Source: a virus
Lineage: Duplodnaviria > Caudoviricetes
DNA: 59,412 bases
IMG/VR virus record: IMGVR_UViG_3300032225_001111
Location: 1 to 59,412 of that record
Direction: 5' to 3' (one strand)
Positions 1 to 59,412 of this stretch are shown piece after piece. The notes below the pieces were generated by a model, which worked only from the letters and a program-made list of their open reading frames with translations, was not told the origin of the DNA and made no database searches. The position numbers were made by a program, and so were the translations under genes. The first letter of the stretch is position 1, and every line of letters begins with the position of its first letter.

Positions 1-123
1 ACTCAGATGCACCATTGAACCCACTTCGCGAAGCGGCAGAATTCGTTACACAGCGCCTTCTTCTTCGTCGTGAACTACAGTTCGTAACTGACTTCTTCAC
101 AACAGGCGTATGGGGATCAGACG
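1..123. repeat. Terminal direct repeat copy 1 (circular assembly overlap)
   Basis: Bases 1-123 are identical to 59290-59412, and the capsid ORF reads through the join in frame. Confidence 0.97.
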
Positions 124-683
124 TAACTGGTGTTTCAGGTTCACCATCAACAGGGCAGACACGTCAATGGTCTGACTATACAAACTCAGATCCAATCAAC
201 GACATCGAAGCAGCAAAGTCACAGATCCTTTCAACAACAGGTATCGAAGCCAACACACTCGTTCTTGGCTACGAAGTATTCCGTCAGTTGAAGAATCACC
301 CTGATCTTGTTGATCGTATCAAGTACACATCTTCACAGACAATTACAACCGACATGCTTGCCGCGATGTTTGACATCCCACGCGTTATGGTTGCAAAGGC
401 TGTAAAGGCAACAAACAACGAAGGTGCAACTGGCGCTTACGGCTTTGCTTATGGCAAGGGCGCGCTTCTTTGCAACGTTGCAACAAACCCAGGAGTTCTT
501 ACTCCATCTGCTGGATACCAGTTCTCATGGACTGGCGTTTCAGGCGGTCTAGGTGCAAACATCGGAACTTCATCGTTCCGCATGGAATCACTCAAGGCAA
601 CACGCGTTGAAGCAGAAATGGCGTTTGACAACAAGGTAGTCGCGAGCGATCTCGGTTACTTCTGGACAACAATCGTTGCCTAA
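1..683 (+). CDS. Major capsid protein, C-terminal part (full gene 58995..59289 + 1..683, 325 aa)
   Basis: In frame with the ATG at 58995 across the circular join; follows scaffold and decoration genes; followed by a terminator. Confidence 0.9.
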   Translation, partial: SDAPLNPLREAAEFVTQRLLLRRELQFVTDFFTTGVWGSDVTGVSGSPSTGQTRQWSDYTNSDPINDIEAAKSQILSTTGIEANTLVLGYEVFRQLKNHPDLVDRIKYTSSQTITTDMLAAMFDIPRVMVAKAVKATNNEGATGAYGFAYGKGALLCNVATNPGVLTPSAGYQFSWTGVSGGLGANIGTSSFRMESLKATRVEAEMAFDNKVVASDLGYFWTTIVA

Positions 684-699
684 TAAATTCAACTGATAG

Positions 700-728
700 A
701 GGGGGGAGCAGAAATGTTCCCCCTTTTG
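700..728 (+). terminator. Intrinsic terminator after the capsid gene
   Basis: GGGGGAGCA-GAAA-TGTTCCCCC hairpin followed by TTTT. Confidence 0.75.
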
Positions 729-745
729 TCGTAGGAAAGGAAATC

Positions 746-934
746 ATGAAAGTAAGAGTAATGAAAGCGTTTATCTCAGACGGAAAGATGCTAGAAGTCG
801 GGTCGATCGTTGATGCGAGTTCATGGAAGAACGTGAAAACACTCGAAGGTTCTCGATACATTTCCCCAGTTTATTTTGAAACCGAAAGCGAAACAACGAA
901 AGAAATCAAACCAAAAGCCTCTACCAAGGCATAA
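746..934 (+). CDS. Small head-associated hypothetical protein
   Basis: AAAGGA RBS; position after capsid gene; MKVRVMKAF...VGSIVD pattern. Confidence 0.7.
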   Translation: MKVRVMKAFISDGKMLEVGSIVDASSWKNVKTLEGSRYISPVYFETESETTKEIKPKASTKA

Positions 935-949
935 GGGAAGTAAGATTGG

Positions 950-976
950 GGGGCGTGGAGTAATCTGCGCCCCTTT
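950..976 (+). terminator. Probable intrinsic terminator
   Basis: GGGGCGTGGA-GTAA-TCTGCGCCCC then TTT. Confidence 0.55.
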
Positions 977-996
977 GATCATTTGAGGAGTGTGAA

Positions 997-1575
997 ATGG
1001 CAATTCCAGCAAACCTGTCGACCCTCACGGTGACTGGCACATACATCGACATCGCTGGTAACCCCATTGCAGGTCAGGTCAAATTTACGCCTCGTGCGGT
1101 GATCAAAGATACGACTCTCAATTACATCTTGATCAACTCAACGATCACAGTCACCCTCGATGCTAACGGATCATTTTCTAAGTCGTTGATCGTCACAGAT
1201 GATGCCGATGCGTCACCAACAGGCTTTACTTATTATGTAGAAGAAGCGTTCGTGGGCGGTCGATCATTTGACATGCTCTTGCCAGCCGCAACTGCTGGTG
1301 GAACACTCGATCTTGCTGACGTATCACCAGCCGTTGCAAACTCAGGATCAGCCGCTCTTTACGTTACATCAACACAATTCAACGGCATCGACACAAGACT
1401 CACCCTTGTTGAAGCAAACGTAGTAACATCAAATTCATACTTTGCTTCTTTGAATACTGCACTCGCCGCCGCAGTAACGGCTTCAAATGCTAAAACAGCA
1501 TTAGTTGGTTCTTACATCACGGCAATTAGCGGTTTGAACGAAAATGGTTTGCTATACCCAACAAGGGCATACTAA
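997..1575 (+). CDS. Virion accessory/fibre protein, paralog of 1667..2755 N-terminus
   Basis: GAGGAG RBS; shares the TxTGxYIDxxGNPIAGQVK N-terminal domain with 1667..2755. Confidence 0.7.
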   Translation: MAIPANLSTLTVTGTYIDIAGNPIAGQVKFTPRAVIKDTTLNYILINSTITVTLDANGSFSKSLIVTDDADASPTGFTYYVEEAFVGGRSFDMLLPAATAGGTLDLADVSPAVANSGSAALYVTSTQFNGIDTRLTLVEANVVTSNSYFASLNTALAAAVTASNAKTALVGSYITAISGLNENGLLYPTRAY

Positions 1576-1667
1576 TGTATTTCCTTACTCATGTGACTTT
1601 TCAAGGTGTTTTTATTGTTTCTTTGATCATGTTGACAGTTATTGGAATGTGGTGGGCTGAACGATAA
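1575..1667 (+). CDS. 30-aa single-TM peptide (not in ORF track)
   Basis: MYFLTHVTFQGVFIVSLIMLTVIGMWWAER; TAATG overlaps with both neighbours. Confidence 0.55.
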   Translation: MYFLTHVTFQGVFIVSLIMLTVIGMWWAER

Positions 1668-2755
1668 TGGCACTGCCAGTAAACATCACCACGATCACCC
1701 TCACAGGTCGCTACATCGATTTTGAAGGCAATCCAATTGCAGGACAGGTAAAGATTTACCCAAGTCAAGTATTGATCGACGCGGCGGCTGATCGCATCAT
1801 CATTCCTAACACACTCACAGCCGACCTTGTGAACGGTTCGTTTAGTCTAACTGTTCCAGTCACCAATGATCCTGACGTAACCGCCTCAAACCCCGGAACT
1901 ACCTATTACTACTGGTATGAAGAGGCGTTCAATGGCGGCTCAACTTACAAAATTTTTATTCCGTCGTCTTATGGTGCAACAGTTGACATAAGTGCAATCC
2001 GCGAAACTGCAACTACTGTCCAATACATTCAACCTGTTTCAGGCGATCTATGGCCGCCCATCGAAGTTCGAACAACAGCAGTTGAAAGTCAATACTCAAA
2101 TCTTCCTTCGCTTGCATCGCCTCAGCAATACCAATTCTTAGCCCTCAAATGCGGCACATACGGCACGCTGGCAAGCGACTATGCAACTTACTCGCTTCTA
2201 ACATCATCAATGACTATTTTATTCACCACCGCCCGACTTGGAACTATTATTGATCGTATTACTCGTCTTGATAATGCAACATCAGCAACTTCCGTTGACC
2301 TTCGTGATACAACAAACGGGGGTTCAGTTACGGCAAGCGGTTATGGTCCTCATGCAGTCAAATGGGGAACGTATCAAAACTGGTCAAATCAGTATGCAAC
2401 CTATAACTTACTTACAGGAGCATCCATCGGTTATGTCTACAACGATTACGGCAACCTTTTGACTCAACTTGGCTACGCCCTCAACGGAAGCGTTTATGAC
2501 ATCACTTCAATCACAGACAATTGGTTGAAGCAAACCCGCGTCAAAACGGGTAATGATTACAGCGCAATGACATACGCTTATGCTTATTTGAGCGGCACTT
2601 ACGCAATGGTGGCAACAGATTACGGCACATACTCATCGCTCGGCGGCGCGACTTTTACACTCAACATTCGCGATACTGCTGATAGACTACAGACTGCGGC
2701 AACGCATCCGCACCCATTATTGACAAGGGGATTTGAGTATGGCATTAGCGTATAA
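1667..2755 (+). CDS. Virion accessory/fibre protein with Tyr-Thr periodic repeats
   Basis: N-terminus paralogous to 997..1575; three GTY-x6-Y[AG]TY blocks. Confidence 0.7.
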   Translation: MALPVNITTITLTGRYIDFEGNPIAGQVKIYPSQVLIDAAADRIIIPNTLTADLVNGSFSLTVPVTNDPDVTASNPGTTYYYWYEEAFNGGSTYKIFIPSSYGATVDISAIRETATTVQYIQPVSGDLWPPIEVRTTAVESQYSNLPSLASPQQYQFLALKCGTYGTLASDYATYSLLTSSMTILFTTARLGTIIDRITRLDNATSATSVDLRDTTNGGSVTASGYGPHAVKWGTYQNWSNQYATYNLLTGASIGYVYNDYGNLLTQLGYALNGSVYDITSITDNWLKQTRVKTGNDYSAMTYAYAYLSGTYAMVATDYGTYSSLGGATFTLNIRDTADRLQTAATHPHPLLTRGFEYGISV

Positions 2756-3068
2756 AGTATTGGGGCAATCAGCGCCAACTGCCGCTACTTTGACCGATCT
2801 TTACACAGTTCCATCTGCGACCACCGCGATCGTGTCTAGTGTTGCAGTTTGTAACACTTCAACATCTGCCACAACTTTTCGAATTGCTGTTCGTATAAAT
2901 AATGCGGCAATTAGCACTGCATCTTATGTCGCCTATGAAATCCCAATCAATGGTGTTTCAACAACCGAAGTCGCTTTAGGTATTACAATGGGTACTGCTG
3001 ACGTGTTGACGGTGTATTCTTTGTCAGGGACTTGTTCGTTCAACGCCTTTGGCGTTCAGATAGTATAA
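2739..3068 (+). CDS. Small beta-rich virion/fibre-associated protein
   Basis: ATG 2739 preferred to TTG 2733; AYKVLGQSAP...LYTVP...AIVSS; similar to 3613..3918. Confidence 0.7.
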   Translation: MALAYKVLGQSAPTAATLTDLYTVPSATTAIVSSVAVCNTSTSATTFRIAVRINNAAISTASYVAYEIPINGVSTTEVALGITMGTADVLTVYSLSGTCSFNAFGVQIV

Positions 3069-3077
3069 GGAGTGTAA

Positions 3078-3560
3078 ATGGGAGCAACAACATCAGGCGG
3101 TATTCGTTACCCTGTATCAACTGACACAGTCAACATTCCTAACGACTTATTCAATTTGGCAAGCGACGTTCAGACATACATCAACGCAAATGCTTTGACA
3201 ACATCAGGAACTTACACTCTAACAAATAAGACAATGGGAACAACAGGTCTTGGTTTCTTCGGTGCGTCGGGACAAACAACTTTCAAAACAACATTGAACG
3301 CCTCTACTCCTGCGGCGAACGTAACGATCAACTTGCCTAACGTTGCAGGAACAGTATCTTTGATCAATAACGTTGAAACCCTGTCAAATAAATCTTTTGA
3401 TACTCAATTGACTATCAACGGCTCAGGATCAGGTTCAACGGTCATTCAAGCCAACCCGTCAGCCGCAGGAACGATCATTTTGCCTACCACGGGTGGAACG
3501 CTAGCAACAACTGACAACATTGGTAACACAGAAATGCCATTGATCATGGCGGCTTATTAG
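3078..3560 (+). CDS. Tail fibre-like protein
   Basis: AAGGAG RBS; TLTNKT/TLSNKS fibre-type repeats; Thr/Gly-rich. Confidence 0.65.
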   Translation: MGATTSGGIRYPVSTDTVNIPNDLFNLASDVQTYINANALTTSGTYTLTNKTMGTTGLGFFGASGQTTFKTTLNASTPAANVTINLPNVAGTVSLINNVETLSNKSFDTQLTINGSGSGSTVIQANPSAAGTIILPTTGGTLATTDNIGNTEMPLIMAAY

Positions 3561-3612
3561 GGGCAAATCCTTCGTAGGTATGCAAGAATAAGCACATAGG
3601 ACAGGAGAAAAA

Positions 3613-3918
3613 ATGGCAGTAAATACACCGAAAACGATGGCGCGTGGTGCGTTTGCAACATCATCAGCAACCCTTTACACCACCCCAGTTTCAACAACTG
3701 CAATTGTTACATCAATTGTTGTTGCAAATACCAGCGGATCACAACAGTCATTTACTATTTCATTTGACGGCATTGCAATGTTCGGAACATGCGCAATCCT
3801 TCCCAACACGACCCAAATTGTAGACATACGTCAAGTATTGACAACAACTAAAGTGATTACGGGTTTTGCATCTGCAACATCTGTCAACTATCACATTTGC
3901 GGAATGGAAAGCGTATAA
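3613..3918 (+). CDS. Small beta-rich virion/fibre-associated protein
   Basis: AGGAG RBS; LYTTP..TTAIVTSIVVAN motif shared with 2739..3068. Confidence 0.7.
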   Translation: MAVNTPKTMARGAFATSSATLYTTPVSTTAIVTSIVVANTSGSQQSFTISFDGIAMFGTCAILPNTTQIVDIRQVLTTTKVITGFASATSVNYHICGMESV

Positions 3919-3919
3919 C

Positions 3920-4747
3920 ATGGCATCAACAACAGTTCCTGCATCAGGTGGCGGTCTAGCACCTTATTATCAAAAATTTGTTTCCTCTGGAACATTTACT
4001 TTGCCTTCGGGTTACGGCGCATCAAAGCCGTTGCTTGTGAACATTCAAGTTATCGGCGGCGGTGGCGGCGGTTCTGCGCCAATCACCTATGTATTTAATG
4101 GCAACGGCGGTCATAGTGATTATTATGGCGAAGGTCGCATGATTTCGGGAACATACACTAACAACAATACTGGTGGACCTGGTGGTTCAGGCGGTCTTTG
4201 TGCAACACAACTTTACTTAACTTCGAATTTAACAATTACAGTAGGTGCCGCAGGTAATCGTGGAACTTCGACCACAATTACAAATAATGAAAATCCTTAT
4301 GGTGGCAACTTTAGTAACGGTGGCGGCGGTTCTGGTATTACTATTGCTGCCACAAACGCAATCGTTGGTGGCACAGGGGGAACTTCAACAGCAAGCGTTT
4401 TACAAGCAACAGGTGGGGCTGGCGGTTATTCAAACACAGCAGTAGCAGGTCGTCCCGGAAATAACGTTCGTTATTCTTATTCAAATTACAATGTCGGCGA
4501 CTGGATGAGGGATAACACAAACCCAACAGTCGGCGGTGGCGGTACTCCTGCTGGTACAAATGGTGCCGCGACACCACTTTTAGGAACACTTGCTGGCGGT
4601 TCAACATCAACTACTCCTGTTCGTGGTTCATTTGGTATTGGTGGAGTTACATCTGATGGTTTAACTTCGACAGGCACCGAAGGTTCAGGTGGTGGTGGTT
4701 ATTCAATCGGTGCCTCAGGCGCTGTTATTCTTACTTGGTGGGCATAG
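3920..4747 (+). CDS. Glycine-rich tail fibre/receptor-binding-like protein
   Basis: SSGTFTLP...VIGGGGGG...GSGG...ITVGAAG...GAVIL glycine-rich domain; ATG at 3920. Confidence 0.7.
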   Translation: MASTTVPASGGGLAPYYQKFVSSGTFTLPSGYGASKPLLVNIQVIGGGGGGSAPITYVFNGNGGHSDYYGEGRMISGTYTNNNTGGPGGSGGLCATQLYLTSNLTITVGAAGNRGTSTTITNNENPYGGNFSNGGGGSGITIAATNAIVGGTGGTSTASVLQATGGAGGYSNTAVAGRPGNNVRYSYSNYNVGDWMRDNTNPTVGGGGTPAGTNGAATPLLGTLAGGSTSTTPVRGSFGIGGVTSDGLTSTGTEGSGGGGYSIGASGAVILTWWA

Positions 4748-4755
4748 GAGCAATT

Positions 4756-5196
4756 ATGAGTCCAATTAAAAATGTAGCCTTGATCAATAAATTGGGGCAA
4801 GTAGTCAATCATGTTGTAGTCGATACTGATGATAAAGAACTTTTAGATGCGCTTCATGTAGAGTGGGATACTCATCGCCATGTTGAGACCAAAGATGATG
4901 ACATAATTATTCTTCATCAATCAGAAGAAGTGTGGACAACTCACTGCAATGATCTTGAATGTGAAAATAAAGGATTTACTTTGCCTGATGCGGAAGTTTA
5001 TTTCAAAGCACTAGGAGTTGAAATTCCACCTGCGACTACAGAAATTGAATTTGTACCGCCTAAAGAAATTACAATTAACGGTCGCGTTTATCCAGAAGAT
5101 TCTTTATTGATCAAAGAAAATGCAGCAAGGCGTCCAGAAGGATGGGTATTACCAGAGGGAGTATTAGAAGTTTCGCTATCTGATAAAGATAAATAA
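4756..5196 (+). CDS. Hypothetical protein (possible fibre assembly chaperone)
   Basis: AGGAG RBS before ATG 4756; ALIN..G.VVN.VV motif directly after a Gly-rich fibre gene. Confidence 0.6.
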   Translation: MSPIKNVALINKLGQVVNHVVVDTDDKELLDALHVEWDTHRHVETKDDDIIILHQSEEVWTTHCNDLECENKGFTLPDAEVYFKALGVEIPPATTEIEFVPPKEITINGRVYPEDSLLIKENAARRPEGWVLPEGVLEVSLSDKDK

Positions 5197-5229
5197 CATT
5201 TATTTGTAATTGATTAACGGGTTCATGTC

Positions 5230-5994
5230 ATGTATGTTAAAGACATGAACCTGTTAAATTTTAACAAAGCAAAACCAAAAAAAATTTTATTTAACCCCTT
5301 TAATGAGTGGGTTAGGGCATCAGAAACAAAACCAGTACCAAGTTTTTCAATAATGCCTTCATGGTATAAACAGTTGCGTCGTTTTGTTAATAACAGCGAT
5401 TTTCCCATTAAGGCACACGGCAAACCTGATGTAAAAATGTGTTCTCCTTTTCGCGAGGCGATCACTTACGGCTATCTTTTGGTAACTCCATGTGAATTAG
5501 AAGTAACATGGATGGCAGATGGAACTCCTGAAATTAGTTGGAATCCTCAATTCCCTTATGACCCAATTCATTTACGCGGAGATGTTAGAAATCCTGAAAA
5601 TCAAGGACTAGGAATGTCTATACCTGCGGGATGTAGCCCATTTATGTTTGCACTAAGTCCAATGTGGGCGCCTGAAACACCAAAAGGCTATTCTGTTTTA
5701 ATAACTCATCCTTTGAATCGACATGAGTTGCCTTTTATTTTAACAAGTGGAATTATGGATTCTGATAAATGGACTGATGCAGGAAACATGCCTTTTTTCA
5801 TAAAAAGTGATTTTGTTGGTGTAATTCCTAAAGGAACGCCTATTGCTCAAATCATTCCACTTAAACGAGATGACTGGGAAAGTGAATACATGATAGAAAA
5901 TTCAACGCGTAATTCTCATCGAGTGGCTTTACGCGATAGTTTTTTTTATGGTTATTATCATCGTTTTATTCGAGTTAAAAAATCTTTCAAATGA
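5230..5994 (+). CDS. Hypothetical protein, island family A (DUF6065-like)
   Basis: PxWYK, KxCxPFxxAITxGY, TPKGYS, GIxDxD and PxGTPIA motifs; paralog of 6707..7420. Confidence 0.7.
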   Translation: MYVKDMNLLNFNKAKPKKILFNPFNEWVRASETKPVPSFSIMPSWYKQLRRFVNNSDFPIKAHGKPDVKMCSPFREAITYGYLLVTPCELEVTWMADGTPEISWNPQFPYDPIHLRGDVRNPENQGLGMSIPAGCSPFMFALSPMWAPETPKGYSVLITHPLNRHELPFILTSGIMDSDKWTDAGNMPFFIKSDFVGVIPKGTPIAQIIPLKRDDWESEYMIENSTRNSHRVALRDSFFYGYYHRFIRVKKSFK

Positions 5995-6707
5995 AAACAG
6001 TTTATTGGTCGCCATTTTTTCCTATGGACGAATACCCATCAGTTCAATTGATGTATGAACAACCCGATCCTTTGCTTCAAGACCTTTTGCCACGTCGTAA
6101 CAAAAATGCCAATGGTGATAATTGGTTTCAATGTCATGCTTTTCAAGCAACTATTCGAAACACGTTTATTTTAAGAAATCATTTTTCTGCAACTTTTGCT
6201 ATTGACGATCAAATTGACATCATTCCAATAGACTTAAACGCCAAAAGAAACAGCAATTTTCTAGCAAGAAAACAACCATCAGTAATCAATGCTCAAACAT
6301 TTGCAACTAGAGGTTTATGGCTCTTTTGGTCGGAAGAACCATTGATAATAACGACCACTCCTGCTCATTATCATAAACCCGTATTTGATGGTTACTACAT
6401 AGGTGGGTCGTTTGACATTGGCAAATGGTTTAGACCAATAGAGGGGGCTATTCAATTAAATGAAGGCGTTAATACTGTTTCACTTAATCGCGGTGATCCA
6501 CTTGCTTATGTCAAGTTCGAAACTAAGGAGCCAATAACTCTAAAACGTTTTTACATGACAAAAGAATTAGAAGAACTAAATTGGGGTTGTATAAATTACA
6601 AACGCTATGAACCTAAAAAATCATTGAATTTTCTTTATGACAAATTCACACAGCGCGGATTAGACAAAATTATTACTCGTGAAATAAAAAAGAATTTGGT
6701 GGGCTAA
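5991..6707 (+). CDS. Hypothetical protein, island family B
   Basis: VYWS, QCxAFQ and GGxxDIGKWxRPI motifs; paralog of 7417..8139. Confidence 0.7.
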   Translation: MKTVYWSPFFPMDEYPSVQLMYEQPDPLLQDLLPRRNKNANGDNWFQCHAFQATIRNTFILRNHFSATFAIDDQIDIIPIDLNAKRNSNFLARKQPSVINAQTFATRGLWLFWSEEPLIITTTPAHYHKPVFDGYYIGGSFDIGKWFRPIEGAIQLNEGVNTVSLNRGDPLAYVKFETKEPITLKRFYMTKELEELNWGCINYKRYEPKKSLNFLYDKFTQRGLDKIITREIKKNLVG

Positions 6708-7420
6708 TGGACATAACTTTCATTCTTGATAAATCTTTGCCGTTTAGTAATTTAATTCCTTTAGAGTTTTATCCTATACCAGCATCAAAAGAAATTCCAG
6801 AATGGTATAAAAAAATGTCGTCTAGTTTAGACATTTCAGATCCCAAAAGGGCGAATGAGACTTCAACCATGAAGCGGTGCATGCCTATTTTTGATGCAAT
6901 TACTACGGGTTATTTGATCAAAACTTTTACAGACATAGTTATAGAAAAACAAGAAAACGGCAGTTACAAATGGTCATGGGCTTTGCCTATGAACGAAACG
7001 AGTTCTCCAATAGAAACTCATCCGGGTTTTCAAATGATGAACTATAAGGACATACCAAACATTTTAGGTTCAATGAAGTTTACAAATCCTTTTGGAATCA
7101 TAACCCCTAAAGGTTACTCTTGTTTATTTATGAATCCCCCGCATAGACCCGACTGGGGTGGTTCAATTTTAGAAGGAATTGTTGATACTGATTACTACCA
7201 TTCTCCTGTTAATTTTCCATTTTTCTATAATTTAGAAAAAGGTGTTGTGCCTGCTGGAACACCAATTGCTCTTGTTTTGCCATTTAAGAGAGAATCATGG
7301 AAAATGAGAATAGGTAGCGATAAAGATTTCAATAAATTGATGAATAGCAGAGGAACTGTTAGAAGTGTTTTTATTCAAGGCTATAAAAATTTTCTAAGGC
7401 AGAAAAAAGAATTCAAATGA
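6707..7420 (+). CDS. Hypothetical protein, island family A (DUF6065-like)
   Basis: Same motifs as 5230..5994. Confidence 0.7.
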   Translation: MDITFILDKSLPFSNLIPLEFYPIPASKEIPEWYKKMSSSLDISDPKRANETSTMKRCMPIFDAITTGYLIKTFTDIVIEKQENGSYKWSWALPMNETSSPIETHPGFQMMNYKDIPNILGSMKFTNPFGIITPKGYSCLFMNPPHRPDWGGSILEGIVDTDYYHSPVNFPFFYNLEKGVVPAGTPIALVLPFKRESWKMRIGSDKDFNKLMNSRGTVRSVFIQGYKNFLRQKKEFK

Positions 7421-8139
7421 ATAATGATCCGTTAATTGTTTATTGGTCATCGACTTTAAGTTTAGTGGAAGTTTATCGATCATTGCATAAACAAAAATCC
7501 AAAACACGTATTCAACCCGTAAATTTGCTTCAATGCCCAGCATTTCAAAACGGCATGGATAATTTGTTCATGTTAACTCTAACAAAAGATGAAAGTTATG
7601 AGTGGAATGTTGAGTGGGATTTAACTAAAGGTTTGAACAAAACTTTGGACATCCCGCGAACTCGTTATCAACATTTCGAAAATTCAGACTATTTTAATTT
7701 GCCCTACGCATTGAATTTATTTTGTGAAGAATCTTTACAAATGCAAGCAACCGCTCCATGGTTTCATAAGTCAACTTTTCAAGAAAAAGGCACTACAGTC
7801 GGGGGCATTTATGACATTGGAAAATGGTATCGCCCAATCATTATGGATGTTTGCGTATGGGGCAATAGCGGAAAGATTGATTTTAAGGCAAATGAGCCTC
7901 TTTATTACATAAAATTTTTGACAGATAGACCTGTCAAAATGGTGCGGTATAACAATACCCCCGAACTTGAACTTTTTGCTACGACCTTAATCAATGACCC
8001 TAATCGATCAATTGGCAAGCGGTTTGGAACATTGGAAAAACGCTATGAAATTTTTGCGCAATCGCCCATAAGGCAAGCGATAATTGAAGAAATCAAAGCC
8101 AACCTAGTGTCTGAGGACATCGCCAGCCCTAGCGTGTAG
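7417..8139 (+). CDS. Hypothetical protein, island family B
   Basis: Same motifs as 5991..6707. Confidence 0.7.
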   Translation: MNNDPLIVYWSSTLSLVEVYRSLHKQKSKTRIQPVNLLQCPAFQNGMDNLFMLTLTKDESYEWNVEWDLTKGLNKTLDIPRTRYQHFENSDYFNLPYALNLFCEESLQMQATAPWFHKSTFQEKGTTVGGIYDIGKWYRPIIMDVCVWGNSGKIDFKANEPLYYIKFLTDRPVKMVRYNNTPELELFATTLINDPNRSIGKRFGTLEKRYEIFAQSPIRQAIIEEIKANLVSEDIASPSV

Positions 8140-8148
8140 TATTGAGGC

Positions 8149-8592
8149 ATGACCTTTACCTATGTGAGCCCACTTACCGCCGATCGCGATAAAGTGCGCT
8201 TCCTTATTCAAGACACAGACTCAACCGCACCTCACATGACCGATGAGGAAATTCAATGGTTGATCGCAGAATGGGCAGATGTTTATGACGCTGCGGCTAA
8301 TGCGGCTGACATCCTTGCTGGTTCATACGCTCACAAGGCTGATTATGTAAAGCGTGTTGGTGATTTACACCTTCAAGAAACTTATTCAAAGCAATCAGAA
8401 CGTTTCCAAGCACTTGCTACGACTTTGCGCACGAATCGAATGAGGCGTTATGTTCCGAAATGGGTTGCAAATAGCGCGGCACTTCAATCAACTAACGAAC
8501 GCAATGTAGACACTTATCACACAGATGCGTTTGTTGGTCAGATGGATAATCCACGCGGAACGGGTGCTGGAAGTCTAAACGGGAGTAACTAA
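8149..8592 (+). CDS. Head-tail adaptor/connector protein
   Basis: DKVRFLIQDT...MTDEEI motif; first gene of the neck module; leaderless promoter. Confidence 0.75.
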   Translation: MTFTYVSPLTADRDKVRFLIQDTDSTAPHMTDEEIQWLIAEWADVYDAAANAADILAGSYAHKADYVKRVGDLHLQETYSKQSERFQALATTLRTNRMRRYVPKWVANSAALQSTNERNVDTYHTDAFVGQMDNPRGTGAGSLNGSN

Positions 8593-8945
8593 TGTCGCAG
8601 ACATGGAAAGGTCCTGTTGGCATGGAAACTGCCTTTTTAGAAATGATGCCCGACACAGTCACATTCAACGGATCAACCGCTATGGACAAATACGGCAAAA
8701 AAACATTTGGCGGTTCAACAATCACGGCAAGATGCCGCATTATGAACGACACAGTATTGATCAAAGATCAAAATGGCCAAGACATTGTTAGTGAAGGACA
8801 CATTATCCTTTATGGCGATTATTCAAGTTTGACTCTTACGCATAAAGTGACTTTGCCTAATTCAATCAGTCCAGTTATTATCAAAATCGATAACAAAAGC
8901 GATACAGGTGGGGCGCACCATACAGTTGTTTATTTTGGAAAATAA
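8592..8945 (+). CDS. Head closure/stopper protein
   Basis: Synteny; DKYG motif; beta-rich 117 aa. Confidence 0.65.
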   Translation: MSQTWKGPVGMETAFLEMMPDTVTFNGSTAMDKYGKKTFGGSTITARCRIMNDTVLIKDQNGQDIVSEGHIILYGDYSSLTLTHKVTLPNSISPVIIKIDNKSDTGGAHHTVVYFGK

Positions 8946-9353
8946 ATGGAAGTTAGAATTGTTTTTCCCAATGCCTCATTGATCGCAAAAGAAATTGCTG
9001 TTGCAGGTCGAGCGGGTGCAAGAGCCGCCGCCGAAGCATTACGTCACGAAGGACAAGAAGTCCTTGCTCAATCACTTGATGAAGTGCCAGTTGATACAGG
9101 CGCACTCAAAGCATCAGGTCGTTTGCTTCCTCAAAGCGGTGGCGTTATTCAATCGGGTAACACAATGGAAGTTCAAGTTGCCTTTGGTTCAACAGCCGCC
9201 GACTATGCCGTTTATGTTCACGAAAACCTTGAAGCCAATCACCCTCACGGCAAAGCAAAATACGTTGAAGGTCCTATGCTTAGGCAGGTTGTTGGGATTT
9301 CTCAGCGCATAGCAGATAAAGTAAGGGCTACTCAGAAAGGCATCATAAAATGA
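8946..9353 (+). CDS. HK97 gp10-like neck/tail completion protein
   Basis: VPVDTGALKAS...YAVYVHE...AKYVE motif. Confidence 0.8.
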   Translation: MEVRIVFPNASLIAKEIAVAGRAGARAAAEALRHEGQEVLAQSLDEVPVDTGALKASGRLLPQSGGVIQSGNTMEVQVAFGSTAADYAVYVHENLEANHPHGKAKYVEGPMLRQVVGISQRIADKVRATQKGIIK

Positions 9354-9745
9354 TTCTAGAGGCGATAGGCGACTTTTTAGTAACAAATGGATCAGGAACA
9401 CTAGGCACTAACCTTTTCCTCTCCAAAATGCCAGCAACGCCCGATTACTGCATTGCCGTTTATGAGTATGAAGGCATGGCTCCCATTGAAAGCATGGGGT
9501 CTACGGCTTATGACATCGACAAGCCAAGAATTCAAATCATTGTTCGTGGTGCGCGTGATGATTACCCAACAGCAAGAAATGGATTGAAAACAATTCGTGA
9601 CGCAGTTGCGGGCATCTCGAACACTACGATTTCTGGTACGAAGGTATTGCGTGTCATGTCGATCGGTAGTATTCTTCCGTTAGGGTTGGACGATAAAGAA
9701 CGACCTCGATTAGCCGCGAACTTTCAGGTATTTGTGGAGAGATAG
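9350..9745 (+). CDS. Tail terminator-like protein
   Basis: PRIQIIVRG and LGLDDKERP..AANF motifs; synteny. Confidence 0.75.
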   Translation: MILEAIGDFLVTNGSGTLGTNLFLSKMPATPDYCIAVYEYEGMAPIESMGSTAYDIDKPRIQIIVRGARDDYPTARNGLKTIRDAVAGISNTTISGTKVLRVMSIGSILPLGLDDKERPRLAANFQVFVER

Positions 9746-9903
9746 TGACTGATCAAGCGCCGATCAAAGATGCTTACGGACGGGGGGCTGATCGTGACGA
9801 AACGCCTAAGTGCTGGCGCTGTGGACGAATCCTTGCGGAATACCTTACAGTCCCGTATAGCCTCAAATGTTCAAGATGCAAAGCAGTCAACCAACACCTT
9901 TAG
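9745..9903 (+). CDS. Mu Com-like zinc-finger protein, putative translational regulator (not in ORF track)
   Basis: GTG overlapping the upstream TAG; 52 aa ...PKCWRCGRILAEYLTVPYSLKCSRCKAVNQHL, i.e. CxxCx3L...KCxRCx3N. Confidence 0.8.
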   Translation: MTDQAPIKDAYGRGADRDETPKCWRCGRILAEYLTVPYSLKCSRCKAVNQHL

Positions 9904-10144
9904 CCTAAAGGCGGGGTTGGAAAATCTTTTAGATAACCCAAATGTTTTCGATCCAACAGAATGTTTTGTTGGTCAAATAATCTCGCATCTAAGTCTTGAT
10001 GAAGCGCAATTGTTGAAAACCGCGCTCGCTGATAAACGAATCCGTCACGTCGATCTTGTTCGATTATGTGAAGCAGAAGGTTACAAAATGAGTGAAGCAA
10101 CAATGCGCCGACATCGAGCGCGTGGTTGTAGGTGCGATCAATGA
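9770..10144 (+). CDS. Hypothetical HTH-like/Cys-containing protein; true start probably after 9900
   Basis: C-terminal SEATMRRHRARGCRC; the 5' part overlaps the Com-like gene, so the start is uncertain. Confidence 0.55.
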   Translation: MLTDGGLIVTKRLSAGAVDESLRNTLQSRIASNVQDAKQSTNTFSLKAGLENLLDNPNVFDPTECFVGQIISHLSLDEAQLLKTALADKRIRHVDLVRLCEAEGYKMSEATMRRHRARGCRCDQ

Positions 10145-11340
10145 GTTTTGCTGATCGTGTAAATCGATTAGTTGAAGATACAGAGGAAGAAGCACTCAAA
10201 CCGCCCACGCGTGAAAAACAAGCCCAATGGCGCGAAGGTGTTGAATGGAATGGCACAGAAGGCTTTATCACAACAGGAGTATTAGAAGGCGAACTAAGCC
10301 CTAGTTGGGATGGTGTATTACGCATCTGGGGTCTTGATCCCGAGCAATTTATGGTTGTTGAACCAGTTTTATTCAACGTATGGGGCGATCCATTAGGCAC
10401 AGTTCAACGTCAATGGAAAGGCAAAGTTGTTCGCAAACAAGCGCAAGATGATTTTTATGATCTTGACGTGTTGAAAGAGGAAATCAAAAAACACAAACCT
10501 AAGAAAGTTTTGCCCCTTATGGGCGAAGGTGTTTTCAACGTTGTTCTTGCAGATTGGCAATTGGGTAAGCCCGAAGGCGGCGGTAGTAAAGCAACTGCGC
10601 AACGTGTTTTAGATTCGATCGATGCTGTTCTTGGTCGCGTTGAAGAATTGAAAAGACTCAAACGACCATTAGGAACACTTCAAATTATTTGGACAGGCGA
10701 TAGCGTTGAAGGGTGCATCGGTCACTATGAGATGCAGACATTTGGTACAGACCTTGATCGGCGAGCGCAAGTCAACGCAGTTCGAACATTATTGCTACAA
10801 GCAATCAAAACATGGTCGCCTTACTTTGAGAAAGTGCGTATAGTTGCAGTTGGGGGAAATCATGGCGAGAATCGATCAGCAAAAGGAAAAGCCTATACTA
10901 CCCTTGCGGACAATGATGATCTTGCAGTTATTGACCAAGTCAGAGATGTCCTTGAGTTCAACCCCGAAACCTATGGTCATGTTCAAACGATTATTGCGCC
11001 TGATCATCTTACAGTTACGATCGAAACGGCGGGGTGGATTTTAGGTTTGACTCATGGTCATACAGCGCGTGAAACAGGATCGGCTGAGGCAAAGATAAAG
11101 TCATGGCTATCTCGAATGGCACTTGGTCGTCAACCTATTGGCGAGTGTGACATTTTAGTGACAGGTCACTATCACCATTTACGTCAAGCGGATTGGGGTT
11201 CAGTTCAATGGCTACAAGCACCAGCACTAGATGGGGGATCGGAATGGTTCAGATTGATCAGGGGAGAACAGAGCGCGGCGGGAGTTCTGACGTTCGCGAC
11301 ATACCCCGAAGCGAAAGTGAAGGATCTGCAAGTCCTATGA
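10141..11340 (+). CDS. Calcineurin-like metallophosphoesterase
   Basis: DWQLG, GDSVEG, GGNHGE, HGH and GHYHH motifs. Confidence 0.85.
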   Translation: MSFADRVNRLVEDTEEEALKPPTREKQAQWREGVEWNGTEGFITTGVLEGELSPSWDGVLRIWGLDPEQFMVVEPVLFNVWGDPLGTVQRQWKGKVVRKQAQDDFYDLDVLKEEIKKHKPKKVLPLMGEGVFNVVLADWQLGKPEGGGSKATAQRVLDSIDAVLGRVEELKRLKRPLGTLQIIWTGDSVEGCIGHYEMQTFGTDLDRRAQVNAVRTLLLQAIKTWSPYFEKVRIVAVGGNHGENRSAKGKAYTTLADNDDLAVIDQVRDVLEFNPETYGHVQTIIAPDHLTVTIETAGWILGLTHGHTARETGSAEAKIKSWLSRMALGRQPIGECDILVTGHYHHLRQADWGSVQWLQAPALDGGSEWFRLIRGEQSAAGVLTFATYPEAKVKDLQVL

Positions 11341-11630
11341 TGACTCCGCAAGACATTGCCGACTATGCGGTTTCATTAGTGAGTGGTGATCGTCAAAATG
11401 ATTACGGACACCCAATCGATGACTTTACACGCGCTGGAAAAATTTGGGAAGCAATCTTAGGATTTCCAGTATCGGCAGAACAAGTTGCTTTGTGCATGGT
11501 AGGCGTAAAAATTGCTCGCGAAGTCAACAGACAAAAAATTGATAACACGATCGATGGCATCGGTTACTTCCTAACGCTAAGTATGGTGCAACAAGAACGC
11601 GCCGAGCGGGAAAAACGATCAACCGAATGA
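11337..11630 (+). CDS. DUF6378-like protein (possible nucleotide pyrophosphohydrolase fold)
   Basis: GDRQNDYGHP..F.R...W...VALCM..VKIAR...D.IGY; ATGA overlap. Confidence 0.75.
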   Translation: MMTPQDIADYAVSLVSGDRQNDYGHPIDDFTRAGKIWEAILGFPVSAEQVALCMVGVKIAREVNRQKIDNTIDGIGYFLTLSMVQQERAEREKRSTE

Positions 11631-11728
11631 TAGTCTTGACCCTGAAAGTGTCCTCAGAGACCTCAGCCGATACCGAGTCCTAGTGACCCTTGCGGTACTG
11701 AGGTCTTTTATGCCCTAAGGAGGCTGAA
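11628..11728 (+). promoter_or_regulatory. Tail-operon promoter and structured 5' leader with tandem GWGWCC sites
   Basis: TG-A-TAGTCT extended -10; stems AGACCTCAG/CTGAGGTCT and TACCG/CGGTA; AAGGAGG SD. Confidence 0.65.
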
Positions 11729-11968
11729 ATGGCTCAGTATCGTGTATTGGCTGGAATTGATTACCCGCCGAACAAACGCGCAGAAATTGGCGAGATCGTG
11801 ACCGATCTTCCCGGAAGCGCGATCAAAAGTCTTTTAGAAATTGGCGCAATTGAATCACTCGATGGCAAAAAAGCAGAGCCAGTAATTGAAGCAACCCCTG
11901 CGCCTGTTGAGGAAACACCTGCCCCAGTTGTAGAAGAAACAACAACAACAGAAGAAGCGGGTGAATAA
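11729..11968 (+). CDS. Small acidic tail-module protein
   Basis: Strong SD; coupled to the tail tube gene. Confidence 0.75.
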   Translation: MAQYRVLAGIDYPPNKRAEIGEIVTDLPGSAIKSLLEIGAIESLDGKKAEPVIEATPAPVEETPAPVVEETTTTEEAGE

Positions 11969-12696
11969 TGCCAACATTTCGTCACGGCAAAAATACCGTT
12001 GTTGCGATCAATGGATTCGACGCAACAACATTTTTCAATGATGCAACATCAACACGTATGATCGACACAGCAGAAACAACAGCATTTGGTTCAACTGCAA
12101 AGACCTACATTGCCTCTTTGCGCGATGGCACACTAAGCCTCAAAGGAATGTATGACGGCTCAACAGGTGCAGTCGATGAAGTATTCGCTGGCATTGCTGG
12201 TTCAACAACCGACGCAGTAGTTACAGTCGGTCTTGAAGGATCAACAGTTGGAACAGCATGTCACATGGTCGGTGCGATCGAAACAAATTATGAAGTTTCA
12301 GCAGTCGTAAGCGATCTCGTCAAGATTTCCGCCGATTTCCAAGGAGACGGCGGCTTAGATAGTGGAAAGATTTTACAATCTGGAACTATCTCAACAGCAA
12401 CGACAACTCTCGGAACAGCAGTCGACAACACAACATCTTCCGCTAATGGTGGTGTTGGACATGTTCATGCAACCGCGAATACTCGTTCAGGCACAACACA
12501 GTTAAAAATCCAGCATTCAACAGACAACTCAACATGGGTTGATCTTGTTACTTTTACTGGAATTGCAACAACCATAACAAGCGGAGAACGCATTGTTTTG
12601 GCGTCAGGCACAACCGTGAATCGTTATGTTCGTTCGAACATTACGACAAGCGGAACAGGAAGTATAACTACTAGCATCGCGTTTGCGCGGAGGTAA
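11968..12696 (+). CDS. Tail tube-like protein 1 with C-terminal extra beta domain
   Basis: MPTFRHGKN...TAETTAFGSTAK.Y shared with 12702..13118. Confidence 0.75.
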   Translation: MPTFRHGKNTVVAINGFDATTFFNDATSTRMIDTAETTAFGSTAKTYIASLRDGTLSLKGMYDGSTGAVDEVFAGIAGSTTDAVVTVGLEGSTVGTACHMVGAIETNYEVSAVVSDLVKISADFQGDGGLDSGKILQSGTISTATTTLGTAVDNTTSSANGGVGHVHATANTRSGTTQLKIQHSTDNSTWVDLVTFTGIATTITSGERIVLASGTTVNRYVRSNITTSGTGSITTSIAFARR

Positions 12697-12701
12697 AATA
12701 A

Positions 12702-13118
12702 ATGCCAACATTTCGTCATGGTAAAAATGCAACATTCAAGATCGGATCTTCGGGAACTCCAGGAACAGTAGTAGACATTTCCGCTGGTCTGACAGATGTT
12801 ACATTTCCACGTTCTATCGAAACTGCTGAAACAACAGCGTTCGGGTCAACAGCAAAATCTTATGTAGTCGGGCTACAGGATGCAACTATCAGCATCTCAG
12901 GCACATTCGACTCAACATTTGATGCACAACTAGCAGGACTTGCTGGTGTGGATACTGTTTCATTCGAATACTCACCAGCAGGAACTACAACTGGATACAT
13001 CAAGTATTCAGGCACTTGTGTAATGACATCTTATGAGGTTTCATCTACAGTTGGTGACGTAGTAAAAGCAAAAGCAGATTTCCAAGTAACTGGCGCGATC
13101 ACTCGCGGCACTAACTAA
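12702..13118 (+). CDS. Major tail tube protein
   Basis: ETTAFG..AKSYV.GLQD...Y.G...MTSYEVS..VGDVV tube pattern; precedes the chaperone. Confidence 0.8.
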   Translation: MPTFRHGKNATFKIGSSGTPGTVVDISAGLTDVTFPRSIETAETTAFGSTAKSYVVGLQDATISISGTFDSTFDAQLAGLAGVDTVSFEYSPAGTTTGYIKYSGTCVMTSYEVSSTVGDVVKAKADFQVTGAITRGTN

Positions 13119-13179
13119 TCTGATCACAACTAAATAAAATCAAACTTCGAGTCCTCGAGACCCAACTAAGGAGAGCAAC

Positions 13180-13566
13180 GTGTCCCTAAGAGACCAAATT
13201 CTAAACAAGCAAGACATTCCATCAGAGATCGTAAAGATCAAAGAGTGGGATACAGAAGTCAAAGTTCAAGGTATGACTGGCGCAGAGCGCACAAGAATTC
13301 TTGATCTTGCCATGCAAGAAGGCGATGGAGTAATGAACCTGCAAATGGTTTATCCAGAAATCGTCATTAGCACAGCGTTTGATCCTGAAACAGGAGAACA
13401 GATTTTTACTCCTACCGATCGAGCCGCGTTGCTCTCCAAATCAGCAGTAGCACTAGACCGACTTGCAACAGTTGGTATGCGTCTATCAGGTTTTACACAA
13501 GACACCGCAGACGCATTGGGAAAAGACTCGTCCGAAACGGTTATCGAAGATTCGTCTTTGAACTAG
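13180..13566 (+). CDS. Tail assembly chaperone (gpG-like)
   Basis: Lies between tube and tape measure genes; GGGAAAA slippery site near the 3' end. Confidence 0.85.
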   Translation: MSLRDQILNKQDIPSEIVKIKEWDTEVKVQGMTGAERTRILDLAMQEGDGVMNLQMVYPEIVISTAFDPETGEQIFTPTDRAALLSKSAVALDRLATVGMRLSGFTQDTADALGKDSSETVIEDSSLN

Positions 13567-13706
13567 CGGAAAGATTGGGAAGGACTGTTGATGAATTACT
13601 CAACGGCAGTCCTTCCCATAACCCAATTTCGGCAGTAGAACTTTCCGAATGGGAAGCGTTAGAAAAACTCCGCGTCTGGGAACAGGAACAGGCAAATAAA
13701 CGATAG
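13518..13706 (+). other. Programmed -1 frameshift and gpGT extension
   Basis: G GGA AAA at 13518-24 in the correct phase; the -1 frame reads RLVRNGYRRFVFELAERLGRTVDELL...ELSEWEAL... to TAG 13706. Confidence 0.85.
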
Positions 13707-13716
13707 GCGGTGAACG

Positions 13717-16700
13717 ATGGCAGACTATGAAGTAAAAGGCAGGATGACGTTAGACTCAACGTCATTTGTTGCGTCTGCTGATCGTGCTTCCGCAGCACTC
13801 AATAATGTAAATAATTACAGTCTCACAAGCGCGATTCGTTTTTCACTCTTGCGTCGTGCCGCATTAGGCGCAGCATTAGCAGTTGGTGGCATTGGTGCGG
13901 CAGGTATCAAAGCCGCATCTGACTATCAGCAAGCGGACATTGCATTTACAACAATGCTTGGTTCAGCAGAAAAATCAACAGCGTTCCTCAAAGACATGCG
14001 CGACTTTGCCGCCGCAACACCATTTGAATTACCACAACTCTTACAAGGCGCTCGCCGCTTGATGGCTATGGGATTTGCCGCAGAAGAAGTAAAGCCGATG
14101 TTGACAGCCGTTGGCGATGCCGCATCAGGTTTAGGCGTTGGCGCAGAAGGCATTGATCGAATTACTCTTGCTCTTGGTCAAATGAAAGCAAAAGGCAAAG
14201 TATCAGGCGAAGAAATGCGTCAGTTGGCTGAGGCGGGTGTGCCAGCATGGCAATACCTTGCACAAGCAACAGGCAAAACAACAGCCGAAATGATGGCATT
14301 GGGTCAAAAAGGTGCAATTCCAGCAGAACAAGCAATTGCTGTTTTGACATACGGCATGGAAAACGGCATTGGAACAGCGCGTGGTTTTGCTGGCATGATG
14401 GATAAACAGTCACACACTATGGCGGGTCTTGCATCTACGATCAAAGACAATTTGCGTAACGCCTTCGTTGACTTCTTCAATGCTAATTTTGAAAAACAAT
14501 TCACAGGAATGTTGGAAAAATTTGCGCCAGTCGCAGGAACAATGCTTCAAAATGTTCTCAAAGTTGTAACAACATTCATTCTAAAATTTGGTCAAATACT
14601 TGGCGGGATCATGACGATCATCAAACCGCTATTTCAAGATTTCCTAATCCCTGCGTTCAAAATTGCAGGTGGGGCGATTTACATTGTAGTTTCGGCGTTT
14701 GCGGCTCTTGGTTCAATGATGATGAAGCATCAAGGAGTAATCAAAGCAATTGTTGACGTAGTCGGTTTGCTTGCCGTTGCATACGGCGCACTCTACGTCG
14801 GTGCAAAACTTCAACTTGGTCTACAAGCATTGCAAGTTGCGTGGGGCAAACTCGTTGTCATGTGGCAAAACAGACAAACGATCGCAACTACAACATTGAC
14901 AGCGGCTCAACGCTTACTCAATTTGACAATGGCTTTCAACCCTATTGGTTTAGTTATTGCCGCAATTGCATTGCTTGTTGGTGGATTTATGCTCTTATGG
15001 AAACATTCCGAAGGCTTCCGCAAAATTATGATTTCTATTGGCAAAGTAGGCATTGATGTATTTGCCTTCATACTAAGAGCGGCTGGCGTTTATGCCGAAG
15101 GTCTTGTGAACATAATTACAGGTCCACTCAAGTTATTCCTAAAATTGCTTTCATTTATTAGCCCTGACGCAAAGAAAGCCTACGACGGACTTTCAGTTAT
15201 GACAAAGGGCGTAGGTAAGTTTTTTGATGATGCCGCAACAAAGGTTGAAGGATTCAAGGGCAAACTTGATTCAATGGGTAAGACAGCGGTTCAAGTAAAA
15301 GACAAAGTAGCGACTAAAAAAACAACACCAAAGGGCAAAGTTCCTACGATCGATTTTGGTGCAGGTAATTCAGCCGCCGCACAAAATAAAGCCGATACCC
15401 TTGCTGGTCAAGTTCAAGACCTCAAAGATGGTTTGAAGGCATACAACGACTTTATCAAAAATGACTTCATAACTGGATTCTTGCAAGATTCAACAAGTGC
15501 GCGAGATGCTGTTATGAAAGGTCTTGACGAAGTAAAGAAAGTATTTGATCTCAAAGCAAAGATGCTTTCAGGTAAAGCCCTTACTGACTTGAATAACGCA
15601 TGGAACAAACTTGATGAAACAGTACGCGCATTTATTCCACAAGCAATGGCAACTGCCGCGGCACTCGAACAAGTCAACAAAGATTTAGATGCGGCAAATA
15701 AAGCATTAGAAAAAGCAATTCAAGATCGAACAGAAGCAGTTGCTAAATTTACAGCGATGCTTCGCAATCCATTTGGTGAGCCTAGCGAAATTCAAAAGGC
15801 ATTAGGTTCGGCATCATCAACTGTTGACTCGATCATTAGCATGTATGACAGTTTGGTTGAAACAATCAATCAGCGTTACTCAGGTCTTGATCAATCAGGT
15901 AAGAACGCGCTTATTTCAGCACTTACTGATCAAACAGCAAGCCTTGTCAAACTTTCAAAAGAACGTGACAACCTTATTCAAACACTTGATGATCAAAAGA
16001 AAAAACTTGAAGACATTTTGAACGCACAAGCGTCTTTCAAGACAAGCGTGACTGGTTCATTGCGTGACTTCGTAACCGCGCTCGCCGATCTTTCAAAGGG
16101 TGATTCGTCAACAACGATCAAGGTGATCAAGACAGCATCAGGGCTTGTAGTCACTCAAATGCAACAGGCAACAAGCGGTGTTGACACGATCACAACCCAA
16201 CTCAAAGATCGACTTTCACAAGTCACAGCATTCGCTAACAACATCAATTCTTTGCTCACACGCGGTCTAAGCAAGGAATACATTGCACAACTTCTTGCCG
16301 CAGGACCCGAAGCCGCCGCATCAACCGCCGCACTTCTCGCGTCTGCTGGCGATGATCAGATTGCTCAAATCAATTCGCTTTACACCCAAGTTGATGCACT
16401 TACATCAACATTCGGTGATCAAATGGCAACCAGTTACTACGATCAAGCGGTCAAAGCACAAGAGGCATTGATTAAGGGAACACAAGATAAATTAGATGCG
16501 GTCAAAGCACAAATGGATTCGATCACAGCATCGGTTACAGCATCACTTCAACCTCTTGCGAGCCTTGGCACAAATCTAGGAAACGATCTTGCACAAGGAT
16601 TAGTTGATTCATTGACTAAGCGTAAGGCTGAATTGATCGCATTGGCAGAATCAATTGCGGCGGCTATTAGTGCGGCAATGGCGGCGGCACTTTCATCTAT

Positions 16701-17226
16701 TGGTGTTTCAGGCGCATCAACATACGTTCCATCAGGCGGCGGTAGCAATGTTGTTCCTTTGCCTGATGTAATCCCTAATCCCGATGTAGTTCCAACTCCT
16801 GATACAGGCGCAAAAACACAAACAGTTCCACTTGTGGAACAACAGAAAGCCGCTTCATCTGCGCTAACTAAATACACTATCAAGGCTGGCGATACTTTAT
16901 CTGCTATTGCTAAGGCTAATGGCGAGTCACTTACACAACTTCTAAAAGACAACCCAGTATTTACATCTAATCCTAAGTATCAAAATGGAAACATGATCTG
17001 GGCTGGTGGCACAGTAAAAATTGCAAGTCCTGCCGCCGCAGCCGCTCCAACACCATCTTCTATTTTCTCTCAAAGTGCTAAACTAAATGAAGGTCCATCT
17101 TCATCTTCCACCAACAATAATGTGAATGTTACGATTAACACGACTCAACCAGTTGATTCAGCAACAGTCGAGGCTTCAATGGCTAGAATCCTACGCAATA
17201 CAGGAAGTGCGAGGTTTGCTGAATAA
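13717..17226 (+). CDS. Tape measure protein with C-terminal LysM domain
   Basis: 1169 aa; FAAATPF...LGQM.AKGKVSGEEMRQLAE tape-measure motif; YTIKAGDTLSAIA...NP...IWAGGTVKI LysM. Confidence 0.92.
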   Translation: MADYEVKGRMTLDSTSFVASADRASAALNNVNNYSLTSAIRFSLLRRAALGAALAVGGIGAAGIKAASDYQQADIAFTTMLGSAEKSTAFLKDMRDFAAATPFELPQLLQGARRLMAMGFAAEEVKPMLTAVGDAASGLGVGAEGIDRITLALGQMKAKGKVSGEEMRQLAEAGVPAWQYLAQATGKTTAEMMALGQKGAIPAEQAIAVLTYGMENGIGTARGFAGMMDKQSHTMAGLASTIKDNLRNAFVDFFNANFEKQFTGMLEKFAPVAGTMLQNVLKVVTTFILKFGQILGGIMTIIKPLFQDFLIPAFKIAGGAIYIVVSAFAALGSMMMKHQGVIKAIVDVVGLLAVAYGALYVGAKLQLGLQALQVAWGKLVVMWQNRQTIATTTLTAAQRLLNLTMAFNPIGLVIAAIALLVGGFMLLWKHSEGFRKIMISIGKVGIDVFAFILRAAGVYAEGLVNIITGPLKLFLKLLSFISPDAKKAYDGLSVMTKGVGKFFDDAATKVEGFKGKLDSMGKTAVQVKDKVATKKTTPKGKVPTIDFGAGNSAAAQNKADTLAGQVQDLKDGLKAYNDFIKNDFITGFLQDSTSARDAVMKGLDEVKKVFDLKAKMLSGKALTDLNNAWNKLDETVRAFIPQAMATAAALEQVNKDLDAANKALEKAIQDRTEAVAKFTAMLRNPFGEPSEIQKALGSASSTVDSIISMYDSLVETINQRYSGLDQSGKNALISALTDQTASLVKLSKERDNLIQTLDDQKKKLEDILNAQASFKTSVTGSLRDFVTALADLSKGDSSTTIKVIKTASGLVVTQMQQATSGVDTITTQLKDRLSQVTAFANNINSLLTRGLSKEYIAQLLAAGPEAAASTAALLASAGDDQIAQINSLYTQVDALTSTFGDQMATSYYDQAVKAQEALIKGTQDKLDAVKAQMDSITASVTASLQPLASLGTNLGNDLAQGLVDSLTKRKAELIALAESIAAAISAAMAAALSSIGVSGASTYVPSGGGSNVVPLPDVIPNPDVVPTPDTGAKTQTVPLVEQQKAASSALTKYTIKAGDTLSAIAKANGESLTQLLKDNPVFTSNPKYQNGNMIWAGGTVKIASPAAAAAPTPSSIFSQSAKLNEGPSSSSTNNNVNVTINTTQPVDSATVEASMARILRNTGSARFAE

Positions 17227-18749
17227 TGGCAGTCACAACAATTGTTCCAGACGCAACAGTTTCGGGCGCATCGCTCTTTCAGTTAGTCGGCGGCGCGGCA
17301 ACAGTTCACGCATCGATCAATGATGGTTCAGATGCTACATACATTCAGAAACAAGCGGCGGTTGTAGGACAAGCAGACGCAATCGTTGATTTTGGAACTT
17401 TTACTCTTACATCAAGTCAAATTATCAAACAAGTTCGTCTACGCGCTCGCGTTTCAACACCAACAACTGCTGGCAAGATCAACGTCTATTTAGGCGCACG
17501 TCTTAGCAATCAAAACTATTTCTTCTCGGGTCTTGCAATAAGTGGTCAGTTTACGTCAGCAACGACTTTTACAGGACCTTATTACAACTCCGCACCTGAT
17601 GGATCGGCTTGGACACAAACTGCCCTCAATAACCTTCGTGCCAAGATTTCTGAGTATCGCGACACAGGAGTTCTAGGCAAAATTTATGAACTCTACATCG
17701 ATGTTGATGTTGCAACTAAACCAACAGTCACAGTCACTTTGCCAACAGGATCAGTCGGTTCAACAACCACACCTGACGTTTCTTGGACATACGCTGACTC
17801 AGTAGATAACACAACTCAAAATTACTACCAAATCAAAGTATTTACTGCCGCTCAATACGGCGCGGCAGGATTTAGCCCAACAACTTCAACTGCTGTTTAT
17901 GATTCAGGGCAAATTGCATCATCTGACTCAAACGCAGTTGTTGGTTCATTACTCGTAACAGGTGCTTATCGTTGCTATGTTCGTGGCGCAAAAGACATCA
18001 ATGGTTCGCCGTTTTGGTCAGATTGGGCGTTTCAGTCATTCAGCGAAAGTTATTCAGCACCATCAGCACCAACAATGGCAGTTGCATGGACAGCAACTTT
18101 TGGTTACGCAACATTCACTCTTACAGGAGTTGCCGCAGGGTATTCAAGTTTATTTTATCAAGTAGAACGATCAGATGATTTAGGCGTTACTTATTCAACG
18201 ATCGATCTTGGAACAGCAGTTACATCAACCGCTGGGACTGGCATAACTTACGATTATGAAGCCCCTCGTGGAATCACAGCGTATTACCGCGCTCGAACAG
18301 TAGGCGTTGATGCAAACGGCAACCAGTTCCCATCGGCTTATTCAACAATTCAGCAAGTATTGATTACAAACGATTCAACTTGGTGGTTCAAAGTGCCTGA
18401 CAAGCCTTCATTGAATACAGGGTCAATTCGAGTATTGCAACAAATTGATACTACGATCGAAGAACCAACAACAACCTTTAGACCCCTTGGCTCTTATTAC
18501 CCTGTTGTTGTTGCTGGTCCAATTCAAGGCGAAGACGGCACATACGAAATCATGACAATTACAGAAGCCGAATGGACAGCACTCAAAGCGATCATGAAAT
18601 TTCAAGGCACTTTGCTTGTTCAAGACCCATTTGGTAATCAAAAATACATTCGAGTCATTGACCGCACATGGCAAGCAAGCACAGTCAATGGAATTATTCA
18701 TCGTGACATCAAATTGAAGTATGTTGAAGTGAATGGACACCCTGACTAA
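17226..18749 (+). CDS. Minor tail protein (distal-tail-like, with Ig/FN3-like domains)
   Basis: Follows tape measure; DYEAP.G...YYRAR motif. Confidence 0.7.
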   Translation: MAVTTIVPDATVSGASLFQLVGGAATVHASINDGSDATYIQKQAAVVGQADAIVDFGTFTLTSSQIIKQVRLRARVSTPTTAGKINVYLGARLSNQNYFFSGLAISGQFTSATTFTGPYYNSAPDGSAWTQTALNNLRAKISEYRDTGVLGKIYELYIDVDVATKPTVTVTLPTGSVGSTTTPDVSWTYADSVDNTTQNYYQIKVFTAAQYGAAGFSPTTSTAVYDSGQIASSDSNAVVGSLLVTGAYRCYVRGAKDINGSPFWSDWAFQSFSESYSAPSAPTMAVAWTATFGYATFTLTGVAAGYSSLFYQVERSDDLGVTYSTIDLGTAVTSTAGTGITYDYEAPRGITAYYRARTVGVDANGNQFPSAYSTIQQVLITNDSTWWFKVPDKPSLNTGSIRVLQQIDTTIEEPTTTFRPLGSYYPVVVAGPIQGEDGTYEIMTITEAEWTALKAIMKFQGTLLVQDPFGNQKYIRVIDRTWQASTVNGIIHRDIKLKYVEVNGHPD

Positions 18750-19897
18750 TGTATGCCGCAAGCGCGGCGTTCAAAGCCGAAGTTAGAAAAAGTCATACCT
18801 CTGTTGCTATTGCCGAAGTATGGAACGCAGATCGTAAATTAGCGACCCTTGCTATTGATAAAGGTCGTGTAGCAGTAAGCACAAGCAACACAATTCGACG
18901 CACTTGCGAAATTCATTTGACCACTGATCGCACAATAGCAAACCTTGTTCCCACAACAGGTTTTGACAACATCACTCCTTTTGGCAATGAGTTGAAACTC
19001 TTTCGGGGTATCAAATACCTTGACGGCACTACTGAATACATACCACTAGGCGTATTTGCTATTACAGATGTAATGATCAAAGATACTAACAATGGTGTTG
19101 AAATGAGTATTCAAGGTCAAGATCGATCACTTTACATTCAACGCGCTCGCTGGTCACAGCCTTACCAAATGCTTTCAACAACTCTTGAAGCATCAATTAC
19201 TGCAATGCTTCAATACGTCTACCCAAATACCACAACAAACTTTCCAACTACAAACGTTACGGTTCAGCAAATTGTTTTTGGGGCAGATAACTCAAATGAC
19301 CCTTGGTCTGACGCAGTAAGCCTTGCCGCTTTAGTTGGTTATGATCTTTTCTTTGACGTTACAGGCGTTGCCGTATTGAAGAAGTTTCCTGACACATCAA
19401 CCGCGTCAGTCGCCGCGACCTATGTTGAAGGCAAAAATACTTTGATCACAGCAATTGATCGCACGATCAGTTCTAAAGATACATTCAATGGAGTTATCTA
19501 CACAGTATCAGGATCAAAGATAACTACTCCAATTCGTGTTGAAGTATGGGATGAAGATACAACTTCCCCAACTTATCGCTATGGCGTATTTGGTCAAGCC
19601 CCAACATTTATCAATTCAAGTGTTTTACAGACTACGGCTGAGGCAACCGCCGCCGCTACGGCACTCCTTTATACATACATAGGCGCACAGGAACAGATCA
19701 ACTGGATTTCGCTTGTCGACCCTTGCCTTGATGCAAACGATGTTGTTTATGTTGCAACAAATGGGTCTAAAGTCAGCCGCCTATTGATCATTGATGCAAT
19801 TGACATTCCATTAGAATCATCAGGGACAATGAACGCAACTGCTCGCACAGTTCGCTATTTGAACGCCTCAGACACAGTAACGGTAGGTACTTCATAA
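18749..19897 (+). CDS. Baseplate hub/minor tail protein (DUF5047-like)
   Basis: IRRTC, TPFGNEL...RG, E.IPLGVF, G.DRS motifs. Confidence 0.7.
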   Translation: MYAASAAFKAEVRKSHTSVAIAEVWNADRKLATLAIDKGRVAVSTSNTIRRTCEIHLTTDRTIANLVPTTGFDNITPFGNELKLFRGIKYLDGTTEYIPLGVFAITDVMIKDTNNGVEMSIQGQDRSLYIQRARWSQPYQMLSTTLEASITAMLQYVYPNTTTNFPTTNVTVQQIVFGADNSNDPWSDAVSLAALVGYDLFFDVTGVAVLKKFPDTSTASVAATYVEGKNTLITAIDRTISSKDTFNGVIYTVSGSKITTPIRVEVWDEDTTSPTYRYGVFGQAPTFINSSVLQTTAEATAAATALLYTYIGAQEQINWISLVDPCLDANDVVYVATNGSKVSRLLIIDAIDIPLESSGTMNATARTVRYLNASDTVTVGTS

Positions 19898-20133
19898 TGA
19901 GCATTGAAAACTCTTTCAAAACGATCGTTGCTCGAAATACCCCTTTTGCTATTCAGCATGCCGTAGTGACAGCAAACTCTTTTTCGCCTAACGTTGTCAG
20001 TATTCGGTTGATGGGCGCGACAAACGTTCTCACAGGCATTAGGTATTTGAGTTCGTATAGCCCAACAGTTGGTGACGTTGTGCTTTGCATGATCAACCGA
20101 AACGACATCTTTGTTTTGGGCAAGTTCGCCTAA
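19897..20133 (+). CDS. Small tail-tip protein
   Basis: YLSSYSPTVGDVV...FVLG; synteny. Confidence 0.6.
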   Translation: MSIENSFKTIVARNTPFAIQHAVVTANSFSPNVVSIRLMGATNVLTGIRYLSSYSPTVGDVVLCMINRNDIFVLGKFA

Positions 20134-20165
20134 TTATTGCCTAACAGGAAGTTATACTAAATCCC

Positions 20166-20456
20166 ATGACCCTGCCTCAAATCATTGCGACAGTCAGCGC
20201 AACGTTGGCAGGTCTAGTATCGTTTCATTTCCTCTTTACTAGAATGGTTTGGAATCCCGTGAAAAAATCCCTTATAGAAGAAATGAAAGCCGAGTTAGAT
20301 TGCCGCCTAAACCCAATACTCAGATTAGTGTCGCAATTGGAAACCAACGGGGGATCGCACCTTGCTGATAGACTCATCAGGGTGGAAGAACGTCAGGCTG
20401 GGGTAATGACTCGCCTAGATGATCTATTCGACCTCGTAAAGTCACAGAAGGAGTAA
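20166..20456 (+). CDS. Membrane protein with N-terminal TM and coiled coil (lysis-associated?)
   Basis: Hydrophobic N-terminus; NGGSHLAD motif; leaderless TATACT. Confidence 0.65.
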   Translation: MTLPQIIATVSATLAGLVSFHFLFTRMVWNPVKKSLIEEMKAELDCRLNPILRLVSQLETNGGSHLADRLIRVEERQAGVMTRLDDLFDLVKSQKE

Positions 20457-20458
20457 AA

Positions 20459-20758
20459 ATGAGTTTATCAATGAAGGCAATGATCGATTCTTATGTTCGC
20501 AACTTGATCGGCGCTGCTGTTTCAGCAATTGCGATCGTTGGACATGGCGCAAGCCCACTTACTTTCACAGCCTCACAATGGGCTGACGTTTCAAACGCAC
20601 TTTGGGCATCTTTGATCCCCGTCGTCTTGCGCTACATCAATAAGAAAGACCCTGCATTTGGCAAGGTCGCCGCCCCACTTCTTGAAGAAGCAAAAAAGAC
20701 AACTGCTAAGGCGATCAAAAAGACAACCAAGAAAGCACCAGCAAAGAAAACCAAGTAA
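20459..20758 (+). CDS. Holin-like protein
   Basis: Two hydrophobic segments; PVVLRYIN.KD.AFG; basic C-terminal tail. Confidence 0.6.
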   Translation: MSLSMKAMIDSYVRNLIGAAVSAIAIVGHGASPLTFTASQWADVSNALWASLIPVVLRYINKKDPAFGKVAAPLLEEAKKTTAKAIKKTTKKAPAKKTK

Positions 20759-20780
20759 CTTTTAGCAAAGGGCGTTTACT

Positions 20781-23777
20781 ATGAGCATTACAAGTTCCTC
20801 AACTGGTGTCAATCAAACATTCGTACCAGTCGAGCCTCTCTACGACCCTGTAAATAAATTCCGCACATCTCAACCACAAGCGTTGATCGATACTGACTTT
20901 GAATACGGCACACAAGTTTCAAAGTGGGAAAATCTAGGACACGTCAATAATCGTCCATTTACTTATGCGTCAACACAACAAATCCCTAACGTAACCGCTA
21001 TGGTATGGAATGCTGGTTCACGTCTTGTTACTGTAACTCTTGGCACAGGTATAGCACCTGCAAATGGAACTCCTATTTTTGTTCAAGACGCGCTCGCTTC
21101 CCCTGTCAATGGTAACTTCATCATCGAACAAGGTGGCGGAACGGGTGTTTTTTATTTCTCAGCACGATCAACAAACTCAACATCATTCACTAGCGTCTTT
21201 GATCCATACAAAACCGCGCTCTATACAGGAACTCCTTACTCAGGTTCAGCATTGCCAACTGGTTACTACGTTACTTTAGGCATAACAAATCCAAAAGCGG
21301 TAACTGTTCAATGCACTACACCTCATGGTTTGGCAATTGGTAATGAACTTGTTGTAACTGGAATTACTGGTTCAAACCCGCCTAACGGTGCATTTGAAGT
21401 AGCATCTGTTCTCAATCCTTTGACTTTTACTTATTATGTGAGCACAACGCCATCCTCTTTGAATACAACGTCAATGAACGTTTATGTTCGCGGGCAAGCC
21501 CAGTTTTTACATCGACCATTTGACGGCGGCGTAATTTTTTCCGCTAATGGCAACTCAAATTATGAAACTGCTATTCGTCAAACTCGACGTTATTTCCGCT
21601 ATCAATCAGGTAAAGGTATTCAAATGTCTTCGGGAACAATTTTGAAGCCTAATCTTCAAATTGATTCAATGACTACAAATGCGCTCACTGCAAATAACAC
21701 AGTTACAGTTACAACTAAAGAACGTCATAATTTGCAAACGGGAACAACAATAAAAATTGAAGGCGTGACAAACGATACAGGTTTCAATGGAACATGGACA
21801 GTTTCAGCAATTACAGGTTACAACACATTTCAATTTATCAATTCAAATGCAATGACCGCGCTTACCGCAACAGGAGTGTTTTATGTTCTTGTTGTAGGGT
21901 GGTATGGCGCAAGTTCACGCTTAGGTTTGTTTGATGATCAAAACGGTGTTTTCTTTGAATTTGACGGTCAAACTATGTATGTTGTCCGACGTAACTCAAC
22001 ATTCCAATTGCCAGGACGATACTCAGTTTCTAATGGCTCAAATACTGTTTCACGCACAACCGCGTCTTTTCCAACTTACAATCTTGCTGAACTAAACATT
22101 GGTGATTCAGTTGTTATTCGTGGTCAAAGTTATCGAGTTCACGACATTGCCGACAATGAAAATTTTACGATCACACCAGCCTATCGCGGCACAAACGCAT
22201 CTCACGTTCAAATTTCATTGACTCGCGATTTACGAATTCCACAATCACAATGGAACTTAGATAAGTTAGATGGAACTGGACCATCAGGTTACAACCTTGA
22301 TCTTTCAAAGATGCAAATGTTTTACATTGATTATTCTTGGTATGGCGCTGGTTTTATTCGTTGGGGTTTTCGAACAACGGGTGGAAATTTAACGTATTGC
22401 CACAAACTTGCAAATAACAACGTCAACACAGAAGCCTACATGCGCTCAGGTAACTTACCTGCGCGTTATGAAACTCGTCAAAATCCACCCATTACAGCAC
22501 TTCGCAATGCAATCGCTTCGGGCGATGGCGTTGTGAACGTAGCAGATACGTCATCATTCCCAAATTCGGGAACAATTGTTGTCCGCAATGGAACAATTTA
22601 TGAGTTTATGAATTACGCAGGAAAAACTTCTACACAATTTACTGGCGTTACTCGAGAAAAAGCAGGAAACGTTGCGGGCGTCACTCTAACAATTGGTTCA
22701 GGATCAAATGTTGGAACAGTTGCAAGTGCGACAGGACTTCAAATCGGTCAACGAGTTTATGATTTAGCAACTGGCTACATCCCAGAAGGTGCATGGATTC
22801 AAAACATTGTAGGAACAACGATCACTTTGAACGTTGCCGCAACAGGATCAAACCCAACAGTTGTGTTTGCACCTATGGGCAATGGATACGCGTCTAACTT
22901 TGCATACACCGCGGGTGGAACACCGACATCAGTAGAACTTGCATGGCCGACTTTTGCCCCATCATTGTCTCACTGGGGAACATCGGTGATCATGGATGGA
23001 CGCTTTGATGATGATAAGTCGCTTCTCTTTACTTATGGTCAGACAGCGTTCACAACACTAGGACCATCAGGTGGTGTGACAGCAACCGCAACAATGAACG
23101 CCACAAACACTATTACTGTTACCAACCCGTTGATCGTTGCAGGTCAATCCGTTGTAGGAACTTACATCAATTCAGGAACAGTCGTTGTTTCAAACAACGG
23201 AACAACTGTCACTTTGAACCAAGCCGCATCAGGTTCGGGTTCTGCATCACTTACATTCTCAGGCGTGACAACAAAGGCACTTATGTCGATTCGCGTTGCG
23301 CCGTCAGTTGATAATGGTCAAATAGGACCATTTGGTTCTCGTGAATTGATCAACCGCATGCAATTAGTTCTTCGTGCGCTTGACGTGACAACTCGTACCG
23401 CATCATCTAACTTACTTGTAACAGCCGTTCTAAACGGTGTTCCAACAGGTTCAACATCATGGACAAACATTGTAAAAGGCGACACAACAGTTGCTAACTC
23501 ATCACTTGCACAAATCGCTGACTATGGTGGTGGTTCAACCATCGTAACTGGCGGTGAAGTAACTGGTGGATTCTTCCTCAATCAAACATCCTCAATTGAC
23601 CTTGCTCTCGTTCGAGATCTTGGTAACGCAATTTTGGGCGGTGGAATTTCAACAACATCAAACGCTGGCATCTATCCCGATGGACCCGACGTATTGACAA
23701 TTCTCGTAACTAATCTAGCAGGTGGCGCAACAGCAGACGTTGTATCGCGCCTCTCTTGGACAGAAGCACAGGCATAA
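20781..23777 (+). CDS. Large beta-rich virion structural/fibre protein
   Basis: 998 aa, Thr/Gly/Asn-rich; repeated HGL/HNL..G..I.I.G.......NG.F/W.V units. Confidence 0.7.
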   Translation: MSITSSSTGVNQTFVPVEPLYDPVNKFRTSQPQALIDTDFEYGTQVSKWENLGHVNNRPFTYASTQQIPNVTAMVWNAGSRLVTVTLGTGIAPANGTPIFVQDALASPVNGNFIIEQGGGTGVFYFSARSTNSTSFTSVFDPYKTALYTGTPYSGSALPTGYYVTLGITNPKAVTVQCTTPHGLAIGNELVVTGITGSNPPNGAFEVASVLNPLTFTYYVSTTPSSLNTTSMNVYVRGQAQFLHRPFDGGVIFSANGNSNYETAIRQTRRYFRYQSGKGIQMSSGTILKPNLQIDSMTTNALTANNTVTVTTKERHNLQTGTTIKIEGVTNDTGFNGTWTVSAITGYNTFQFINSNAMTALTATGVFYVLVVGWYGASSRLGLFDDQNGVFFEFDGQTMYVVRRNSTFQLPGRYSVSNGSNTVSRTTASFPTYNLAELNIGDSVVIRGQSYRVHDIADNENFTITPAYRGTNASHVQISLTRDLRIPQSQWNLDKLDGTGPSGYNLDLSKMQMFYIDYSWYGAGFIRWGFRTTGGNLTYCHKLANNNVNTEAYMRSGNLPARYETRQNPPITALRNAIASGDGVVNVADTSSFPNSGTIVVRNGTIYEFMNYAGKTSTQFTGVTREKAGNVAGVTLTIGSGSNVGTVASATGLQIGQRVYDLATGYIPEGAWIQNIVGTTITLNVAATGSNPTVVFAPMGNGYASNFAYTAGGTPTSVELAWPTFAPSLSHWGTSVIMDGRFDDDKSLLFTYGQTAFTTLGPSGGVTATATMNATNTITVTNPLIVAGQSVVGTYINSGTVVVSNNGTTVTLNQAASGSGSASLTFSGVTTKALMSIRVAPSVDNGQIGPFGSRELINRMQLVLRALDVTTRTASSNLLVTAVLNGVPTGSTSWTNIVKGDTTVANSSLAQIADYGGGSTIVTGGEVTGGFFLNQTSSIDLALVRDLGNAILGGGISTTSNAGIYPDGPDVLTILVTNLAGGATADVVSRLSWTEAQA

Positions 23778-23780
23778 AAA

Positions 23781-25931
23781 ATGAAGCGTTCTTCCCCCAA
23801 AGAGCGCAAAAAGATAGCCGCAGAGGTTATGCGATTATCTCCTTTGTTGCTCATTTTAGGTTCGTTGTTTGCCCCAGCACAAGACGCTAATGCGTCATGC
23901 GTAACAACAGCCCAAACTGTTGCGACCGCATCAACTGCGGCGAATGTATTGAATACACAAGTGCCTATAACAGGGTCAGAAACCGCAACAGCAACGCCCG
24001 TAATCGTTCAAGACACCTGCGGTGGTGACGATGTTTCATACCAAGTCGCACTACCAACAGCAATCAATTTTCAAGGAACTGAATACAACGCTGTCTATGC
24101 AACAACTAACTCTACAATCGTCTTTGGTCGTCAAGATAATGACTTTGCAAACTTTCCGCGCACACCATCAATTTCAGTCAATGCCTACGACTGGGTAGTT
24201 CTTGATCCCGCAAACCCTAATCCTTCAAATGCTTATCCTGCGGGTTGGCGAGCGCCTGATGAACATTTGATCATCAGTTCAAGTCAAGCAGGGTTTCAAG
24301 TTGATTTAGCAGTTCGACCTTATGGCGTAAATGCCGCAGGTGTGCCTCTTTCAACAATTGTGGTAACTGCCGCGATCAATACAGACAATACTTTGACGAT
24401 CACTTACTTATCTGATGTTCAACAAGGCTTGAATACTCGAACAGGCGTTCGCTTGCCTGATGGTCGAGTTGTGACTTTAGCAGAGGCAGGAATGACAAGA
24501 GTTTATGTTGCGCCTGTTGTGACAGCAGAGGCAGTTCAACCTGCCCCTATTCCTTCTCCCACTCCGACAGAATCCGCTCCAACTCCAAGTCAATCGCCGA
24601 GTCCAAATCCGACCCCAACTGCATCCCCCGCGCCGTCACCCTCATCGACTCCTGCGCCTTCTCCAAGTCCGACGCCATCTTCCACACAGTCGCCAGTTGT
24701 AGAACCTTCACCAACCCCCACACCAACATCGTTGCCAACAACAACGCCGACACCCATACCATCTCCATTGCCTACCCCTTCCCCATCGCCTTCGAGCGTT
24801 CCTGATCCAACGCCATCTCCAAGTCAGACTCCCGTAGTCGAGCCTTCGCCAACGCCGACTCCGCAACCATTACCCTCGACCGCTCCAACATCAACGCCGA
24901 CTCCTGCGCCCGTTCCCGATCCCGCACCTGTTCCAAATCAACCTTCAAGTCCACAACCGCCAGTTGTAAGACCCGAACCGACTCCGCAACCCGTTCCAGC
25001 CGAGCCATCGGTGACTCCCGATCCGATTCCCGTACCACAGCCCGAACCTGCCCCTGTTCCACAGCCTGAGCCTGTTCCTGCGCCCGAACCCGCACCCGTC
25101 GACGCAACACCTATACCAACCCCTGAAACAGCCCCAGAACCAGCACCAGAACCCCCAGCAGAGCCAATGCCAGCCCCAGCCGACCCAATGCCCGTCGACC
25201 CCGCGCCGTTGCCTCAGCCTGAACCGCAAGACCCAGCACCAGCAGAAGAACCACCTGCAATACCACAAGAACCTTTGCCAATAGACCCACCTCCTGCCCA
25301 AAATGATAATCCACCAGCACCAGTTCCACAAGACCCGCCACCAGCACCGAACGACACTCCACCGCCAGTTGAGTTGATCGAAAATCTAAGTGCTAATCAG
25401 TTCCATGAGGAACTAGCGGCTGACAATGTTTCAATCGAACAATACAAAGCGATCGGACTTGCACCTAACAGTCCTGATCAGTTGCCTGAATTTACGCCAA
25501 AAGAAGCACCAGCAGAAAAACTTGTTGCACACATTCAAGAAGACAAAGCGGGTGTTGAAAATGGTGGTATTGAATTCTTTGGAACAAAATCGCAACCGCA
25601 AGTGATCGGTGAAGATGGTCAATTGACTCCACCACCACCAGCACCAGGTTCAGGCGATCCAATCCCACCTGATGCGATCACTCTTGCCGAAACATTTATT
25701 GGTCAAGTTGGTGGCGTTACATTCAACGCACCCGACGTAGCCGTTCCAGTATTACCGATCGAAGTAAACATTGACATTCCGGGTGTTGGTCAAGCCGCAC
25801 AAGCGGTTGCTGATGCCTATGTTGCGCTCGCAAACATCGGAAACGACATGTCGCCTGTTACGAGAAAGAAGGCGAAGAAGATACTCGTTGCTACACTTGT
25901 CGGTGGCATCGTTCTAAGGAGAAAACCATGA
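23781..25931 (+). CDS. Exported, Pro-rich, C-terminally anchored surface protein
   Basis: Signal peptide ending ...AQDANA; about 280 aa of PSPT/PEP repeats; C-terminal ILVATLVGGIVL followed by RRKP. Confidence 0.8.
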   Translation: MKRSSPKERKKIAAEVMRLSPLLLILGSLFAPAQDANASCVTTAQTVATASTAANVLNTQVPITGSETATATPVIVQDTCGGDDVSYQVALPTAINFQGTEYNAVYATTNSTIVFGRQDNDFANFPRTPSISVNAYDWVVLDPANPNPSNAYPAGWRAPDEHLIISSSQAGFQVDLAVRPYGVNAAGVPLSTIVVTAAINTDNTLTITYLSDVQQGLNTRTGVRLPDGRVVTLAEAGMTRVYVAPVVTAEAVQPAPIPSPTPTESAPTPSQSPSPNPTPTASPAPSPSSTPAPSPSPTPSSTQSPVVEPSPTPTPTSLPTTTPTPIPSPLPTPSPSPSSVPDPTPSPSQTPVVEPSPTPTPQPLPSTAPTSTPTPAPVPDPAPVPNQPSSPQPPVVRPEPTPQPVPAEPSVTPDPIPVPQPEPAPVPQPEPVPAPEPAPVDATPIPTPETAPEPAPEPPAEPMPAPADPMPVDPAPLPQPEPQDPAPAEEPPAIPQEPLPIDPPPAQNDNPPAPVPQDPPPAPNDTPPPVELIENLSANQFHEELAADNVSIEQYKAIGLAPNSPDQLPEFTPKEAPAEKLVAHIQEDKAGVENGGIEFFGTKSQPQVIGEDGQLTPPPPAPGSGDPIPPDAITLAETFIGQVGGVTFNAPDVAVPVLPIEVNIDIPGVGQAAQAVADAYVALANIGNDMSPVTRKKAKKILVATLVGGIVLRRKP

Positions 25932-26098
25932 AAGACTTTATTAGTGACCTTGCCTCACAGATTTGGACATTTGTAGGACTATTCGTAGGCTGGTTAGTTC
26001 TTACAGGATCAGCAAAAACAGTTGTGGGGTATGCAAACATCATTGCCATTGTGCTTTGGGTTGCAACCTTCCCTATTCGTCGGGATAAAGAAGAATGA
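25928..26098 (+). CDS. 56-aa two-TM membrane protein (not in ORF track)
   Basis: MKDFISDLASQIWTFVGLFVGWLVLTGSAKTVVGYANIIAIVLWVATFPIRRDKEE; ATGA overlaps on both sides. Confidence 0.75.
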   Translation: MKDFISDLASQIWTFVGLFVGWLVLTGSAKTVVGYANIIAIVLWVATFPIRRDKEE

Positions 26099-26334
26099 AA
26101 AATCTCAATAACATTTTGATGAGAATTGTTGCTGTATTTGCGGCATCAGGACTTTCAGTAATAGGTGCGGGTGCTGTTGTAGGCATTAGCACGATCAAAG
26201 CAGTAATTCTTGCTGGAACACTAGGCGTTGCCTCAGTCGTTGAAGCACTTGCTCGCGGATTCCTTGATGATGGCAAACTAAGCATGCAAGAGATCAATGA
26301 CGCATTTACTAAGGTTGATAAGCGAGCAAAGTAA
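26095..26334 (+). CDS. Small membrane protein
   Basis: Hydrophobic N-terminal half; DDGKLS..EI..AF tail. Confidence 0.75.
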   Translation: MKNLNNILMRIVAVFAASGLSVIGAGAVVGISTIKAVILAGTLGVASVVEALARGFLDDGKLSMQEINDAFTKVDKRAK

Positions 26335-26477
26335 TGGCAAAACGTCGCAAAGAAGGAAGAACTAAGCATCCTTTCAATGACACGATCATTCGTGACGGGT
26401 GGATTGTAAAAATCCGCAAAGACGGTAGGATAAAGGCTAAGATCGAACGTTATCTACCAAATCATAAGAAAGGCTGA
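26334..26477 (+). CDS. 47-aa basic protein (not in ORF track)
   Basis: MAKRRKEGRTKHPFNDTIIRDGWIVKIRKDGRIK...; TAATG overlap. Confidence 0.6.
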   Translation: MAKRRKEGRTKHPFNDTIIRDGWIVKIRKDGRIKAKIERYLPNHKKG

Positions 26478-26479
26478 TC

Positions 26480-26947
26480 ATGGCTTTAGATGTAAAGAAA
26501 TTACTCGCCCTTTGCGAAGCATCACTTGGCTATCAAGAAGGCACAAATAACGACACCACTTTTGGTAAGTGGTTTGGGTTGAATAATCAACCTTGGTGCG
26601 CAATGTCAGCATCAAAGATGTTTTTTGACGCAGGTTCAATTGAATCAATTGCAAACACTAAAAAAGGTTTTGCGTCATGCGACGCATGGATGAAGTATCT
26701 TGCAAAGAACAACCAACTTGTTCCAGTAGGACAAGCACAGGCTGGCGATGTTGTTTTCTTTCAGTTTGATGAAGATGCAGAACCCGATCATGTTGGTATT
26801 GTCAAAGGCAACAACACTACTTTGAAATACATTTACTCTTATGAGGGAAATACGTCAGCAGACAAAGGTAGTCAATCAAATGGTGACGGTTACTATTTGA
26901 AGAAGCGCGGTTATGGTTTGATCATGGCAGTTGGTCGCCCAAAGTAA
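26480..26947 (+). CDS. Endolysin, CHAP domain
   Basis: PWCAM, AGDVVFF, DHVGIV and EGNT catalytic motifs. Confidence 0.9.
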   Translation: MALDVKKLLALCEASLGYQEGTNNDTTFGKWFGLNNQPWCAMSASKMFFDAGSIESIANTKKGFASCDAWMKYLAKNNQLVPVGQAQAGDVVFFQFDEDAEPDHVGIVKGNNTTLKYIYSYEGNTSADKGSQSNGDGYYLKKRGYGLIMAVGRPK

Positions 26948-26956
26948 CATTCAAAA

Positions 26957-26994
26957 GAGAAAGCCCCTTTATCTCACGATAGAGGGGCTTTCTC
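26957..26994. terminator. Long hairpin ending the late operon
   Basis: GAGAAAGCCCCTTTATC-TCAC-GATAGAGGGGCTTTCTC. Confidence 0.7.
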
Positions 26995-27080
26995 ATGCAA
27001 CCGCCAACTGAATGGCTACCACGAAGTCGCGACTCGCAGTATGTCAGAGGTGACATGTAAATTGCAATTCGTGTCAATGG

Positions 27081-27109
27081 TTGTTTATTTACTAAACGGG
27101 CATTATGTT
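27081..27109 (+). promoter_or_regulatory. Promoter of the recombination module
   Basis: TTGTTT-N17-TATGTT with CTAAACGGGCATTATG resembling the repeated promoter family. Confidence 0.55.
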
Positions 27110-27155
27110 TCGAAAGTCGAAAGACACTCCAACTAACCACGAAAGGAGACAACAA

Positions 27156-27659
27156 ATGAATCTACGCGAAACCGCTTTGCGACTAGCCGCAATTACAGTT
27201 GTGGCAGATGCCGCGAAAGATGCGAAAGACAGGCTCCGTGATCAATTTGCAGAACAGTTGAACGCTGTTGGTGCAGATGCCGCGAAAGCCTCGCTCGACG
27301 ATACGGAAGTTGCGAAAGTTTCTCTTGTTAGTCCAAAAGCAAGTGCAACAGTAGTTCATGAAACAGCGTTCATTGAGTTCGTTGAAAAAATCATGCCTAC
27401 GGAAATTGTCAAATCAGTTCGCGATAGTTACAAGAAACATTTTCTTGAAAACTGCATCAGCGTTGATGGACAAACAATCTACACGCCAACAGGTGAGGTT
27501 TTGAACTTCATCAGTTTCAAGAATCGTGAATCATACGTTTCTTGCCGTTTCGCAACAGGTGGTCGAGAGATCATCGCTGACGCGTTCCGATCAGGCACAT
27601 TAAATCCAGCACAGTTACTCGATGATGCGCCAGCAGAAATTGAGGTAGCAAATGTCTGA
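27156..27659 (+). CDS. Hypothetical protein of the recombination module
   Basis: GAAAGGAG RBS supports ATG 27156 over 27105. Confidence 0.75.
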   Translation: MNLRETALRLAAITVVADAAKDAKDRLRDQFAEQLNAVGADAAKASLDDTEVAKVSLVSPKASATVVHETAFIEFVEKIMPTEIVKSVRDSYKKHFLENCISVDGQTIYTPTGEVLNFISFKNRESYVSCRFATGGREIIADAFRSGTLNPAQLLDDAPAEIEVANV

Positions 27660-28290
27660 TCAAAAACCAACCATTCATGAGTCATTGGCAAAAGTCATGG
27701 CAAGCGTTTCGTCAGTTGCCAAGAAAGACAAAAACACCTCGCAAGGTTTCAATTTTCGCGGGATCGATGCTGTTCTCAATGCAGTAGCCCCTGCCTTGCG
27801 CGAACATGGTGTGATCGTTATGCCTAAAGTCACATGGCATGACTACAAAACAGTAGAAGTCGGACAAAAGCGCACTCAAATGGCTCACGTCATAGTTTCT
27901 GTTCAATACACATTCACAGGACAAGCAGGAGATTCGATCGAATGTCAAGTGTTAGGTGAAGCAATGGACTCGGGCGATAAGGCAGTTGCTAAAGCAATGT
28001 CGGTTGCGTTTCGTATTGCATTACTTCAAGCACTCGCATTACCGACGGACGAACCTGATCCTGACTCATACAGTTATGAGCGTTCTGAAGCAAAACCTGA
28101 AGCAACAATCGAACAAGTTGAAGAATGGAAAATGCGTATTGCAGACGCGGTTGATGGAAAAGTCCTCGAATTTATCAGACAAGAACTGACTAACTTCGGA
28201 TTCACAGATGAACTTCGAAATGATCTTGCATCTGTCTACACGACACGCTTACGCGACCTACAAACCCCAAAGGTCACACAAACACAGTAA
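27652..28290 (+). CDS. ERF-family ssDNA annealing protein
   Basis: FNFRGID.V...GEAMDSGDKA..KAMS.A.R.AL...PTDEPDPD. Confidence 0.88.
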   Translation: MSDQKPTIHESLAKVMASVSSVAKKDKNTSQGFNFRGIDAVLNAVAPALREHGVIVMPKVTWHDYKTVEVGQKRTQMAHVIVSVQYTFTGQAGDSIECQVLGEAMDSGDKAVAKAMSVAFRIALLQALALPTDEPDPDSYSYERSEAKPEATIEQVEEWKMRIADAVDGKVLEFIRQELTNFGFTDELRNDLASVYTTRLRDLQTPKVTQTQ

Positions 28291-28306
28291 GAGATGTTGT
28301 AACGTT

Positions 28307-28347
28307 CGCGCCCCCTCGGAAATAGTTTCTAGGGGGCGCGTTCTTTT
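28307..28347 (+). terminator. Intrinsic terminator-like hairpin
   Basis: CGCGCCCCCT/AGGGGGCGCG stem followed by TTCTTTT. Confidence 0.7.
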
Positions 28348-28369
28348 ATGCCCTTAGAAAGGCACGAAA

Positions 28370-28649
28370 CTTCTAGCACGACTCATCCTCGTGTTACCCC
28401 GTCAGATGGGCGAGTTTTGCTTTGCAATGATGATGTAGAGCGTAGCGGTAACACGATAAGCCGCGAACATAATTGAGGTGTCTAATACGAGTTGCCTAGA
28501 CATGATCACAAGTCAATTATGTAAATAGCGCAACTGTTGTATTTGTAGTGAATACGACCTATTGACATGACCGCACCGACGGGTGACGAGAAGTTAGAGA
28601 TAGATCAGGACAAGGCTATCTCTAATCACGCCCTCTGGGTTCGTAGAAG
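28370..28649 (+). ncRNA. Unidentified large structured non-coding element (candidate ncRNA or origin)
   Basis: No ORF of 60 aa or more; three perfect 10-bp stems, a 5'/3' closing stem, three loop-loop complementarities; G-U pairs favour the + strand. Confidence 0.6.
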
Positions 28650-28681
28650 CCACAAGCCTAGATAGATGATAAAGTTATCAA

Positions 28682-29092
28682 GTGCTACAAAAACCAACCC
28701 GCAAATCGCCTGCAAAACGTTCTACTGGTCCTACTAAAATGGTTCGTGAGATAGTTCTTGATCGGGCTAAACACAGTTGCGAACGTTGCGGCAATCTTCT
28801 TGGCATGAACATGTTTTACTCAATACATCATCGAATTCCTAGAGGCATGGGCGGCTCTGATCGCGCTGAACTCAATTTGCCATCAAACCTTATGGCACTA
28901 TGTGGATCAGGCACTACGGGGTGTCATGGCTGGATTGAGTCAAATCGATCTTCGTCTTATGAAGACGGCTGGTTGTGCTATCGAAATGATGATCCCGCAA
29001 CAGTCATGGTCAAAATAGCAAATCCTCAACAGACTGGTGATAGGTTTCAGTATGTCTTTCTCACAGATGACGGAACATACAAACCCGCCTAA
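28682..29092 (+). CDS. HNH endonuclease
   Basis: CERC...IHHRIPRGMGG...NLMALCGSGTTGCH; leaderless TGnTAAAGT promoter. Confidence 0.85.
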   Translation: MLQKPTRKSPAKRSTGPTKMVREIVLDRAKHSCERCGNLLGMNMFYSIHHRIPRGMGGSDRAELNLPSNLMALCGSGTTGCHGWIESNRSSSYEDGWLCYRNDDPATVMVKIANPQQTGDRFQYVFLTDDGTYKPA

Positions 29093-29522
29093 ACCTTGTT
29101 CAACCTGCGGCGCGTTTTCGGGTGATCAATGCGTTGACGGATGTTCGACTCAAATGATCACTTATCGAATTGAATACGGCTCTCGACCTTGGACAACCAA
29201 TAGCGAGCGCGCTGGTAATCGTTGGGAACGTGCAAAAAATGTCAAAGAGTGGCGAGAAGCATTTTTTTATTTAGCAAAAGCACAAAAGATTCCCAAACTC
29301 AAATGGGCAACGATCACAATTGAACCTTGGCAAAAAGGCGGCGTGTTTCAAGATGTTGCGTCATGCAATCCTGCATCAAAAGCGGCAATTGATGGAATCG
29401 TTGATGCTGGTGTGCTTGACGATGACTCTCCGCAGTATCTAAGATCAGTCACATTCCTTCGACCACAACGCGGGAAAAATGCTATGGTTCTCTACCTACA
29501 TGGGGTTACGCAAGAGGGGTAA
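29067..29522 (+). CDS. RusA-like Holliday junction resolvase
   Basis: DVASCNPASKAAIDGIVDAGVLDDDS acidic motif; start uncertain. Confidence 0.75.
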   Translation: MTEHTNPPKPCSTCGAFSGDQCVDGCSTQMITYRIEYGSRPWTTNSERAGNRWERAKNVKEWREAFFYLAKAQKIPKLKWATITIEPWQKGGVFQDVASCNPASKAAIDGIVDAGVLDDDSPQYLRSVTFLRPQRGKNAMVLYLHGVTQEG

Positions 29523-29525
29523 TAA

Positions 29526-29810
29526 ATGACTATAAGAGAAGTTGTAATTTTGAAATCAGGGCAAGATGGTCTTGATCGTGTTGCATCAATAACCAAAGAA
29601 ATGCGTGAACACCAAGAAGCAATTGCACGTCTGAGCAAAGATAGAAAAGACGTTGTTGTTGCGCTTCGAAGTCAGTATGGATCAACAGAGTCAGAGGAAC
29701 GAATTACGTTCAAAAAAATTGCAGAGGCTATGGGAACAACTGATCAAAGCGTCTACAAAATTCTATTTCCCCCTACAACGAAAAAGAAAAAAGATTCGAA
29801 CGCTGAATGA
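29526..29810 (+). CDS. HTH DNA-binding protein
   Basis: ITFKKIAEAMGTTDQSVYKIL. Confidence 0.75.
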   Translation: MTIREVVILKSGQDGLDRVASITKEMREHQEAIARLSKDRKDVVVALRSQYGSTESEERITFKKIAEAMGTTDQSVYKILFPPTTKKKKDSNAE

Positions 29811-30982
29811 AAATGACTTCAAACCTTCAAGGCGAGAATGTTGATGTTGCATCGCTAGAAGCGTTCCCGAACAACCCCCGTATAGGCGATCTTGGGACAA
29901 TAAAAGAAAGTCTGAGGCGTTTAGGTCAGTATCGTCCGATCGTTGTTCACAAAGGCACACGTCGAGTTTTAGCGGGGCATCATGTGTGGCAAGCGGTAAA
30001 AGATTTAGGTTGGGAAACCATTGCAGTTACATGGGTTGATGGCGATGAACAATTTTGCCGAAAAGTAGTGCTTGCGGATAATCGAACAGCCGATCTTGGC
30101 AGTTATCAAAACGACATCCTTGCAGACCTACTGCGCTCGCTTCCCGACTTGATCGCAACAGGTTATGACGCAATTCCACGCATGTTAGATAAAGAACTTT
30201 CATTCACGAAGCCCGCACCAAAAGAAGTCAAACCACGAAAGAAAGTTATTTGCGGCGGGTTCACATACAAAGTTGATCACCTTGCTTGGGAAATTTGGCA
30301 TGACAAAATCTTTGAAGAGTGCGGTGGACAAAAAGCAAAGATTCCTCGTCAGATCGGAAGTCGATTAGGCATTGAACTCACAACAAAAGCAAAGACACGC
30401 AAACTAGCCTTTTCTCCCGACCCAAAACTAGCGATTTTAGAAACTCAATCATTGCCTATTGATTCCGTTCACCCTTATTTCCTGAACGCTCGCGAAGGCG
30501 ACATTGGTGCAATTTGTGAAAGCCTTTCAACGTTAGGTCAATTTAGACCCATTATTGTCAACCGAAAAGATCGAGAAATACTGGTTGGTAACCATACATG
30601 GGCGGCGGCAAAAGCATTAGGGTGGAAATCGATCGCGGTCAGTTGGGTTGATGTTGACGCGGAAACTGCAACTCGAATTGTATTAGTCGATAATCGCACA
30701 ACCGATCTTGCTACATACGATGAGGCATTACTCAGACAAACAATGATCGATACTCGCGACCTTCAAGGAACAGGTTGGGATTCTGAGGACATGAACGATC
30801 TTTTCTCAGGATTAGAAACAAGAGCGAAAGCGACAAAACGCATCAAATTGAAAGTGGGACAGTATCTCGTACCAGTTGAATCCGAGAAATTACTTGAATG
30901 GATTGATCAATTGCCCGAAGGCAAAGAGATCGAACACATAGCAAACTTACTTTTGCTACCGATCTCAGAATTGCCAAACTAG
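29807..30982 (+). CDS. Protein with two tandem ParB/Srx N-terminal domains
   Basis: Two copies of N(P/A)R.GD...I.ESL..LGQ(Y/F)RPI.V...L.G.H.W.A.K.LGW...DNRT.DL. Confidence 0.85.
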   Translation: MKMTSNLQGENVDVASLEAFPNNPRIGDLGTIKESLRRLGQYRPIVVHKGTRRVLAGHHVWQAVKDLGWETIAVTWVDGDEQFCRKVVLADNRTADLGSYQNDILADLLRSLPDLIATGYDAIPRMLDKELSFTKPAPKEVKPRKKVICGGFTYKVDHLAWEIWHDKIFEECGGQKAKIPRQIGSRLGIELTTKAKTRKLAFSPDPKLAILETQSLPIDSVHPYFLNAREGDIGAICESLSTLGQFRPIIVNRKDREILVGNHTWAAAKALGWKSIAVSWVDVDAETATRIVLVDNRTTDLATYDEALLRQTMIDTRDLQGTGWDSEDMNDLFSGLETRAKATKRIKLKVGQYLVPVESEKLLEWIDQLPEGKEIEHIANLLLLPISELPN

Positions 30983-30996
30983 GGTAGGGTGAGATC

Positions 30997-31824
30997 ATGC
31001 GCATGACTTTTGCTTTGGGAACTTCACCTACACACTCTGCGATCATCAACGAAGTCAAGCCAAAAAACATTCTTGTTGCTTTCCCATACGCAAAAGCATT
31101 AGACACGTTGACTTACAAACCTGAGTATGTCATGACGGATTCAGGTGCGTTCACAGCATGGAACGTTGGAAAGCAAGTGGACATTGGTGCTTATGCAGAT
31201 TGGGCATTATCGCAAGCAAAGAAGTTTCCACGCGTGTTGTCAGTAAATCTTGACGTAATTCCGGGCGAGAAAGGTCGCACTTCAACTGAAAAAGAACGAA
31301 TTGAAGGCATGAAGCGATCGATCAAGAACGCGGATTATCTACGCGATCGCGGAATTGATGTTATGGAAGTTTTCCACCAAGACGAACCAAAAGAGTTTTT
31401 GAACGAGTTAGTTGATCGCCTTCCCAAAAATGGTGTTTTAGGCATTTCGCCTCGTAACGATAAGCATTTGAAAGCCAAAGTCGAATGGCAAGAAGTCGTT
31501 TTGAGCGCATTAGTTGAAAAATGCGGAAAAGATAAGTTGCCTCGAACGCATGGATTAGCGGTAACAAGTATTGAAATGTTGCGCAATTTTCCCTACTATT
31601 CTGGGGATTCGTCAACGTGGGTAAATCCTTTTCGTTATGGAGGCTACGTTGATGAACGCGGAAGAATTGTGGGAATTGACACGATCATGAGCAAGCGACC
31701 TAGCGGTAGCGAGTCAAATGATGCACTTCATTTCTTTGCAAGAGAAAGCATCTACAACCTAATACGAGTGGGCGATTCCATGACGAACTTATGGAGTAAG
31801 CGCGGAATCAATTGGAAGGACTGA
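30997..31824 (+). CDS. dpdA: DpdA-like DNA 7-deazaguanine transglycosylase (TGT fold)
   Basis: DSGAF, NLDVIPG, VFHQ, HGL and DSSTW motifs; adjacent to que genes. Confidence 0.75.
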   Translation: MRMTFALGTSPTHSAIINEVKPKNILVAFPYAKALDTLTYKPEYVMTDSGAFTAWNVGKQVDIGAYADWALSQAKKFPRVLSVNLDVIPGEKGRTSTEKERIEGMKRSIKNADYLRDRGIDVMEVFHQDEPKEFLNELVDRLPKNGVLGISPRNDKHLKAKVEWQEVVLSALVEKCGKDKLPRTHGLAVTSIEMLRNFPYYSGDSSTWVNPFRYGGYVDERGRIVGIDTIMSKRPSGSESNDALHFFARESIYNLIRVGDSMTNLWSKRGINWKD

Positions 31825-31825
31825 C

Positions 31826-32506
31826 ATGGCAAAAGCAACTCAATTAACTATCAAGCATTTACCGATCAATGAAATTGATCCGAATCCTTGGAATCCAAAT
31901 AAACAGAATGAACGTCAGTATCAAGCAGAGATCGAATCTATCTGCCAAAACGGATTTATTGCGCCTATTCTTGTTCGAGAGATCAATGATCGCCATGAAA
32001 TTATTGATGGTGAGCATCGCTGGAAAGCATTGCGTCAGATTGGCGAAGATGAAATTGAAGCAAAAGGCAATGTTCCTTCACTTGTTGAAGCAAAGACAAT
32101 TCCTTGCATTGTTTTGAATGTCAGCGAAACTGAGGCAAAGAAATTGACGATCATCATGAACGAAACTCGCGGTCGCGCTGACTTAGCCGACTTGGGCGGG
32201 TTGTTGCAAGAACTTTCAATTGACTTAGGCGATGATTTACTCACAGGATTGCCATACACAGAAGGACAACTCAAAGAACTTATGGGAATGTCTGACTTTG
32301 ACTGGGATCAATTTGAAAAAGGAGCGTCTGACAAAGAGTTTGATAATGCAGACGGCGATGGTTTCCGCGTGACAGCACTTCTCAATGAAGAAGATGAGGC
32401 ACGATGGAAAGGTTATCTAGCGCAAATGCGTGGCGACTTGCCCGATGAGCCTAGAGAGCAAGCGGGTGCGTTGATCGCGCACTTGATGAATAAAGCAGGA
32501 ATCTAA
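31826..32506 (+). CDS. ParB/Srx-domain protein
   Basis: PNPWNPN...GFIAPILVR...IIDGEHRW. Confidence 0.85.
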   Translation: MAKATQLTIKHLPINEIDPNPWNPNKQNERQYQAEIESICQNGFIAPILVREINDRHEIIDGEHRWKALRQIGEDEIEAKGNVPSLVEAKTIPCIVLNVSETEAKKLTIIMNETRGRADLADLGGLLQELSIDLGDDLLTGLPYTEGQLKELMGMSDFDWDQFEKGASDKEFDNADGDGFRVTALLNEEDEARWKGYLAQMRGDLPDEPREQAGALIAHLMNKAGI

Positions 32507-32552
32507 ACGAGGTATCTAGGAAAACCCTCATTACAAAAAACAGGAGAAGAAA

Positions 32553-32969
32553 ATGACAGAAACAAGCCAGTTGACCATTCTTGGTCAAAAAGTAGACGGG
32601 TCGCTAACAAAAGATCAGTTGGAGTTCTTTCCAGCCCCGAAACATGTTGATCACGTCAAGTTTGAAACACACGAATTTACAGCGTTGTGTCCAGTAACAA
32701 ACCAACCCGATCTCTACACCGTGATCATCGAATACTCGCCTAATGAGCGTTGCGTTGAGTCAAAATCACTAAAGTTGTATTTGATGCAATGGCGCAATGA
32801 AGGAATCTTTGGTGAAGCAATTACAGGACTGATCGCATCAGACCTATTTGAAGTGCTAGATGCACATTGGGTTGAAGTAAAAACAACACAGCAAGCGCGA
32901 GGCGGTTTGGTAATGACATCAATTGCCTCACGCTCAAAGGGATTAGACAAGGAGTATTCAATTGGCTAA
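32553..32969 (+). CDS. queF: preQ0 reductase QueF (unimodular)
   Basis: EFTALCPVTNQPD, QueF motif ESKSLKLY, RGG. Confidence 0.92.
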   Translation: MTETSQLTILGQKVDGSLTKDQLEFFPAPKHVDHVKFETHEFTALCPVTNQPDLYTVIIEYSPNERCVESKSLKLYLMQWRNEGIFGEAITGLIASDLFEVLDAHWVEVKTTQQARGGLVMTSIASRSKGLDKEYSIG

Positions 32970-33675
32970 AGCAGCAGTTGTCGCATCAGGCGGCATGGAT
33001 AGCGCAACACTCGCATGGCATTATCATCGACAAGGCATGGACGTTCATCTAATTGGGTTCAATTATGGTCAGCGTCATGCTAAGGAATTAGATTTCTTGC
33101 AGATTATTGCGCAGAAGATCAACGCAGATTTTACGATCGTAGACATGGGCTTTATGTCCGATTTGTTACATGGTTCGGCATTGACAGCAGAAGGCGGCGA
33201 AGTGCCTGATGGTCACTATCGAGAAGAAACAATGCGTCAAACTGTTGTGCCTAACCGAAATGCAATCATGCTTTCAATTGCAACAGGCATTGCTGTGGCA
33301 GAAGGTTGTGAACTCGTTGCAACAGGCATCCATTCAGGCGATCACTACATCTACCCTGACTGCCGACCACAATTCTTTGAACCTCTACAAGCGGCGTTCA
33401 AGGCTGGAACAGAAGGACACGCACACCCTGACTTCCGACTTGAAGCACCATTTATCCAAAAGACAAAAGCAGACATTGCGGCTTACGGACATGAATTACA
33501 CGTTGACTATGCAAACACATGGTCATGTTACAAGGGCGGCGAAGTTCATTGCGGTCGTTGTGGAACATGCGTTGAGCGAATTGAAGCATTTATCGATGCA
33601 AAGGTTGACGATCCAACAGTCTATGCAGATGGAATTGAGTTCGCACTCGAAGAAATTGAAAAGCGACGTGTTTAG
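32962..33675 (+). CDS. queC: 7-cyano-7-deazaguanine synthase
   Basis: SGGMDS, YGQRH, VPNRN, YPDCR, TWSCY..G..HCGRCGTC. Confidence 0.95.
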   Translation: MAKAAVVASGGMDSATLAWHYHRQGMDVHLIGFNYGQRHAKELDFLQIIAQKINADFTIVDMGFMSDLLHGSALTAEGGEVPDGHYREETMRQTVVPNRNAIMLSIATGIAVAEGCELVATGIHSGDHYIYPDCRPQFFEPLQAAFKAGTEGHAHPDFRLEAPFIQKTKADIAAYGHELHVDYANTWSCYKGGEVHCGRCGTCVERIEAFIDAKVDDPTVYADGIEFALEEIEKRRV

Positions 33676-34111
33676 ATCAACCAAGCGGTATGGTCATGAA
33701 GTCGGGTTTAGTTGTGCGTTCCGTCAATGGAAAGCCGATTCACATTGCAACTTGCTTCATGGCTATGCGCTCGCTTTCACATTCACTTTTGAGGCGACCG
33801 AACTTGATCATCGCAATTGGGTAGTTGATTTTGGCGGTTTGAAGGCATTGAAAAACATGCTGGAAAAGACGTATGATCACAAAGTAGTTGTAGCAGAAGA
33901 TGATCCTTACTTATTTGAATTCCAGAACCTTGATCGATTAGGTGTTCTAGAGTTAGTCACGCTACCAAAAACAGGTTGCGAACAGTTTGCCGCCCACGCC
34001 TACGAACTTGCAATGGCGGTTTTGAAACGTGACGGATTCTACCCGCGTTGTCGAGTTGTGAAAGTAGAGGTAGCAGAACATGGCGCAAATTCTGCAATTT
34101 ACATTCCATGA
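33668..34111 (+). CDS. queD: 6-carboxytetrahydropterin synthase
   Basis: GTG start 33668; HCNLLHGY, WVVDFG.LK, DH and E..A motifs. Confidence 0.9.
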   Translation: MFRSTKRYGHEVGFSCAFRQWKADSHCNLLHGYALAFTFTFEATELDHRNWVVDFGGLKALKNMLEKTYDHKVVVAEDDPYLFEFQNLDRLGVLELVTLPKTGCEQFAAHAYELAMAVLKRDGFYPRCRVVKVEVAEHGANSAIYIP

Positions 34112-34827
34112 CCGATGTTGAAACGAGTAAAGAACGCTGGGTCAACCTAAATGAAATTTTCGGTCCTACAATTCAAGGCGAGGGCATACATACAGGGCAA
34201 CGGGTCGGATTCGTTCGACTAGCGGGTTGCAACCTTGCATGCTCATGGTGTGACACGCCTTATTCATGGGACTGGGATAGGTTCGATCGTAAAGAGGAAT
34301 CCCATAAGACATTAGTTGCCGACCTTGCTAATTTGATCAAAGCAATGGAAGTCGATCGCATCATCGTGACAGGTGGTGAACCCATGTTGCAACAAACAGC
34401 ACTTTGGGACTTGAAGGCATCGATCGGGAACATAGACATCGACGTTGAAACAAACGGCACGATTCTTCCCAACATCAAGACGATCAATGCGGTAGACATG
34501 TTCTGCGTAAGCCCAAAACTTGCTCATGGTGGCGATTTACTAGAGGTGCGTCGAACAAAAGCATTGGAGTCATTTGCCTACCTTGCAGGTGAGGACAGGG
34601 CAATTTTCAAGTTTGTTTGCCAATGGGTAAGCGATTTTGATGAAATCGAAGAAATCATTACTCAATTCAAAATCCCACGCAAGGCAGTATGGATTATGCC
34701 CGAAGGAACGTCACAACTTGCACAGATGGAAGTCATGAACAGGCTTGCCGATGAAGCGATCACTCGCGGTTGGAACATCTCGCCTAGACTCCATGTGCTT
34801 ATTTGGAATACAGAAAGGGCTCGCTAA
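34108..34827 (+). CDS. queE: 7-carboxy-7-deazaguanine synthase (radical SAM)
   Basis: TIQGEG, FVRLAGCNLACSWCDT, TGGEP, ETNG, VSPK. Confidence 0.95.
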   Translation: MTDVETSKERWVNLNEIFGPTIQGEGIHTGQRVGFVRLAGCNLACSWCDTPYSWDWDRFDRKEESHKTLVADLANLIKAMEVDRIIVTGGEPMLQQTALWDLKASIGNIDIDVETNGTILPNIKTINAVDMFCVSPKLAHGGDLLEVRRTKALESFAYLAGEDRAIFKFVCQWVSDFDEIEEIITQFKIPRKAVWIMPEGTSQLAQMEVMNRLADEAITRGWNISPRLHVLIWNTERAR

Positions 34828-35385
34828 ATGGCGGTTGACATAAAAAGGGTTGAAGAACTGACGCGTGAACTATTGATCGCAATAGGTGAAGACCCTGATC
34901 GAGAAGGAATTATTGATACTCCTAAGCGGTATGCAAAGTGGTGGAAAGAGTTTATGGATTATGACGCAGGGAAGGTCGAAACTGCGTTCGAAATCAAAGA
35001 CAGCGATCAAATGGTTGCGGTTACTGGCATGAAGGTGTGGTCGCTTTGTGAACATCATCTACTGCCGTTTAGTGCTACTGTCAGCATTGGATACATTCCA
35101 AACGATCGAGTGTTAGGACTTTCAAAATTTGCCCGTATTGCTCATGAACAGGCGCACCAACTTCAATTGCAAGAACGCCTTGTAACAGACATTGCTAATC
35201 GTCTAAGTATGATCATGAATACCGAAGACATTGCTGTTGTTGCAGACGGCTCACACTCTTGCATGACAATGAGAGGCGTTCGAACAGAGGGAAGTATGAG
35301 AACATCAGTTATGCGAGGCGTGTTCCGCGATGAACATGAAACGCGTAGTGAGTTCCTCAATCTTGTTTCTAATCAACGAAACTAA
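34828..35385 (+). CDS. folE: GTP cyclohydrolase I
   Basis: TPKR, SLCEHHLLPF, GLSKFAR, QLQERL, HSCMTMRG. Confidence 0.95.
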   Translation: MAVDIKRVEELTRELLIAIGEDPDREGIIDTPKRYAKWWKEFMDYDAGKVETAFEIKDSDQMVAVTGMKVWSLCEHHLLPFSATVSIGYIPNDRVLGLSKFARIAHEQAHQLQLQERLVTDIANRLSMIMNTEDIAVVADGSHSCMTMRGVRTEGSMRTSVMRGVFRDEHETRSEFLNLVSNQRN

Positions 35386-35403
35386 ACAGGGGTAGTATTA
35401 GGC

Positions 35404-35910
35404 ATGGCAAAACGCGGTCGCAAAGTCATTCCTCTCGACGATCCACGAGTCGGGCGGTTGATCGAGGCATTACAGGCGGGCAATTACATTGAGCATGCTT
35501 GTGACTTTGCGGGCGTAGGCAAGTCAACTGTCTATCGATGGCTCGATCGAGGGCAACAGGAACACGAAAACATCGAACAAGGCTTGAAACCTACACGCTC
35601 AGAAACACCATACTTGGAGTTATGGGACGCTATAAAAAAAGCAAGGGGTGAGGCATTGGTTCGAAATGTCGCTGTGATCAATACGGCGGCTAGAGGTGGG
35701 ACATGGCAAGCGGCGGCATGGTGGCTTGAAAGAACCGCGCCTCAACAGTTTGGTCGAACATTGAAAACAGAGGTCACAGGCGAAGGTGGTAAGCCTATTG
35801 AGATGTCCGTGACTGTAGGCGCATTAGAGGCAAAGATTGCGGCATTGATCGGAGAGGTGGTGGTTGAAAATGAGTCAAGCGATTCAGAAGTTGTTGACGC
35901 TATCGAGTGA
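35404..35910 (+). CDS. Terminase small subunit
   Basis: HTH (ACDFAGVGKSTVYRW), WQAAAWWLER; directly upstream of TerL. Confidence 0.8.
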   Translation: MAKRGRKVIPLDDPRVGRLIEALQAGNYIEHACDFAGVGKSTVYRWLDRGQQEHENIEQGLKPTRSETPYLELWDAIKKARGEALVRNVAVINTAARGGTWQAAAWWLERTAPQQFGRTLKTEVTGEGGKPIEMSVTVGALEAKIAALIGEVVVENESSDSEVVDAIE

Positions 35911-37477
35911 TCAACGCACCGAAATACTCAAACGCCTTTCATTCGAGGAACGTGAACTTCTAAGCACATTCATTGAACAGAAAGTTTCAAACTCCTACGG
36001 CAAGTATGAAGATGATCCCGTTGGATTCGTTCAAAACGCATTAGGCGAAACCCTATGGTCAAAGCAGAAAGAGATTCTAAACTCCTTGCGCGAGAACAAA
36101 AGAACAGTCGTTCCCGCATGCCACGCCCCCGGAAAATCCCACATAGCCGCCCGAGCGATCGCATGGTGGGTTGCTGTTCACCCTGTTGGCACAGCGCAGG
36201 TTGTAACGACAGCGACAACGTTTAGACAGGTTCGAAACATCTTATGGCCTCACATTCGTAAAGTGGCAAAGAAACTTGACATCGATGGCGAAGTGAACAC
36301 AGTTGAGTGGAAGATCAATGGGGAAATGGTTGCCTATGGTTTCTCGGCTGGCGATAATGATGAAACAGCGATTCAGGGTATTCACGCACCGCACTTATTG
36401 GTCGTTGTTGATGAGGCAGGTGGAATCTCGCCCGTATTAGGCGCGGCGTTGGAATCACTCATGACTGGTGGTCACACTCGTTTATTGATTCTAGGAAACC
36501 CACCTACGGATTCAGAAGGATCATGGTTCGAACGCGCTTGTTCATCTGATTTATACAACGTCATTCCGATCGGTGCTTATGACACCCCAAACTTCACAGG
36601 CGAAGACGCGGGATCGTGTAAATCATGCCCCGCAAACGTCACCCCTCACCCTGTTGCTCAACACTTGGTTGATCAAACATGGGTAGACGACGTGATCAGA
36701 GAATTTGGTGAGGAATCTGCGTTCGTTGAAGCGCGTGTTCATGCACGATTTCCGTCAATTGTTGCAAACAAAGTTATCCCCCTTTCATGGATCGAGGCGA
36801 GCGCAGAAAATGAACTTCCAGAACAAGGTGCGATTAGATTGGGCGTTGACATTGCGGCAGATGGCGGAGACGAGTTTGTGGTCGCGTGGGCAGATGGCAT
36901 GCGTTGTTCAATTCGCCACAAGTCAAGCGGAAAGGCAAACGCCAACGCCGTTGATGTCGCAGGAGTTATCCTCACTCAAATACTCGAAGCGGAGCGAGTT
37001 CATAAATCACGACAGATAGACGAACAAGTGCGAGTCAAAATTGACTCTATTGGCGTAGGTTGGGGCGTATCGTCGATCCTCAAAGCATGGGGTCAAGAAC
37101 AAAGGCATGGGGCAAAGATCGTTGCGGTCAATGTTGCCGAACGTGCTGGTGATCATAACCGCCTTGCTAATCAACGCGCCGAGATGTGGTGGAATGGTCG
37201 AACATTGCTACAACCACGACCTGATAACACGCAAGATGTCCGATTAGACGTTGATCATCGAACAAATGCACAAATGACAGGACCGACTTATTCAAGCGAC
37301 TCAGCAGGTCGCATCAAGATCGAGTCAAAGGCTGAAATGAAGCGACGCGGTATTCCTTCCCCCGATCGTGCAGAAGCCGTATTACTCGCCCTTTATGATC
37401 CCCCAGGTTCTACAACGCCTGATGCTGTTATGCCTATCTCGTTCAAGCAAGGCAATGAATGGGACATGCGTTTCTAA
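35870..37477 (+). CDS. Terminase large subunit
   Basis: HAPGKS Walker A, VVVDEA Walker B, GNP, LGVDIA and SPDRAEA nuclease motifs. Confidence 0.92.
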   Translation: MSQAIQKLLTLSSDQRTEILKRLSFEERELLSTFIEQKVSNSYGKYEDDPVGFVQNALGETLWSKQKEILNSLRENKRTVVPACHAPGKSHIAARAIAWWVAVHPVGTAQVVTTATTFRQVRNILWPHIRKVAKKLDIDGEVNTVEWKINGEMVAYGFSAGDNDETAIQGIHAPHLLVVVDEAGGISPVLGAALESLMTGGHTRLLILGNPPTDSEGSWFERACSSDLYNVIPIGAYDTPNFTGEDAGSCKSCPANVTPHPVAQHLVDQTWVDDVIREFGEESAFVEARVHARFPSIVANKVIPLSWIEASAENELPEQGAIRLGVDIAADGGDEFVVAWADGMRCSIRHKSSGKANANAVDVAGVILTQILEAERVHKSRQIDEQVRVKIDSIGVGWGVSSILKAWGQEQRHGAKIVAVNVAERAGDHNRLANQRAEMWWNGRTLLQPRPDNTQDVRLDVDHRTNAQMTGPTYSSDSAGRIKIESKAEMKRRGIPSPDRAEAVLLALYDPPGSTTPDAVMPISFKQGNEWDMRF

Positions 37478-37495
37478 AATAATTTGTTTCAATGA

Positions 37496-37524
37496 TTGAA
37501 ATGTTGCACAACGGGCGTTATGCT
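37496..37524 (+). promoter_or_regulatory. Repeated promoter family member
   Basis: TTGAAA-N17-TATGCT containing AAC-GGGC-GTT. Confidence 0.6.
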
Positions 37525-37554
37525 TTGCGAAACCTAACCACGAGGGAGTAACAA

Positions 37555-37848
37555 ATGGCACAAGGAAACATCATTGAATTGAAACTACCTGATGATCATG
37601 CACTTGATTACTGGAAGTTCTTTCTTGAAGATCAAAAAACAAACATAATCAAAGCAGACGACTTTCGATTTGTCTTTCATGCTGATCGCGACTTAGCATC
37701 TGAACGAGTCAAGATGATCACTCATGGAAATCGAACATTGACAGATGAGATGTGGGCTGAAATCAAGCAAAACATCAACCAAGATCAAATTGATCAGATA
37801 ATCACCGACATGATGAACGACGCTATCCATAGGTCGTTGCTTTACTAA
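37555..37848 (+). CDS. Hypothetical protein
   Basis: AACCACGAGGGAG motif and RBS. Confidence 0.7.
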   Translation: MAQGNIIELKLPDDHALDYWKFFLEDQKTNIIKADDFRFVFHADRDLASERVKMITHGNRTLTDEMWAEIKQNINQDQIDQIITDMMNDAIHRSLLY

Positions 37849-38151
37849 TGATCATCTACATCATTCTTATTTGGATCGCCGTCATTGACACCATAGGCAT
37901 CGGTTTAGGCATCTATGGGTATGGTTCGGCAAAAGGTTGGTGGAAATGAGTAACGTTTCTTTATTGACCAAATGGTATGCAATGGGCGTTGAAGGCAATG
38001 GAACGCCTTGGCTTGAAACATTCCTAGCATCTGATCGTAAAGATCGAGCCTATGAAGTGTTACAAGAATTGGTCAAAGATAAACCACGATGCACAGTAAT
38101 TGCTTTGGAAAAGACGAAGTAGACACGTCATTTCCTTCTCGGGGCAGAAAG

Positions 38152-38185
38152 GCGCGGTAATCCTTTTACGCGGGGATTACCGCGC
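38152..38185. terminator. Hairpin between convergent genes
   Basis: GCGCGGTAATCC/GGATTACCGCGC stem. Confidence 0.55.
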
Positions 38186-38969
38186 TTGCCAATTTGTTTG
38201 ATCGTTTCTCATCTCGATCATGTTGCATGCCACCGAATGTCTTACCAGCCATCTTCTTCTTGAAGTGAGCAATGTTATTCGCAACGATTCCCACCTTGTT
38301 TGATGGCATCAATGCGGCGAGTATGTCTGATTCTTCCTGATCGGTATAACCTGATTCAACAAGTTCTTCCATTGTCGGGAATACCTCTGCATGACGATCG
38401 ACTTCAACATCGATCAAATGATCTTGCTTACCGCCCATTGAGTAAATGAGTATGAAGTTGTCAGGAAACCCTAAATACTCCTTAGTCATTGCAACCTCTT
38501 TGGTGTAAGCGTAAAACAACAAATGCTGGTTCTTATTCGCAATGTCTAACCATGCGTCGAAATACTCTTTGCTAAAGAAATCACCTGAGTCATGGATTCG
38601 AATTGCTTTACCGCCGTTATCAGCCCATAACTTCTGCCAATTCGTGAAATTGCGTTGATCGAGTAATGTATAAAAGCGAGCAAGTTTGCCAGTTGGTGCA
38701 TACCGCTTATGTCTAAGTTCTTCGATCATGGCAAGTTTCCAACCGATCAAATCATTCTTGACCCATTCAAGGTTTCTCATGTGCGCACCCTTGACGTTAG
38801 AGAACAGATAAGTGCCGTTTCGGGCATAGCAGACAGTCGCACAAGCACCAGCATTGGGGCAAACATTCATGTTCGTTCCGTCAGTCAAAGTGACAGCGAA
38901 CGCAGGTAGTGTCCAGTTGAAGATTCCATCAGCGCGGAGTTCAGAGTTTTGTCGTAGAAGTGTGGTCAT
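38166..38969 (-). CDS. Gp88-like protein (radical-SAM-related Cys motif)
   Basis: CPNAGACATVCYA, RIHDSGDFFS, YAYTK; leaderless TACGAT-N6-ATG. Confidence 0.8.
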   Translation of the reverse strand: MTTLLRQNSELRADGIFNWTLPAFAVTLTDGTNMNVCPNAGACATVCYARNGTYLFSNVKGAHMRNLEWVKNDLIGWKLAMIEELRHKRYAPTGKLARFYTLLDQRNFTNWQKLWADNGGKAIRIHDSGDFFSKEYFDAWLDIANKNQHLLFYAYTKEVAMTKEYLGFPDNFILIYSMGGKQDHLIDVEVDRHAEVFPTMEELVESGYTDQEESDILAALMPSNKVGIVANNIAHFKKKMAGKTFGGMQHDRDEKRSNKLASAVIPA

Positions 38970-39027
38970 AGGTTGATCGTATAACCCAACACGCCAAAAA
39001 GAAATACCAACATCTTACTTATTTGAG

Positions 39028-39056
39028 TTGCAACTAAACGGGGGTTATGTCATAAT
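39028..39056 (+). promoter_or_regulatory. Repeated sigma70-type promoter
   Basis: TTGCAA-N17-CATAAT with TGn extension; spacer CTAAACGGGGGTTATGT. Confidence 0.8.
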
Positions 39057-39091
39057 TCATTTGTAAGGACATCAACCACGAAGGAGTCAAA

Positions 39092-39484
39092 ATGAAACAA
39101 GAAGTAATCAATCAAGCAAATGTCTTCGCTAATGAGGCAACAAAGGTGGTTTTTCAACCTGCATGGGGCGCACAATACAAAGCGGAGTATAAGGCGATCG
39201 CAAAGCGCAAGTATGTAGTGATCATGAGTGAGAACGAGCAAGTTGATTATGGTCGCGAAAAAGGTTGGGAATTCTACGGACGCGGTGGAGTTGTTGCTTT
39301 CATCGATGGTGAAACAGGCGATGTCTTCAAGCCAGAAGGTTACAACCAGCCAGCAAAGACAAGACGCTACAACGTGTTAGAAAACCTTGATCAAATGATC
39401 GAGAACTTCAAAGTTGGCGGTAACAATGGTGGGTTCATGTATCAGGACTTCAAAAACGTCAAAATCGAACGAAAGGCGGCATGA
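39092..39484 (+). CDS. Hypothetical protein
   Basis: AAGGAG RBS; VAFID..TGDVFKP.....PAK..RYN motif. Confidence 0.75.
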   Translation: MKQEVINQANVFANEATKVVFQPAWGAQYKAEYKAIAKRKYVVIMSENEQVDYGREKGWEFYGRGGVVAFIDGETGDVFKPEGYNQPAKTRRYNVLENLDQMIENFKVGGNNGGFMYQDFKNVKIERKAA

Positions 39485-39648
39485 TCATGGCAGTCGACTT
39501 AGAGGAAATCTTCATTGTTGGGTGCGTTTATGACTGTGGAGCAAAAGAACGTTTCTATGACTCAGCAGAGTATGAAGTTTATGGAGATGACTGGGTATGC
39601 GATAAGTGCAAAGCGAAACACGTTGTTACTGAATTGAGTTGCAACTAA
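39481..39648 (+). CDS. Small Cys-rich protein (not in ORF track)
   Basis: CVYDCG...WVCDKC; ATGA overlap. Confidence 0.55.
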   Translation: MIMAVDLEEIFIVGCVYDCGAKERFYDSAEYEVYGDDWVCDKCKAKHVVTELSCN

Positions 39649-39667
39649 ACCCCCGTTATGTCATAAT
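39639..39667 (+). promoter_or_regulatory. Repeated sigma70-type promoter
   Basis: TTGCAA-N17-CATAAT; spacer CTAAACCCCCGTTATGT. Confidence 0.8.
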
Positions 39668-39697
39668 TTACATGTAGGACAAACGAAAGGAAAGAAA

Positions 39698-39877
39698 ATG
39701 GCAAAAGGTCAAGTCACAGAAGTCGAAGGTGTTGTGATCATGGTGAGCCAACACGTCGAGATCGATCAAAAAGCATGTGAACACAAAATTGAAAATTGGG
39801 TTCACGAAATCTACGAAACAGGAATCCGCGATGCTTACTACTGCGGTGACTGTAATGAATTGATGCAAGTCGGCTAA
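39698..39877 (+). CDS. 59-aa protein with CEH...CGDC (not in ORF track)
   Basis: GAAAGGA RBS downstream of the promoter. Confidence 0.65.
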   Translation: MAKGQVTEVEGVVIMVSQHVEIDQKACEHKIENWVHEIYETGIRDAYYCGDCNELMQVG

Positions 39878-39907
39878 TCCAACAAACAACCACGAAGGAG
39901 AAATAAA

Positions 39908-40165
39908 ATGACAACATCAACAGAACACAAAATGACAGTTGAGTGCGTAACTGTTCTTAGCAAAATGACTAAGCGCGATGTCGCATCTTTGGTGCGATCA
40001 CTAACTGATGCGCTCGCTGAAACACCTTTTGATCAAATCGACGTGCGGATTGATTTACGCAACGAATACGGCGGCGCAAGATCATTGATCTCAGTAAATT
40101 CAAATTCAATCTTTGGTTCATTCGGCGTGATCACAGATTCCCGAATTATCGAGAAAGGCGAATAA
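39908..40165 (+). CDS. Hypothetical protein
   Basis: AACCACGAAGGAG motif and RBS. Confidence 0.7.
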   Translation: MTTSTEHKMTVECVTVLSKMTKRDVASLVRSLTDALAETPFDQIDVRIDLRNEYGGARSLISVNSNSIFGSFGVITDSRIIEKGE

Positions 40166-40167
40166 TC

Positions 40168-40620
40168 ATGTCAACAAGAGCGGCAATAGGAGTTCAGCAA
40201 GAAGATGGATCGATCAAGGCAATTTACTGCCATTGGGACGGATACCCTGACGGTGCAGGTTTGATGTTAGAAACATTCTATGGAAATCCTGATGATGCAA
40301 ATAAATTGATCGCAATGGGTCACGTTTCCATGATCGGCGCGACAATTGGTAAAAAAGTCGAATTTGGGAGTTATCAAGGTGGCGGTCAATGTGTTTTCTT
40401 TGGTCGCGATCGTGAGGAATCTTTCCAAGAAGCAGAAATTTTCTTATCGCTTGAAGATTTCAAAAACGCATTAGATAGTTGGGGCGTTCAGTATGCCTAT
40501 TTCATGGAAACCGATCATTGGGTTGCCTACAAGGTCGAGTATCCAGTTTATGACGAAGGCAAGTCAGTCAAGTTGTTAGGTCGACTAAGGGTCAAAGTCG
40601 AATTTGATCAAGTTGCCTAA
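40168..40620 (+). CDS. Conserved phage hypothetical protein
   Basis: STRAAIG...IYCHWDGYP motif. Confidence 0.75.
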   Translation: MSTRAAIGVQQEDGSIKAIYCHWDGYPDGAGLMLETFYGNPDDANKLIAMGHVSMIGATIGKKVEFGSYQGGGQCVFFGRDREESFQEAEIFLSLEDFKNALDSWGVQYAYFMETDHWVAYKVEYPVYDEGKSVKLLGRLRVKVEFDQVA

Positions 40621-40640
40621 CACGCTGTTGTTTATCTGAG

Positions 40641-40669
40641 TTGCAACTAAACCCCCGTTATGCAATAAT
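40641..40669 (+). promoter_or_regulatory. Repeated sigma70-type promoter
   Basis: TTGCAA-N17-AATAAT; spacer CTAAACCCCCGTTATGC. Confidence 0.75.
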
Positions 40670-40711
40670 AAAAGTGTCAGGAAATGACAACAAACCACGA
40701 AGGAGAAGATC

Positions 40712-41038
40712 ATGACTCAAGTAGCAGAAAAGAAATACGTCAGACAAGTAAGTGCAAAAGTATTGGTCGATCAAATCGGCATGATGAATGTCATGGCAAT
40801 AAGTGGCGGTCGTGTTATTGATCGTGGAACAGGAATCACTTTGCCAGTCGGTCACGGATACAGCGTTGAGATCGACTTGAACTTCATGGATTTCTACGAT
40901 GTCAAACGTGTCTACACAAGAGGCGGTAAGCGCGTGATCAAAGGTGAGGCAGTCGATGTCGATTGCTTCGAAATCGGTGAGGTTGCTTACAAGGCAAGTT
41001 GCTATGTAAATGTAAGTTTCGGAGAGGACAAAAAATAA
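40712..41038 (+). CDS. Hypothetical protein
   Basis: AACCACGAAGGAG motif and RBS. Confidence 0.75.
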   Translation: MTQVAEKKYVRQVSAKVLVDQIGMMNVMAISGGRVIDRGTGITLPVGHGYSVEIDLNFMDFYDVKRVYTRGGKRVIKGEAVDVDCFEIGEVAYKASCYVNVSFGEDKK

Positions 41039-41361
41039 TGGCAAAAGTAACAATTGTTTGGTGTGCGTTCGCGGGATCATGGAGCGCGGAACGCGAAAAA
41101 GAATCAGGTCGCAAGGGATACACAAAAGTCGAATTTGAAATGCCAGTAACTCCTGCGATCGAGGACGAAGTAATCTGCGATGAGTTATTCAAACAAACAA
41201 ATCTTTATCGCGGAAACATTTGGGATCAATTCAATGAGCAGTTCCCAAAGGATCGTTCACACACCGCGTTGAGCGTTGGTGACATGGTCGGTATTGATGA
41301 TCGTTTCTATTTCTGTGCCGACGTTGGTTGGGTCAAAGCATACGAGAAGGTAGGTGCATGA
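41038..41361 (+). CDS. Hypothetical protein (YodL-like motif)
   Basis: RSHTALSVGDMV..D..FYFC..VGW; TAATG overlap. Confidence 0.65.
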   Translation: MAKVTIVWCAFAGSWSAEREKESGRKGYTKVEFEMPVTPAIEDEVICDELFKQTNLYRGNIWDQFNEQFPKDRSHTALSVGDMVGIDDRFYFCADVGWVKAYEKVGA

Positions 41362-41549
41362 TGAAAATGGAACGCAAGTATGTAGTTCGCAGACGCGTGG
41401 TTTTTGCGATCATGGTATTGATCGTGTCCATGCTATTCGGATACGCAACGCATGACGTTTGCTACGTCGGACAACCTGATGGCAATTGGTTAGGTTACGG
41501 AAGTTGCACTCAAATGATCGACAACGTGTTGAATCAAGAAGGAAAGTAA
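41358..41549 (+). CDS. Small membrane protein
   Basis: YVVRRR followed by a TM segment. Confidence 0.6.
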   Translation: MMKMERKYVVRRRVVFAIMVLIVSMLFGYATHDVCYVGQPDGNWLGYGSCTQMIDNVLNQEGK

Positions 41550-41690
41550 TGACAAAACCAAAACCACCTAGAGGTTGGACATTCTGCGCAACAGAAGATT
41601 GTTACAACGAAAAGGAATACAACAATTCAAATACTGGTCGACTCAAGTATTGCCTTCAATGCCGAATTGCAAAAAACGCTAATTAGGTTG

Positions 41691-41719
41691 TTGAAACTCA
41701 ACGCGGGTTATGCAATAAT
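41691..41719 (+). promoter_or_regulatory. Repeated sigma70-type promoter
   Basis: TTGAAA-N17-AATAAT; spacer CTCAACGCGGGTTATGC. Confidence 0.7.
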
Positions 41720-41746
41720 CAAATCAACAACAAGAAAGGAAAACAA

Positions 41747-42043
41747 ATGGCAAGTAATCGAATCAAAGATTTAGTGATCGACATAGGCGATGTCTATGAA
41801 CAAATTGCTGAATCGATCGCAGACAAACTTCAAGAAATGAGTATCGAAGGTGTTGGTGATGATCAGAATACAAACTTCGACATTGAAGACGTGACTGTGG
41901 TTTTCAAAGACGGACAGTTTTACGCCAACATCGACCTTCAAAGAACCGAAGGCAAGTTTTGTAGCAATGCAGACCTTGAAGATGCGGTGATCAGCGAGAT
42001 CGGTAATCAAAAGATTACTGTTGAAGTAGAAATTCAAGCATAG
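41747..42043 (+). CDS. Acidic hypothetical protein
   Basis: AGAAAGGA RBS; Asp/Glu-rich. Confidence 0.7.
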   Translation: MASNRIKDLVIDIGDVYEQIAESIADKLQEMSIEGVGDDQNTNFDIEDVTVVFKDGQFYANIDLQRTEGKFCSNADLEDAVISEIGNQKITVEVEIQA

Positions 42044-42052
42044 GGAGAAATC

Positions 42053-42286
42053 ATGGCAAAAACGAAACCACGCGTCTTGCTAGTTGAATTGACGGAAAAG
42101 CAATTTATGGCATTAGCAACTGCGGTCGATGTATTTGACATTGAGTGCGATGATCAACTGGGCAGTCTCGACCCCGCAGATAAAAACGATCACAAATACA
42201 TCAAAGAGTGGTCGGAAAGTAAAGAAAGTCTCAACAATGGTTGGGTTGCAATTCGAAACGCATGGCACAAAGCAGGTGCAGTATGA
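42053..42286 (+). CDS. Hypothetical protein
   Basis: GGGAG RBS. Confidence 0.65.
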   Translation: MAKTKPRVLLVELTEKQFMALATAVDVFDIECDDQLGSLDPADKNDHKYIKEWSESKESLNNGWVAIRNAWHKAGAV

Positions 42287-42422
42287 CCCTTCTACTGGTG
42301 CTTACAGGGGCGATCGTTACAGGGTTGATCGTTTATGTCATTGATCATGACACCAAGCATGGATACGACTGCTTCCAACCCGAGAAATGGCAAAAGTAAA
42401 TTCGTGTCGTTATTCATCTGAG

Positions 42423-42452
42423 TTGACACCCTACGGGGGTAGTGCTTATACT
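42423..42452 (+). promoter_or_regulatory. Near-consensus sigma70 promoter
   Basis: TTGACA-N18-TATACT; spacer contains TACGGGGGTA. Confidence 0.75.
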
Positions 42453-42497
42453 GAAAGTGTAAGGAAGTGATCCGACTACCACGAAGGAGAACAGAAA

Positions 42498-42635
42498 ATG
42501 GAAAGAATTTACTTTGAGAAAAGTGAATGTGTTGCTTGTTTGATCAGTAAGCACAAAGAGTGCAAGAAGGTTGCTTTCATTGGTATGAAAAGCAAGCAAG
42601 TCGCATGCGGTTGCGGTTGCAAGGCAAGCAAATGA
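42498..42635 (+). CDS. 45-aa Cys-rich protein (not in ORF track)
   Basis: TACCACGAAGGAG RBS; CVAC...H.EC...CGCGC. Confidence 0.6.
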   Translation: MERIYFEKSECVACLISKHKECKKVAFIGMKSKQVACGCGCKASK

Positions 42636-42844
42636 GCAAGCAATGTAATCGATGCGGTAAAGCAGGATTGGTATGGAAACAATCTAAAAAAGGCAACTGG
42701 TATTTAGCAGTTGAGCAAAAGTGGCAAGGCGACATGTATGGCGCAATCCGCACTTTTTATCCAGCACACAAATGCGTTGAAGTTGAAAGTTATGAACGCA
42801 ACGAAAGTTTCTTATTCGACCTACAAGCAAGAAGTGGAGCATAA
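42632..42844 (+). CDS. Small Zn-binding protein
   Basis: CNRCG...W..S.KG.W...HKC; ATGA overlap. Confidence 0.65.
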   Translation: MSKQCNRCGKAGLVWKQSKKGNWYLAVEQKWQGDMYGAIRTFYPAHKCVEVESYERNESFLFDLQARSGA

Positions 42845-42942
42845 TCAAATAAATAATGGTTGCATCTTGTCAGAGGTGGAACTTATGATCACAGTATTCA
42901 AATCAACAATGGTTTGAAAATACAAAACCACGAAGGAGAAAA

Positions 42943-43923
42943 ATGTCAGATAACATCGAAATCATCAATGGCGAAGGCGCATTTTACGCATTTCGCGATC
43001 CAGCATGGCACAAACTTGGCACGATCACCACAGAGGCTAAGTCGGCTAATGAGGCACTTGAAATTGCTAAACTGGATTGGGAAGTTCAAAAGTATCCGAT
43101 CTACACAATTGCACCTGACGGAACGCAAATTGAAATCGACGGAAAGTTTGCGACAGGTCGAGTTCATAAGGAAGTCGGATTCTCAGCACTTGGCGTTGTA
43201 GGTAATTACTATGAGCCAGTTCAGAACATCGATTCATTTTCAATCTGCGACAACCTAATGTTTGAAGGCGGGTTGGGATTCGAAACTGCGGGATCACTTG
43301 ATCATGGTCGACGCGTGTTCGTGTCAATGGAAGTGCCAAAGCAAGTTGAAATTGGCAACAACAAAGATGCGGTCAAACTATTTGTAATGGTCACAAACTC
43401 GCATGACGGAACAAGTCCACTAACAATGGCGGTCACACCAGTTCGACCAGTTTGCGCTAACACAGTCAAACTTGCATTAGACAAAGCAGTATCGACCTAC
43501 AAGATTCGTCACACAAAGAACGCACAAGGACGCGTTGAAGATGCAAAGCAAGCACTAGGCATCACTTACAACTACTTTGATGAGTTCTCAGTTTGGGCAA
43601 ATCGTCTTTATGACAAGGAAATGAGTCGCGGCGAGTATGTGAACTTCGTCAAAGCACTTCTTCCTAAGCCAGTCGAAACTGAATTGAACAAGCGCACGAT
43701 CGAACTTTGGGATAACAAGTTTGGCGAAATCGTCAAGTTGTGGGATGCACCTACACAGGACAACATTCGCGGAACTGCATGGGCGGCGTATAACTCGATC
43801 GTCGAGTATGAGGATTGGTTCTCACCAATTCGCGGTAAAGACGTTGATGAACGTCGCGCCCAACGCATCATCGAAGGAACGAATACTGGACTGAAAGATA
43901 AGGCGTTCGCGCTCTTGTCATAA
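42943..43923 (+). CDS. DUF932-family phage/plasmid protein
   Basis: PAWHKLG, Y.PVQN, ETAGSL..GRRVF, NSHDG, TPVRPVCANT, RHT and GTAWAAYN motifs. Confidence 0.85.
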   Translation: MSDNIEIINGEGAFYAFRDPAWHKLGTITTEAKSANEALEIAKLDWEVQKYPIYTIAPDGTQIEIDGKFATGRVHKEVGFSALGVVGNYYEPVQNIDSFSICDNLMFEGGLGFETAGSLDHGRRVFVSMEVPKQVEIGNNKDAVKLFVMVTNSHDGTSPLTMAVTPVRPVCANTVKLALDKAVSTYKIRHTKNAQGRVEDAKQALGITYNYFDEFSVWANRLYDKEMSRGEYVNFVKALLPKPVETELNKRTIELWDNKFGEIVKLWDAPTQDNIRGTAWAAYNSIVEYEDWFSPIRGKDVDERRAQRIIEGTNTGLKDKAFALLS

Positions 43924-44008
43924 ATGCTTGGGGGCTTGATCGCTTCTTCCCCAATAACGATCAAGCCCCAGCAACCAAAACAATAACCACGAATGAAAGG
44001 AAGCGCAA

Positions 44009-44281
44009 GTGGCAGTTTCAGAGATCAAACGCGATCCATCGGATAACGTGTTGAAGGTTTATGTGCCTTTGACGATCCACGATTTAGACGAAATACTTAC
44101 AGCAATGAATTACTTTGAACCCGATGCAAACTATCAGTATGAACATGAACTTGGGTTTAGTGAACGAATCACCGAAAAGAAATACAGCACATTGATAGAC
44201 GCTCGTGAAATCATTTCAGATGCAAAAGACGCAATTGAAGTTGTGTTAGAAGAAGCAACGAAAGGATCGGTGATCGTATGA
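44009..44281 (+). CDS. Hypothetical protein
   Basis: GAAAGG RBS with upstream AACCACGA. Confidence 0.6.
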   Translation: MAVSEIKRDPSDNVLKVYVPLTIHDLDEILTAMNYFEPDANYQYEHELGFSERITEKKYSTLIDAREIISDAKDAIEVVLEEATKGSVIV

Positions 44282-44348
44282 AAACACTCGCGGTAATAAT
44301 TGTCATGACTAGCATCTTTAGTTTGACTTATTCGCTAGTAACAGGCAT

Positions 44349-44609
44349 TTGGAAGCAGTATCGAAAGTGATCATTGAAGCAACCCAAATCCAAGGCGGTT
44401 ACATCCTCACGCACTACGAGATTCCTGATCACATCAAGTTGCCGATCAATTGGAGAACGATGCCAACTGACGTTCGACTTGAATGGGTGAAGGCAAATGC
44501 CAAAGATCAATACGAGTTTGCTCGAAAGGTTGATCCTTGGTATGTCACCGATGTTTTTGAATTGCCAAACCCCATGCAAGAACCACCTACCACGAAGGAG
44601 AACGCATGA
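44349..44609 (+). CDS. Hypothetical protein (start uncertain)
   Basis: ORF track; stop overlaps the next ATG. Confidence 0.5.
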   Translation: MEAVSKVIIEATQIQGGYILTHYEIPDHIKLPINWRTMPTDVRLEWVKANAKDQYEFARKVDPWYVTDVFELPNPMQEPPTTKENA

Positions 44610-45106
44610 GTAAGAAAAGAAAAGCACCGAAAGGTAGTCCTTTGACTACATCGATCAAATGGACACCATTCCTAGAGGTCGAACCAAATGATAATCCGAT
44701 CGCGAGAGAAACTGATCCCGAAGGTTATGATCAAATGATGGCAGACTATAAATCGGGTCTGTTGAAAATGTATAAGAACAGCCTTTACACCTGCCATGTT
44801 AGGCAACTAGGCGCGCTCGGTGAAGATGGCACGTTATGGATTTCAATTAGATCGAATGATCGCAAGGCGGTTCGTGACTGGCGACATTTCCAGCGCATCA
44901 AGAATGAGTTGGCTGGCGATGAACGCGAGGCATTAGAAATTTATCCACGCGAGTCTGAATTGATCGATGAGGCAAATAGTTATCACCTTTGGGTGCTTGC
45001 TTCGACCGATCGCATGCCATTCGGGTTTCATGGCGAACGATCAGTAGGAACGGCTGAGGAAGCACAGGCGGTTGGTGCTGATCAGAGAGATCCCGAGGTC
45101 GAGTAA
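44606..45106 (+). CDS. Conserved hypothetical protein
   Basis: DWRHFQRIKNEL.G...EA.E.YP....L.D.AN.YHLW motif. Confidence 0.75.
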   Translation: MSKKRKAPKGSPLTTSIKWTPFLEVEPNDNPIARETDPEGYDQMMADYKSGLLKMYKNSLYTCHVRQLGALGEDGTLWISIRSNDRKAVRDWRHFQRIKNELAGDEREALEIYPRESELIDEANSYHLWVLASTDRMPFGFHGERSVGTAEEAQAVGADQRDPEVE

Positions 45107-45486
45107 TGGTGCAGGAGGCTCTTGACTTCAATGCGCCAGCCCCGATCGTCCATTGTGCCTGTTGTCCGACTCAGAAGGCGAATAGACGGGCTATTGATGC
45201 CAACGTAGTCCGAATAAGTCGCCGATCACAGGAAACGTCTGTAAAGGCGGCACAAGGCGTTTTACCACGCACAGGAACTAAACGTTGGACAGTATTTGAA
45301 ATGATCAAAGGCAATGGTAGTTTCGGGTTATGCGATCATGAAATTGAAGAATTGACAGGTTGGCGCATACCAACAGTCACAGCAACCCGAAATAGCCTTT
45401 TGAGAGATTATTGGATCTACGATTCAGGCGTAAGACGGAAAACACCTAGAGGAAATGAGGCAATTGTATGGATAGCGAGCAATTAG
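45106..45486 (+). CDS. Winged-helix DNA-binding protein
   Basis: ETS..AA...GLCDHEI...R..L...DSG.RR.T..G..A.VW. Confidence 0.7.
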   Translation: MVQEALDFNAPAPIVHCACCPTQKANRRAIDANVVRISRRSQETSVKAAQGVLPRTGTKRWTVFEMIKGNGSFGLCDHEIEELTGWRIPTVTATRNSLLRDYWIYDSGVRRKTPRGNEAIVWIASN

Positions 45487-45853
45487 AAGTCATCAAGCCT
45501 GTTTCGGTCTTTACGATCGAAGTGAAGTTACAGATTTTGGTCATTGGCGAGGATTACGAGGATGCCAGCGACAAGATCGATGCAGGACAAGGCACAGTCA
45601 TTGATCGTCAGCGCACGTTGGTTCGATCACTTGAAATCCCACGCGAATGATCGATTTATTTAGACGTTGGAAAACCTTTGAATGTCCAAACTGTGGAAAC
45701 GTTGTTCAAATAAAAAGTCGAAAGAGCGAGGATTATGACTGCCCTCAATGTGAAACCACGTTGGTATCAACTAAACCCCCGATGTAGACACGCCCAGTTA
45801 CTAAATGCGGGTTGTGGGAAATCTGTTACTATTTATGTTCAAGGAGGCTAGAC

Positions 45854-46180
45854 ATGAGCATTTACTCAACAACAGCACTACCATCACTTGACTTATTGGG
45901 TGGCGTTGAAGCATTGCAACGTTTACTTGATCAGAAAGCACATACTCACATTGCCAAGATTGCTTGGGATGATGAAAACTCTCGCACAATTGCGGTATTA
46001 GAAACTAATGGTCAGCAAAACGCCGTCAATGCAATTGCTGAAATCATGCAACGTTTTCAACTTGAATTGATCGAATGTCGTTCACTTGCCCACGCGGTAT
46101 CACTAGCATGCACGCTCGCGCATAACAAAGATGTTGTAGATTTCACAGGTTTTGTGAATAGCGACCCGTATTCGATTTAA
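45854..46180 (+). CDS. Hypothetical protein
   Basis: TGnTACTAT promoter and AAGGAGG SD support ATG 45854. Confidence 0.7.
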   Translation: MSIYSTTALPSLDLLGGVEALQRLLDQKAHTHIAKIAWDDENSRTIAVLETNGQQNAVNAIAEIMQRFQLELIECRSLAHAVSLACTLAHNKDVVDFTGFVNSDPYSI

Positions 46181-46186
46181 TTTAGA

Positions 46187-46320
46187 TGTTACACTTTTAG
46201 TTGTAGCAAACCTTGATCGCGTAAGCCATACGCGGCACAAGACCTTCAACCCGAAGGCAACTTACCCTTTACACAAACCACGATAGGTAAAGGCTAAGGA
46301 ACTGCGTCGATAGGTGATCG
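46187..46320 (+). promoter_or_regulatory. Promoter and multi-hairpin 5' leader of the transglycosylase gene
   Basis: TGnTACACT; three consecutive hairpins. Confidence 0.5.
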
Positions 46321-46764
46321 GTGAAAATCAAACAACATGGACAAAATTTAGTCATAGCAATTCTCATGATCCCGATAGGAATGGGATTAGGAATTTATGT
46401 GGGGAAAAATCCAACCCCGCCAAAACCAGTAATTGTAAAACCAATAGAACCGCAAGGTATTACCCCTGCGAGTGCTAAGAAATTGGCGATGAGCAAACTC
46501 GATGATTACGGCTGGAAGCAAAATCAATTTGTATGTCTAGACAAAATCTGGACTCATGAAAGTCATTGGAACTATAAAGCGGTTTCAAAAACTCATGATC
46601 ATGGCATTCCTCAAAGGAACATGCCCGATGCAAGCACTAAAGTCATTCATTCATTTATGAATGATCCAGTCGTTCAGATAAACTGGGGGTTGGCTTACAT
46701 CGAAAGTCGTTACCACACACCTTGCCGCGCTTGGGCGTTTTGGCAAACCCATCACTGGTATTGA
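46321..46764 (+). CDS. Membrane-anchored lytic transglycosylase (SLT/Rpf-like)
   Basis: N-terminal TM; CL..IW..ES.WN...GIPQ...QI.WGL.YI..RY..PC.AW. Confidence 0.85.
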   Translation: MKIKQHGQNLVIAILMIPIGMGLGIYVGKNPTPPKPVIVKPIEPQGITPASAKKLAMSKLDDYGWKQNQFVCLDKIWTHESHWNYKAVSKTHDHGIPQRNMPDASTKVIHSFMNDPVVQINWGLAYIESRYHTPCRAWAFWQTHHWY

Positions 46765-46790
46765 GGTTGATCGTCCTATAAACTCGCGCA

Positions 46791-47354
46791 ATGACAACCA
46801 TCATAGCGGTGCAAGGTAAAGACGGCGTTCGCTTTGGTGCGGATGCACAAGTAACTGCTGGCAATGGTCGTGTTGCTCGCCATACACAGATGGTAAAGAT
46901 CAGCGAGCGCGGTGTTTATGTGATCGCAGGATCAGGCGAGTGCGCCCCTTGCGACATAGCCCAACACATTTGGGAACCACCTTTGCCGAAGGCAACCGAT
47001 TACAACGACCTCTATCACTTTATGATCGCAAAAGTCATTCCTTCATTGAAGGCGTGTTTCAAAGAGCAAGAATACAAATGGAACGAACCCGATGATGATG
47101 AAACAAAATTTGCTTTCTTGATCGCGGTCGGCGGTCAAGTGTTTGAAGTCGCAGATGACATGAGTGTGATGCTCGATGGAAATGGTTTTTATGGTGTTGG
47201 GTCGGGATCAAGTTATGCGATCGGTGCATTATGCGCTGGATCAACAATTGAAGAAGCACTGAAAATCGCCGCCCGAAATGATGCCTATACCAGCGCGCCG
47301 TTCTTATACTATGAGCAAAAGACACGTCTAAAGACCACGAAGGCGGTAAAATAA
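46791..47354 (+). CDS. Proteasome-beta/HslV-like Ntn hydrolase
   Basis: MTTIIA N-terminal Thr, GAD.Q, K, GSGSSYA.GAL. Confidence 0.85.
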   Translation: MTTIIAVQGKDGVRFGADAQVTAGNGRVARHTQMVKISERGVYVIAGSGECAPCDIAQHIWEPPLPKATDYNDLYHFMIAKVIPSLKACFKEQEYKWNEPDDDETKFAFLIAVGGQVFEVADDMSVMLDGNGFYGVGSGSSYAIGALCAGSTIEEALKIAARNDAYTSAPFLYYEQKTRLKTTKAVK

Positions 47355-47358
47355 GTTC

Positions 47359-47616
47359 ATGGGAATTGCATTTGTAACGCATGACGTTGCTCGATCGATC
47401 TATGAGTATGCAGGAACAGACAACCTTCCTGACTTCAATGACCTTCCACCGACAGTTCAAATCTCTTATGTTGAAGAAGCAGAAGCCGCGATCAAAACAT
47501 TATGCAAGCACATGGTTGGTTTATCAGGACAAGTTGATCCATTAGAGGTTCGACCATTTGTTCAATCAGTAATCCTTGCGCTCGCTCATTCATTAGACCC
47601 AAGTTGCCATGACTGA
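47359..47616 (+). CDS. Hypothetical protein
   Basis: Leaderless TAAAAT-N6-ATG. Confidence 0.65.
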   Translation: MGIAFVTHDVARSIYEYAGTDNLPDFNDLPPTVQISYVEEAEAAIKTLCKHMVGLSGQVDPLEVRPFVQSVILALAHSLDPSCHD

Positions 47617-47753
47617 CTCAAAAATTCATCGTTGTAAATGCGGTGAGTGGGTTTATGGTGATCAAGAATGTATGGTCTGCGACATACTCGATAAGGTTCA
47701 AAAGCCTAAAAAAATCGACAAGTAAGTTACCCTTGACTTACGAGAAGGGTCAC

Positions 47754-48017
47754 ATGGACGAATCAGAGCAAAAGATAAAAGCAATCAATGATGCTATTCA
47801 AGGTCTTGCGACCCTTCTCGCTCCCGAAGGCGCAATGTGTACCACTTGGATCTTGGTCAGCGAATGGATAGACACAGACGGAAATTTCTGGTTTAGTTCT
47901 CATACTGAACCCGAACAACCAGTTTGGAAACAGATCGGAATGGTCGACCACGCTAAATCCGTAATGAAACAACGTTACGAAAGCGAAGTTATACGCAATG
48001 ATGATGGTGACGAGTAG
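47754..48017 (+). CDS. Hypothetical protein
   Basis: ATG 47754; W.LVSEW.D.DG...P.W...GM motif. Confidence 0.65.
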   Translation: MDESEQKIKAINDAIQGLATLLAPEGAMCTTWILVSEWIDTDGNFWFSSHTEPEQPVWKQIGMVDHAKSVMKQRYESEVIRNDDGDE

Positions 48018-48156
48018 TTTACTAACAGGCATAACTGTTGGCATGTTGTTCTCCTTCTTCAAATTTCCCATTCCTGCACCACCTACGTTTGCTGGCATTG
48101 TTGGCATTGTTGGTATTTGGTTAGGCATGATCATTATGGTTTGGTTTCGTAATTGA
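47998..48156 (+). CDS. XapX/DUF1427-like small membrane protein (not in ORF track)
   Basis: SLLTGITVGMLFSFFKFPIPAPPTFAGIVGIVGIWLG. Confidence 0.75.
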   Translation: MMMVTSSLLTGITVGMLFSFFKFPIPAPPTFAGIVGIVGIWLGMIIMVWFRN

Positions 48157-48461
48157 ATAAGCCCCCGCGTTACCCGCGAGTAACAGGATTCGAACCATGC
48201 GCCGTTACTGATCCCGAATTATGGTTTCCCGAACGTTCTAATCAATACATGAAAATCGCCGCAATTGCTAAACAACTTTGTCAGACATGTCCACTAATGT
48301 ATGAGTGTGCTGATTACGCCATTGGTACTGATGTCGAAGGCATCTGGGGCGGGACAGACGAAAAACAAAGGAAGGCAATTCAAAAAGCGCGAGGAATTGA
48401 ACCATTCAAATTCGTCAAACTTATGGTTGCTTTATTGGAACAAATGAACGCGAAAGCGTAA
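48153..48461 (+). CDS. whiB: WhiB-family transcription factor
   Basis: C...DPELWFP...AK.LC..CP....C...GIWGG. Confidence 0.93.
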   Translation: MNKPPRYPRVTGFEPCAVTDPELWFPERSNQYMKIAAIAKQLCQTCPLMYECADYAIGTDVEGIWGGTDEKQRKAIQKARGIEPFKFVKLMVALLEQMNAKA

Positions 48462-48480
48462 CCTAACGGGAGGTAGTGAA

Positions 48481-48948
48481 ATGTCAACACCAGTAACACT
48501 TGTAGGAAATCTAACGGCTGATCCTGAATTGAAGTTCACACAGCAAGGCAAGGCACTTGCAAAGTTCACGATCGTAACATCAGAGCGATACAAAAACCCG
48601 GACGGCAATTGGGAAGATAAAAACACAACGTTTTGGAATGTAGTTTGTTGGAATGGATTAGCAGAACACGTTGCGGATTCATTATCAAAAGGCGATCAAG
48701 CAATTGTCTTTGGTCGTGCGTTTCAAAAGTCATGGGAAGATGAAAAAACAGGCGAGAAGCGTCAACGAACAGAGGTTGAAGCAAAGAGTGTTGGCGCAGG
48801 ACTTGATCGTGCATCAGCAAAAATAACTCGATTTACCAAACCAGCATCAGGCGGTGCGGCGGTAAGCAATGATCCTTGGTCAACGCCCGCAAATAACGAT
48901 CCTTGGGCAGTATCGTCAAATCAATCGGACGATTTACCACCATTCTAA
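48481..48948 (+). CDS. ssb: Single-stranded DNA-binding protein
   Basis: VGNLTADPELKFT..., DPW repeats and DDLPPF tail (actinobacterial type). Confidence 0.95.
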   Translation: MSTPVTLVGNLTADPELKFTQQGKALAKFTIVTSERYKNPDGNWEDKNTTFWNVVCWNGLAEHVADSLSKGDQAIVFGRAFQKSWEDEKTGEKRQRTEVEAKSVGAGLDRASAKITRFTKPASGGAAVSNDPWSTPANNDPWAVSSNQSDDLPPF

Positions 48949-48976
48949 TCGGGCGTAGTGTTATGCTTGTCCGATT

Positions 48977-49114
48977 ATGGAACTCGATGAAGCCACGCCC
49001 CTCATTGCGTCAGCAATACGCTTGAATGAGATTTACAAATCTCTAATGGCGGGTGGTTTTACGCAGGACGAGGCTCTATCATTGATCGCAAAGATGACGC
49101 ACCCAAACGAGTAG
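48977..49114 (+). CDS. 45-aa hypothetical protein (not in ORF track)
   Basis: E.Y.SLMAGGFTQDEAL.LI motif. Confidence 0.55.
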   Translation: MELDEATPLIASAIRLNEIYKSLMAGGFTQDEALSLIAKMTHPNE

Positions 49115-49123
49115 GATCACCCA

Positions 49124-50398
49124 ATGGCACAAAGACCTGATCTCAACGAATTAGGCACAAGCGGCTTACGTCGTAGTGGCGGTTTCGTCCATGAGGAATT
49201 CCTTACCCAACTTCGAGGAAAACGAGGACTCCTTGTTTATCGCGAAATGGCAGATAACGATCCTGTTATCGGTTCAATCCTTTATGCGATCGAAAAGGTA
49301 ATCCTTCGTCTTGAATGGCGCGTTGATCCTGCTGATGATTCAGCAGATGCAAAAGCACAAGCAGAATTCATCGATGAATGTCTAGAGGACATGTCGGATT
49401 CATGGGATCAAACTCTTGCATCAATTCTTTCTATGCTCGTCTACGGATTTTCTTTCCATGAAATCGTCTACAAGATTCGCGGCGGTGAGTCAAAAGACCC
49501 AAAGCGTGATTCAAAGTTTTCAGATGGCAAGGTTGGTTGGCGTAAGTTAGCAATCCGATCACAAGAAACATTGAACAATTGGATGATGGACGTCGATGGT
49601 GGGCTACAAGGTTTCCGTCAAATGGATCCAACAGGCGGTGGATTCCGCGAGATTCCTATTGATAAAGGTTTGTTATTCCGCACTAACGTCAACAAATCAA
49701 ACCCCGAAGGTCGATCATTACTTCGTAACTCATTTAGACCTTGGTATTACAAGCGACGCATTGAAGAAATCGAAGCGATCGGTATTGAACGTGATCTAGC
49801 AGGTTTGCCAGTTGCCAAAGTGCCGCCTGAGTATTTATCAAGTGGTGCAACAGCCGCACAGCAATCTGTTCTTGCTAACATCACTCAGATCGTTCAAAAC
49901 ATCAAGCGAAATGAGCAAGAGGGTGTCATTTTCCCATTGATGTATGACGAAAACGGCAAAGAAATGTTCTCGCTTGAACTCCTATCATCGGGCGGTTCAC
50001 GTCAATTCGACACAGACAAAGTGATCAGTCGTTATGATCAACGCATTGCAATGTCTGTTCTTTCAGATTTTATTCTTCTTGGTCATGAGTCAGTTGGTTC
50101 GTTTGCATTAGGTTCACAGAAGATGGATTTGTGGACTATGTCAATTGATGCGATCGCAAAGTCAATTGCCGAAGTCATGAACCAGTATGCAATTCCACGC
50201 TTGATCGCGCTCAATGGAATGAACGCAGAACTCACACCTTATTTGAGTTATGGTCAAGTTTCACACGTTGATCTAGGCGAACTAGCCGATTATGTTCAGA
50301 AACTCACAGCGTCAGGTGCATTGATGCCTGATGCAAACTTGGAAGCATACTTGCGTGAACAAGCAAGCCTTCCACCTGCGGAGAATACGGTTGCCTGA
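49124..50398 (+). CDS. Portal protein (DUF935-like)
   Basis: YGFS..EIVY, NPEGRSLLR, ERDLAGLP, GSFALG; first gene of the head operon. Confidence 0.9.
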   Translation: MAQRPDLNELGTSGLRRSGGFVHEEFLTQLRGKRGLLVYREMADNDPVIGSILYAIEKVILRLEWRVDPADDSADAKAQAEFIDECLEDMSDSWDQTLASILSMLVYGFSFHEIVYKIRGGESKDPKRDSKFSDGKVGWRKLAIRSQETLNNWMMDVDGGLQGFRQMDPTGGGFREIPIDKGLLFRTNVNKSNPEGRSLLRNSFRPWYYKRRIEEIEAIGIERDLAGLPVAKVPPEYLSSGATAAQQSVLANITQIVQNIKRNEQEGVIFPLMYDENGKEMFSLELLSSGGSRQFDTDKVISRYDQRIAMSVLSDFILLGHESVGSFALGSQKMDLWTMSIDAIAKSIAEVMNQYAIPRLIALNGMNAELTPYLSYGQVSHVDLGELADYVQKLTASGALMPDANLEAYLREQASLPPAENTVA

Positions 50399-52668
50399 TG
50401 TTCGTTGTGCGCAAAGCGGCGAACGATCCTCAACCACCTCTTGATCCCAACGAGGAACAAGTAAGCAAGATTGTTCAACAGGGCATGACCGATGCCGAAA
50501 AAGCGGCAATGTCTGTTCCCGTAAAAGACGCGATCGCATCTCGTAACTATGAAGCGATCGTAGATGCCTTCCCTTGGCAAGATGTAAAAAACACACTCGA
50601 CCTTACAAAAGAGCCATTTGCTGATGCAACAAAGAAAAAGATCGGCACAGGATTCCCGACTATTCAATTCAAAGGTCGATTCGATTACACAGACCCACGC
50701 GCAACACAATGGGCAATTGATCAAAGCGCACGTCTTGTAACTGCGGTAACAGATGAGATGCGCCAGCAGATTCGTGACGTGATCGGACAAGCATTTACAC
50801 AGAACAAGACAGTTGTTGACACAGCAAAACAACTTCGAACATTTATTGGTTTGAACGCACGTCAGCAACGCGCTTTAGAAAACTTTATTGAACAGAACAA
50901 AGATAAACCTAATTTTGAAAAGTTAGTTGCCGACTATCGAGCAAAGGCGATCAAGTATCGAGCAACGATGATCGCACGAACTGAAATCATTACCGCAGAA
51001 TCAAATGGTCGTCAATTAGGGTGGCAACAAAGCATCGATGGCGGTTGGGCGCACCCTCAATCGATGAAGCGTTGGTCGGCGGCATTAGGCGAGCGCACTT
51101 GTGAAATTTGTGCGGCAATGAATGGCAAGTCAGTTCGTTGGGACTTACCTTTCCCCAATGGTGTCTTTGATGCGCCAGCCCATGTTATGTGTCGATGCTC
51201 AACAGTATTGCTAGAACCTGATTCATCACTTGCTCAATCATTCATGACAGATGCGCTCGCAGTTGATCCACCACCACGCGAATTCTTACCTGAGAAAGCA
51301 ATAGTCGCGATCGCAGGATTACAGAGTGCAAATCAAGCAGTTGCTCTTGCTCATTCAAGCCCTTCACGCGTGAGTTCGTTTCAATACGATTCAGGCGACA
51401 TTGCCAATCTTCATGTCGAGGCTGAGGCAGTCACATTCAATGGAGTTCCGTCAACCGCCCTCAAAATGAAACTCACACCGCAAGCAACAAAAGATTTAGA
51501 AAAGTCAATTGCTCGCGACAACGGGAAGAATTGGAAAACAAATAAAGGCATTGCCGTTCTTGATTATCAATCACCTGACGGCAAACTAGCGTTTGCAAAC
51601 ATTGATCAAGCAGGAAACCTAATAGATCACCCTGTATGGTGGTCAAGCAAAGACGAAGGACCAGTAATTGGCAAGTTTGGTGCGATCAAAGGCAATGCTA
51701 CTTACACTCGCTACTTACCCAACGGAACCGCTATTCGATTCATACGATCACCCGAAGGGGGCGATTCATTAGATGGTTTTGTCCGTGTAGTTATCCCACA
51801 AAAGCCTGATCAGAAAATTATTGATGAAACACTTGCAACGTTTCTAAAAGCACCACGCCTAGCCTCGGAAAAAGACGTAGAAGTTCTCAAAGTAAATCAA
51901 TTGATCAATGTTTTCAAGCCTAATGATAAAGACTTGATGGCGATGGGTCATGAAAATAGAAAAGATTATGTTGAAAAGATAGTAGGTAAGTATTGGGGAT
52001 TCAAACTTGCTGACGTTACGCAAGAACTTGATCAAGATGGCGCATTGCGTTTTCTATTACCCGTTGAAACAGCCGCAAAAATTATGAAAGCAACTGGGGT
52101 TATCCGCATTGATCATAGTTTGGGCAATTTGCTTTATGACTCGAATGGCAAATTTGATACAAAAAAAGTTGTTGCTATGTTTTCAAAGCCTACTCCCGCG
52201 CTTCAATCTACCTATACTCGATGGACACGGGGCATTGACATCGAGGGTTTGAGTTCAAAAACAGACGTTCGAGCAGGCGGCGGTGAGTATGTATTTATGC
52301 GCCCTATTTACTCACAAGATAAAACTCTCAGAACAGGATCAATCAATTTCCACGCGCCCGAATTATTCAGACGCTTGGATTGGTATGCGTGGGCAAACGA
52401 TAGTTATGGTGTTCGTAGTCCTGTGGCAAGATCGCTATGGAAAGGCGAAACATCATTTGATAACCCTAACTGGTTTGGTGAATTGATGGCTGGCAGTCAA
52501 GCCTTTCATCAGCCTGAGATTATGTTTCGAGGCACAGTTCCATTCAAACATGCAATCGAAATGATGGTCGACAAAGAAGCGAAAGTCCAAATAATTGCCG
52601 CATTGCAGAAAGCGGGAGTGGAGTCAATCAATGGGGATTCTCTTGATTTATTCTTCACTACCAACTAA
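50398..52668 (+). CDS. MuF-like head morphogenesis protein with about 480-aa C-terminal extension
   Basis: RATMIARTE, K.W......RTCEIC..MNG and PAH.MCRC MuF motifs in the first ~270 aa. Confidence 0.85.
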   Translation: MFVVRKAANDPQPPLDPNEEQVSKIVQQGMTDAEKAAMSVPVKDAIASRNYEAIVDAFPWQDVKNTLDLTKEPFADATKKKIGTGFPTIQFKGRFDYTDPRATQWAIDQSARLVTAVTDEMRQQIRDVIGQAFTQNKTVVDTAKQLRTFIGLNARQQRALENFIEQNKDKPNFEKLVADYRAKAIKYRATMIARTEIITAESNGRQLGWQQSIDGGWAHPQSMKRWSAALGERTCEICAAMNGKSVRWDLPFPNGVFDAPAHVMCRCSTVLLEPDSSLAQSFMTDALAVDPPPREFLPEKAIVAIAGLQSANQAVALAHSSPSRVSSFQYDSGDIANLHVEAEAVTFNGVPSTALKMKLTPQATKDLEKSIARDNGKNWKTNKGIAVLDYQSPDGKLAFANIDQAGNLIDHPVWWSSKDEGPVIGKFGAIKGNATYTRYLPNGTAIRFIRSPEGGDSLDGFVRVVIPQKPDQKIIDETLATFLKAPRLASEKDVEVLKVNQLINVFKPNDKDLMAMGHENRKDYVEKIVGKYWGFKLADVTQELDQDGALRFLLPVETAAKIMKATGVIRIDHSLGNLLYDSNGKFDTKKVVAMFSKPTPALQSTYTRWTRGIDIEGLSSKTDVRAGGGEYVFMRPIYSQDKTLRTGSINFHAPELFRRLDWYAWANDSYGVRSPVARSLWKGETSFDNPNWFGELMAGSQAFHQPEIMFRGTVPFKHAIEMMVDKEAKVQIIAALQKAGVESINGDSLDLFFTTN

Positions 52669-52677
52669 AATAAAAGT

Positions 52678-53046
52678 ATGATCAATCGCGAGGATGTTCC
52701 TAAAGAACTGATCACCACACCCCCATTGTGGGGCAATGGCGTTCCTGCTGAGTTCGTTGTATGGGCTTATGGTCCTTTCATCTTACAACGTGGCAAAGAT
52801 CGCCTTGTTGGTATGTATTTGATCGAAGATGCGCCTGACACGTTTTCCTTTTGGGATGGCGCACGATCACGATACTTTGCCCTTGAAGATACAAAGGCTG
52901 ACGGCGATTCAATCAAATTCAAAGGCGGTTCAATTCGCCCTATGCGCGTAGAAGATGCTGACCTTGTTCAATTAGACAAAGATAGAATTGGGCTAACACA
53001 ATCCGACGTTGTAAATCGCGCATTAGCACTATTTCAACCCGTATAA
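52678..53046 (+). CDS. Hypothetical protein (candidate partner/immunity for the MuF extension)
   Basis: Directly downstream; own leaderless TAAAAT-N6-ATG. Confidence 0.65.
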   Translation: MINREDVPKELITTPPLWGNGVPAEFVVWAYGPFILQRGKDRLVGMYLIEDAPDTFSFWDGARSRYFALEDTKADGDSIKFKGGSIRPMRVEDADLVQLDKDRIGLTQSDVVNRALALFQPV

Positions 53047-53077
53047 CGATAGAATGATCGTTTAGGGGGGTTACTAG

Positions 53078-55348
53078 ATGCCTTGGACGATCGAAACTAA
53101 AGCACCTGACTGTAAAGGGTTTGCTGTTGTCAACGCAAACGGCAAAACAGTTGGTTGCCATACATCGCGGAAAGATGCGCTCGCGCACCAACGCGCCCTT
53201 TATGTCAATGTAAAAGATGTCACTCAAAAAGACGACCCAACAGTAAGTGACGTTCATGTTGACACGATCATGAACCCAGCACTTATCGCATACAAAAGAC
53301 CCAAGAAGCCAAAATTTGCAAAAAGCGTAGATTCATTGATCATGCAACATGACAAGTTGCACACAATGACTGATCAACCCAACGATGCTCAACTTTATGT
53401 TCACCACGCTCTTATGGATGCGATCAATAAAGCAGGACAAGACGTAAGTTGCTCATGCGGGGTATGGTCAGAACCTCTACTCCTTAGTAGCGTTTCAACA
53501 ACATTCGAAGCACTTGCTAAATCAGATAACCCATCACTAAGTCCTGTTTCACAAATCATTCAAAGTGGAATTGATCAAGGCTATAAGTTTGCAGATGTTC
53601 TACACATGCTCGATGTCGGCGGCTTTATGATGGTTGTTCGACCAAAAATCGTTGATGAACCAACACCGATGCAAGAGAGTTCCGAGAAATCAGTTCTTAC
53701 TCGTATCAAAAACAAAGTAAGTGAAAAATTGAACGTTGAAAAAGAAGTGCCTACTTCATTTACGCCACCACAGGCGGTTCAAGATGAAGCAAAACGTGCT
53801 TTGCAATGGATCAAAGAAGGACACGCAGGATCAAACTTCACCGATGTTGGGCGCGCTCGCGCTTCACAACTTGCAAATGGTGAACCCGTATCAAGAGACA
53901 CGCTCGCTCGTATGAAATCTTTTCTTGCTCGACATGAAGTCGATTCACAAGGTCAGGGTTATCACATAGGAGAGGCTGGGTTTCCGTCACCCGGTCGGGT
54001 TGCATACGCTGCGTGGGGTGGGTCTGCGGCGAAGACTTGGGTCGATAAACTATTTCGACAGTTCGATTTAGCGAAATCCTATGGTCATGTAGAAACTGTC
54101 TATAAGGCAAATGAACAACGATTCACACTCGGTCCTTGGTACATACCAAACCAACAAGATGCGCATGGTGAATGGACTGATCCACAAGAGTTACAGCAAG
54201 GTCTATGGGATTACGTCAAGTCAGGCGATCGCAACATTCGACTTCAACATAACAAGAATGTTGTTGCAGGACAATGGGTTGAAACAATGACATGGCCTTA
54301 TGACGTGACTGTTCCTATGACAAAGGCAGACGGCACATCTAATCCCATTACATACCCCGCTGGAACTGTTTTCATGGGAGTAGTTTGGGAACCTTGGGCG
54401 TGGGATTTAGTCAAGGCTGGAAAACTTACAGGTTATTCAATTGGTGGTAAGTCAGAACGTGTAATGGTTGACTTCCCTGATGCAACAACAGCACAAATGG
54501 CAAAACACTTACAAGGAAAACATGATCAACGCACTCACGCGCATGGTCACGGCGGTGGCAGTCCTAGTAATGAGCCTCGCGCTGGAATGGGCGACATAAA
54601 AATTACTGATGAGATGGCGGCAGAAATGCAAGGTGGAAGTGCCGCGCCATTCTTGATCAAAGACGCGCAAGGCAATTGGGCTTTCACGCCCGAACGTCAA
54701 GCGATGCACGATTCAATAGTAAAGAAATCAGTTGATGGAATTCCTGCATCAACAAACCCAACCTATGTTGTTATGGGCGGTGGTCCTGCGGCTGGAAAAT
54801 CAACAATTCTTGAAAGCGGGGCAGTAAAACTTCCCCCACATACAGTTGAAGTAAATTCTGATCACGTCAAAACTCAATTGCCTGAATGGCAGACAGCAGG
54901 AGTCAATCGCGCATCAGTTACGCATGCCGAATCTTCTTACGTTGCAAAGCGCACTCAAAGCGCGGCGTTCGAACGCAAGCAAAACATTGTTCTCGATGGA
55001 ACAGGTGACACGTCACCAAAGTCAATGAGTGGAAAGATCGATACGGCTCACGCGGCTGGATACAAAGTCGATGCTCACTATGTAACATTGCCAACGAATT
55101 TAGCAATTGAAAATGCGGCGGCTAGAGCGGCAAAGACAGGTCGACACGTTCCAGATGAAGTGATCAGAACAACTCATGCTGGCGTATCAAACACATTCCC
55201 GTCTGTTGCGACTAAGTTTGATTCCGTCAAGTTATACGACACCTCAGTAAAAGGAACTGCTCGCTTGATCGCAGAAGGCGGTAGCGGCACACTCAACATT
55301 GTAGACAAAGTTGCCTATGACGGATTTTTAGCGAAAGGTAAAGAATGA
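53078..55348 (+). CDS. Multidomain protein: XkdF-like prohead protease plus C-terminal zeta-toxin-like P-loop kinase
   Basis: RFTLGPWYIP..QDAHGE, LQH, W..VK.G.LTGYSIGG (XkdF); MGGGPAAGKST, VNSDHVK, VLDGT, R...TGRHVP (zeta-like). Confidence 0.85.
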   Translation: MPWTIETKAPDCKGFAVVNANGKTVGCHTSRKDALAHQRALYVNVKDVTQKDDPTVSDVHVDTIMNPALIAYKRPKKPKFAKSVDSLIMQHDKLHTMTDQPNDAQLYVHHALMDAINKAGQDVSCSCGVWSEPLLLSSVSTTFEALAKSDNPSLSPVSQIIQSGIDQGYKFADVLHMLDVGGFMMVVRPKIVDEPTPMQESSEKSVLTRIKNKVSEKLNVEKEVPTSFTPPQAVQDEAKRALQWIKEGHAGSNFTDVGRARASQLANGEPVSRDTLARMKSFLARHEVDSQGQGYHIGEAGFPSPGRVAYAAWGGSAAKTWVDKLFRQFDLAKSYGHVETVYKANEQRFTLGPWYIPNQQDAHGEWTDPQELQQGLWDYVKSGDRNIRLQHNKNVVAGQWVETMTWPYDVTVPMTKADGTSNPITYPAGTVFMGVVWEPWAWDLVKAGKLTGYSIGGKSERVMVDFPDATTAQMAKHLQGKHDQRTHAHGHGGGSPSNEPRAGMGDIKITDEMAAEMQGGSAAPFLIKDAQGNWAFTPERQAMHDSIVKKSVDGIPASTNPTYVVMGGGPAAGKSTILESGAVKLPPHTVEVNSDHVKTQLPEWQTAGVNRASVTHAESSYVAKRTQSAAFERKQNIVLDGTGDTSPKSMSGKIDTAHAAGYKVDAHYVTLPTNLAIENAAARAAKTGRHVPDEVIRTTHAGVSNTFPSVATKFDSVKLYDTSVKGTARLIAEGGSGTLNIVDKVAYDGFLAKGKE

Positions 55349-55557
55349 CAACCGATACTCCACGAATTGAACGCATGTATCTTGAAATCCTTTTGGGTAT
55401 TGATCAGAAAGACTCGTTACTCAAACCCCTAACAAGTGCCGAAGTTGCACAATGGGGTCGTCTTGATAAGCAAGTCAAAGAGATTCAAGCAATGGGTGGC
55501 GAATTTGAAATCCCAAATGAAATCCCTGACTCAAAACCAGTATTTGAATCTAAATGA
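55345..55557 (+). CDS. 70-aa protein coupled to the kinase domain (candidate antitoxin)
   Basis: ATGA overlap. Confidence 0.6.
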   Translation: MTTDTPRIERMYLEILLGIDQKDSLLKPLTSAEVAQWGRLDKQVKEIQAMGGEFEIPNEIPDSKPVFESK

Positions 55558-55928
55558 TCATTTCCATCTTCAAACACCTTGCTGGAAAACATAATCAGCA
55601 TACTCATGCTCATGCAGGTCATGGAACGACAGGTGGCGATGCTGTTCACAGAAACTTGGCTATGCACATTGATCCAATAGGGGCAAAGATCGACGCGGTC
55701 AACTCAAATCCTACGATCGCAGGAGATTTAGCACAAGCAAAAGTCACATTGCATGCCGCATCGATCGCACCAACGGCTATGGCGAGCGCAAACGCATTAG
55801 GCAACACGCGCACAGCATTACAGACCGCCGCACGGAAAGTTACTGGCACAAACACCCCGTTAGCCATTACACTTGCTGACATAGGCAAACAAATACAATT
55901 GGTTGCAGACGCACTTCAAAGACCGTGA
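55554..55928 (+). CDS. Ala-rich helical protein with N-terminal KHLxGKHxQxTHAH tag
   Basis: Tag shared with an internal segment of 53078..55348. Confidence 0.7.
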   Translation: MIISIFKHLAGKHNQHTHAHAGHGTTGGDAVHRNLAMHIDPIGAKIDAVNSNPTIAGDLAQAKVTLHAASIAPTAMASANALGNTRTALQTAARKVTGTNTPLAITLADIGKQIQLVADALQRP

Positions 55929-55937
55929 GGACGAACA

Positions 55938-56447
55938 ATGAGTGATGAGAAATGGGTTTATGTGGAAAGCAACGTAAGCAAAGAAATGGTTGAAGTTGCA
56001 CCACCAGCGATCGCTGACGTATTGCGTAAGTTGCTTGCCAACAATGTGATCGTTTATTTCCGCGCACACGGATACCATTGGAATGTCAAAGGAATTCACT
56101 TCCCTGCATACCATAAGTTCTTCCAAAAGATTTACGAAGACCTTTATGAAGCGATCGATCCAACAAGCGAATGGTTGCGCAAAGAGGGTTATGACGCACC
56201 TTACACAATTCAAGATTTTATGGCTCTCACAGACATTCAAGAGCCGATCAAGCAAGTTAGTTTGACGGGCATGCTTCAATCACTTCTCGAAGGCATACAG
56301 AACTTAGAGGCAACAACAGAAGAAGCGTTCAAGATTGCAACCGATGAGGATGAACAAGGCTTGATCAATTTCTTAGGCGGTCGTTTAGACATGCTTGAAA
56401 AGTGGGAATGGCAATTGAACACCTCGGTAAATGAAGGTTGGATGTAA
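55938..56447 (+). CDS. dps: Dps-family ferritin-like protein
   Basis: HGYHWNVKG..F...H..F...Y...D...E signature. Confidence 0.9.
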   Translation: MSDEKWVYVESNVSKEMVEVAPPAIADVLRKLLANNVIVYFRAHGYHWNVKGIHFPAYHKFFQKIYEDLYEAIDPTSEWLRKEGYDAPYTIQDFMALTDIQEPIKQVSLTGMLQSLLEGIQNLEATTEEAFKIATDEDEQGLINFLGGRLDMLEKWEWQLNTSVNEGWM

Positions 56448-56731
56448 TGAGCATAGTAATCAACGACGGCAACAGCACACCTGTAACTGTTCACAATGTA
56501 GTTTTAGCAAAAGGCATGGCAGTCGGTTCTATGGTTTCATGGCAAGCAAGCGGCGGTGGTGCAACGGGCAAAATTGAACGCATCATGCGCGATGGCACTT
56601 TATCTATCCCTAATTCATCATTCAACGTAACAGCACAAAAAGATGATCCCGCAGTTCTTATTCGAGTTTATCGAGATGGCAAGCCTACCGATACTTTGGT
56701 TGGTCATAAAATGTCAACACTAAAGGGGTAA
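56447..56731 (+). CDS. Tudor-like (DUF2945-like) protein with MSIVINDGN leader
   Basis: VGSMVSW...GG...GKI...DDPA...VGHK.STL; TAATG overlap. Confidence 0.75.
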   Translation: MSIVINDGNSTPVTVHNVVLAKGMAVGSMVSWQASGGGATGKIERIMRDGTLSIPNSSFNVTAQKDDPAVLIRVYRDGKPTDTLVGHKMSTLKG

Positions 56732-57168
56732 TGATGAGCATAGTGATCAATGATGGCAATACTTCACCAGTATCGGTTCATCGTGAGGCAAGTAAAGCGG
56801 CATGCCCAACTGCAACTAAAGACATTGCCGTAAATCTTGCGCATCGTCAGAAGGCGATCAAGACAGCACACTATGGTCCTTTGAACCCCGCCGAACCTAA
56901 CGCAGACTTTTGGCAAGCAAAGGCTGACATGTGGGAAATTCCTATTTCAGAGGCAAAAACATCTCGTTGCGGTAACTGCGCGGCGTTTATTCAAACAAAG
57001 CAAATGCTTGACTGCATTGATGCAGGACTAACTGCTGGCGATTCTAATGCCCAAAATGCTTGGGATACGATCGGCGCTGGTAATCTTGGCTACTGCGAAG
57101 CATTTGACTTCAAATGCGCAAGTAAAAGAACTTGCGACGCATGGATAGCGGGGGGTCCTGTAAAGTGA
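56731..57168 (+). CDS. Cys-rich HiPIP-like protein with MSIVINDGN leader
   Basis: RCGNCAAF...GYCEAF...RTCDAW. Confidence 0.7.
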   Translation: MMSIVINDGNTSPVSVHREASKAACPTATKDIAVNLAHRQKAIKTAHYGPLNPAEPNADFWQAKADMWEIPISEAKTSRCGNCAAFIQTKQMLDCIDAGLTAGDSNAQNAWDTIGAGNLGYCEAFDFKCASKRTCDAWIAGGPVK

Positions 57169-57353
57169 TCAAGTATCGTAAAAACCAAACTATTTTTGTA
57201 AAGCCTACAAGCGGGGCAGTTCGTCCTGCTCGTATCACATCAGTCACAAGTCAAACATCATTGACTGTTTCATACAACAAGGGTGCAACAGCAACAGTTA
57301 CAGTCGCGGCTAACTCAGGAAAGACACACACACCTAAATTAGCATCTGAGTAA
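57165..57353 (+). CDS. Small basic beta protein, paralog of 57356..57541
   Basis: GTGA overlap start; I.VK.T.G..R.A....V..Q.SL.V. Confidence 0.65.
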   Translation: MIKYRKNQTIFVKPTSGAVRPARITSVTSQTSLTVSYNKGATATVTVAANSGKTHTPKLASE

Positions 57354-57355
57354 TC

Positions 57356-57541
57356 ATGGCTAAAAAAATTCATACTGGAACTGCTATTCACGTCAAAACG
57401 ACGGCTGGCAGAATTCGTCATGCGATCGTAAAAACAGTCACAACTCAAGATTCACTATCAGTTCAAATTGATAAAGGAACTGCCTTTGCCGTAACTCGCG
57501 CCGCATCAACAACAACTCGCGGAACTCAATTCAATCAGTAG
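57356..57541 (+). CDS. Small basic beta protein, paralog of 57165..57353
   Basis: Shared motif as above. Confidence 0.65.
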   Translation: MAKKIHTGTAIHVKTTAGRIRHAIVKTVTTQDSLSVQIDKGTAFAVTRAASTTTRGTQFNQ

Positions 57542-57600
57542 CAGTTTGTAACTCAAATCAATTTGGGACACGCGTTTTGTGCGTATTTCGCCCAACCTTA

Positions 57601-57684
57601 TGTTAGCCTTTTCCTACCGAGATTTGGGCTGACCTCTATTGGTTGAGGACATCAGATACCAAATCGGTGTAAGGAGAAAACACT
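57601..57684 (+). promoter_or_regulatory. Promoter and hairpin leader of the scaffold/capsid transcript
   Basis: TGnTAGCCT; ACCG..ATTTGG/CCAAATCGGT, CTGA/TCAG and CCTC/GAGG nested stems; AAGGAG SD. Confidence 0.55.
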
Positions 57685-58578
57685 ATGGCGAAAGCACCAA
57701 AGATGGTTCGCCTCGCAATTGATGAAACTAGCGGTGTTGATCATCCAGCGCATCTAACCGAAGGTTGGATGGTAATGAAATCAACAACAACAGAAGAAAT
57801 TGATGCGGTATTAGATTCCTTATCAACCGAATCAAACACTCAATCAACAAAGGAGGACTCAGTGTCCGATGAAAGCACAGTTGTAACTGAGGACGCAGAA
57901 GTTGTGGAAGCCCCAGCGGCAGAAGCAACACCAACTGAGTCTCCAGCAGAAGACGTAGATGCAAAAATCGCTGAACTCGAAGCCGAACTTGAGAAGGCAA
58001 AGGCTTCAAAGCCTGATCCAATGGCTCAAATGGTTGGAGAGTCAGACGCAGATTATGCAAAGCGCATGAAAGAAATGAAAATGAGCAAGAGTGCAACAAA
58101 TGATGATGACTCATCAGACATTGCAACACTAAAGAAGTCTGCATCTGCACCAATTGTGAAAGCAATGGAATCGCTTGAAAAGGCGGCGGCAGATGCAATT
58201 GCAACTCTAAAGAAGGAACGCGATGAGCGCGCCGATGCAGAAGCAGTTGCTAAGGCTAAAGCATGGTCAAATCTTCCGCTTGACGCGGAAAAGGTTGGTC
58301 CTGCACTTCGTCAGTTGTCACAAATCAACGAAGAACTTGCAAAGTCAATTGAAGGCATCTTGTCATCAGTAAACGAGCAAGCAAAGACATCAAATCTATT
58401 TGCAGAAATTGGTAAGTCAGTCGACGCAGGAACAGACGCTTATTCACGCATGTCAGCACTCGCTAAAGCGGCTGTTGAATCAGGCGTTGCTAAGTCAATG
58501 GAACAGGCAATGGCAGACGTAGCGATCGCAAATGCAGATCTTTACTCACAGTATCTATCCGAGAAGGGTGCTAAATAA
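57685..58578 (+). CDS. Capsid scaffolding protein with N-terminal protease-like strand
   Basis: Acidic/Ala-rich coiled coil before the capsid genes; N-terminal IDETSGVDHPAH. Confidence 0.8.
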   Translation: MAKAPKMVRLAIDETSGVDHPAHLTEGWMVMKSTTTEEIDAVLDSLSTESNTQSTKEDSVSDESTVVTEDAEVVEAPAAEATPTESPAEDVDAKIAELEAELEKAKASKPDPMAQMVGESDADYAKRMKEMKMSKSATNDDDSSDIATLKKSASAPIVKAMESLEKAAADAIATLKKERDERADAEAVAKAKAWSNLPLDAEKVGPALRQLSQINEELAKSIEGILSSVNEQAKTSNLFAEIGKSVDAGTDAYSRMSALAKAAVESGVAKSMEQAMADVAIANADLYSQYLSEKGAK

Positions 58579-58581
58579 AAA

Positions 58582-58980
58582 ATGGCATACGAAATTAGTA
58601 ATTATGCAGTAAAGGTAACCCTCGTCGCAGGTGCTGACCTTTCTGCTTTGCAATACACATTTGTAAAACTCAATTCAAGCGGTCAGGCTGTTGCAGTTTC
58701 TGCGGCTACCGACGTAGCAATTGGTGTTCTACAAAACAAGCCAACATCTGGTCAGGAAGCAGAAGTCTTGATCGTCGGCGGAACAAAGATTGTTGCCTCA
58801 GCGGCTGCAACACTTGGAACCGCACTAAACATCGGAACAACATCAGCAGGTAAGGCTGTCGCTCTTGCAGTAACAGACACCACTAAGTATGTTTTTGGCG
58901 TTTATCTAACAGCACCAGGCGCCGATGGAGACATCGTAACTGCTGCAATCAACTGCGCTACACCAACAAGAGCGAACTAA
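58582..58980 (+). CDS. Capsid decoration/cement protein
   Basis: AGADLS..QY.FVKL...IGVLQN.P...GGTK; between scaffold and capsid genes. Confidence 0.8.
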   Translation: MAYEISNYAVKVTLVAGADLSALQYTFVKLNSSGQAVAVSAATDVAIGVLQNKPTSGQEAEVLIVGGTKIVASAAATLGTALNIGTTSAGKAVALAVTDTTKYVFGVYLTAPGADGDIVTAAINCATPTRAN

Positions 58981-58994
58981 GGAGAGCAAAGTAA

Positions 58995-59412
58995 ATGCCA
59001 CAGCCAAGCATAAATGACGTCCACATTGACGCCATTCTTACCAACATTTCTGTTGCATACCTACAAAAGCAAGATAACTTCATTGCTGACAAGGTATTCC
59101 CAGTAATCCCAGTTGATAAGAAATCAAACAAGTATTTCGTCTACACAAAGAACGACTGGTTCCGCGATGAGGCACAACGCCGCGCCGATGCAACCGAGTC
59201 TGCTGGTAGCGGATTCTCACTCACAACAGCAACTTACAACACAGATGTGTTTGCATTCCACAAGGATGTAGGCGATCAGACAGTTGCTAACTCAGATGCA
59301 CCATTGAACCCACTTCGCGAAGCGGCAGAATTCGTTACACAGCGCCTTCTTCTTCGTCGTGAACTACAGTTCGTAACTGACTTCTTCACAACAGGCGTAT
59401 GGGGATCAGACG
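58995..59412 (+). CDS. Major capsid protein, N-terminal part (continues across the join to 683)
   Basis: AAGGAG RBS; MPQPSINDVHIDAILTNISVAY...FIADKVFP. Confidence 0.9.
   Translation, partial: MPQPSINDVHIDAILTNISVAYLQKQDNFIADKVFPVIPVDKKSNKYFVYTKNDWFRDEAQRRADATESAGSGFSLTTATYNTDVFAFHKDVGDQTVANSDAPLNPLREAAEFVTQRLLLRRELQFVTDFFTTGVWGSD
59290..59412. repeat. Terminal direct repeat copy 2
   Basis: Identical to 1..123. Confidence 0.97.

Follow-up and report, generated by a model that had tools for sequence, protein, structure and literature searches.

We analysed the complete 59.4-kb genome of an uncultured phage, which constitutes the whole of its virus record (59,412 nucleotides, hereafter the window), and found a small gene for a Com-type zinc ribbon together with four RNA hairpins located at tail-gene translation starts. 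We consider it likely, from sequence comparison, that this Com-like protein is a regulator that binds the hairpins, HP1 to HP4, and controls translation of the tail genes; if so, Com-type regulation would extend to structural (tail) genes through protein-controlled translation. The core of the original prediction, a hidden Com-like zinc finger and hexamer pairs at tail-gene starts, survived computational testing, while its treatment of each pair as two sites and its proposed pairing to the Shine–Dalgarno (SD) sequence call for revision. The core idea also gained outside support, because the available part of a SELEX study of a Com protein gives a target motif that matches the layout of the sites (PMC6483171). 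Binding to RNA, an effect on translation and a role in timing or stoichiometry are what we infer from these relationships.

Two adjoining genes concern the protein itself:
9745–9903, + strand: Com-type zinc ribbon gene, 52 aa, based on conservation, codon-position selection and a profile match to Mu Com
9917–10144, + strand: helix-turn-helix-like gene, 75 aa, with TTG at 9917 as the most likely start

Judged by its conservation, the predicted 52-aa open reading frame is a real gene, missed by gene callers and under selection in its own frame. The stop codon of the tail-terminator gene and the GTG start of this gene overlap as TAGTG, and a GGAG precedes the start by 5 nt. Relatives of the protein occur in 32 viral loci at 47–96% identity, and its differences from ten near relatives fall on codon positions 1, 2 and 3 of this frame 109, 65 and 235 times, respectively. 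The zinc ribbon takes the form CxxC-x15-CxxC (C23-x2-C26-x15-C42-x2-C45), and C23, C26, P37, C42, R44, C45 and K46 are invariant among 18 diverse homologues. Aligning the profile of these 18 homologues (A1) to the Mu Com coding sequence with hhalign gave a probability of 93.7% (E = 1.9 × 10−7, 29 columns), and the alignment spans the whole zinc ribbon, both cysteine pairs included. The family is also matched by phrog_6417, annotated ‘translational regulator’ (E = 7.3 × 10−4). Against Pfam Zn_ribbon_Com (PF10122), the window protein scored 12.4 bits (E = 0.11), under the curated cut-off of 22.9, and 11 of the 18 homologues matched at E up to 0.1, the best at 3.1 × 10−5. A profile search of solved structures with the family returned nothing useful. 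The protein has the size and the single CxxC...CxxC ribbon of the Com type (~50–65 aa), and on these grounds it belongs to the Com-type zinc ribbons, with a putative role in RNA binding. Its gene sits at the end of the head/neck gene block. For the neighbouring helix-turn-helix-like gene, we rejected an overlapping 124-aa reading from 9770; the first part of this reading is non-coding, its start codon is absent in 10 of 10 near relatives, and stops interrupt it in two of the ten (L097 and L108).

Further downstream, the tail region contains the following features:
11628–11636, + strand: putative extended −10 promoter element TGATAGTCT, 11 nt before HP1
11648–11662, + strand: HP1, GU[GUC]C-UCA-GA[GAC]C (GTGTCC-TCA-GAGACC), stem 11650–52 with 11659–61
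11658–11706, + strand: hairpin P1, 9 bp (11658–66 with 11698–706) plus 5 bp (11671–75 with 11693–97), from folding and RNAalifold
11675–11688, + strand: HP2, GA[GUC]C-UA-GU[GAC]C (GAGTCC-TA-GTGACC), in the loop of P1
11717–11731, + strand: SD AAGGAGG and ATG of the first tail-operon gene
11729–11968, + strand: conserved small protein, 79 aa, first tail-operon gene
11968–12696, + strand: major tail protein paralogue, in the first part of the tail operon (11729–13118)
12702–13118, + strand: major tail protein paralogue, in the same part of the operon
13149–13162, + strand: HP3, GA[GUC]C-UC-GA[GAC]C (GAGTCC-TC-GAGACC), 5 nt before the chaperone SD
13180–13195, + strand: HP4, GU[GUC]C-CUAA-GA[GAC]C (GTGTCC-CTAA-GAGACC), its first three bases being the chaperone GTG start
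13180–13566, + strand: tail assembly chaperone gene, GTG start at 13180 (phrog_344, E = 6.7 × 10−20)

Scanning the whole genome for GWGWCC-N2-4-GWGWCC recovered four pairs on the + strand and none on the reverse strand, all four at the predicted places, and the reversed-pattern control gave 0 and 0; every predicted coordinate, including those of the four pairs, proved correct when re-read from the sequence. First-order Markov simulation of the genome, repeated 150 times, gave on average 0.1 pairs per genome and at most 3, with at least one pair in 12 of the 150 runs, so that frequent chance occurrence elsewhere was not borne out. The single hexamer GWGWCC is rarer than expected genome-wide (44 versus 75.2). 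It is true that HP4 overlaps codons 1–6 of the chaperone gene and that the GAGACC-N3-GAGACC found within the tube genes clearly encodes protein (Glu-Thr-x-Glu-Thr), as would be expected if the pairs were a by-product of chance or of coding constraint on a GTG start and conserved first codons. We give this explanation almost no weight, since three of the four sites are non-coding, chance supplies only ~0.1 per genome, and sites are kept where the peptide differs: the chaperone N-terminus varies (MSLRD..., MSIKD...) yet the hairpin remains.

Each hexamer pair, predicted as two tandem sites, is better read as a single RNA mini-hairpin, GW[GWC]C-N2-4-GW[GW'C]C, whose arms resemble direct repeats and whose fourth letters covary as a base pair. 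The layout comprises a 3-bp stem, a C–G closing pair, a loop of the form C...GA or C...GU, and a C after the stem. We regard the pair as an RNA pairing element because its stem letters covary as Watson–Crick partners with an excess on the + strand: in GNGxCC-N2-4-GNGx'CC, x and x' are Watson–Crick partners in 143 of 192 distinct contexts on the + strand (TA 89, AT 31, CG 15, GC 8) compared to 14 of 51 on the − strand. With both free stem positions open, the corresponding counts were 247/643 and 94/542. In the raw x/x' table, A–C mismatches are about as frequent as G–U wobbles, mostly at unrelated coding places. Among distinct leaders, the generalised hairpin is found in 62 of 73 for the chaperone, against 0 in the reverse-complement control and 1 after shuffling, and in 59 of 69 for the tail operon, against 1 and 3, respectively; these near-zero controls also argue against chance. 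Stem types include GTC/GAC, GAC/GTC, TCC/GGG, CCC/GGG, TCC/GGA, GGC/GCC and others; the arms of HP2 are swapped in close relatives with pairing kept (GTGACC-AA-GAGTCC), and clades differ in whether the partner arm of the chaperone-start hairpin precedes or follows the start. Rfam covariance models at gathering scores had no matches in the whole window, and a search of 11500–13400 at E up to 10 gave chance-level matches only.

The pattern of variation also bears on whether the pairs might be DNA operators, through which the helix-turn-helix neighbour or a host factor would block or activate an upstream promoter. The helix-turn-helix-like gene adjoins the zinc-finger gene, and in both kinds of leader a −10-like element precedes the first pair by ~11 nt; in high-GC relatives this element is TGTAGAAT, equally spaced and often preceded by a terminator-like hairpin. 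However, across relatives the arms are spaced 2–4 nt apart and the stem has 3–4 bp, and the central positions change freely if paired, including to G–U at orthologous sites (L016, L062, L012); free change with pairing kept fits RNA over base-specific reading of DNA. Several of the sites coincide with the start codon and are remote from promoter-like elements, and helix-turn-helix-like homologues are present in 32 of 54 zinc-finger loci and missing from 22. We therefore consider DNA operators very unlikely.

Regarding the RNA hairpins as targets of the Com-like protein, we compared them with published Com sites. In the available part of the SELEX study, the Haemophilus sputorum Com zinc finger selected NGAGNNCC(N)2-3GAGNNCCNN in 868 of 999 sequences, with two cores flanking a 3–4-nt stem, a loop-closing pair that is always C–G, and a GA needed in the loop (PMC6483171). 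By our own parsing, the Mu site has the same layout. All four window sites share this architecture except for one stem pair fewer, agreeing with the SELEX target as described there in the 5' GA/GU, the C–G closing pair, the C at the start and GA/GU at the end of the loop, and the 3' C. They differ from it in the stem, which has 3 bp here (GWGWCC, a GWG-N1-CC core) and 3–4 bp in the selected sequences (GAGNNCC, a GAG-N2-CC core), and in the loop, which carries GU in most clades here whereas GA is called crucial for Com in the portion of that paper available (PMC6483171).

We next turn to the distribution of gene and sites. Across a broad phage family that includes cultured Arthrobacter phages, the hairpins are conserved at both positions, the leader of the tail operon and the start of the chaperone gene, with compensatory changes in the stem. 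Among the Arthrobacter phages, the zinc finger and the chaperone-start hairpin are both present in Laroye, Kovu and Ottawa; the zinc-finger homologue is gene 5 in Ottawa and unannotated in Laroye. The zinc finger was found in 54 of 115 loci and in all five long contigs of a high-GC clade. Motif and Com-like gene occurred jointly in the genomes checked: every checked genome with the hairpins has the zinc finger, and the zinc finger and both site classes (leader and chaperone start) are absent from five of five outgroup phages. Separately, Microcystis phage Mae-JY09 has one strict site and lacks the zinc-finger gene. The loop dinucleotide shifts along with the protein sequence: in the window’s clade 42 loops end in GA and 10 in GU, alongside a protein motif T(V/I)PYSL, while in other clades 115 of 118 loops end in GU and the protein motif is TxPWxI. 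Because gene and hairpins are both core to one phage lineage, this co-occurrence and the GA/GU shift amount to few independent events.

These data weigh on the possibility that the hairpins are real RNA elements read by some other factor, which may be a host factor, a ribonuclease of late transcripts, the ribosome, or a phage protein such as the 79-aa product, the zinc finger having an unrelated job. The zinc-finger gene can be far from the sites, 1.7 kb from the nearest hairpin with three genes between in the window and up to ~19 kb in the high-GC clade; in six other loci (L006, L011, L014, L019, L012, L042) it lies 56–130 nt upstream of the leader. The 79-aa gene, of which 102 of 130 loci have a + strand homologue, always follows the leader, as expected of an autoregulator, and the Mae-JY09 site occurs in a phage without the zinc finger. 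Joint presence and absence, the five-fold agreement with the Com target and the coupled loop shift nevertheless speak against another reader, which we consider possible but rather unlikely.

At the tail-operon leader, pairing of AGACCTCAG (11658–66) with CTGAGGTCT (11698–706) forms the base of P1, and folding confirmed the prediction that the second pair (11675–88) lies in a hairpin loop, with P1 enclosing HP2. P1 is conserved with covariation: RNAalifold found compensatory changes at 6 of 10 pairs, 96.3% of cells are paired compared to 85.9% after shuffling, and covariation was 0.405 compared to 0.211 (0 of 500 shuffles as high). The 3' arm of HP1 also provides the first bases of the P1 5' arm, an overlap of three pairs at the foot of P1, so that HP1 binding must compete with P1. 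Hexamer 2 carries an A-to-G change in L016 and L062 that leaves both helices paired, HP1 as U–G and P1 as G–U. The other predicted pairing, between TCAGCC (11663–68) and GGCTGA (11722–27) at the SD, is favourable in the window (−11.1 kcal/mol versus −6.1 for shuffles) and has counterparts in a distant high-GC clade, but none of the 15 distinct leaders in the window’s own clade has it, and it thus cannot be the general mechanism. HP1 abuts the anti-SD stretch in two clades. We propose that binding at HP1 would compete with P1 and remodel the leader, as Com does beside the mom inhibitory structure. Folding gave no consistent direction for the predicted effect: with HP1 blocked, accessibility of the ribosome-binding site went up in 18 and down in 11 of 56 cases (mean +0.01).

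At the leader of this genome, the protein could instead act on transcription, with P1 and the UUUUAU directly after it forming an intrinsic terminator and HP1 binding removing the base of P1 to permit read-through (Com-gated attenuation). In the window P1 is indeed a strong hairpin, and HP1 overlaps its base. Among 32 aligned leaders, however, a run of at least four T after P1 occurs only in the window, the high-GC clade having GCCGCG there; P1 is not among the terminators listed by a terminator scan, and termination gives no account of chaperone-start sites that overlap the SD region and start codon. We view this alternative as unlikely.

For the Com-like protein, the overall scheme would be that the 52-aa ribbon, encoded at the end of the head/neck block, recognises the four hairpins and thereby sets the amount of tail proteins translated. 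At the chaperone start, HP3 and HP4 bracket the ribosome-binding site (SD AAGGAG at 13168–73), and folds of 11 distinct leaders revealed no inhibitory structure there: the site is open, with unpaired values of 0.42–0.72 and minimum free energies of −4.7 to −8.2 kcal/mol. Because the RNA is otherwise open, repression is the most likely outcome, and the putative regulator probably represses here, bound protein blocking the ribosome. The MS2/R17 coat protein binds the replicase operator hairpin, which holds the start codon of another gene, and so represses translation; it is the best functional analogue for HP4, differing in protein fold, in an unrelated hairpin sequence, and in that MS2 is an RNA phage.

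The likeness to Mu Com extends beyond a small protein with one CCCC zinc ribbon and the profile alignment. Several relatives have the gene immediately 5' of its presumed target, the site shares its 3' portion with the helix that follows it in the RNA (P1 in this phage and the translation inhibition structure in Mu), and the start codon at HP4 is GUG, as for mom in the available part of the Com study (PMC6483171). In contrast to Mu Com, the targets here are tail morphogenesis genes rather than a DNA-modification gene, the sites number four and fall in two places rather than one region, the window gene is 1.7 kb from its first site, the geometry at the chaperone start suggests repression rather than activation, and the phages infect, or are kin to phages of, Actinobacteria rather than Proteobacteria. 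Com homologues do pair with targets other than mom, com-like genes lying upstream of DNA adenine methyltransferases in Mu-like prophages; each still has a single DNA-modification gene at the mom position, and the available part of that paper reports no structural-gene targets (PMC3299994).

Short oriented repeats within a few bases of start codons, the SAS and ESAS of Cluster K mycobacteriophages, are a further parallel among actinobacteriophages. In the accessible portion of their description, SAS is 13 bp long (5'-GGGATAGGAGCCC), includes the SD and stands at dozens of non-structural genes; a role in translation initiation is proposed, with the binding factor not known in that paper, and the authors see little evidence that the extended repeats pair as RNA (PMC3203893). 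Unlike SAS and ESAS as described there, the window’s sites are few, stand at late structural genes, display clear pairing covariation and come with a candidate binding protein.

The virus record is complete (59,412 bp with direct terminal repeats), and its + strand carries almost all ORFs of at least 150 aa. A search returned no DNA similarity to deposited phages. Because the tail tube protein (12702-13118) shares 41-48% identity with major tail proteins of Arthrobacter phages, and freshwater metagenome runs contain DNA near-identical to the window, the virus is likely a phage of Actinobacteria. The region between its neck and tail genes is ordered as follows.

9350-9745: tail terminator, last of the neck genes (Pfam, E = 1.7e-15)
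9745-9903, + strand: zinc-finger ORF, 52 aa
next: helix-turn-helix-like gene, 75 aa
next: exonuclease-like metallophosphoesterase, 402 aa (phrog_284, E = 6e-57)
next: DUF6378 protein, followed by a 98-nt leader
11729-11968: conserved protein, 79 aa
11968-12696 and 12702-13118: two major tail protein paralogues, followed by a 61-nt leader
next: tail assembly chaperone, then tape measure

The metallophosphoesterase and DUF6378 genes (10132-11630) split the neck and tail blocks; in Arthrobacter phage Laroye a MazG-like gene and other non-structural genes occupy that position.

The unlisted 52-aa gene of the original prediction proved to be real. Its relatives are encoded at 32 viral loci with 47-96% identity, an iterated search extended the family to 54 of 115 loci, and four Cys together with P37, R44 and K46 are invariant across 18 diverse homologues. 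Against ten near relatives, substitutions at codon positions 1, 2 and 3 of its frame number 109, 65 and 235; in the same ten, the overlapping 124-aa ORF (9770-10144), the reading that gene callers would prefer, contains stops in two and has a start codon in none. The first third of that longer ORF is probably wrong, and the helix-turn-helix-like protein most likely begins at TTG 9917, after AAGGCGGGG; the C-terminal half of this protein (..KRIRHVDLVRLCEAEGYKMSEATMRRHR..GCRC) is nearly invariant in near relatives. The GTG start of the zinc-finger gene overlaps the stop of the tail terminator. The gene is unannotated in Laroye, where it falls between genes 35 and 36, and is listed as 'hypothetical protein' gene 5 in Ottawa, and a word-based search of 5.8 billion proteins yielded no candidate for its product, which is consistent with, though not proof of, the gene going uncalled. 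The helix-turn-helix neighbor was considered and rejected as a universal partner, being present at 32 of the 54 zinc-finger loci and missing from the flanks examined at the other 22.

The Com-like pattern first noticed in the protein is supported by profile-level homology to Com of phage Mu. Taken alone, the window's protein scored 12.4 bits against Pfam Zn_ribbon_Com, under the cut-off of 22.9; 11 of 18 homologues matched that family (best E = 3.1e-5), and the family profile aligned with Mu Com across the whole ribbon (93.7%, E = 1.9e-7). PHROGs returned a 'translational regulator' (E = 7.3e-4). A solved-structure profile search with the zinc-finger alignment gave chance-level zinc-binding matches only and no Com entry. 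Judged by these profiles, the protein appears to be a divergent Com-type zinc ribbon.

We next consider the putative sites. The genome-wide scan for GWGWCC-N2-4-GWGWCC found exactly four pairs, all on the + strand and within the two leaders, at the coordinates originally reported; the reversed pattern gave 0.

11648-62, + strand: HP1, tail-operon leader
11675-88, + strand: HP2, tail-operon leader
13149-62, + strand: HP3, chaperone leader
13180-95, + strand: HP4, chaperone leader, containing the GTG start codon (13180)

Such pairs are not frequent by chance, as 150 Markov simulations produced a mean of 0.1 and a maximum of 3, and the single hexamer is depleted (44 found vs 75 expected). Relaxing the hairpin pattern yielded just four extra matches elsewhere, two per strand, as many as chance would give. 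The same pairs recur, again on the + strand and at both places, among 80 loci with tube-gene relatives and 32 with zinc-finger relatives.

Within each pair, position 4 is T in one hexamer and A in the other, and the order of the arms swaps between close relatives (GAGTCC-AA-GTGACC in L086 vs GTGACC-AA-GAGTCC in L088). When this position was left free (GNGxCC...GNGx'CC), x and x' formed Watson-Crick pairs in 143 of 192 distinct contexts on the + strand (TA 89, AT 31, CG 15, GC 8) vs 14 of 51 on the − strand; freeing two stem positions gave pairing in 247 of 643 + strand cases vs 94 of 542 − strand cases. All scripted counts exclude the window copies (L001-L004), and the two-position count also excludes loci from L117 upward, which are named phages or sub-loci of contigs included elsewhere in the set. 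The 14 A/A cases are Glu-Thr-x-Glu-Thr codons, 13 within major tail protein genes and one elsewhere (L043 7969). Stems at orthologous sites take the forms GTC/GAC, GAC/GTC, GCC/GGC, GGC/GCC, TCC/GGG, CCC/GGG and TCC/GGA, along with 4-bp forms (e.g., GAAC/GTTC) and some G-U pairs. Since the free-position tests support pairing, we read each pair as one small RNA hairpin, GW[GWC]C-N2-4-GW[GW'C]C, where brackets mark the stem arms. Thus, the placement of the predicted 'tandem sites' at tail-gene starts held, while the notion of two separate sites gave way to a single hairpin with covarying arms.

Of 73 distinct chaperone leaders, 62 contain the hairpin (reverse-complement control 0, shuffle control 1), and the 'no site' scores of L099 and L111 among them reflect a misassigned tube-gene end rather than true absence; of 69 distinct tail-operon leaders, 59 contain it (controls 1 and 3, respectively). 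The first codons of the chaperone vary by clade with the hairpin retained, and whether the partner arm precedes or follows the start codon also depends on the clade. Additional Com-type hairpins occur in other clades at the start codons of other genes (L006 1281-1296, L011, L014, L019, L042, L017; also L027 904, L037 1092 and L123 3071), so the presumed regulon varies by clade. The genes concerned include a 97-aa gene heading the neck-gene block and a 354-aa ORF that follows the DUF6378 gene (GTGCCC-GGC-GTGGCC). Some leaders hold four to six consecutive GTGNCC units (L044 1662-1741, L049 ~270-330, L053), and because these are spaced 8-9 nt apart, neighboring hairpins share arms.

Com is a dedicated activator of one DNA-modification gene, mom, in Mu-like phages. 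The portion of PMC3299994 consulted places com-like genes upstream of methyltransferases in Mu-like prophages. A literature search of paper listings turned up no study of tail genes under Com-type control, and the part of PMC5513430 covered makes no mention of motif, zinc, translational or hairpin. According to the sections consulted of a SELEX study of the Haemophilus sputorum Com zinc finger (PMC6483171), 868 of 999 sequences contained NGAGNNCC(N)2-3GAGNNCCNN, with the cores flanking a 3-4-nt stem whose loop-closing pair is invariably C-G; the loop GA is required for binding, and the natural Mu site overlaps the translation inhibition structure in part. We parsed the site in the Mu record as GA[AUGC]C-UGC-GA[GCAU]CC. 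In common with it, the window sites have GA/GU on the 5' side, a closing C-G pair, a loop that begins with C and ends with GA/GU, a C on the 3' side and a 3' part that overlaps the next helix; their stem is one pair shorter. As our hairpin had been derived from covariation beforehand, its agreement with the published target is independent support.

Motif and Com-like gene were found together in the relatives checked. Laroye, Kovu and Ottawa each carry the zinc finger and a hairpin at the chaperone start; in the high-GC clade, a set of distant relatives, the zinc finger is found in 5/5 long contigs and is not visible in 5-kb flanks. The zinc finger and the two site classes are all absent from ValentiniPuff, Mae-JY09, CRP-406, HTVC111P and phiPsal1; Mae-JY09 has one strict site elsewhere. 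In six loci, 56-130 nt separate the zinc-finger gene from the leader downstream of it. Protein and site also differ together between clades: the loop ends in GA 42 times and GU 10 times in the window's clade, where the protein reads T(V/I)PYSL, and in GU at 115 of 118 sites in other clades, where it reads TxPWxI. Co-occurrence and the GA/GU shift are suggestive of linkage only, because they represent few independent events.

RNA around the chaperone start lacks stable structure, with folding energies of −4.7 to −8.2 kcal/mol across 11 distinct leaders and a ribosome-binding site that is 0.42-0.72 unpaired. HP3 and HP4 bracket the SD, and the start codon is inside HP4. Given this open RNA and the position of the hairpins, bound protein would most likely block initiation, which fits a low demand for chaperone relative to tube protein.

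The tail-operon leader contains a larger hairpin, P1 (11658-706). A 93-position model built from 32 leaders matched once, on the + strand, in each of 38 of 69 sources (E = 3e-15 to 7e-3), and was unmatched in the named phages and the clades with other leader layouts among those sources. P1 cells are paired in 96.3% of cases vs 85.9% when shuffled, and the covariation score is 0.405 vs 0.211 (0/500 shuffles as high; slid controls 0.003-0.098). Both sides change in 6 of 10 pairs. All these figures lean towards structure, as they come from related sequences in an alignment fitted to the model. The 3' arm of HP1 (GAC) doubles as the start of the P1 5' arm, supplying its first three bases, and HP1 and the P1 base are therefore mutually exclusive; HP2 sits inside the P1 loop. 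An A-to-G change in L016 and L062 preserves pairing in both HP1 and P1. Binding at HP1 would thus compete with P1. When folding was compared with HP1 blocked and free across 56 distinct leaders, ribosome-binding-site accessibility shifted in no consistent direction (mean +0.01; 18 up, 11 down).

The original prediction had also proposed that pairing near HP1 competes with pairing to the SD. An anti-SD pairing stands out in the window (−11.1 vs −6.1 kcal/mol for shuffles) and fails in the 15 distinct leaders of its own clade, where it is worse than shuffles. A matching 8-9-bp pairing recurs in the high-GC clade, with energies to −19.9 kcal/mol. The pairing was significant in just 11 of 56 leaders, and we rejected it as a general mechanism.

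An extended −10-like element, TGATAGTCT in the window, lies ~11 nt before HP1 and may mark a promoter, with a predicted start ~5 nt before HP1. The high-GC clade has TGTAGAAT instead, and there the element often follows a terminator-like hairpin. A simple promoter/terminator scan gave nothing above shuffles, and Rfam had no matching family. Several metagenome runs contain the stretch or near relatives; the single RNA run among them (X15) yielded short contigs of a relative covering parts of 11673-13529, contigs that lack transcript ends and may derive from DNA in the library. Gated termination at P1 would be at most a local addition, because the U run after P1 is found in the window only. Laroye, Kovu, Ottawa and ValentiniPuff, which lack the HP1/P1 leader, conserve a box, GGCGTGTC(G/T), upstream of a small tail-operon gene (L117 ~5010-5025, L118, L134 and L135, leaders of Arthrobacter and Microbacterium phages).

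The proposed Com-type control of tail-gene translation through these hairpins is well supported by sequence comparison: a protein and RNA site of the Com kind appear to govern tail tube and chaperone synthesis in a large family of phages whose hosts belong to a different bacterial phylum. Whether Com-type fingers and their GW[GNC]C-type hairpin operators make up a general layer of post-transcriptional control over late structural genes across a broad actinobacteriophage lineage is, in our estimation, an even call. Such a lineage would span freshwater metagenomic phages to soil Arthrobacter phages; one small protein would repress at the chaperone start codon and also remodel the tail-operon leader; GU-reading TxPW and GA-tolerant T(V/I)PY forms would have co-evolved with their operators; and gene callers would systematically miss the gene because a longer out-of-frame ORF overlaps it. 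Translational regulators of the Com family would then be widespread among phages, with an operator code that can be read, and not confined to the mom operon. Control of tail genes by the Com-like protein, if true, would by itself identify both the protein and the operator through which siphophages set the ratio of tail parts, make regulated genes predictable directly from sequence, explain a small conserved gene skipped by annotation pipelines, and offer a compact, possibly orthogonal protein-RNA pair for translation control in Actinobacteria. As cultured Laroye, Kovu and Ottawa carry both parts, the hypothesis is directly testable at the bench.

Several other features of the region were observed. 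The 79-aa protein (YRVLxGIDYxxxKRAExGD..) invariably lies between the leader and the major tail proteins (window, L006-L118), an order shared by Arthrobacter phages (gene 63 of Laroye, gene 60 of Kovu). Its matches are PHROG 7924 (unknown function) and, weakly, a head-tail connector family, and it could itself be a regulator. Both major tail protein paralogues begin MPTFRHGKN, and the longer extends further at its C-terminus, where it weakly matches F5/8 type C (galactose-binding-like) at a score under the cut-off (E = 1.7e-4). Between the chaperone and tape measure genes, a 43-aa ORF (13575-13706) may be a chaperone frameshift extension; Kovu and Ottawa have such an extension annotated as a joined product. 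Composition is unusual at 6001-8000, where GC falls to 0.35 over ORFs 6707-7420 and 7417-8139 in the head-gene region, and at 24001-26000, where GC rises to 0.52 with a GC skew of −0.24 (ORF 23781-25931).

Follow-up and report, generated by a model that had tools for sequence, protein, structure and literature searches.

New families of large RNAs with tertiary structure are, to our knowledge, rare, and RNase P, the group I and group II introns, OLE, GOLLD, ROOL, raiA and HEARO have each yielded new biochemistry or tools. In phages and prophages, GOLLD and ROOL are known as large and intricate RNAs which are supported by covariation, occur independently of their neighbouring genes and have no known function. 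Both are about 600-800 nt in length, are typically located beside tRNA genes and assemble into homo-oligomeric cages. GOLLD was reportedly first seen in lake metagenomes.

HEARO (HNH Endonuclease-Associated RNA and ORF), the omega RNA of IscB, is a pseudoknotted RNA of about 200-300 nt which is located directly 5′ of a gene with an HNH domain. The IscB-type protein comprises RuvC and HNH and has a length of about 400-500 aa. Group I introns are 250-400 nt long, contain long-range pairings and are associated with phages and with HNH. The RNA II of ColE1 and the R-loop origins of phage T4 are structured primer transcripts from a replication or recombination region that are independent of gene orientation. 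Finally, small ribozymes are often carried by phages, and phage HK022 uses put as an antitermination RNA.

Here, we describe a structured element in a phage genome which resembles several of these systems. The DNA analysed (the window), 59,412 bp long and bounded by direct terminal repeats, corresponds to a full IMG/VR virus record. Domain and PHROG searches detected genes for WhiB, SSB, a CHAP endolysin, terminase and portal, and the recombination block is made up of ERF, HNH, RusA and ParB-like genes. The HNH protein has its nearest cultured relatives, with identities no higher than 42%, in 520 records of phages of Mycobacterium, Arthrobacter and Gordonia; together with the WhiB/SSB/CHAP/terminase gene set, this characterizes the window as the genome of an actinophage-like siphovirus. 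Freshwater metagenomes is the label of the DNA runs with parts of the window (small shares). The ERF and HNH genes are separated by a gap of 391 nt, which harbors an element of about 300 nt on the + strand (28349-28651), present in one copy per genome. In the original prediction it was interpreted as a non-coding element with several pseudoknots, representing a novel large non-coding RNA or ribozyme, a replication primer/origin of the ColE1 type or a scaffold for the HNH nuclease.

First relatives were collected by locus searches based on ERF and HNH, followed by blastn and nhmmer. Six contigs carry the same element 3′ of ERF (clade A) with identities of 98%, 83% and 74-76%, the 98% identical relative being truncated by the end of its contig. 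The aligned block of this clade extends from about 28349 to 28651, and conservation stops near 28651. IMG/VR and a metagenome collection were then scanned for motifs, and a covariance model (R1) of the 140-nt core only, seeded with clades A-D, was applied next; together, these steps revealed more distant clades. They comprise clade B (L033, L034/L042, L041, L043 and L251), clades C and D (L039/L040 and L075), clade E (L274), clade F (L276 and L330) and clade G (L025/L026). The three clades absent from the seed, E, F and G, are recovered by R1 at 48, 40.7 and 30.8 bits. In total, the element was found on 23 viral or metagenome contigs with 17 distinct sequences in seven clades, all carriers being uncultured, mostly freshwater, actinophage-like tailed phages.

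Outside this set, R1 applied to other viral loci with 882,834 bases in total gave no further match at E < 0.1. Scanning for the motif GCGTTTGAGGC..AAACGA resulted in 107 matches, nearly all of them in coding sequence, and R1 applied to 80 of these 107 loci matched two, namely L330 and L303, the latter being the L025 contig. No match was obtained in 50,697 cultured phage records by blastn with the elements of the window and of clades E, F and G, and a 73-nt core query against cultured phages at E<=10 gave only three chance matches in exonuclease genes of Bacillus phages. A motif scan of genome contigs returned at least 120 matches; among the matches listed none passed the nhmmer profile, so all are regarded as chance, and real prophage copies may be missed. 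R1 found no match in a sample of 155 actinobacterial genomes (four MAGs and 151 genomes of one order).

The features of the locus in window coordinates are as follows, the helices of the RNA being predicted from the aligned relatives unless stated otherwise.

27652-28290, + strand: gene of an ERF-family single-strand annealing protein, 5′ neighbour, outside the RNA (Pfam ERF, E 3.8e-25)
28307-28347, + strand: terminator-like GC-rich hairpin and T-run directly 5′ of the RNA (inverted repeat)
28349-28364, + strand: Ha, small 5′ hairpin UGCC/GGCA, read from the sequences (weak)
28370-28375, + strand: P1 5′ strand CUUCUA, partner 28644-28649 (54% of cells paired; weak)
28376-28394, + strand: Hb, hairpin GCACGA/UCGUGU with a 7-nt loop (4 of 6 pairs double-changed, 91.5% of cells paired)
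28397-28411, + strand: Hs, hairpin with a CC..GG stem and the 7-nt loop GUYANAN (3 of 4 pairs compensatory, 17 sequences)
28419-28441, + strand: Hc, hairpin (89.5% of cells paired, 4 of 6 pairs double-changed)
28445-28464, + strand: Hd, hairpin whose loop ends in conserved YCGAWAA (4 of 5 pairs double-changed, 93.8% paired)
28467-28522, + strand: He, long bent hairpin consisting of an outer helix 28467-76/28513-22 (10 bp; 9 of 9 pairs double-changed), an asymmetric internal loop and an inner helix 28478-84/28497-503 (7 bp; 7 of 7 pairs double-changed)
28485-28496, + strand: apical loop of He, 12 nt, with invariant ACGA
28490-28495, + strand: PK-B 5′ strand AGUUGC in the He loop (partner 28530-35 in 17 of 17 sequences)
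28524-28528, + strand: Hx 5′ strand AAUAG, partner 28559-28563 (closing two pairs in 17 of 17)
28530-28535, + strand: PK-B 3′ strand GCAACU (17-sequence core alignment)
28537-28557, + strand: Hf, variable peripheral hairpin (5 of 7 pairs compensatory, MAFFT alignment)
28559-28563, + strand: Hx 3′ strand CUAUU (A-U to G-C change in the closing pairs)
about 28582-28589, + strand: conserved block GGUGAYG after a linker, candidate PK-A 3′ strand
28594-28625, + strand: Hg, hairpin UUAGAGAUAG / CUAUCUCUAA (A-U to G-U changes in clade A; equivalents in other clades)
28626-28651, + strand: 3′ tail, in which CCCUC..GGUUC is conserved and 28644-49 form the P1 3′ strand (alignments)
28682-29092, + strand: HNH endonuclease gene, 3′ neighbour, outside the RNA (PHROG 740, E 9.8e-32)

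Folding of the single sequence is suggestive, and on its own it is not decisive: the + strand in the window reaches -86.6 kcal/mol (z = -3.26, with 1 of 200 shuffles equally good), the − strand a z-score of -1.29 with 19 of 200 shuffles equally good. The comparison of relatives carries more detail. In a full-length MAFFT alignment of 14 sequences (A3), 83.6% of the cells are paired versus 33-44% after sliding the 3′ partners, changes on both sides occur in 32 pairs versus 7-14 in the slid controls, and the covariation score is 0.357 versus at most 0.10 in the controls, a value attained by none of 500 shuffles. In the core alignment of 17 sequences (A5), which represent seven clades and thus a modest number of independent substitution events, 92.9% of the cells are paired versus 33-44% with slid partners and 31 of 37 pairs show compensatory double changes, although this alignment was fitted to the nested helices and its counts for these lean their way. 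This bias does not affect the counts for Hs and PK-B, which are outside the A5 model.

The changes also distinguish the strands. G-U cells exceed A-C cells by 46:9 in A5 and by 74:32 in A3, which argues for selection on the + strand, as single-stranded RNA. Substitutions between the window and clade A2 are distributed over the three positions (mod 3) as 25/24/24 in the element versus 38/28/131 in ERF. A search for small ORFs gave no conserved frame; the longest stop-free stretch varies between 29 and 87 aa and is unconserved, and 1-nt indels are present. At the nucleotide level, the element (74-86% identity) and the flanking genes (69-90%) are equally conserved, and a 20-nt block of the RNA with one variable position is common to phages whose shared proteins are about 27-35% identical (window versus clade B). 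The general marks of a structured non-coding RNA, namely compensatory changes beyond controls, a strand-specific use of G-U and conservation in relatives, are thus all found here. On these comparative data, the element is very probably a genuine, conserved structured RNA of the + strand, in line with the original prediction.

The alignments show a predicted fold of seven to eight hairpins with one firm tertiary pairing, PK-B, between the apical loop of He and a strand directly 3′ of the Hx 5′ strand. This pseudoknot had been proposed from the window (AGTTGC at 28490, GCAACT at 28530), and its pairing in all 17 sequences is accompanied by compensatory changes in 4 of 6 pairs: clade A2 has GGUUGC/GCAAUC, and clade G has AACUUC/GAAGUU, with three compensatory pairs changed together. 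The second tertiary pairing, PK-A, between the Hs loop (GUYA, 28401-28404) and the GGUGAYG block (UGAY, 28584-28587) is plausible from the alignment: 95% of the cells are paired, with wobble changes only. By eye, GUUU/AGAC in clade G represents one more compensatory pair, and clade F and L043 have one mismatch each. The Hs stem itself varies as CCGC/GCGG in clade F and CUGC/GCAG in clade G. Unpaired bases that are invariant across the clades are ACGA in the He loop, GCG before PK-B and YCGAWAA in the Hd loop.

Peripheral elements are more variable. A hairpin at the position of Ha is found in clades A and B without sequence conservation, and Hf, whose loop is GAAA or UUCG in other clades, is missing from clades C and D. 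The stem of the upstream hairpin 28307-28347 changes compensatorily among relatives, and clades A, B, D and E have an analogous hairpin with U-run before the RNA (in clade B according to a terminator scan).

All stems listed in the original prediction are present in the window, and the majority of its local helices gained support from the relatives. The 10-bp stem 28467/28513 shows both-sided changes in 10 of 10 pairs among 14 sequences and in 9 of 9 among 17, and the stem GTGTCTA/TAGACAT in 7 of 7 pairs among 17. The stem GCTTTGCA/TGTAGAGC has 89.5% of its cells paired in the 17 sequences, the two closing pairs of AATAG..GTTGTATT/AATACGACCTATT are formed in 17 of 17 with an A-U to G-C change, and the hairpin 28594/28616 is kept in clade A, where A-U pairs become G-U, and has an equivalent in the other clades. 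The closing stem 28370/28644 is weak: 54% of its cells are paired, and in clade A only its middle three pairs hold, including one U-A to C-G change. Other proposals were not borne out, among them two of the three pseudoknots. A 10-bp stem 28389/28447 is complete only in the window, reaches 8 of 10 pairs in two sequences and 4-6 of 10 in 11 others without any compensation; it is not supported, and the hairpins Hb (28376-94) and Hd (28445-64), which covary, compete for its bases. The pseudoknot CCGTC/GACGG is shifted: GACGG at 28578 is unconserved, and the conserved complement is UGAYG at 28584-88. In the pairing AGA-T-GGGCG/CGCCCTCT only GG/CC and one A-U pair are kept, and it competes with the covarying Hs (28397-28411). 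The alternative pairing of 28388-403 with 28578-90 has mismatches even within the window. A further candidate of our own, GAUGGG (28405) with CCUAUU (28558), was dropped because CCUAU is occupied by AAUAG in helix Hx.

Among the described families, no match was found. Rfam 15 gave no match over the whole window at the gathering threshold, five matches far below threshold for 28200-28800 at E<=10 (the best with 22.4 bits versus 65, none over the core), and six weak matches in eight related loci (44,996 bases), none of them at the element. ARAGORN detected no tRNA or tmRNA gene in the window. GOLLD and ROOL are nearest in kind, being likewise phage-borne, ornate and neighbour-independent, but they differ in size, their Rfam models do not match and no common sequence or architecture is seen. 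Group I introns with HNH homing endonucleases are similar in size, in their long-range pairings and in the phage and HNH setting. Unlike an intron, however, the element interrupts no gene: ERF is complete with its own stop at 28290, followed by the terminator hairpin, HNH is a separate ORF with its own start, the clade B element is antisense to its flanking genes, and no Rfam intron model matches.

The literature covered contains no account of this RNA, although it may still be included in the supplementary tables of PMC10690425, in which more than 10,000 candidate structured RNAs from IMG/VR were catalogued in 2023. A term search of two 2026 preprints returned one unrelated passage only and none on the RNA. 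The family is probably undescribed so far.

The genomic context was compared across the clades. The RNA is always located inside the recombination module, and both its neighbours and its orientation differ between clades. In clade A, the order on one strand is ERF, RNA, HNH, RusA. In clade F (L276), SSAP, a gene x, a promoter-like site, the RNA, a small ORF, HNH and terminase follow each other. Clade G (L025) has an SSAP with 51% identity to that of clade F and an HNH with 50% identity to that of the window, followed by RusA, and in this same SSAP..HNH-RusA slot the RNA is on the opposite strand. In two complete genomes of clade B (G001 and G003) the RNA is opposite to all flanking genes and lies beside the gene of an SbcD-like exonuclease. 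In clades C and D (L039, L075) a Cas4-like nuclease gene precedes it and tail genes follow on the same strand. In clade E (L274), ERF, HNH and a cytosine methylase precede the RNA, which is the final element on its strand and faces convergent genes.

Late-type genes are thus located 3′ of the RNA on the same strand in four of seven clades (A, C, D and F), an arrangement which would suit a cis-acting leader. The RNA would then form the long 5′ leader of a late or packaging transcript with HNH, RusA and later terminase, and control read-through, stability or translation in the manner of a riboswitch, attenuator or antiterminator. The start of HNH 30 nt 3′ of the RNA in the window, the terminator-like hairpin just 5′ of it, the gene order of L276 from promoter-like site to terminase and the same-strand tail genes in L039 and L075 all agree with this. 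In clades A and F, the RNA lies between an early-operon terminator and later genes, like put, of which it has four times the size, and like other cis-acting phage leaders such as riboswitches. Unlike those, it is inverted in clades B and G and terminal in clade E: it opposes every neighbour in G001 and G003, is reversed in L025 despite the retained slot, and in L274 has no gene after it on its strand. At its 3′ end no conserved terminator/antiterminator or RBS-masking alternative is seen. The free orientation in a conserved slot, the downstream genes that vary by clade and the terminal position in clade E argue against a cis-regulator, and we regard a leader function as unlikely.

The same three observations argue against a guide or scaffold RNA for the adjacent HNH nuclease, another role put forward by the original prediction. 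By analogy with the HEARO/omega RNAs of IscB, the RNA would serve as partner of the nuclease; it is likewise structured, pseudoknotted and located just 5′ of an HNH gene, and the distance between HNH and RNA is at most about 0.4 kb in clades A, F and G, rising to about 1.4 kb in clade E. However, the window protein has 136 aa with HNH as its sole domain (Pfam HNH score slightly below the cut-off) and without RuvC or PLMP parts, neither orientation nor neighbour of the RNA is fixed, and no HEARO model of Rfam matches. In clade B phages no HNH homologue was detected by blastp at E<=1e-5, nor a RusA homologue, G002 has its HNH homologue some 21 kb away, in L025 the RNA is on the opposite strand, and tail genes follow it in clades C and D. 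Moreover, 520 cultured actinophage records have an HNH homologue, yet blastn found the element in none of the 50,697 records. A partnership with HNH is thereby largely refuted and, as an argument from analogy, would now seem highly improbable. No phage gene was found to co-occur specifically with the RNA when DpdA/QueC, HNH and RusA were compared. A link to the 7-deazaguanine genes of the window was rejected, as DpdA and QueC occur in only one of five other RNA-bearing genomes.

Free orientation and a constant location within the recombination/replication module are also properties of an origin. Following the model of ColE1 RNA II or the phage T4 R-loop origins, the element could give rise to an R-loop or a structured primer from which host enzymes start phage DNA synthesis, and a non-exhaustive scan of the window ORFs showed no initiator, helicase, primase or DNA polymerase. 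Short tandem repeats adjoin the RNA in L025 (4 x 8 nt) and in L041, but such repeats were seen in just two of eight loci examined. The extreme of the cumulative GC-skew of the window is about 3 kb from the RNA, beside the proline-rich gene 23781-25931, and is away from the RNA in G001, G002, G003 and G005 as well. In contrast to the known primer transcripts, conservation is concentrated here in a compact tertiary core rather than in a segment that would form a hybrid. Phages with proteins of only about 30% identity retain the same unpaired bases and tertiary pairings, which is unusual for an origin and more indicative of a folded RNA that has a fixed partner than of an initiator-specific DNA site. 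The G-U bias reflects selection on a single strand at the RNA level. We consider a role as origin or primer unlikely.

A fold of this kind invites comparison with ribozymes. The double-pseudoknotted core with the invariant unpaired ACGA and GCG could form the active site of a new ribozyme, self-cleaving, self-processing or acting on other RNA. Hairpins tied by loop-to-junction pairings, a possible weak closure by P1, the invariant unpaired bases and the phage-borne nature of the family would be in keeping with catalysis. Neither a match to an Rfam ribozyme family nor a conserved candidate cleavage site was identified, and from the sequences we would rate a ribozyme as improbable.

The element might also spread among phages as a small mobile cassette of hairpin and RNA that is selected for its own propagation and not for a function in the phage. 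It occurs in both orientations in the same slot, its conservation is far above that of the rest of the genomes, and the upstream hairpin with U-run accompanies it even without an upstream gene on that strand. Terminal repeats, target duplications and integrase or transposase genes are, however, not found beside the element, and each genome has a single copy, making such a selfish cassette very improbable.

In the light of these contexts, the chances are in our judgement slightly better than even that the family is a stand-alone, trans-acting structured RNA with a self-contained function, as far as sequence comparison can tell. The window region 28349-28651 (+) would then be the gene for a non-coding RNA of about 300 nt of a new family, forming a self-contained transcription unit and acting in trans through its fold. 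The fold would mediate either catalysis or the binding of a conserved protein or ligand. Regulation of the neighbours, guidance of the HNH nuclease and base-pairing with mRNA would presumably not be among the tasks of the RNA. A more far-reaching proposal, which we consider unlikely, is a new class of large functional RNA that is swapped among phages as an orientation-free cassette and serves as a ribozyme or as a decoy binding a ligand or protein, e.g. as a sponge RNA that sequesters a signal or enzyme of host defence. The double-pseudoknotted core would in this proposal be nearly constant base for base across core GC contents of 36-54%, the range observed among the family members.

For the stand-alone trans-acting RNA, the size of about 300 nt and the well-defined core are suited to probing and cryo-EM, and its location in the recombination module of abundant lake phages concerns hosts that are hard to grow. 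Should it bind a host factor or signalling molecule, or be catalytic, an RNA-based strategy would be added to the conflict between phage and host; if it is merely a leader or origin transcript, it still constitutes a new, well-supported motif for phage genome annotation.

Transcription of the window copy would start either as read-through of the ERF transcript past the leaky hairpin and T-run (28307-47) or from an unrecognised promoter, the promoter scan near this copy having returned no sites. In L276, a promoter-like site with an extended -10 is located immediately 5′ of the RNA, and in L025 the promoter-like site TTGCAT-17-TATTTT was recognised by eye, being absent from the output of the promoter scan. 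In clade A1 there is no space for a promoter between the 5′ hairpin/T-run and the RNA, so that read-through is the only source there. Such an origin of the clade A1 transcript would equally suit a cis-acting leader.

A GC-rich hairpin followed by a U-run lies directly 5′ of the structured RNA, in the window at 28307-28347 and in L034, a related clade B locus, at 1597-1631 on the minus strand. Four clades of the RNA (A, B, D, and E) have this hairpin with its U-run. Since it is kept in clade B even though no upstream gene lies on the same strand there, it may be more than just a terminator of the ERF single-strand annealing protein gene and belong to the RNA cassette itself, either as an attenuator or as a stem that protects the 5′ end.

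Repeats were observed beside two other copies of the RNA. In L025, which carries the clade G copy, four tandem 8-nt repeats (GTGACAGA) are located directly upstream of the RNA (1796-1835, read on the minus strand). As these follow a promoter-like site read by hand (TTGCAT-17-TATTTT), an operator or a repeat of the 5′ leader is possible. Two 25-nt repeats are found just downstream of the clade B copy in L041 (3337-3402).

Genomes that carry the RNA were compared (the window genome, G001, G002, G003, and G005), and all or most of them share a ParB-like protein and the following proteins, given with their window positions:
10132-11340, SbcD/Mre11-like exonuclease
46791-47354, HslV-like peptidase
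48153-48461, WhiB
48481-48948, SSB
The ORFs that were scanned yielded no replication initiator, helicase, primase, or polymerase.

Genes for 7-deazaguanine DNA modification form a block at 29807-35385 of the window, in this order:
29807-30982, first ParB-like gene
30997-31824, DpdA/TGT-like gene
31826-32506, second ParB-like gene
32553-32969, GTP-cyclohydrolase-like gene
32962-33675, QueC
33209-34111, QueD
34048-34827, QueE
34828-35385, FolE
Among the genomes compared, this block occurs only in the window and in G004, the genome most closely related to it; the 98%-complete sister genome G005 lacks the block.

Four successive ORFs of about 240 aa each occupy 5230-8139:
5230-5994, first ORF, matching PHROG 7084 (unknown function)
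5991-6707, second ORF
6707-7420, third ORF
7417-8139, fourth ORF
Because three of the four match just two G005 ORFs in blastp, they look like tandem paralogues.

In the head-morphogenesis region, a 756-aa ORF (53078-55348) joins two different domains:
residues 339-461, XkdF-like serine protease domain
residues 555-721, C-terminal Zeta-toxin/AAA_33 kinase-like domain

A 716-aa protein encoded at 23781-25931 has an N-terminal signal-like segment, a middle part of about 350 aa extremely rich in Pro, Thr, Ser, and Glu, and a C-terminal hydrophobic anchor. The C-rich codons of its gene account for the cumulative GC skew minimum at about 25 kb.

Follow-up and report, generated by a model that had tools for sequence, protein, structure and literature searches.

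The capsid-targeting sequence (CTS) of bacteriophage T4 is a peptide of 10 residues finishing in the L/I-x-E site of the prohead protease, according to the available part of the source (PMC9026906). In phage HK97, whose protease belongs to family S78, the maturation site is K103/S104 (PMC10275583, text available in part). Effectors that are polyvalent or joined to head proteins form a third group of related cases, and the accessible portions of this literature mention a fusion of a zeta kinase with MuF (PMC5512222, PMC3482391, PMC5576092). No description of headers, Lys junctions or leaders of the kind presented below was found in these portions, 'linker' being absent from that of PMC5512222, and 'motif', 'linker' and 'cleav' from that of PMC5576092.

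The window analyzed here, i.e. the whole stretch of DNA from an uncultured phage, spans 59,412 nt and contains a head module (Table 1) for which a sequence-only reading had proposed a Lys-cleaved tagging system loading Dps, kinase, Tudor and Fe-S proteins into the capsid. Our comparison supports the tagging idea, namely that the head operon provides otherwise unrelated proteins with common short peptides, the joining point being a hydrophobic-x-Lys site. On balance we are slightly inclined to regard the portal-scaffold interval as a head-cargo region with a load-and-cut system resembling the T4 CTS, with Lys at P1. Shared peptides, varied enzymes, confinement to head modules and a conserved Lys were retained from the original proposal; the tags proved unlike in kind, Dps untagged and the general x-x-K rule at chance level.

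Table 1. Features between portal and capsid in the window (nt positions; a slash within a peptide marks a junction)
Feature	Position	Strand	Remarks
Portal protein, Portal_Mu type	49124..50398	+	PF06074, E=2.2e-43; phrog_113; upstream border of cargo region
MuF-like minor head protein, 756 aa	50398..52668	+	Phage_Mu_F (PF04233), residues 124-269; N-terminus MFVVRK/A
Protease polyprotein, 756 aa	53078..55348	+	Peptidase_S78_2 (PF14550) and Zeta_toxin in one chain
Junction Q-M-A-K, header copy 1 (HLQGKHDQRTHAH), Gly-rich linker	54494..54544	+	Between protease and kinase
70-aa protein, predicted kinase inhibitor (immunity or antitoxin)	55345..55557	+	Overlaps kinase stop codon
124-aa helical protein	55554..55928	+	Leader MIISIF, junction K7, header copy 2 (HLAGKHNQHTHAH, nt 55575-55613)
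Dps/ferritin-like protein	55938..56447	+	PF00210, E=2.3e-17
Tudor (Hva1) domain protein	56447..56731	+	PF11160 (Hva1_TUDOR), E=5e-8; tag 1 leader MSIVINDGNSTPVTVHNVVLAK, residues 1-22, nt 56447-56512
Cys-rich protein	56734..57168	+	Tag 1 leader MSIVINDGNTSPVSVHREASK, residues 1-21, nt 56734-56796, then A-A-CPTAT
Two paralogous small beta-rich proteins	57165..57541	+	62 aa from GTG 57165; 61 aa from 57356; kept in relatives
Putative scaffold, 297 aa, acidic	57685..58578	+	Position and phrog_13547 (function-less phrog)
132-aa head protein (phrog_673) and start of major capsid protein	58582..59412	+	Downstream border of cargo region

Family matches bore out the proposed identities of portal, MuF, protease with zeta kinase, ferritin-like and Tudor proteins, the Fe-S assignment being the exception. 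The major capsid protein gene crosses the end of the record (123-base terminal repeat). Effector-type domains occur in chain with or beside head proteins, as in the protease-Zeta_toxin fusion and the extended MuF; in relatives, fusions involve ART, Tudor, kinase and Cys-rich domains. The C-terminal extension of MuF (about 470 aa) matched no known family in our searches, and the relative L002 has a MuF of 306 aa that lacks it; four MuF homologues begin with M-x-[VLF]-V-x-K-A. The polyprotein begins with a region that contains an SDVHVDTIM..KRPKKPK motif. Residues 211-326 form a phrog_2859 domain and residues 339-461 the XkdF-type serine protease; after the junction and its header comes a zeta-type kinase (555-721). 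In L002, the protease reading frame ends 19 residues past GYSIGG, the kinase having a gene of its own. For the 124-aa protein, an Atlas search returned weak structural neighbors at most.

The kinase matched Zeta_toxin (PF06414, E=4.7e-26) and, among PDB profiles, AvrRxo1-ORF1, Pnkp1 and zeta; its P-loop GGGPAAGKS is invariant in eight orthologues. The gene of the 70-aa protein is also found directly 3' of the kinase in L003, L137, L002 and L142. Modeling of the two proteins as a complex gave an ipSAE of 0.92 versus 0.01 for the best control, a mark that 58 of 80 solved complexes attained, compared with 2 of 110 mismatched pairs. Runs agreed with each other (at least 93% of contacts in common, pLDDT of the partner at least 83) and placed the 70-aa protein over the P-loop region of the kinase. 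The model supports binding, and the 70-aa protein is listed as a predicted kinase inhibitor. It showed no sequence relative among solved structures and no homology to epsilon. The score of this pair may be raised by a likeness to solved zeta-type complexes.

The N-terminal peptide reported as common to the Tudor-like (56447) and Cys-rich (56734) proteins, hereafter tag 1, was recovered: 13 of the first 16 residues are identical (MSIVINDGN..PV.VH), six of these 13 being encoded by different synonymous codons. As the copies differ at synonymous sites, it is the peptide and not the DNA that is under selection. In the AF2 model of the Tudor protein, residues 1-4 and 9-21 have pLDDT values below 50, blocks from residue 21 averaging 78-91, and the tag 1 region is disordered according to this model. 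Tag 1 is a lineage-restricted N-terminal leader, one of at least eight leader types standing before the same domains. Four families (kinase, 124-aa, Tudor and Cys-rich) have leaders of 7-25 residues, and 69 of the 82 short leaders of the Cys-rich family finish in hydrophobic-x-K-A. It is worth noting that the K-A beside the first Cys of the Cys-rich protein could belong to the domain itself.

Seven Cys are invariant in this protein, and GenBank entries of its relatives bear the product name 'high potential iron-sulfur protein'. A HiPIP identity was not supported, as the protein had no Pfam match at E<=0.01 and a PDB profile search returned no HiPIP at E<=1; the Fe-S label was thus not reproduced and comes from the GenBank names only. 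With a mean pLDDT of 45.5, the AF2 model of the protein could not be used. Dps did not hold its place as tagged cargo either: it has neither a tag nor a conserved junction, its VSK being missing from the orthologue in the nearest relative, L002, and it is consequently tied to the system by position and rare fusion only.

The peptide preceding the kinase domain (tag 2) does recur near the start of the 55554 protein, as had been noticed. Its copies, KHLQGKHDQRTHAH in the 53078-55348 protein (residue 476, nt 54503) and KHLAGKHNQHTHAH in the 55554 protein (residue 7), share 7 identical codons over the 14 compared, the others being synonymous (4) or non-synonymous (3). The consensus is KHLxGKH[DN]QxxH, copy 2 having N instead of D, and both copies fit the description [K]-H-[LF]-x-G-x-H-[DN]-Q-x-x-H with a Gly-rich stretch after it, at least 7 residues upstream and a location in the head module. 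A DNA pattern search for KHLxGxHDQxxH retrieved at least 120 viral stretches and at least 187 reading frames, with up to 11 copies per 14 kb among the matches listed. A profile built from 119 copies, in which window copy 1 is the top row, was searched against 1.84 billion cluster representatives (E<=0.001) and matched 1,373 of them, with up to 10 copies per protein and a median spacing of 249 residues between successive copies in the best 150 of the 1,373. Tag 2 is the local form of a very common phage header, apparently undescribed.

The expectation that this header stands before varied domains in head modules was upheld as well. Among 49 single-tag reading frames scanned, six encoded ADPrib_exo_Tox, six DUF3626, two SprT-like and one Zeta_toxin, the majority having no family. 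Ten multi-tag proteins comprised three with ADPrib_exo_Tox and one each with ART-PolyVal, GNAT and SprT-like, five being without match. In eight relatives (at least 97% complete), all 59 copies have the orientation of the genes and fall inside the interval bounded by the portal and the 132-aa head gene; the reversed-pattern control gave no match. This interval measures 9.9 kb in the window (2 copies) and up to 22 kb elsewhere (15 copies). Orthologous kinases and 124-aa proteins at the same position bear KHLxGKHDQ, KYNPNHDxxGRF, KANPYRDxxxGRF, RHLxGxHDQ or KHGTHDQKTH, the 124-aa orthologues having KYNP[NY]..GRF or KHGTHDQKTH in place of the window type. The header is never N-terminal, at least 13 residues separating it from the upstream stop in all 222 copies checked. 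Header-less standalone forms exist (e.g. a 151-aa protein of L002), and Laroye, a cultured relative, shares the order of modules, although a search of 23 kb of it detected neither an HDQ nor an NP..GRF header. The two tags differ in kind: tag 1 is a leader upstream of the Lys, tag 2 a header downstream of it that would stay on the mature protein.

The residue directly before the header was K in 185 of 228 copies (R 14, F 12, E 6, L 4, A 3, G 2, N 1, Y 1), and V, L, I or F occupied the position two places further back in 142. In 36 of the best 120 protease homologues the protease is followed by a header, which in every case comes directly after a K that has L, V, M or I two positions upstream; neither this count nor the protease association described below represents independent events, since the tag-bearing records with a K junction belong largely to one phage lineage (54 loci with a portal homologue, the best listed being 66-87% identical). 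Six of the 120 homologues carry a Tudor domain right after ..VVK/ASS or ..VAK/ESS, and an M-E-K/A-A-CP junction joins protease to Cys-rich domain in polyproteins. The junction is identical for cargo fused to the XkdF-type protease and for cargo encoded apart. The putative scaffold possesses a conserved N-terminal segment of 32 residues ending in W-M-V-M-K32/S, and the N-termini of ten homologues finish in [LVM]-V-x-K followed by S or A. Regarding the earlier claim that domain borders fall at x-x-K, all listed triplets are present, but the 12 head-module proteins (3,149 residues in total) contain 96 matches to [VFLMIA]-x-K, or one in about every 33 residues, which for a general rule does not exceed chance. 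The pattern is meaningful only at family-conserved junctions, namely those preceding tag 2 and the protease domain, the one closing tag 1 and the one in the scaffold N-terminus. The header lies on the P' side and is common to lineages with different junction residues; it is therefore not simply a cleavage motif.

Peptidase_S78_2 or S78, two families of one Pfam clan, was encoded by 28 of the 37 records with a K or R junction, again not independent events, and by none of the 13 with other junction residues. Both were absent from 9 of the 34 K-junction records, two of the nine being complete. For F, E or L junctions, the protease family search gave none, the S77 search being silent in controls too: Peptidase_S77 (PF03420) was found in none of 50 records, window included, and the control genomes were equally silent. 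We found no published cleavage specificity for S78_2 proteases.

From these comparisons we infer cleavage after Lys, packaging, ejection and reading of the header. Cargo would be built as a leader or upstream head protein, a hydrophobic-x-Lys junction, an optional header with its Gly-rich linker, and a cargo domain. Entry into the procapsid could follow two routes. In one, cargo would be joined to a head protein, as the kinase is to the protease polyprotein and the extension domain to MuF. In the other, it would rely on a short leader at its N-terminus, namely tag 1 for the Tudor and Cys-rich proteins and MIISIF for the 124-aa protein. The XkdF-type (Peptidase_S78_2) prohead protease would then cut after Lys, removing leaders and separating modules, after which the kinase and the 124-aa protein would each start with the tag 2 header. 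Delivery along with the DNA may concern the kinase at least, a zeta-type toxin that the 70-aa protein presumably holds inactive in the producing cell.

The same peptides might be module boundaries involving neither proteolysis nor targeting, i.e. flexible Gly-rich linkers or 'pre-toxin'-like motifs for cassette recombination, of which standalone genes keep joint remnants. Conserved boundary motifs are in use in polymorphic toxins, and the present headers do stand at exact points of gene fusion and splitting, are shuffled together with cargo among close relatives, and follow each other at one domain length, as indicated by the 249-residue median of the best 150. However, the synonymous differences indicate that DNA homology is not what is conserved, and a remnant would neither hold an invariant Lys and hydrophobic residue in 36 of 36 cases over three header types nor always retain a leader of at least 7 residues. 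Header-less leaders with the same junction on Tudor and Cys-rich proteins would also be left unexplained, and we regard this explanation as quite improbable. The idea that the header is an intrinsic motif of the cargo, such as a His/Asp metal site or an N-terminal cap for folding or activity, unrelated to capsids, is hardly credible: the HDQ type does have three invariant His and an Asp, but it stands before unrelated folds, is replaced on orthologues by NP..GRF headers with one or no His, has Asn for Asp in window copy 2, and is limited to head modules.

A more restricted interpretation would reserve the role of true effectors for kinase-type enzymes. The Tudor, Cys-rich, Dps and small beta proteins would then serve in head assembly, as internal structural components or as late accessory proteins of the cytoplasm (e.g. 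DNA- or metal-handling), with leaders processed like scaffold propeptides or used in assembly. These four modules are conserved and often fused (Tudor/Cys-rich, ferritin/Cys-rich, protease/Tudor), the enzyme cargo being hypervariable; they lack the widespread header, the scaffold carries the same kind of junction, and the Cys-rich gene is also present in the head module of a 129-kb phage. Nevertheless, the junction, and in polyproteins the chain itself, is common to these proteins and the header-tagged enzymes. To our knowledge none of the four has a structural role, and we know of no part played by Dps dodecamers or metal-cluster proteins in capsid assembly. This interpretation appears unlikely.

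The load-and-cut reading places the locus nearest to T4, where IPI-III and Alt (processed by gp21) bear, in the available part of the source, a short N-terminal propeptide on unrelated head proteins with a hydrophobic-x-P1 end, of which the present leaders and their hydrophobic-x-Lys junction would be the counterpart. An ADP-ribosyltransferase is likewise among the cargo, in relatives of the present phage. On the same partial basis, P1 is Glu and the protease gp21/S77 in T4, whereas Lys and XkdF/S78_2 are proposed here; a conserved header across the junction, absent in T4, is present, and cargo also occurs as protease or MuF fusions. The system is analogous to the T4 CTS and not a member of it, because the window protease is PF14550 with no PF03420 match (controls being silent too). 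We know of no cargo tags in HK97. That phage shares Lys at P1 and a related serine protease family, its substrate being the scaffold domain of the capsid protein in the text available (PMC10275583). Available portions on polyvalent and MuF- or portal-fused effectors (PMC5512222, PMC3482391, PMC5576092) describe zeta-like kinase, ART, SprT and ART-PolyVal fused to head proteins or encoded next to them, with packaging and injection as the predicted fate; here, by contrast, much cargo is divided into separate small genes. With zeta-epsilon and AvrRxo1-ORF1/ORF2, the locus shares a Zeta_toxin-fold kinase and a small neighbor-encoded protein, modeled over the P-loop, but its partner gene follows the kinase, which lies inside a head polyprotein. 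Finally, the VENN motif of CdiA and the DPxGL motif of Rhs mark boundaries in polymorphic toxins, and cargo-loading peptides address cargo to the HK97-fold shell of encapsulins. Like the peptides reported here, they are short, conserved and delimit or address exchangeable cargo; they differ in belonging to other machineries and in having no sequence likeness to the headers.

The header peptide KHLxGKH[DN]QxxH (HDQ header), which the sequence-only reading had noticed on the kinase and on the 124-aa protein, was indeed common to both: 11 of its 14 residues were identical, with seven identical codons, four synonymous and three non-synonymous. It is one local instance of a header that is very common. 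The degenerate DNA pattern K-H-[LF]-x-G-x-H-D-Q-x-x-H matched at least 120 viral stretches and, among the matches listed, 187 reading frames bore the header pattern, with up to 11 copies per 14 kb and up to five per frame. In 1.84 billion cluster representatives, a profile built from 119 copies gave 1,373 matches with E<=0.001; 278 of them reached E<=1e-10, a level that takes several copies per protein. The most headers seen in one protein by this search were 10, in 3,023 residues, and successive headers were spaced by a median of 249 residues in the 150 best profile matches. A tblastn search of the 35-residue header region against isolates gave no match, probably owing to the low-complexity filter. 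No description of the peptide was found in print, although supplementary alignments, which could show it, lay outside this search; the header is apparently undescribed so far.

Of the 187 frames, 49 were scanned for the domains associated with single headers, each being a complete ORF 120-520 aa long whose header lay within the first 100 residues. ADPrib_exo_Tox and DUF3626 were each found in six ORFs, SprT-like in two and Zeta_toxin in one, most ORFs having no known family. Ten multi-header proteins yielded ADPrib_exo_Tox (three), ART-PolyVal, GNAT and SprT-like (one each), and nothing in five. These are phage-type polyvalent proteins, in the sense given in the available text of Iyer et al. 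(PMC5512222).

The location of the header was highly constrained. In eight relatives at least 97% complete, all 59 copies were on the gene strand and between the portal gene and the 132-aa head gene, and a reversed-pattern control gave no match in the same genomes. This interval is a cassette region, covering 9.9 kb with two headers in the window, its minimal case, and 11-22 kb with 1-15 headers in the relatives. Genome size was nearly constant (59-62 kb for the window and the complete relatives G002, G007 and G027) while the interval rose to 22 kb with 15 headers, and the cargo region grows at the cost of something else in the genome. A portal homologue was present in 54 fetched loci, the best listed being 66-87% identical to that of the window, and the sample therefore belongs largely to one broad lineage.

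Features of the head module, in gene order, and other features of the window and of two other phages
Feature	Position	Remark
Portal protein		
MuF protein		756 aa
MuF C-terminal extension	51268-52668	about 470 residues; missing from the 306-aa MuF of the nearest relative
122-aa protein		
Polyprotein	53078-55348	756 aa; XkdF-type protease (PF14550) and Zeta_toxin kinase
SDVHVDTIM/KRPKKPK region of polyprotein	53225-53330	residues ~50-84
Header before kinase domain	54503 (start)	HDQ header
70-aa protein	55345-55557	overlaps stop codon of kinase
124-aa protein	55554 (start)	HDQ header
Dps/ferritin protein		
Tudor (Hva1) protein	56447 (start)	
Cys-rich protein	56734-57168	7 invariant Cys
Two small beta proteins	57165-57541	paralogous neighbours, 62 and 61 aa
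Putative scaffold	57685-58578	
Scaffold residues 1-32	57685-57783	
132-aa head protein		
Capsid protein (E type)		
WhiB-like transcription factor gene	48153-48461	
Gene annotated 'aldolase class I', Arthrobacter phage Laroye (L180)	14203-15324	C-terminal XkdF-type protease domain
Cys-rich module, unrelated 129-kb lake actinophage (L181)	8719-9453	in head module

Header types are swapped on orthologous cargo, the HDQ header alternating with others of the NP..GRF type (KYNPNHDxxGRF, KANPYRDxxxGRF). In the window, the kinase is fused to the protease and preceded by ..QMAK/HLQGKHDQRTHAH (the slash marks the proposed cut). Its orthologue in L002, the nearest relative, and in L137 is encoded on its own, has a leader of 23 residues and shows the junction ..EPVEK/YNPNHDARGRF; L003 and L142 display ..EPVDK/ANPYRDGSTGRF, and more distant orthologues ..NEER/HLQGKHDQ or ..GKIR/HLPGQHDQ. 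Likewise, the 124-aa protein begins with MIISIFK/HLAGKHNQ in the window, and its counterparts show ..SVVQK/YNPNHG.. in L002 and ..GVVK/HGTHDQKTH in L052. Two further header-tagged genes of L002 both had ADP-ribosyltransferase matches.

The sequence-only reading had also placed domain boundaries repeatedly at x-x-K sites. The triplets are present, but hydrophobic-x-K is frequent anyway (96 occurrences in 3,149 residues, about one in 33), and such boundaries carry weight only at junctions conserved across families. Before the header, the residue was K in 185 of 228 copies, the others being R (14), F (12), E (6), L (4), A (3), G (2), N (1) and Y (1), and V, L, I or F stood two places before it in 142. 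Every further header copy in loci chosen for one K copy was preceded by K too; in the 150 best profile matches, K was found at 343 of 424 copies. Phe junctions formed a second class (50 of the 424), and a small Glu class followed a hydrophobic residue (..LLE/HL, ..IKE/HL).

Conservation of the junction was observed across several head proteins. Among the best 120 of 557 protease homologues, the protein ended about 19 residues after GYSIGG in 53, ran on into a header in 36 (HDQ type 17, NP..GRF type 19) and ran directly into a Tudor domain in six, after ..TVVK/ASS or ..IVAK/ESS; the rest had other extensions (18) or no anchor motif was found (7). All 36 protease-attached headers followed a K, and the residue two positions ahead of it was L, V, M or I. 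Polyproteins such as P0344 (protease-Tudor-header-module) and P0393 (Tudor-protease-..MEK/AACP-Cys-rich) show that the window and L002 have their gene borders at such joints. The site before the protease domain reads ..TVYK/ANEQRF in the window, SVYK/ADEKRF in L002, and SFAK/ADERRF and QFAK/QDERRF in two polyproteins. The MuF N-terminus, MFVVRK/A, had the same form in four homologues, and the strongly conserved first 32 residues of the putative scaffold end with ..W-M-V-M-K/S (..ETSGVDHPAHLTEGWMVMK/S), a form kept in 10 homologues including that of Laroye. The acidic scaffold region beyond this Lys is variable.

Protease families were compared with junction classes in 50 records, 34 with a K junction and 16 with others. 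Peptidase_S78_2 occurred in 20 of the 34 and in none of the 16, an association that is confounded by relatedness; Peptidase_S78 occurred in five further K-junction records and in all three R-junction records, and neither was found in the remaining 13, whose junction residue was F, E, L, Y or G. S77 was found in none of the 50 records, its controls being silent as well, ClpP in just two (one of the L type, the other of the K type), and S49 in none of 22. Records with Phe or Glu junctions (L148, L149, L152, L157, L158, L163, L164, L168, L170 and profile matches) showed none of S78, S78_2, S77, ClpP and S49.

The second shared peptide, tag 1, was also borne out, 13 of 16 residues being identical between the Tudor and Cys-rich proteins with six synonymous differences, and it is a leader, not a header. 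It was present in only the six closest (77-94% identical) of 50 Tudor homologues. In the alignment of 36 of these with L002, the others carried a helical extension of about 60 residues or short leaders, and K-A or A-K stood immediately before the domain in nearly all. There were 714 Cys-rich homologues; among the 120 best, two had tag 1 and 82 had a leader of at most 45 residues, with at least eight types including MNKHAHIYQITKA, MSVNLNEFSVVVKA, MEILLHRRVVKA and MSLTPAFVTLLKA. In 69 of the 82, hydrophobic-x-K-A immediately preceded CPxAT; longer forms have ..TAAVETSEG in its place. Viral contigs gave no match to a strict tag 1 pattern at the DNA level, and the peptide was detected solely by protein homology, in closest relatives. 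In the AF2 model of the Tudor protein, pLDDT was below 50 at residues 1-4 and 9-21, and 10-residue blocks from 21 on averaged 78-91. Among 222 header copies with a mapped upstream stop, none lay at the very N-terminus, the stop-to-header gap being at least 13 residues; the shortest leader from a start codon had nine residues in the surveyed copies and seven in the window. The idea that tag 1 mimics the strand at the N-terminus of either the capsid protein or the 132-aa head protein was discarded, the likeness amounting to a few residues by eye.

Two other proposals were not sustained. Dps, listed as tagged cargo, is devoid of a tag and lacks conservation of its VSK. The assignment of the Cys-rich protein as Fe-S was not confirmed, and the GenBank product name 'HiPIP' had no backing from Pfam, AF2 or a profile search of PDB. 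The quality of the AF2 model did not suffice for a fold search, and the PDB profile search gave chance-level matches only. The Cys-rich module is also found fused to Tudor or ferritin domains.

The 70-aa gene, which has no known family, directly followed the kinase in four of four close relatives. A model of the complex of both proteins scored 0.92 against 0.01 for the best control. Of 80 solved complexes, 58 attained that mark, as did two of 110 mismatched pairs, this calibration being only rough because our own small alignments were used. At least 93% of contacts were common to the runs, partner pLDDT was at least 83, and the modelled interface lay over the P-loop region of the kinase. The high score may reflect likeness, because the kinase has solved relatives (AvrRxo1-ORF1, Pnkp1 and zeta toxin); the 70-aa partner had none among solved structures. 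The model makes the 70-aa protein a candidate immunity or antitoxin protein and fits a kinase acting as a toxic effector kept silent in the producing cell.

Other parts of the head module deserve mention. The MuF extension had no Pfam or PHROG match and no header in front, its Atlas leads being weak and without a usable family; an Atlas look-up of the 124-aa protein gave no usable family either. The two small proteins are beta-rich and kept in relatives at 71-93% identity, the GTG start of the first overlapping the stop codon of the Cys-rich gene. Near the N-terminus of the polyprotein, P-T-V-S-D-V-H-V-D-T-I-M is followed by a Lys/Pro-rich KRPKKPK; in a 40%-identical lineage, this SDVHVDTIM motif lies immediately downstream of the protease domain, where it often forms the C-terminus (..SVHVDTIMKPSKRKKKNG), and it ends some polyproteins as well. 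It is a movable element, possibly the capsid-binding tail of the protease itself. The protease domain of the Laroye 'aldolase class I' is 66% identical to that of the window, and two H-x-T-type motifs, seen by eye in its N-terminal half, hint at a 2H phosphoesterase, so that the annotation seems mistaken.

At 59,412 bases, the window represents a complete virus record of IMG/VR; it has a terminal repeat of 123 bases and nearly all genes on the + strand. Its host is probably an actinobacterium despite a G+C content of about 45%, because its portal is 57-59% identical to those of Arthrobacter siphoviruses with genomes of about 60 kb, such as Laroye, and a WhiB-like gene is present. At the DNA level, no phage isolate matched the head region in a megablast search.

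These data are most simply explained, by analogy with T4, by a load-and-cut system in which Lys would occupy P1. Cargo would enter the procapsid via leaders or via fusion to the protease or MuF, the XkdF-type protease would cut after hydrophobic-x-K, and the header would stay at the mature N-terminus of the cargo. It may serve P'-side recognition by a shared protease fold, cargo retention in the capsid, or ejection. A wider reading, which we consider rather unlikely, is that tailed phages share a general code for addressing and processing, made up of HDQ and NP..GRF headers with a protease-specific junction. Any domain behind a short hydrophobic leader, a P1 residue, a header and a Gly linker would then reach the procapsid, be freed by the head protease and be injected; the residue at P1 would change along with the protease family, and the reader of the header, conserved across lineages, would be the fold that prohead proteases have in common, the portal, or, as ejection proceeds, the exit channel. 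If true, protein loading into capsids would follow a portable rule, and the injected arsenal of uncultured phages would become legible from sequence.

The opening minutes of an infection, with host takeover and counter-defence among their events, are governed by injected proteins. To our knowledge, capsid-borne proteins beyond those of T4, P1, P22, N4 and giant phages are not predictable from sequence. A recognisable leader-junction-header grammar would allow the cargo of uncultured phages to be listed by computer, and would account for growth of the portal-scaffold region from 10 to 22 kb by added cassettes. The window, with two headers, two leaders, one toxin-type kinase and its likely inhibitor, offers a minimal tractable example.

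Among known systems, HK97 is cut at K103/S104, according to the available text (PMC10275583), and the portion of PMC12749128 at hand gave no cleavage residue for the D3 capsid. In T4, the 10-residue capsid-targeting sequence (CTS) of IPIII combines targeting and processing residues, as the accessible part of PMC9026906 has it. A Lys-specific counterpart of the CTS would serve foreign-protein packaging in siphovirus-type capsids; its proposed P1 residue is Lys, whereas gp21 of T4 cuts after L/I-x-E (PMC9026906, same part).
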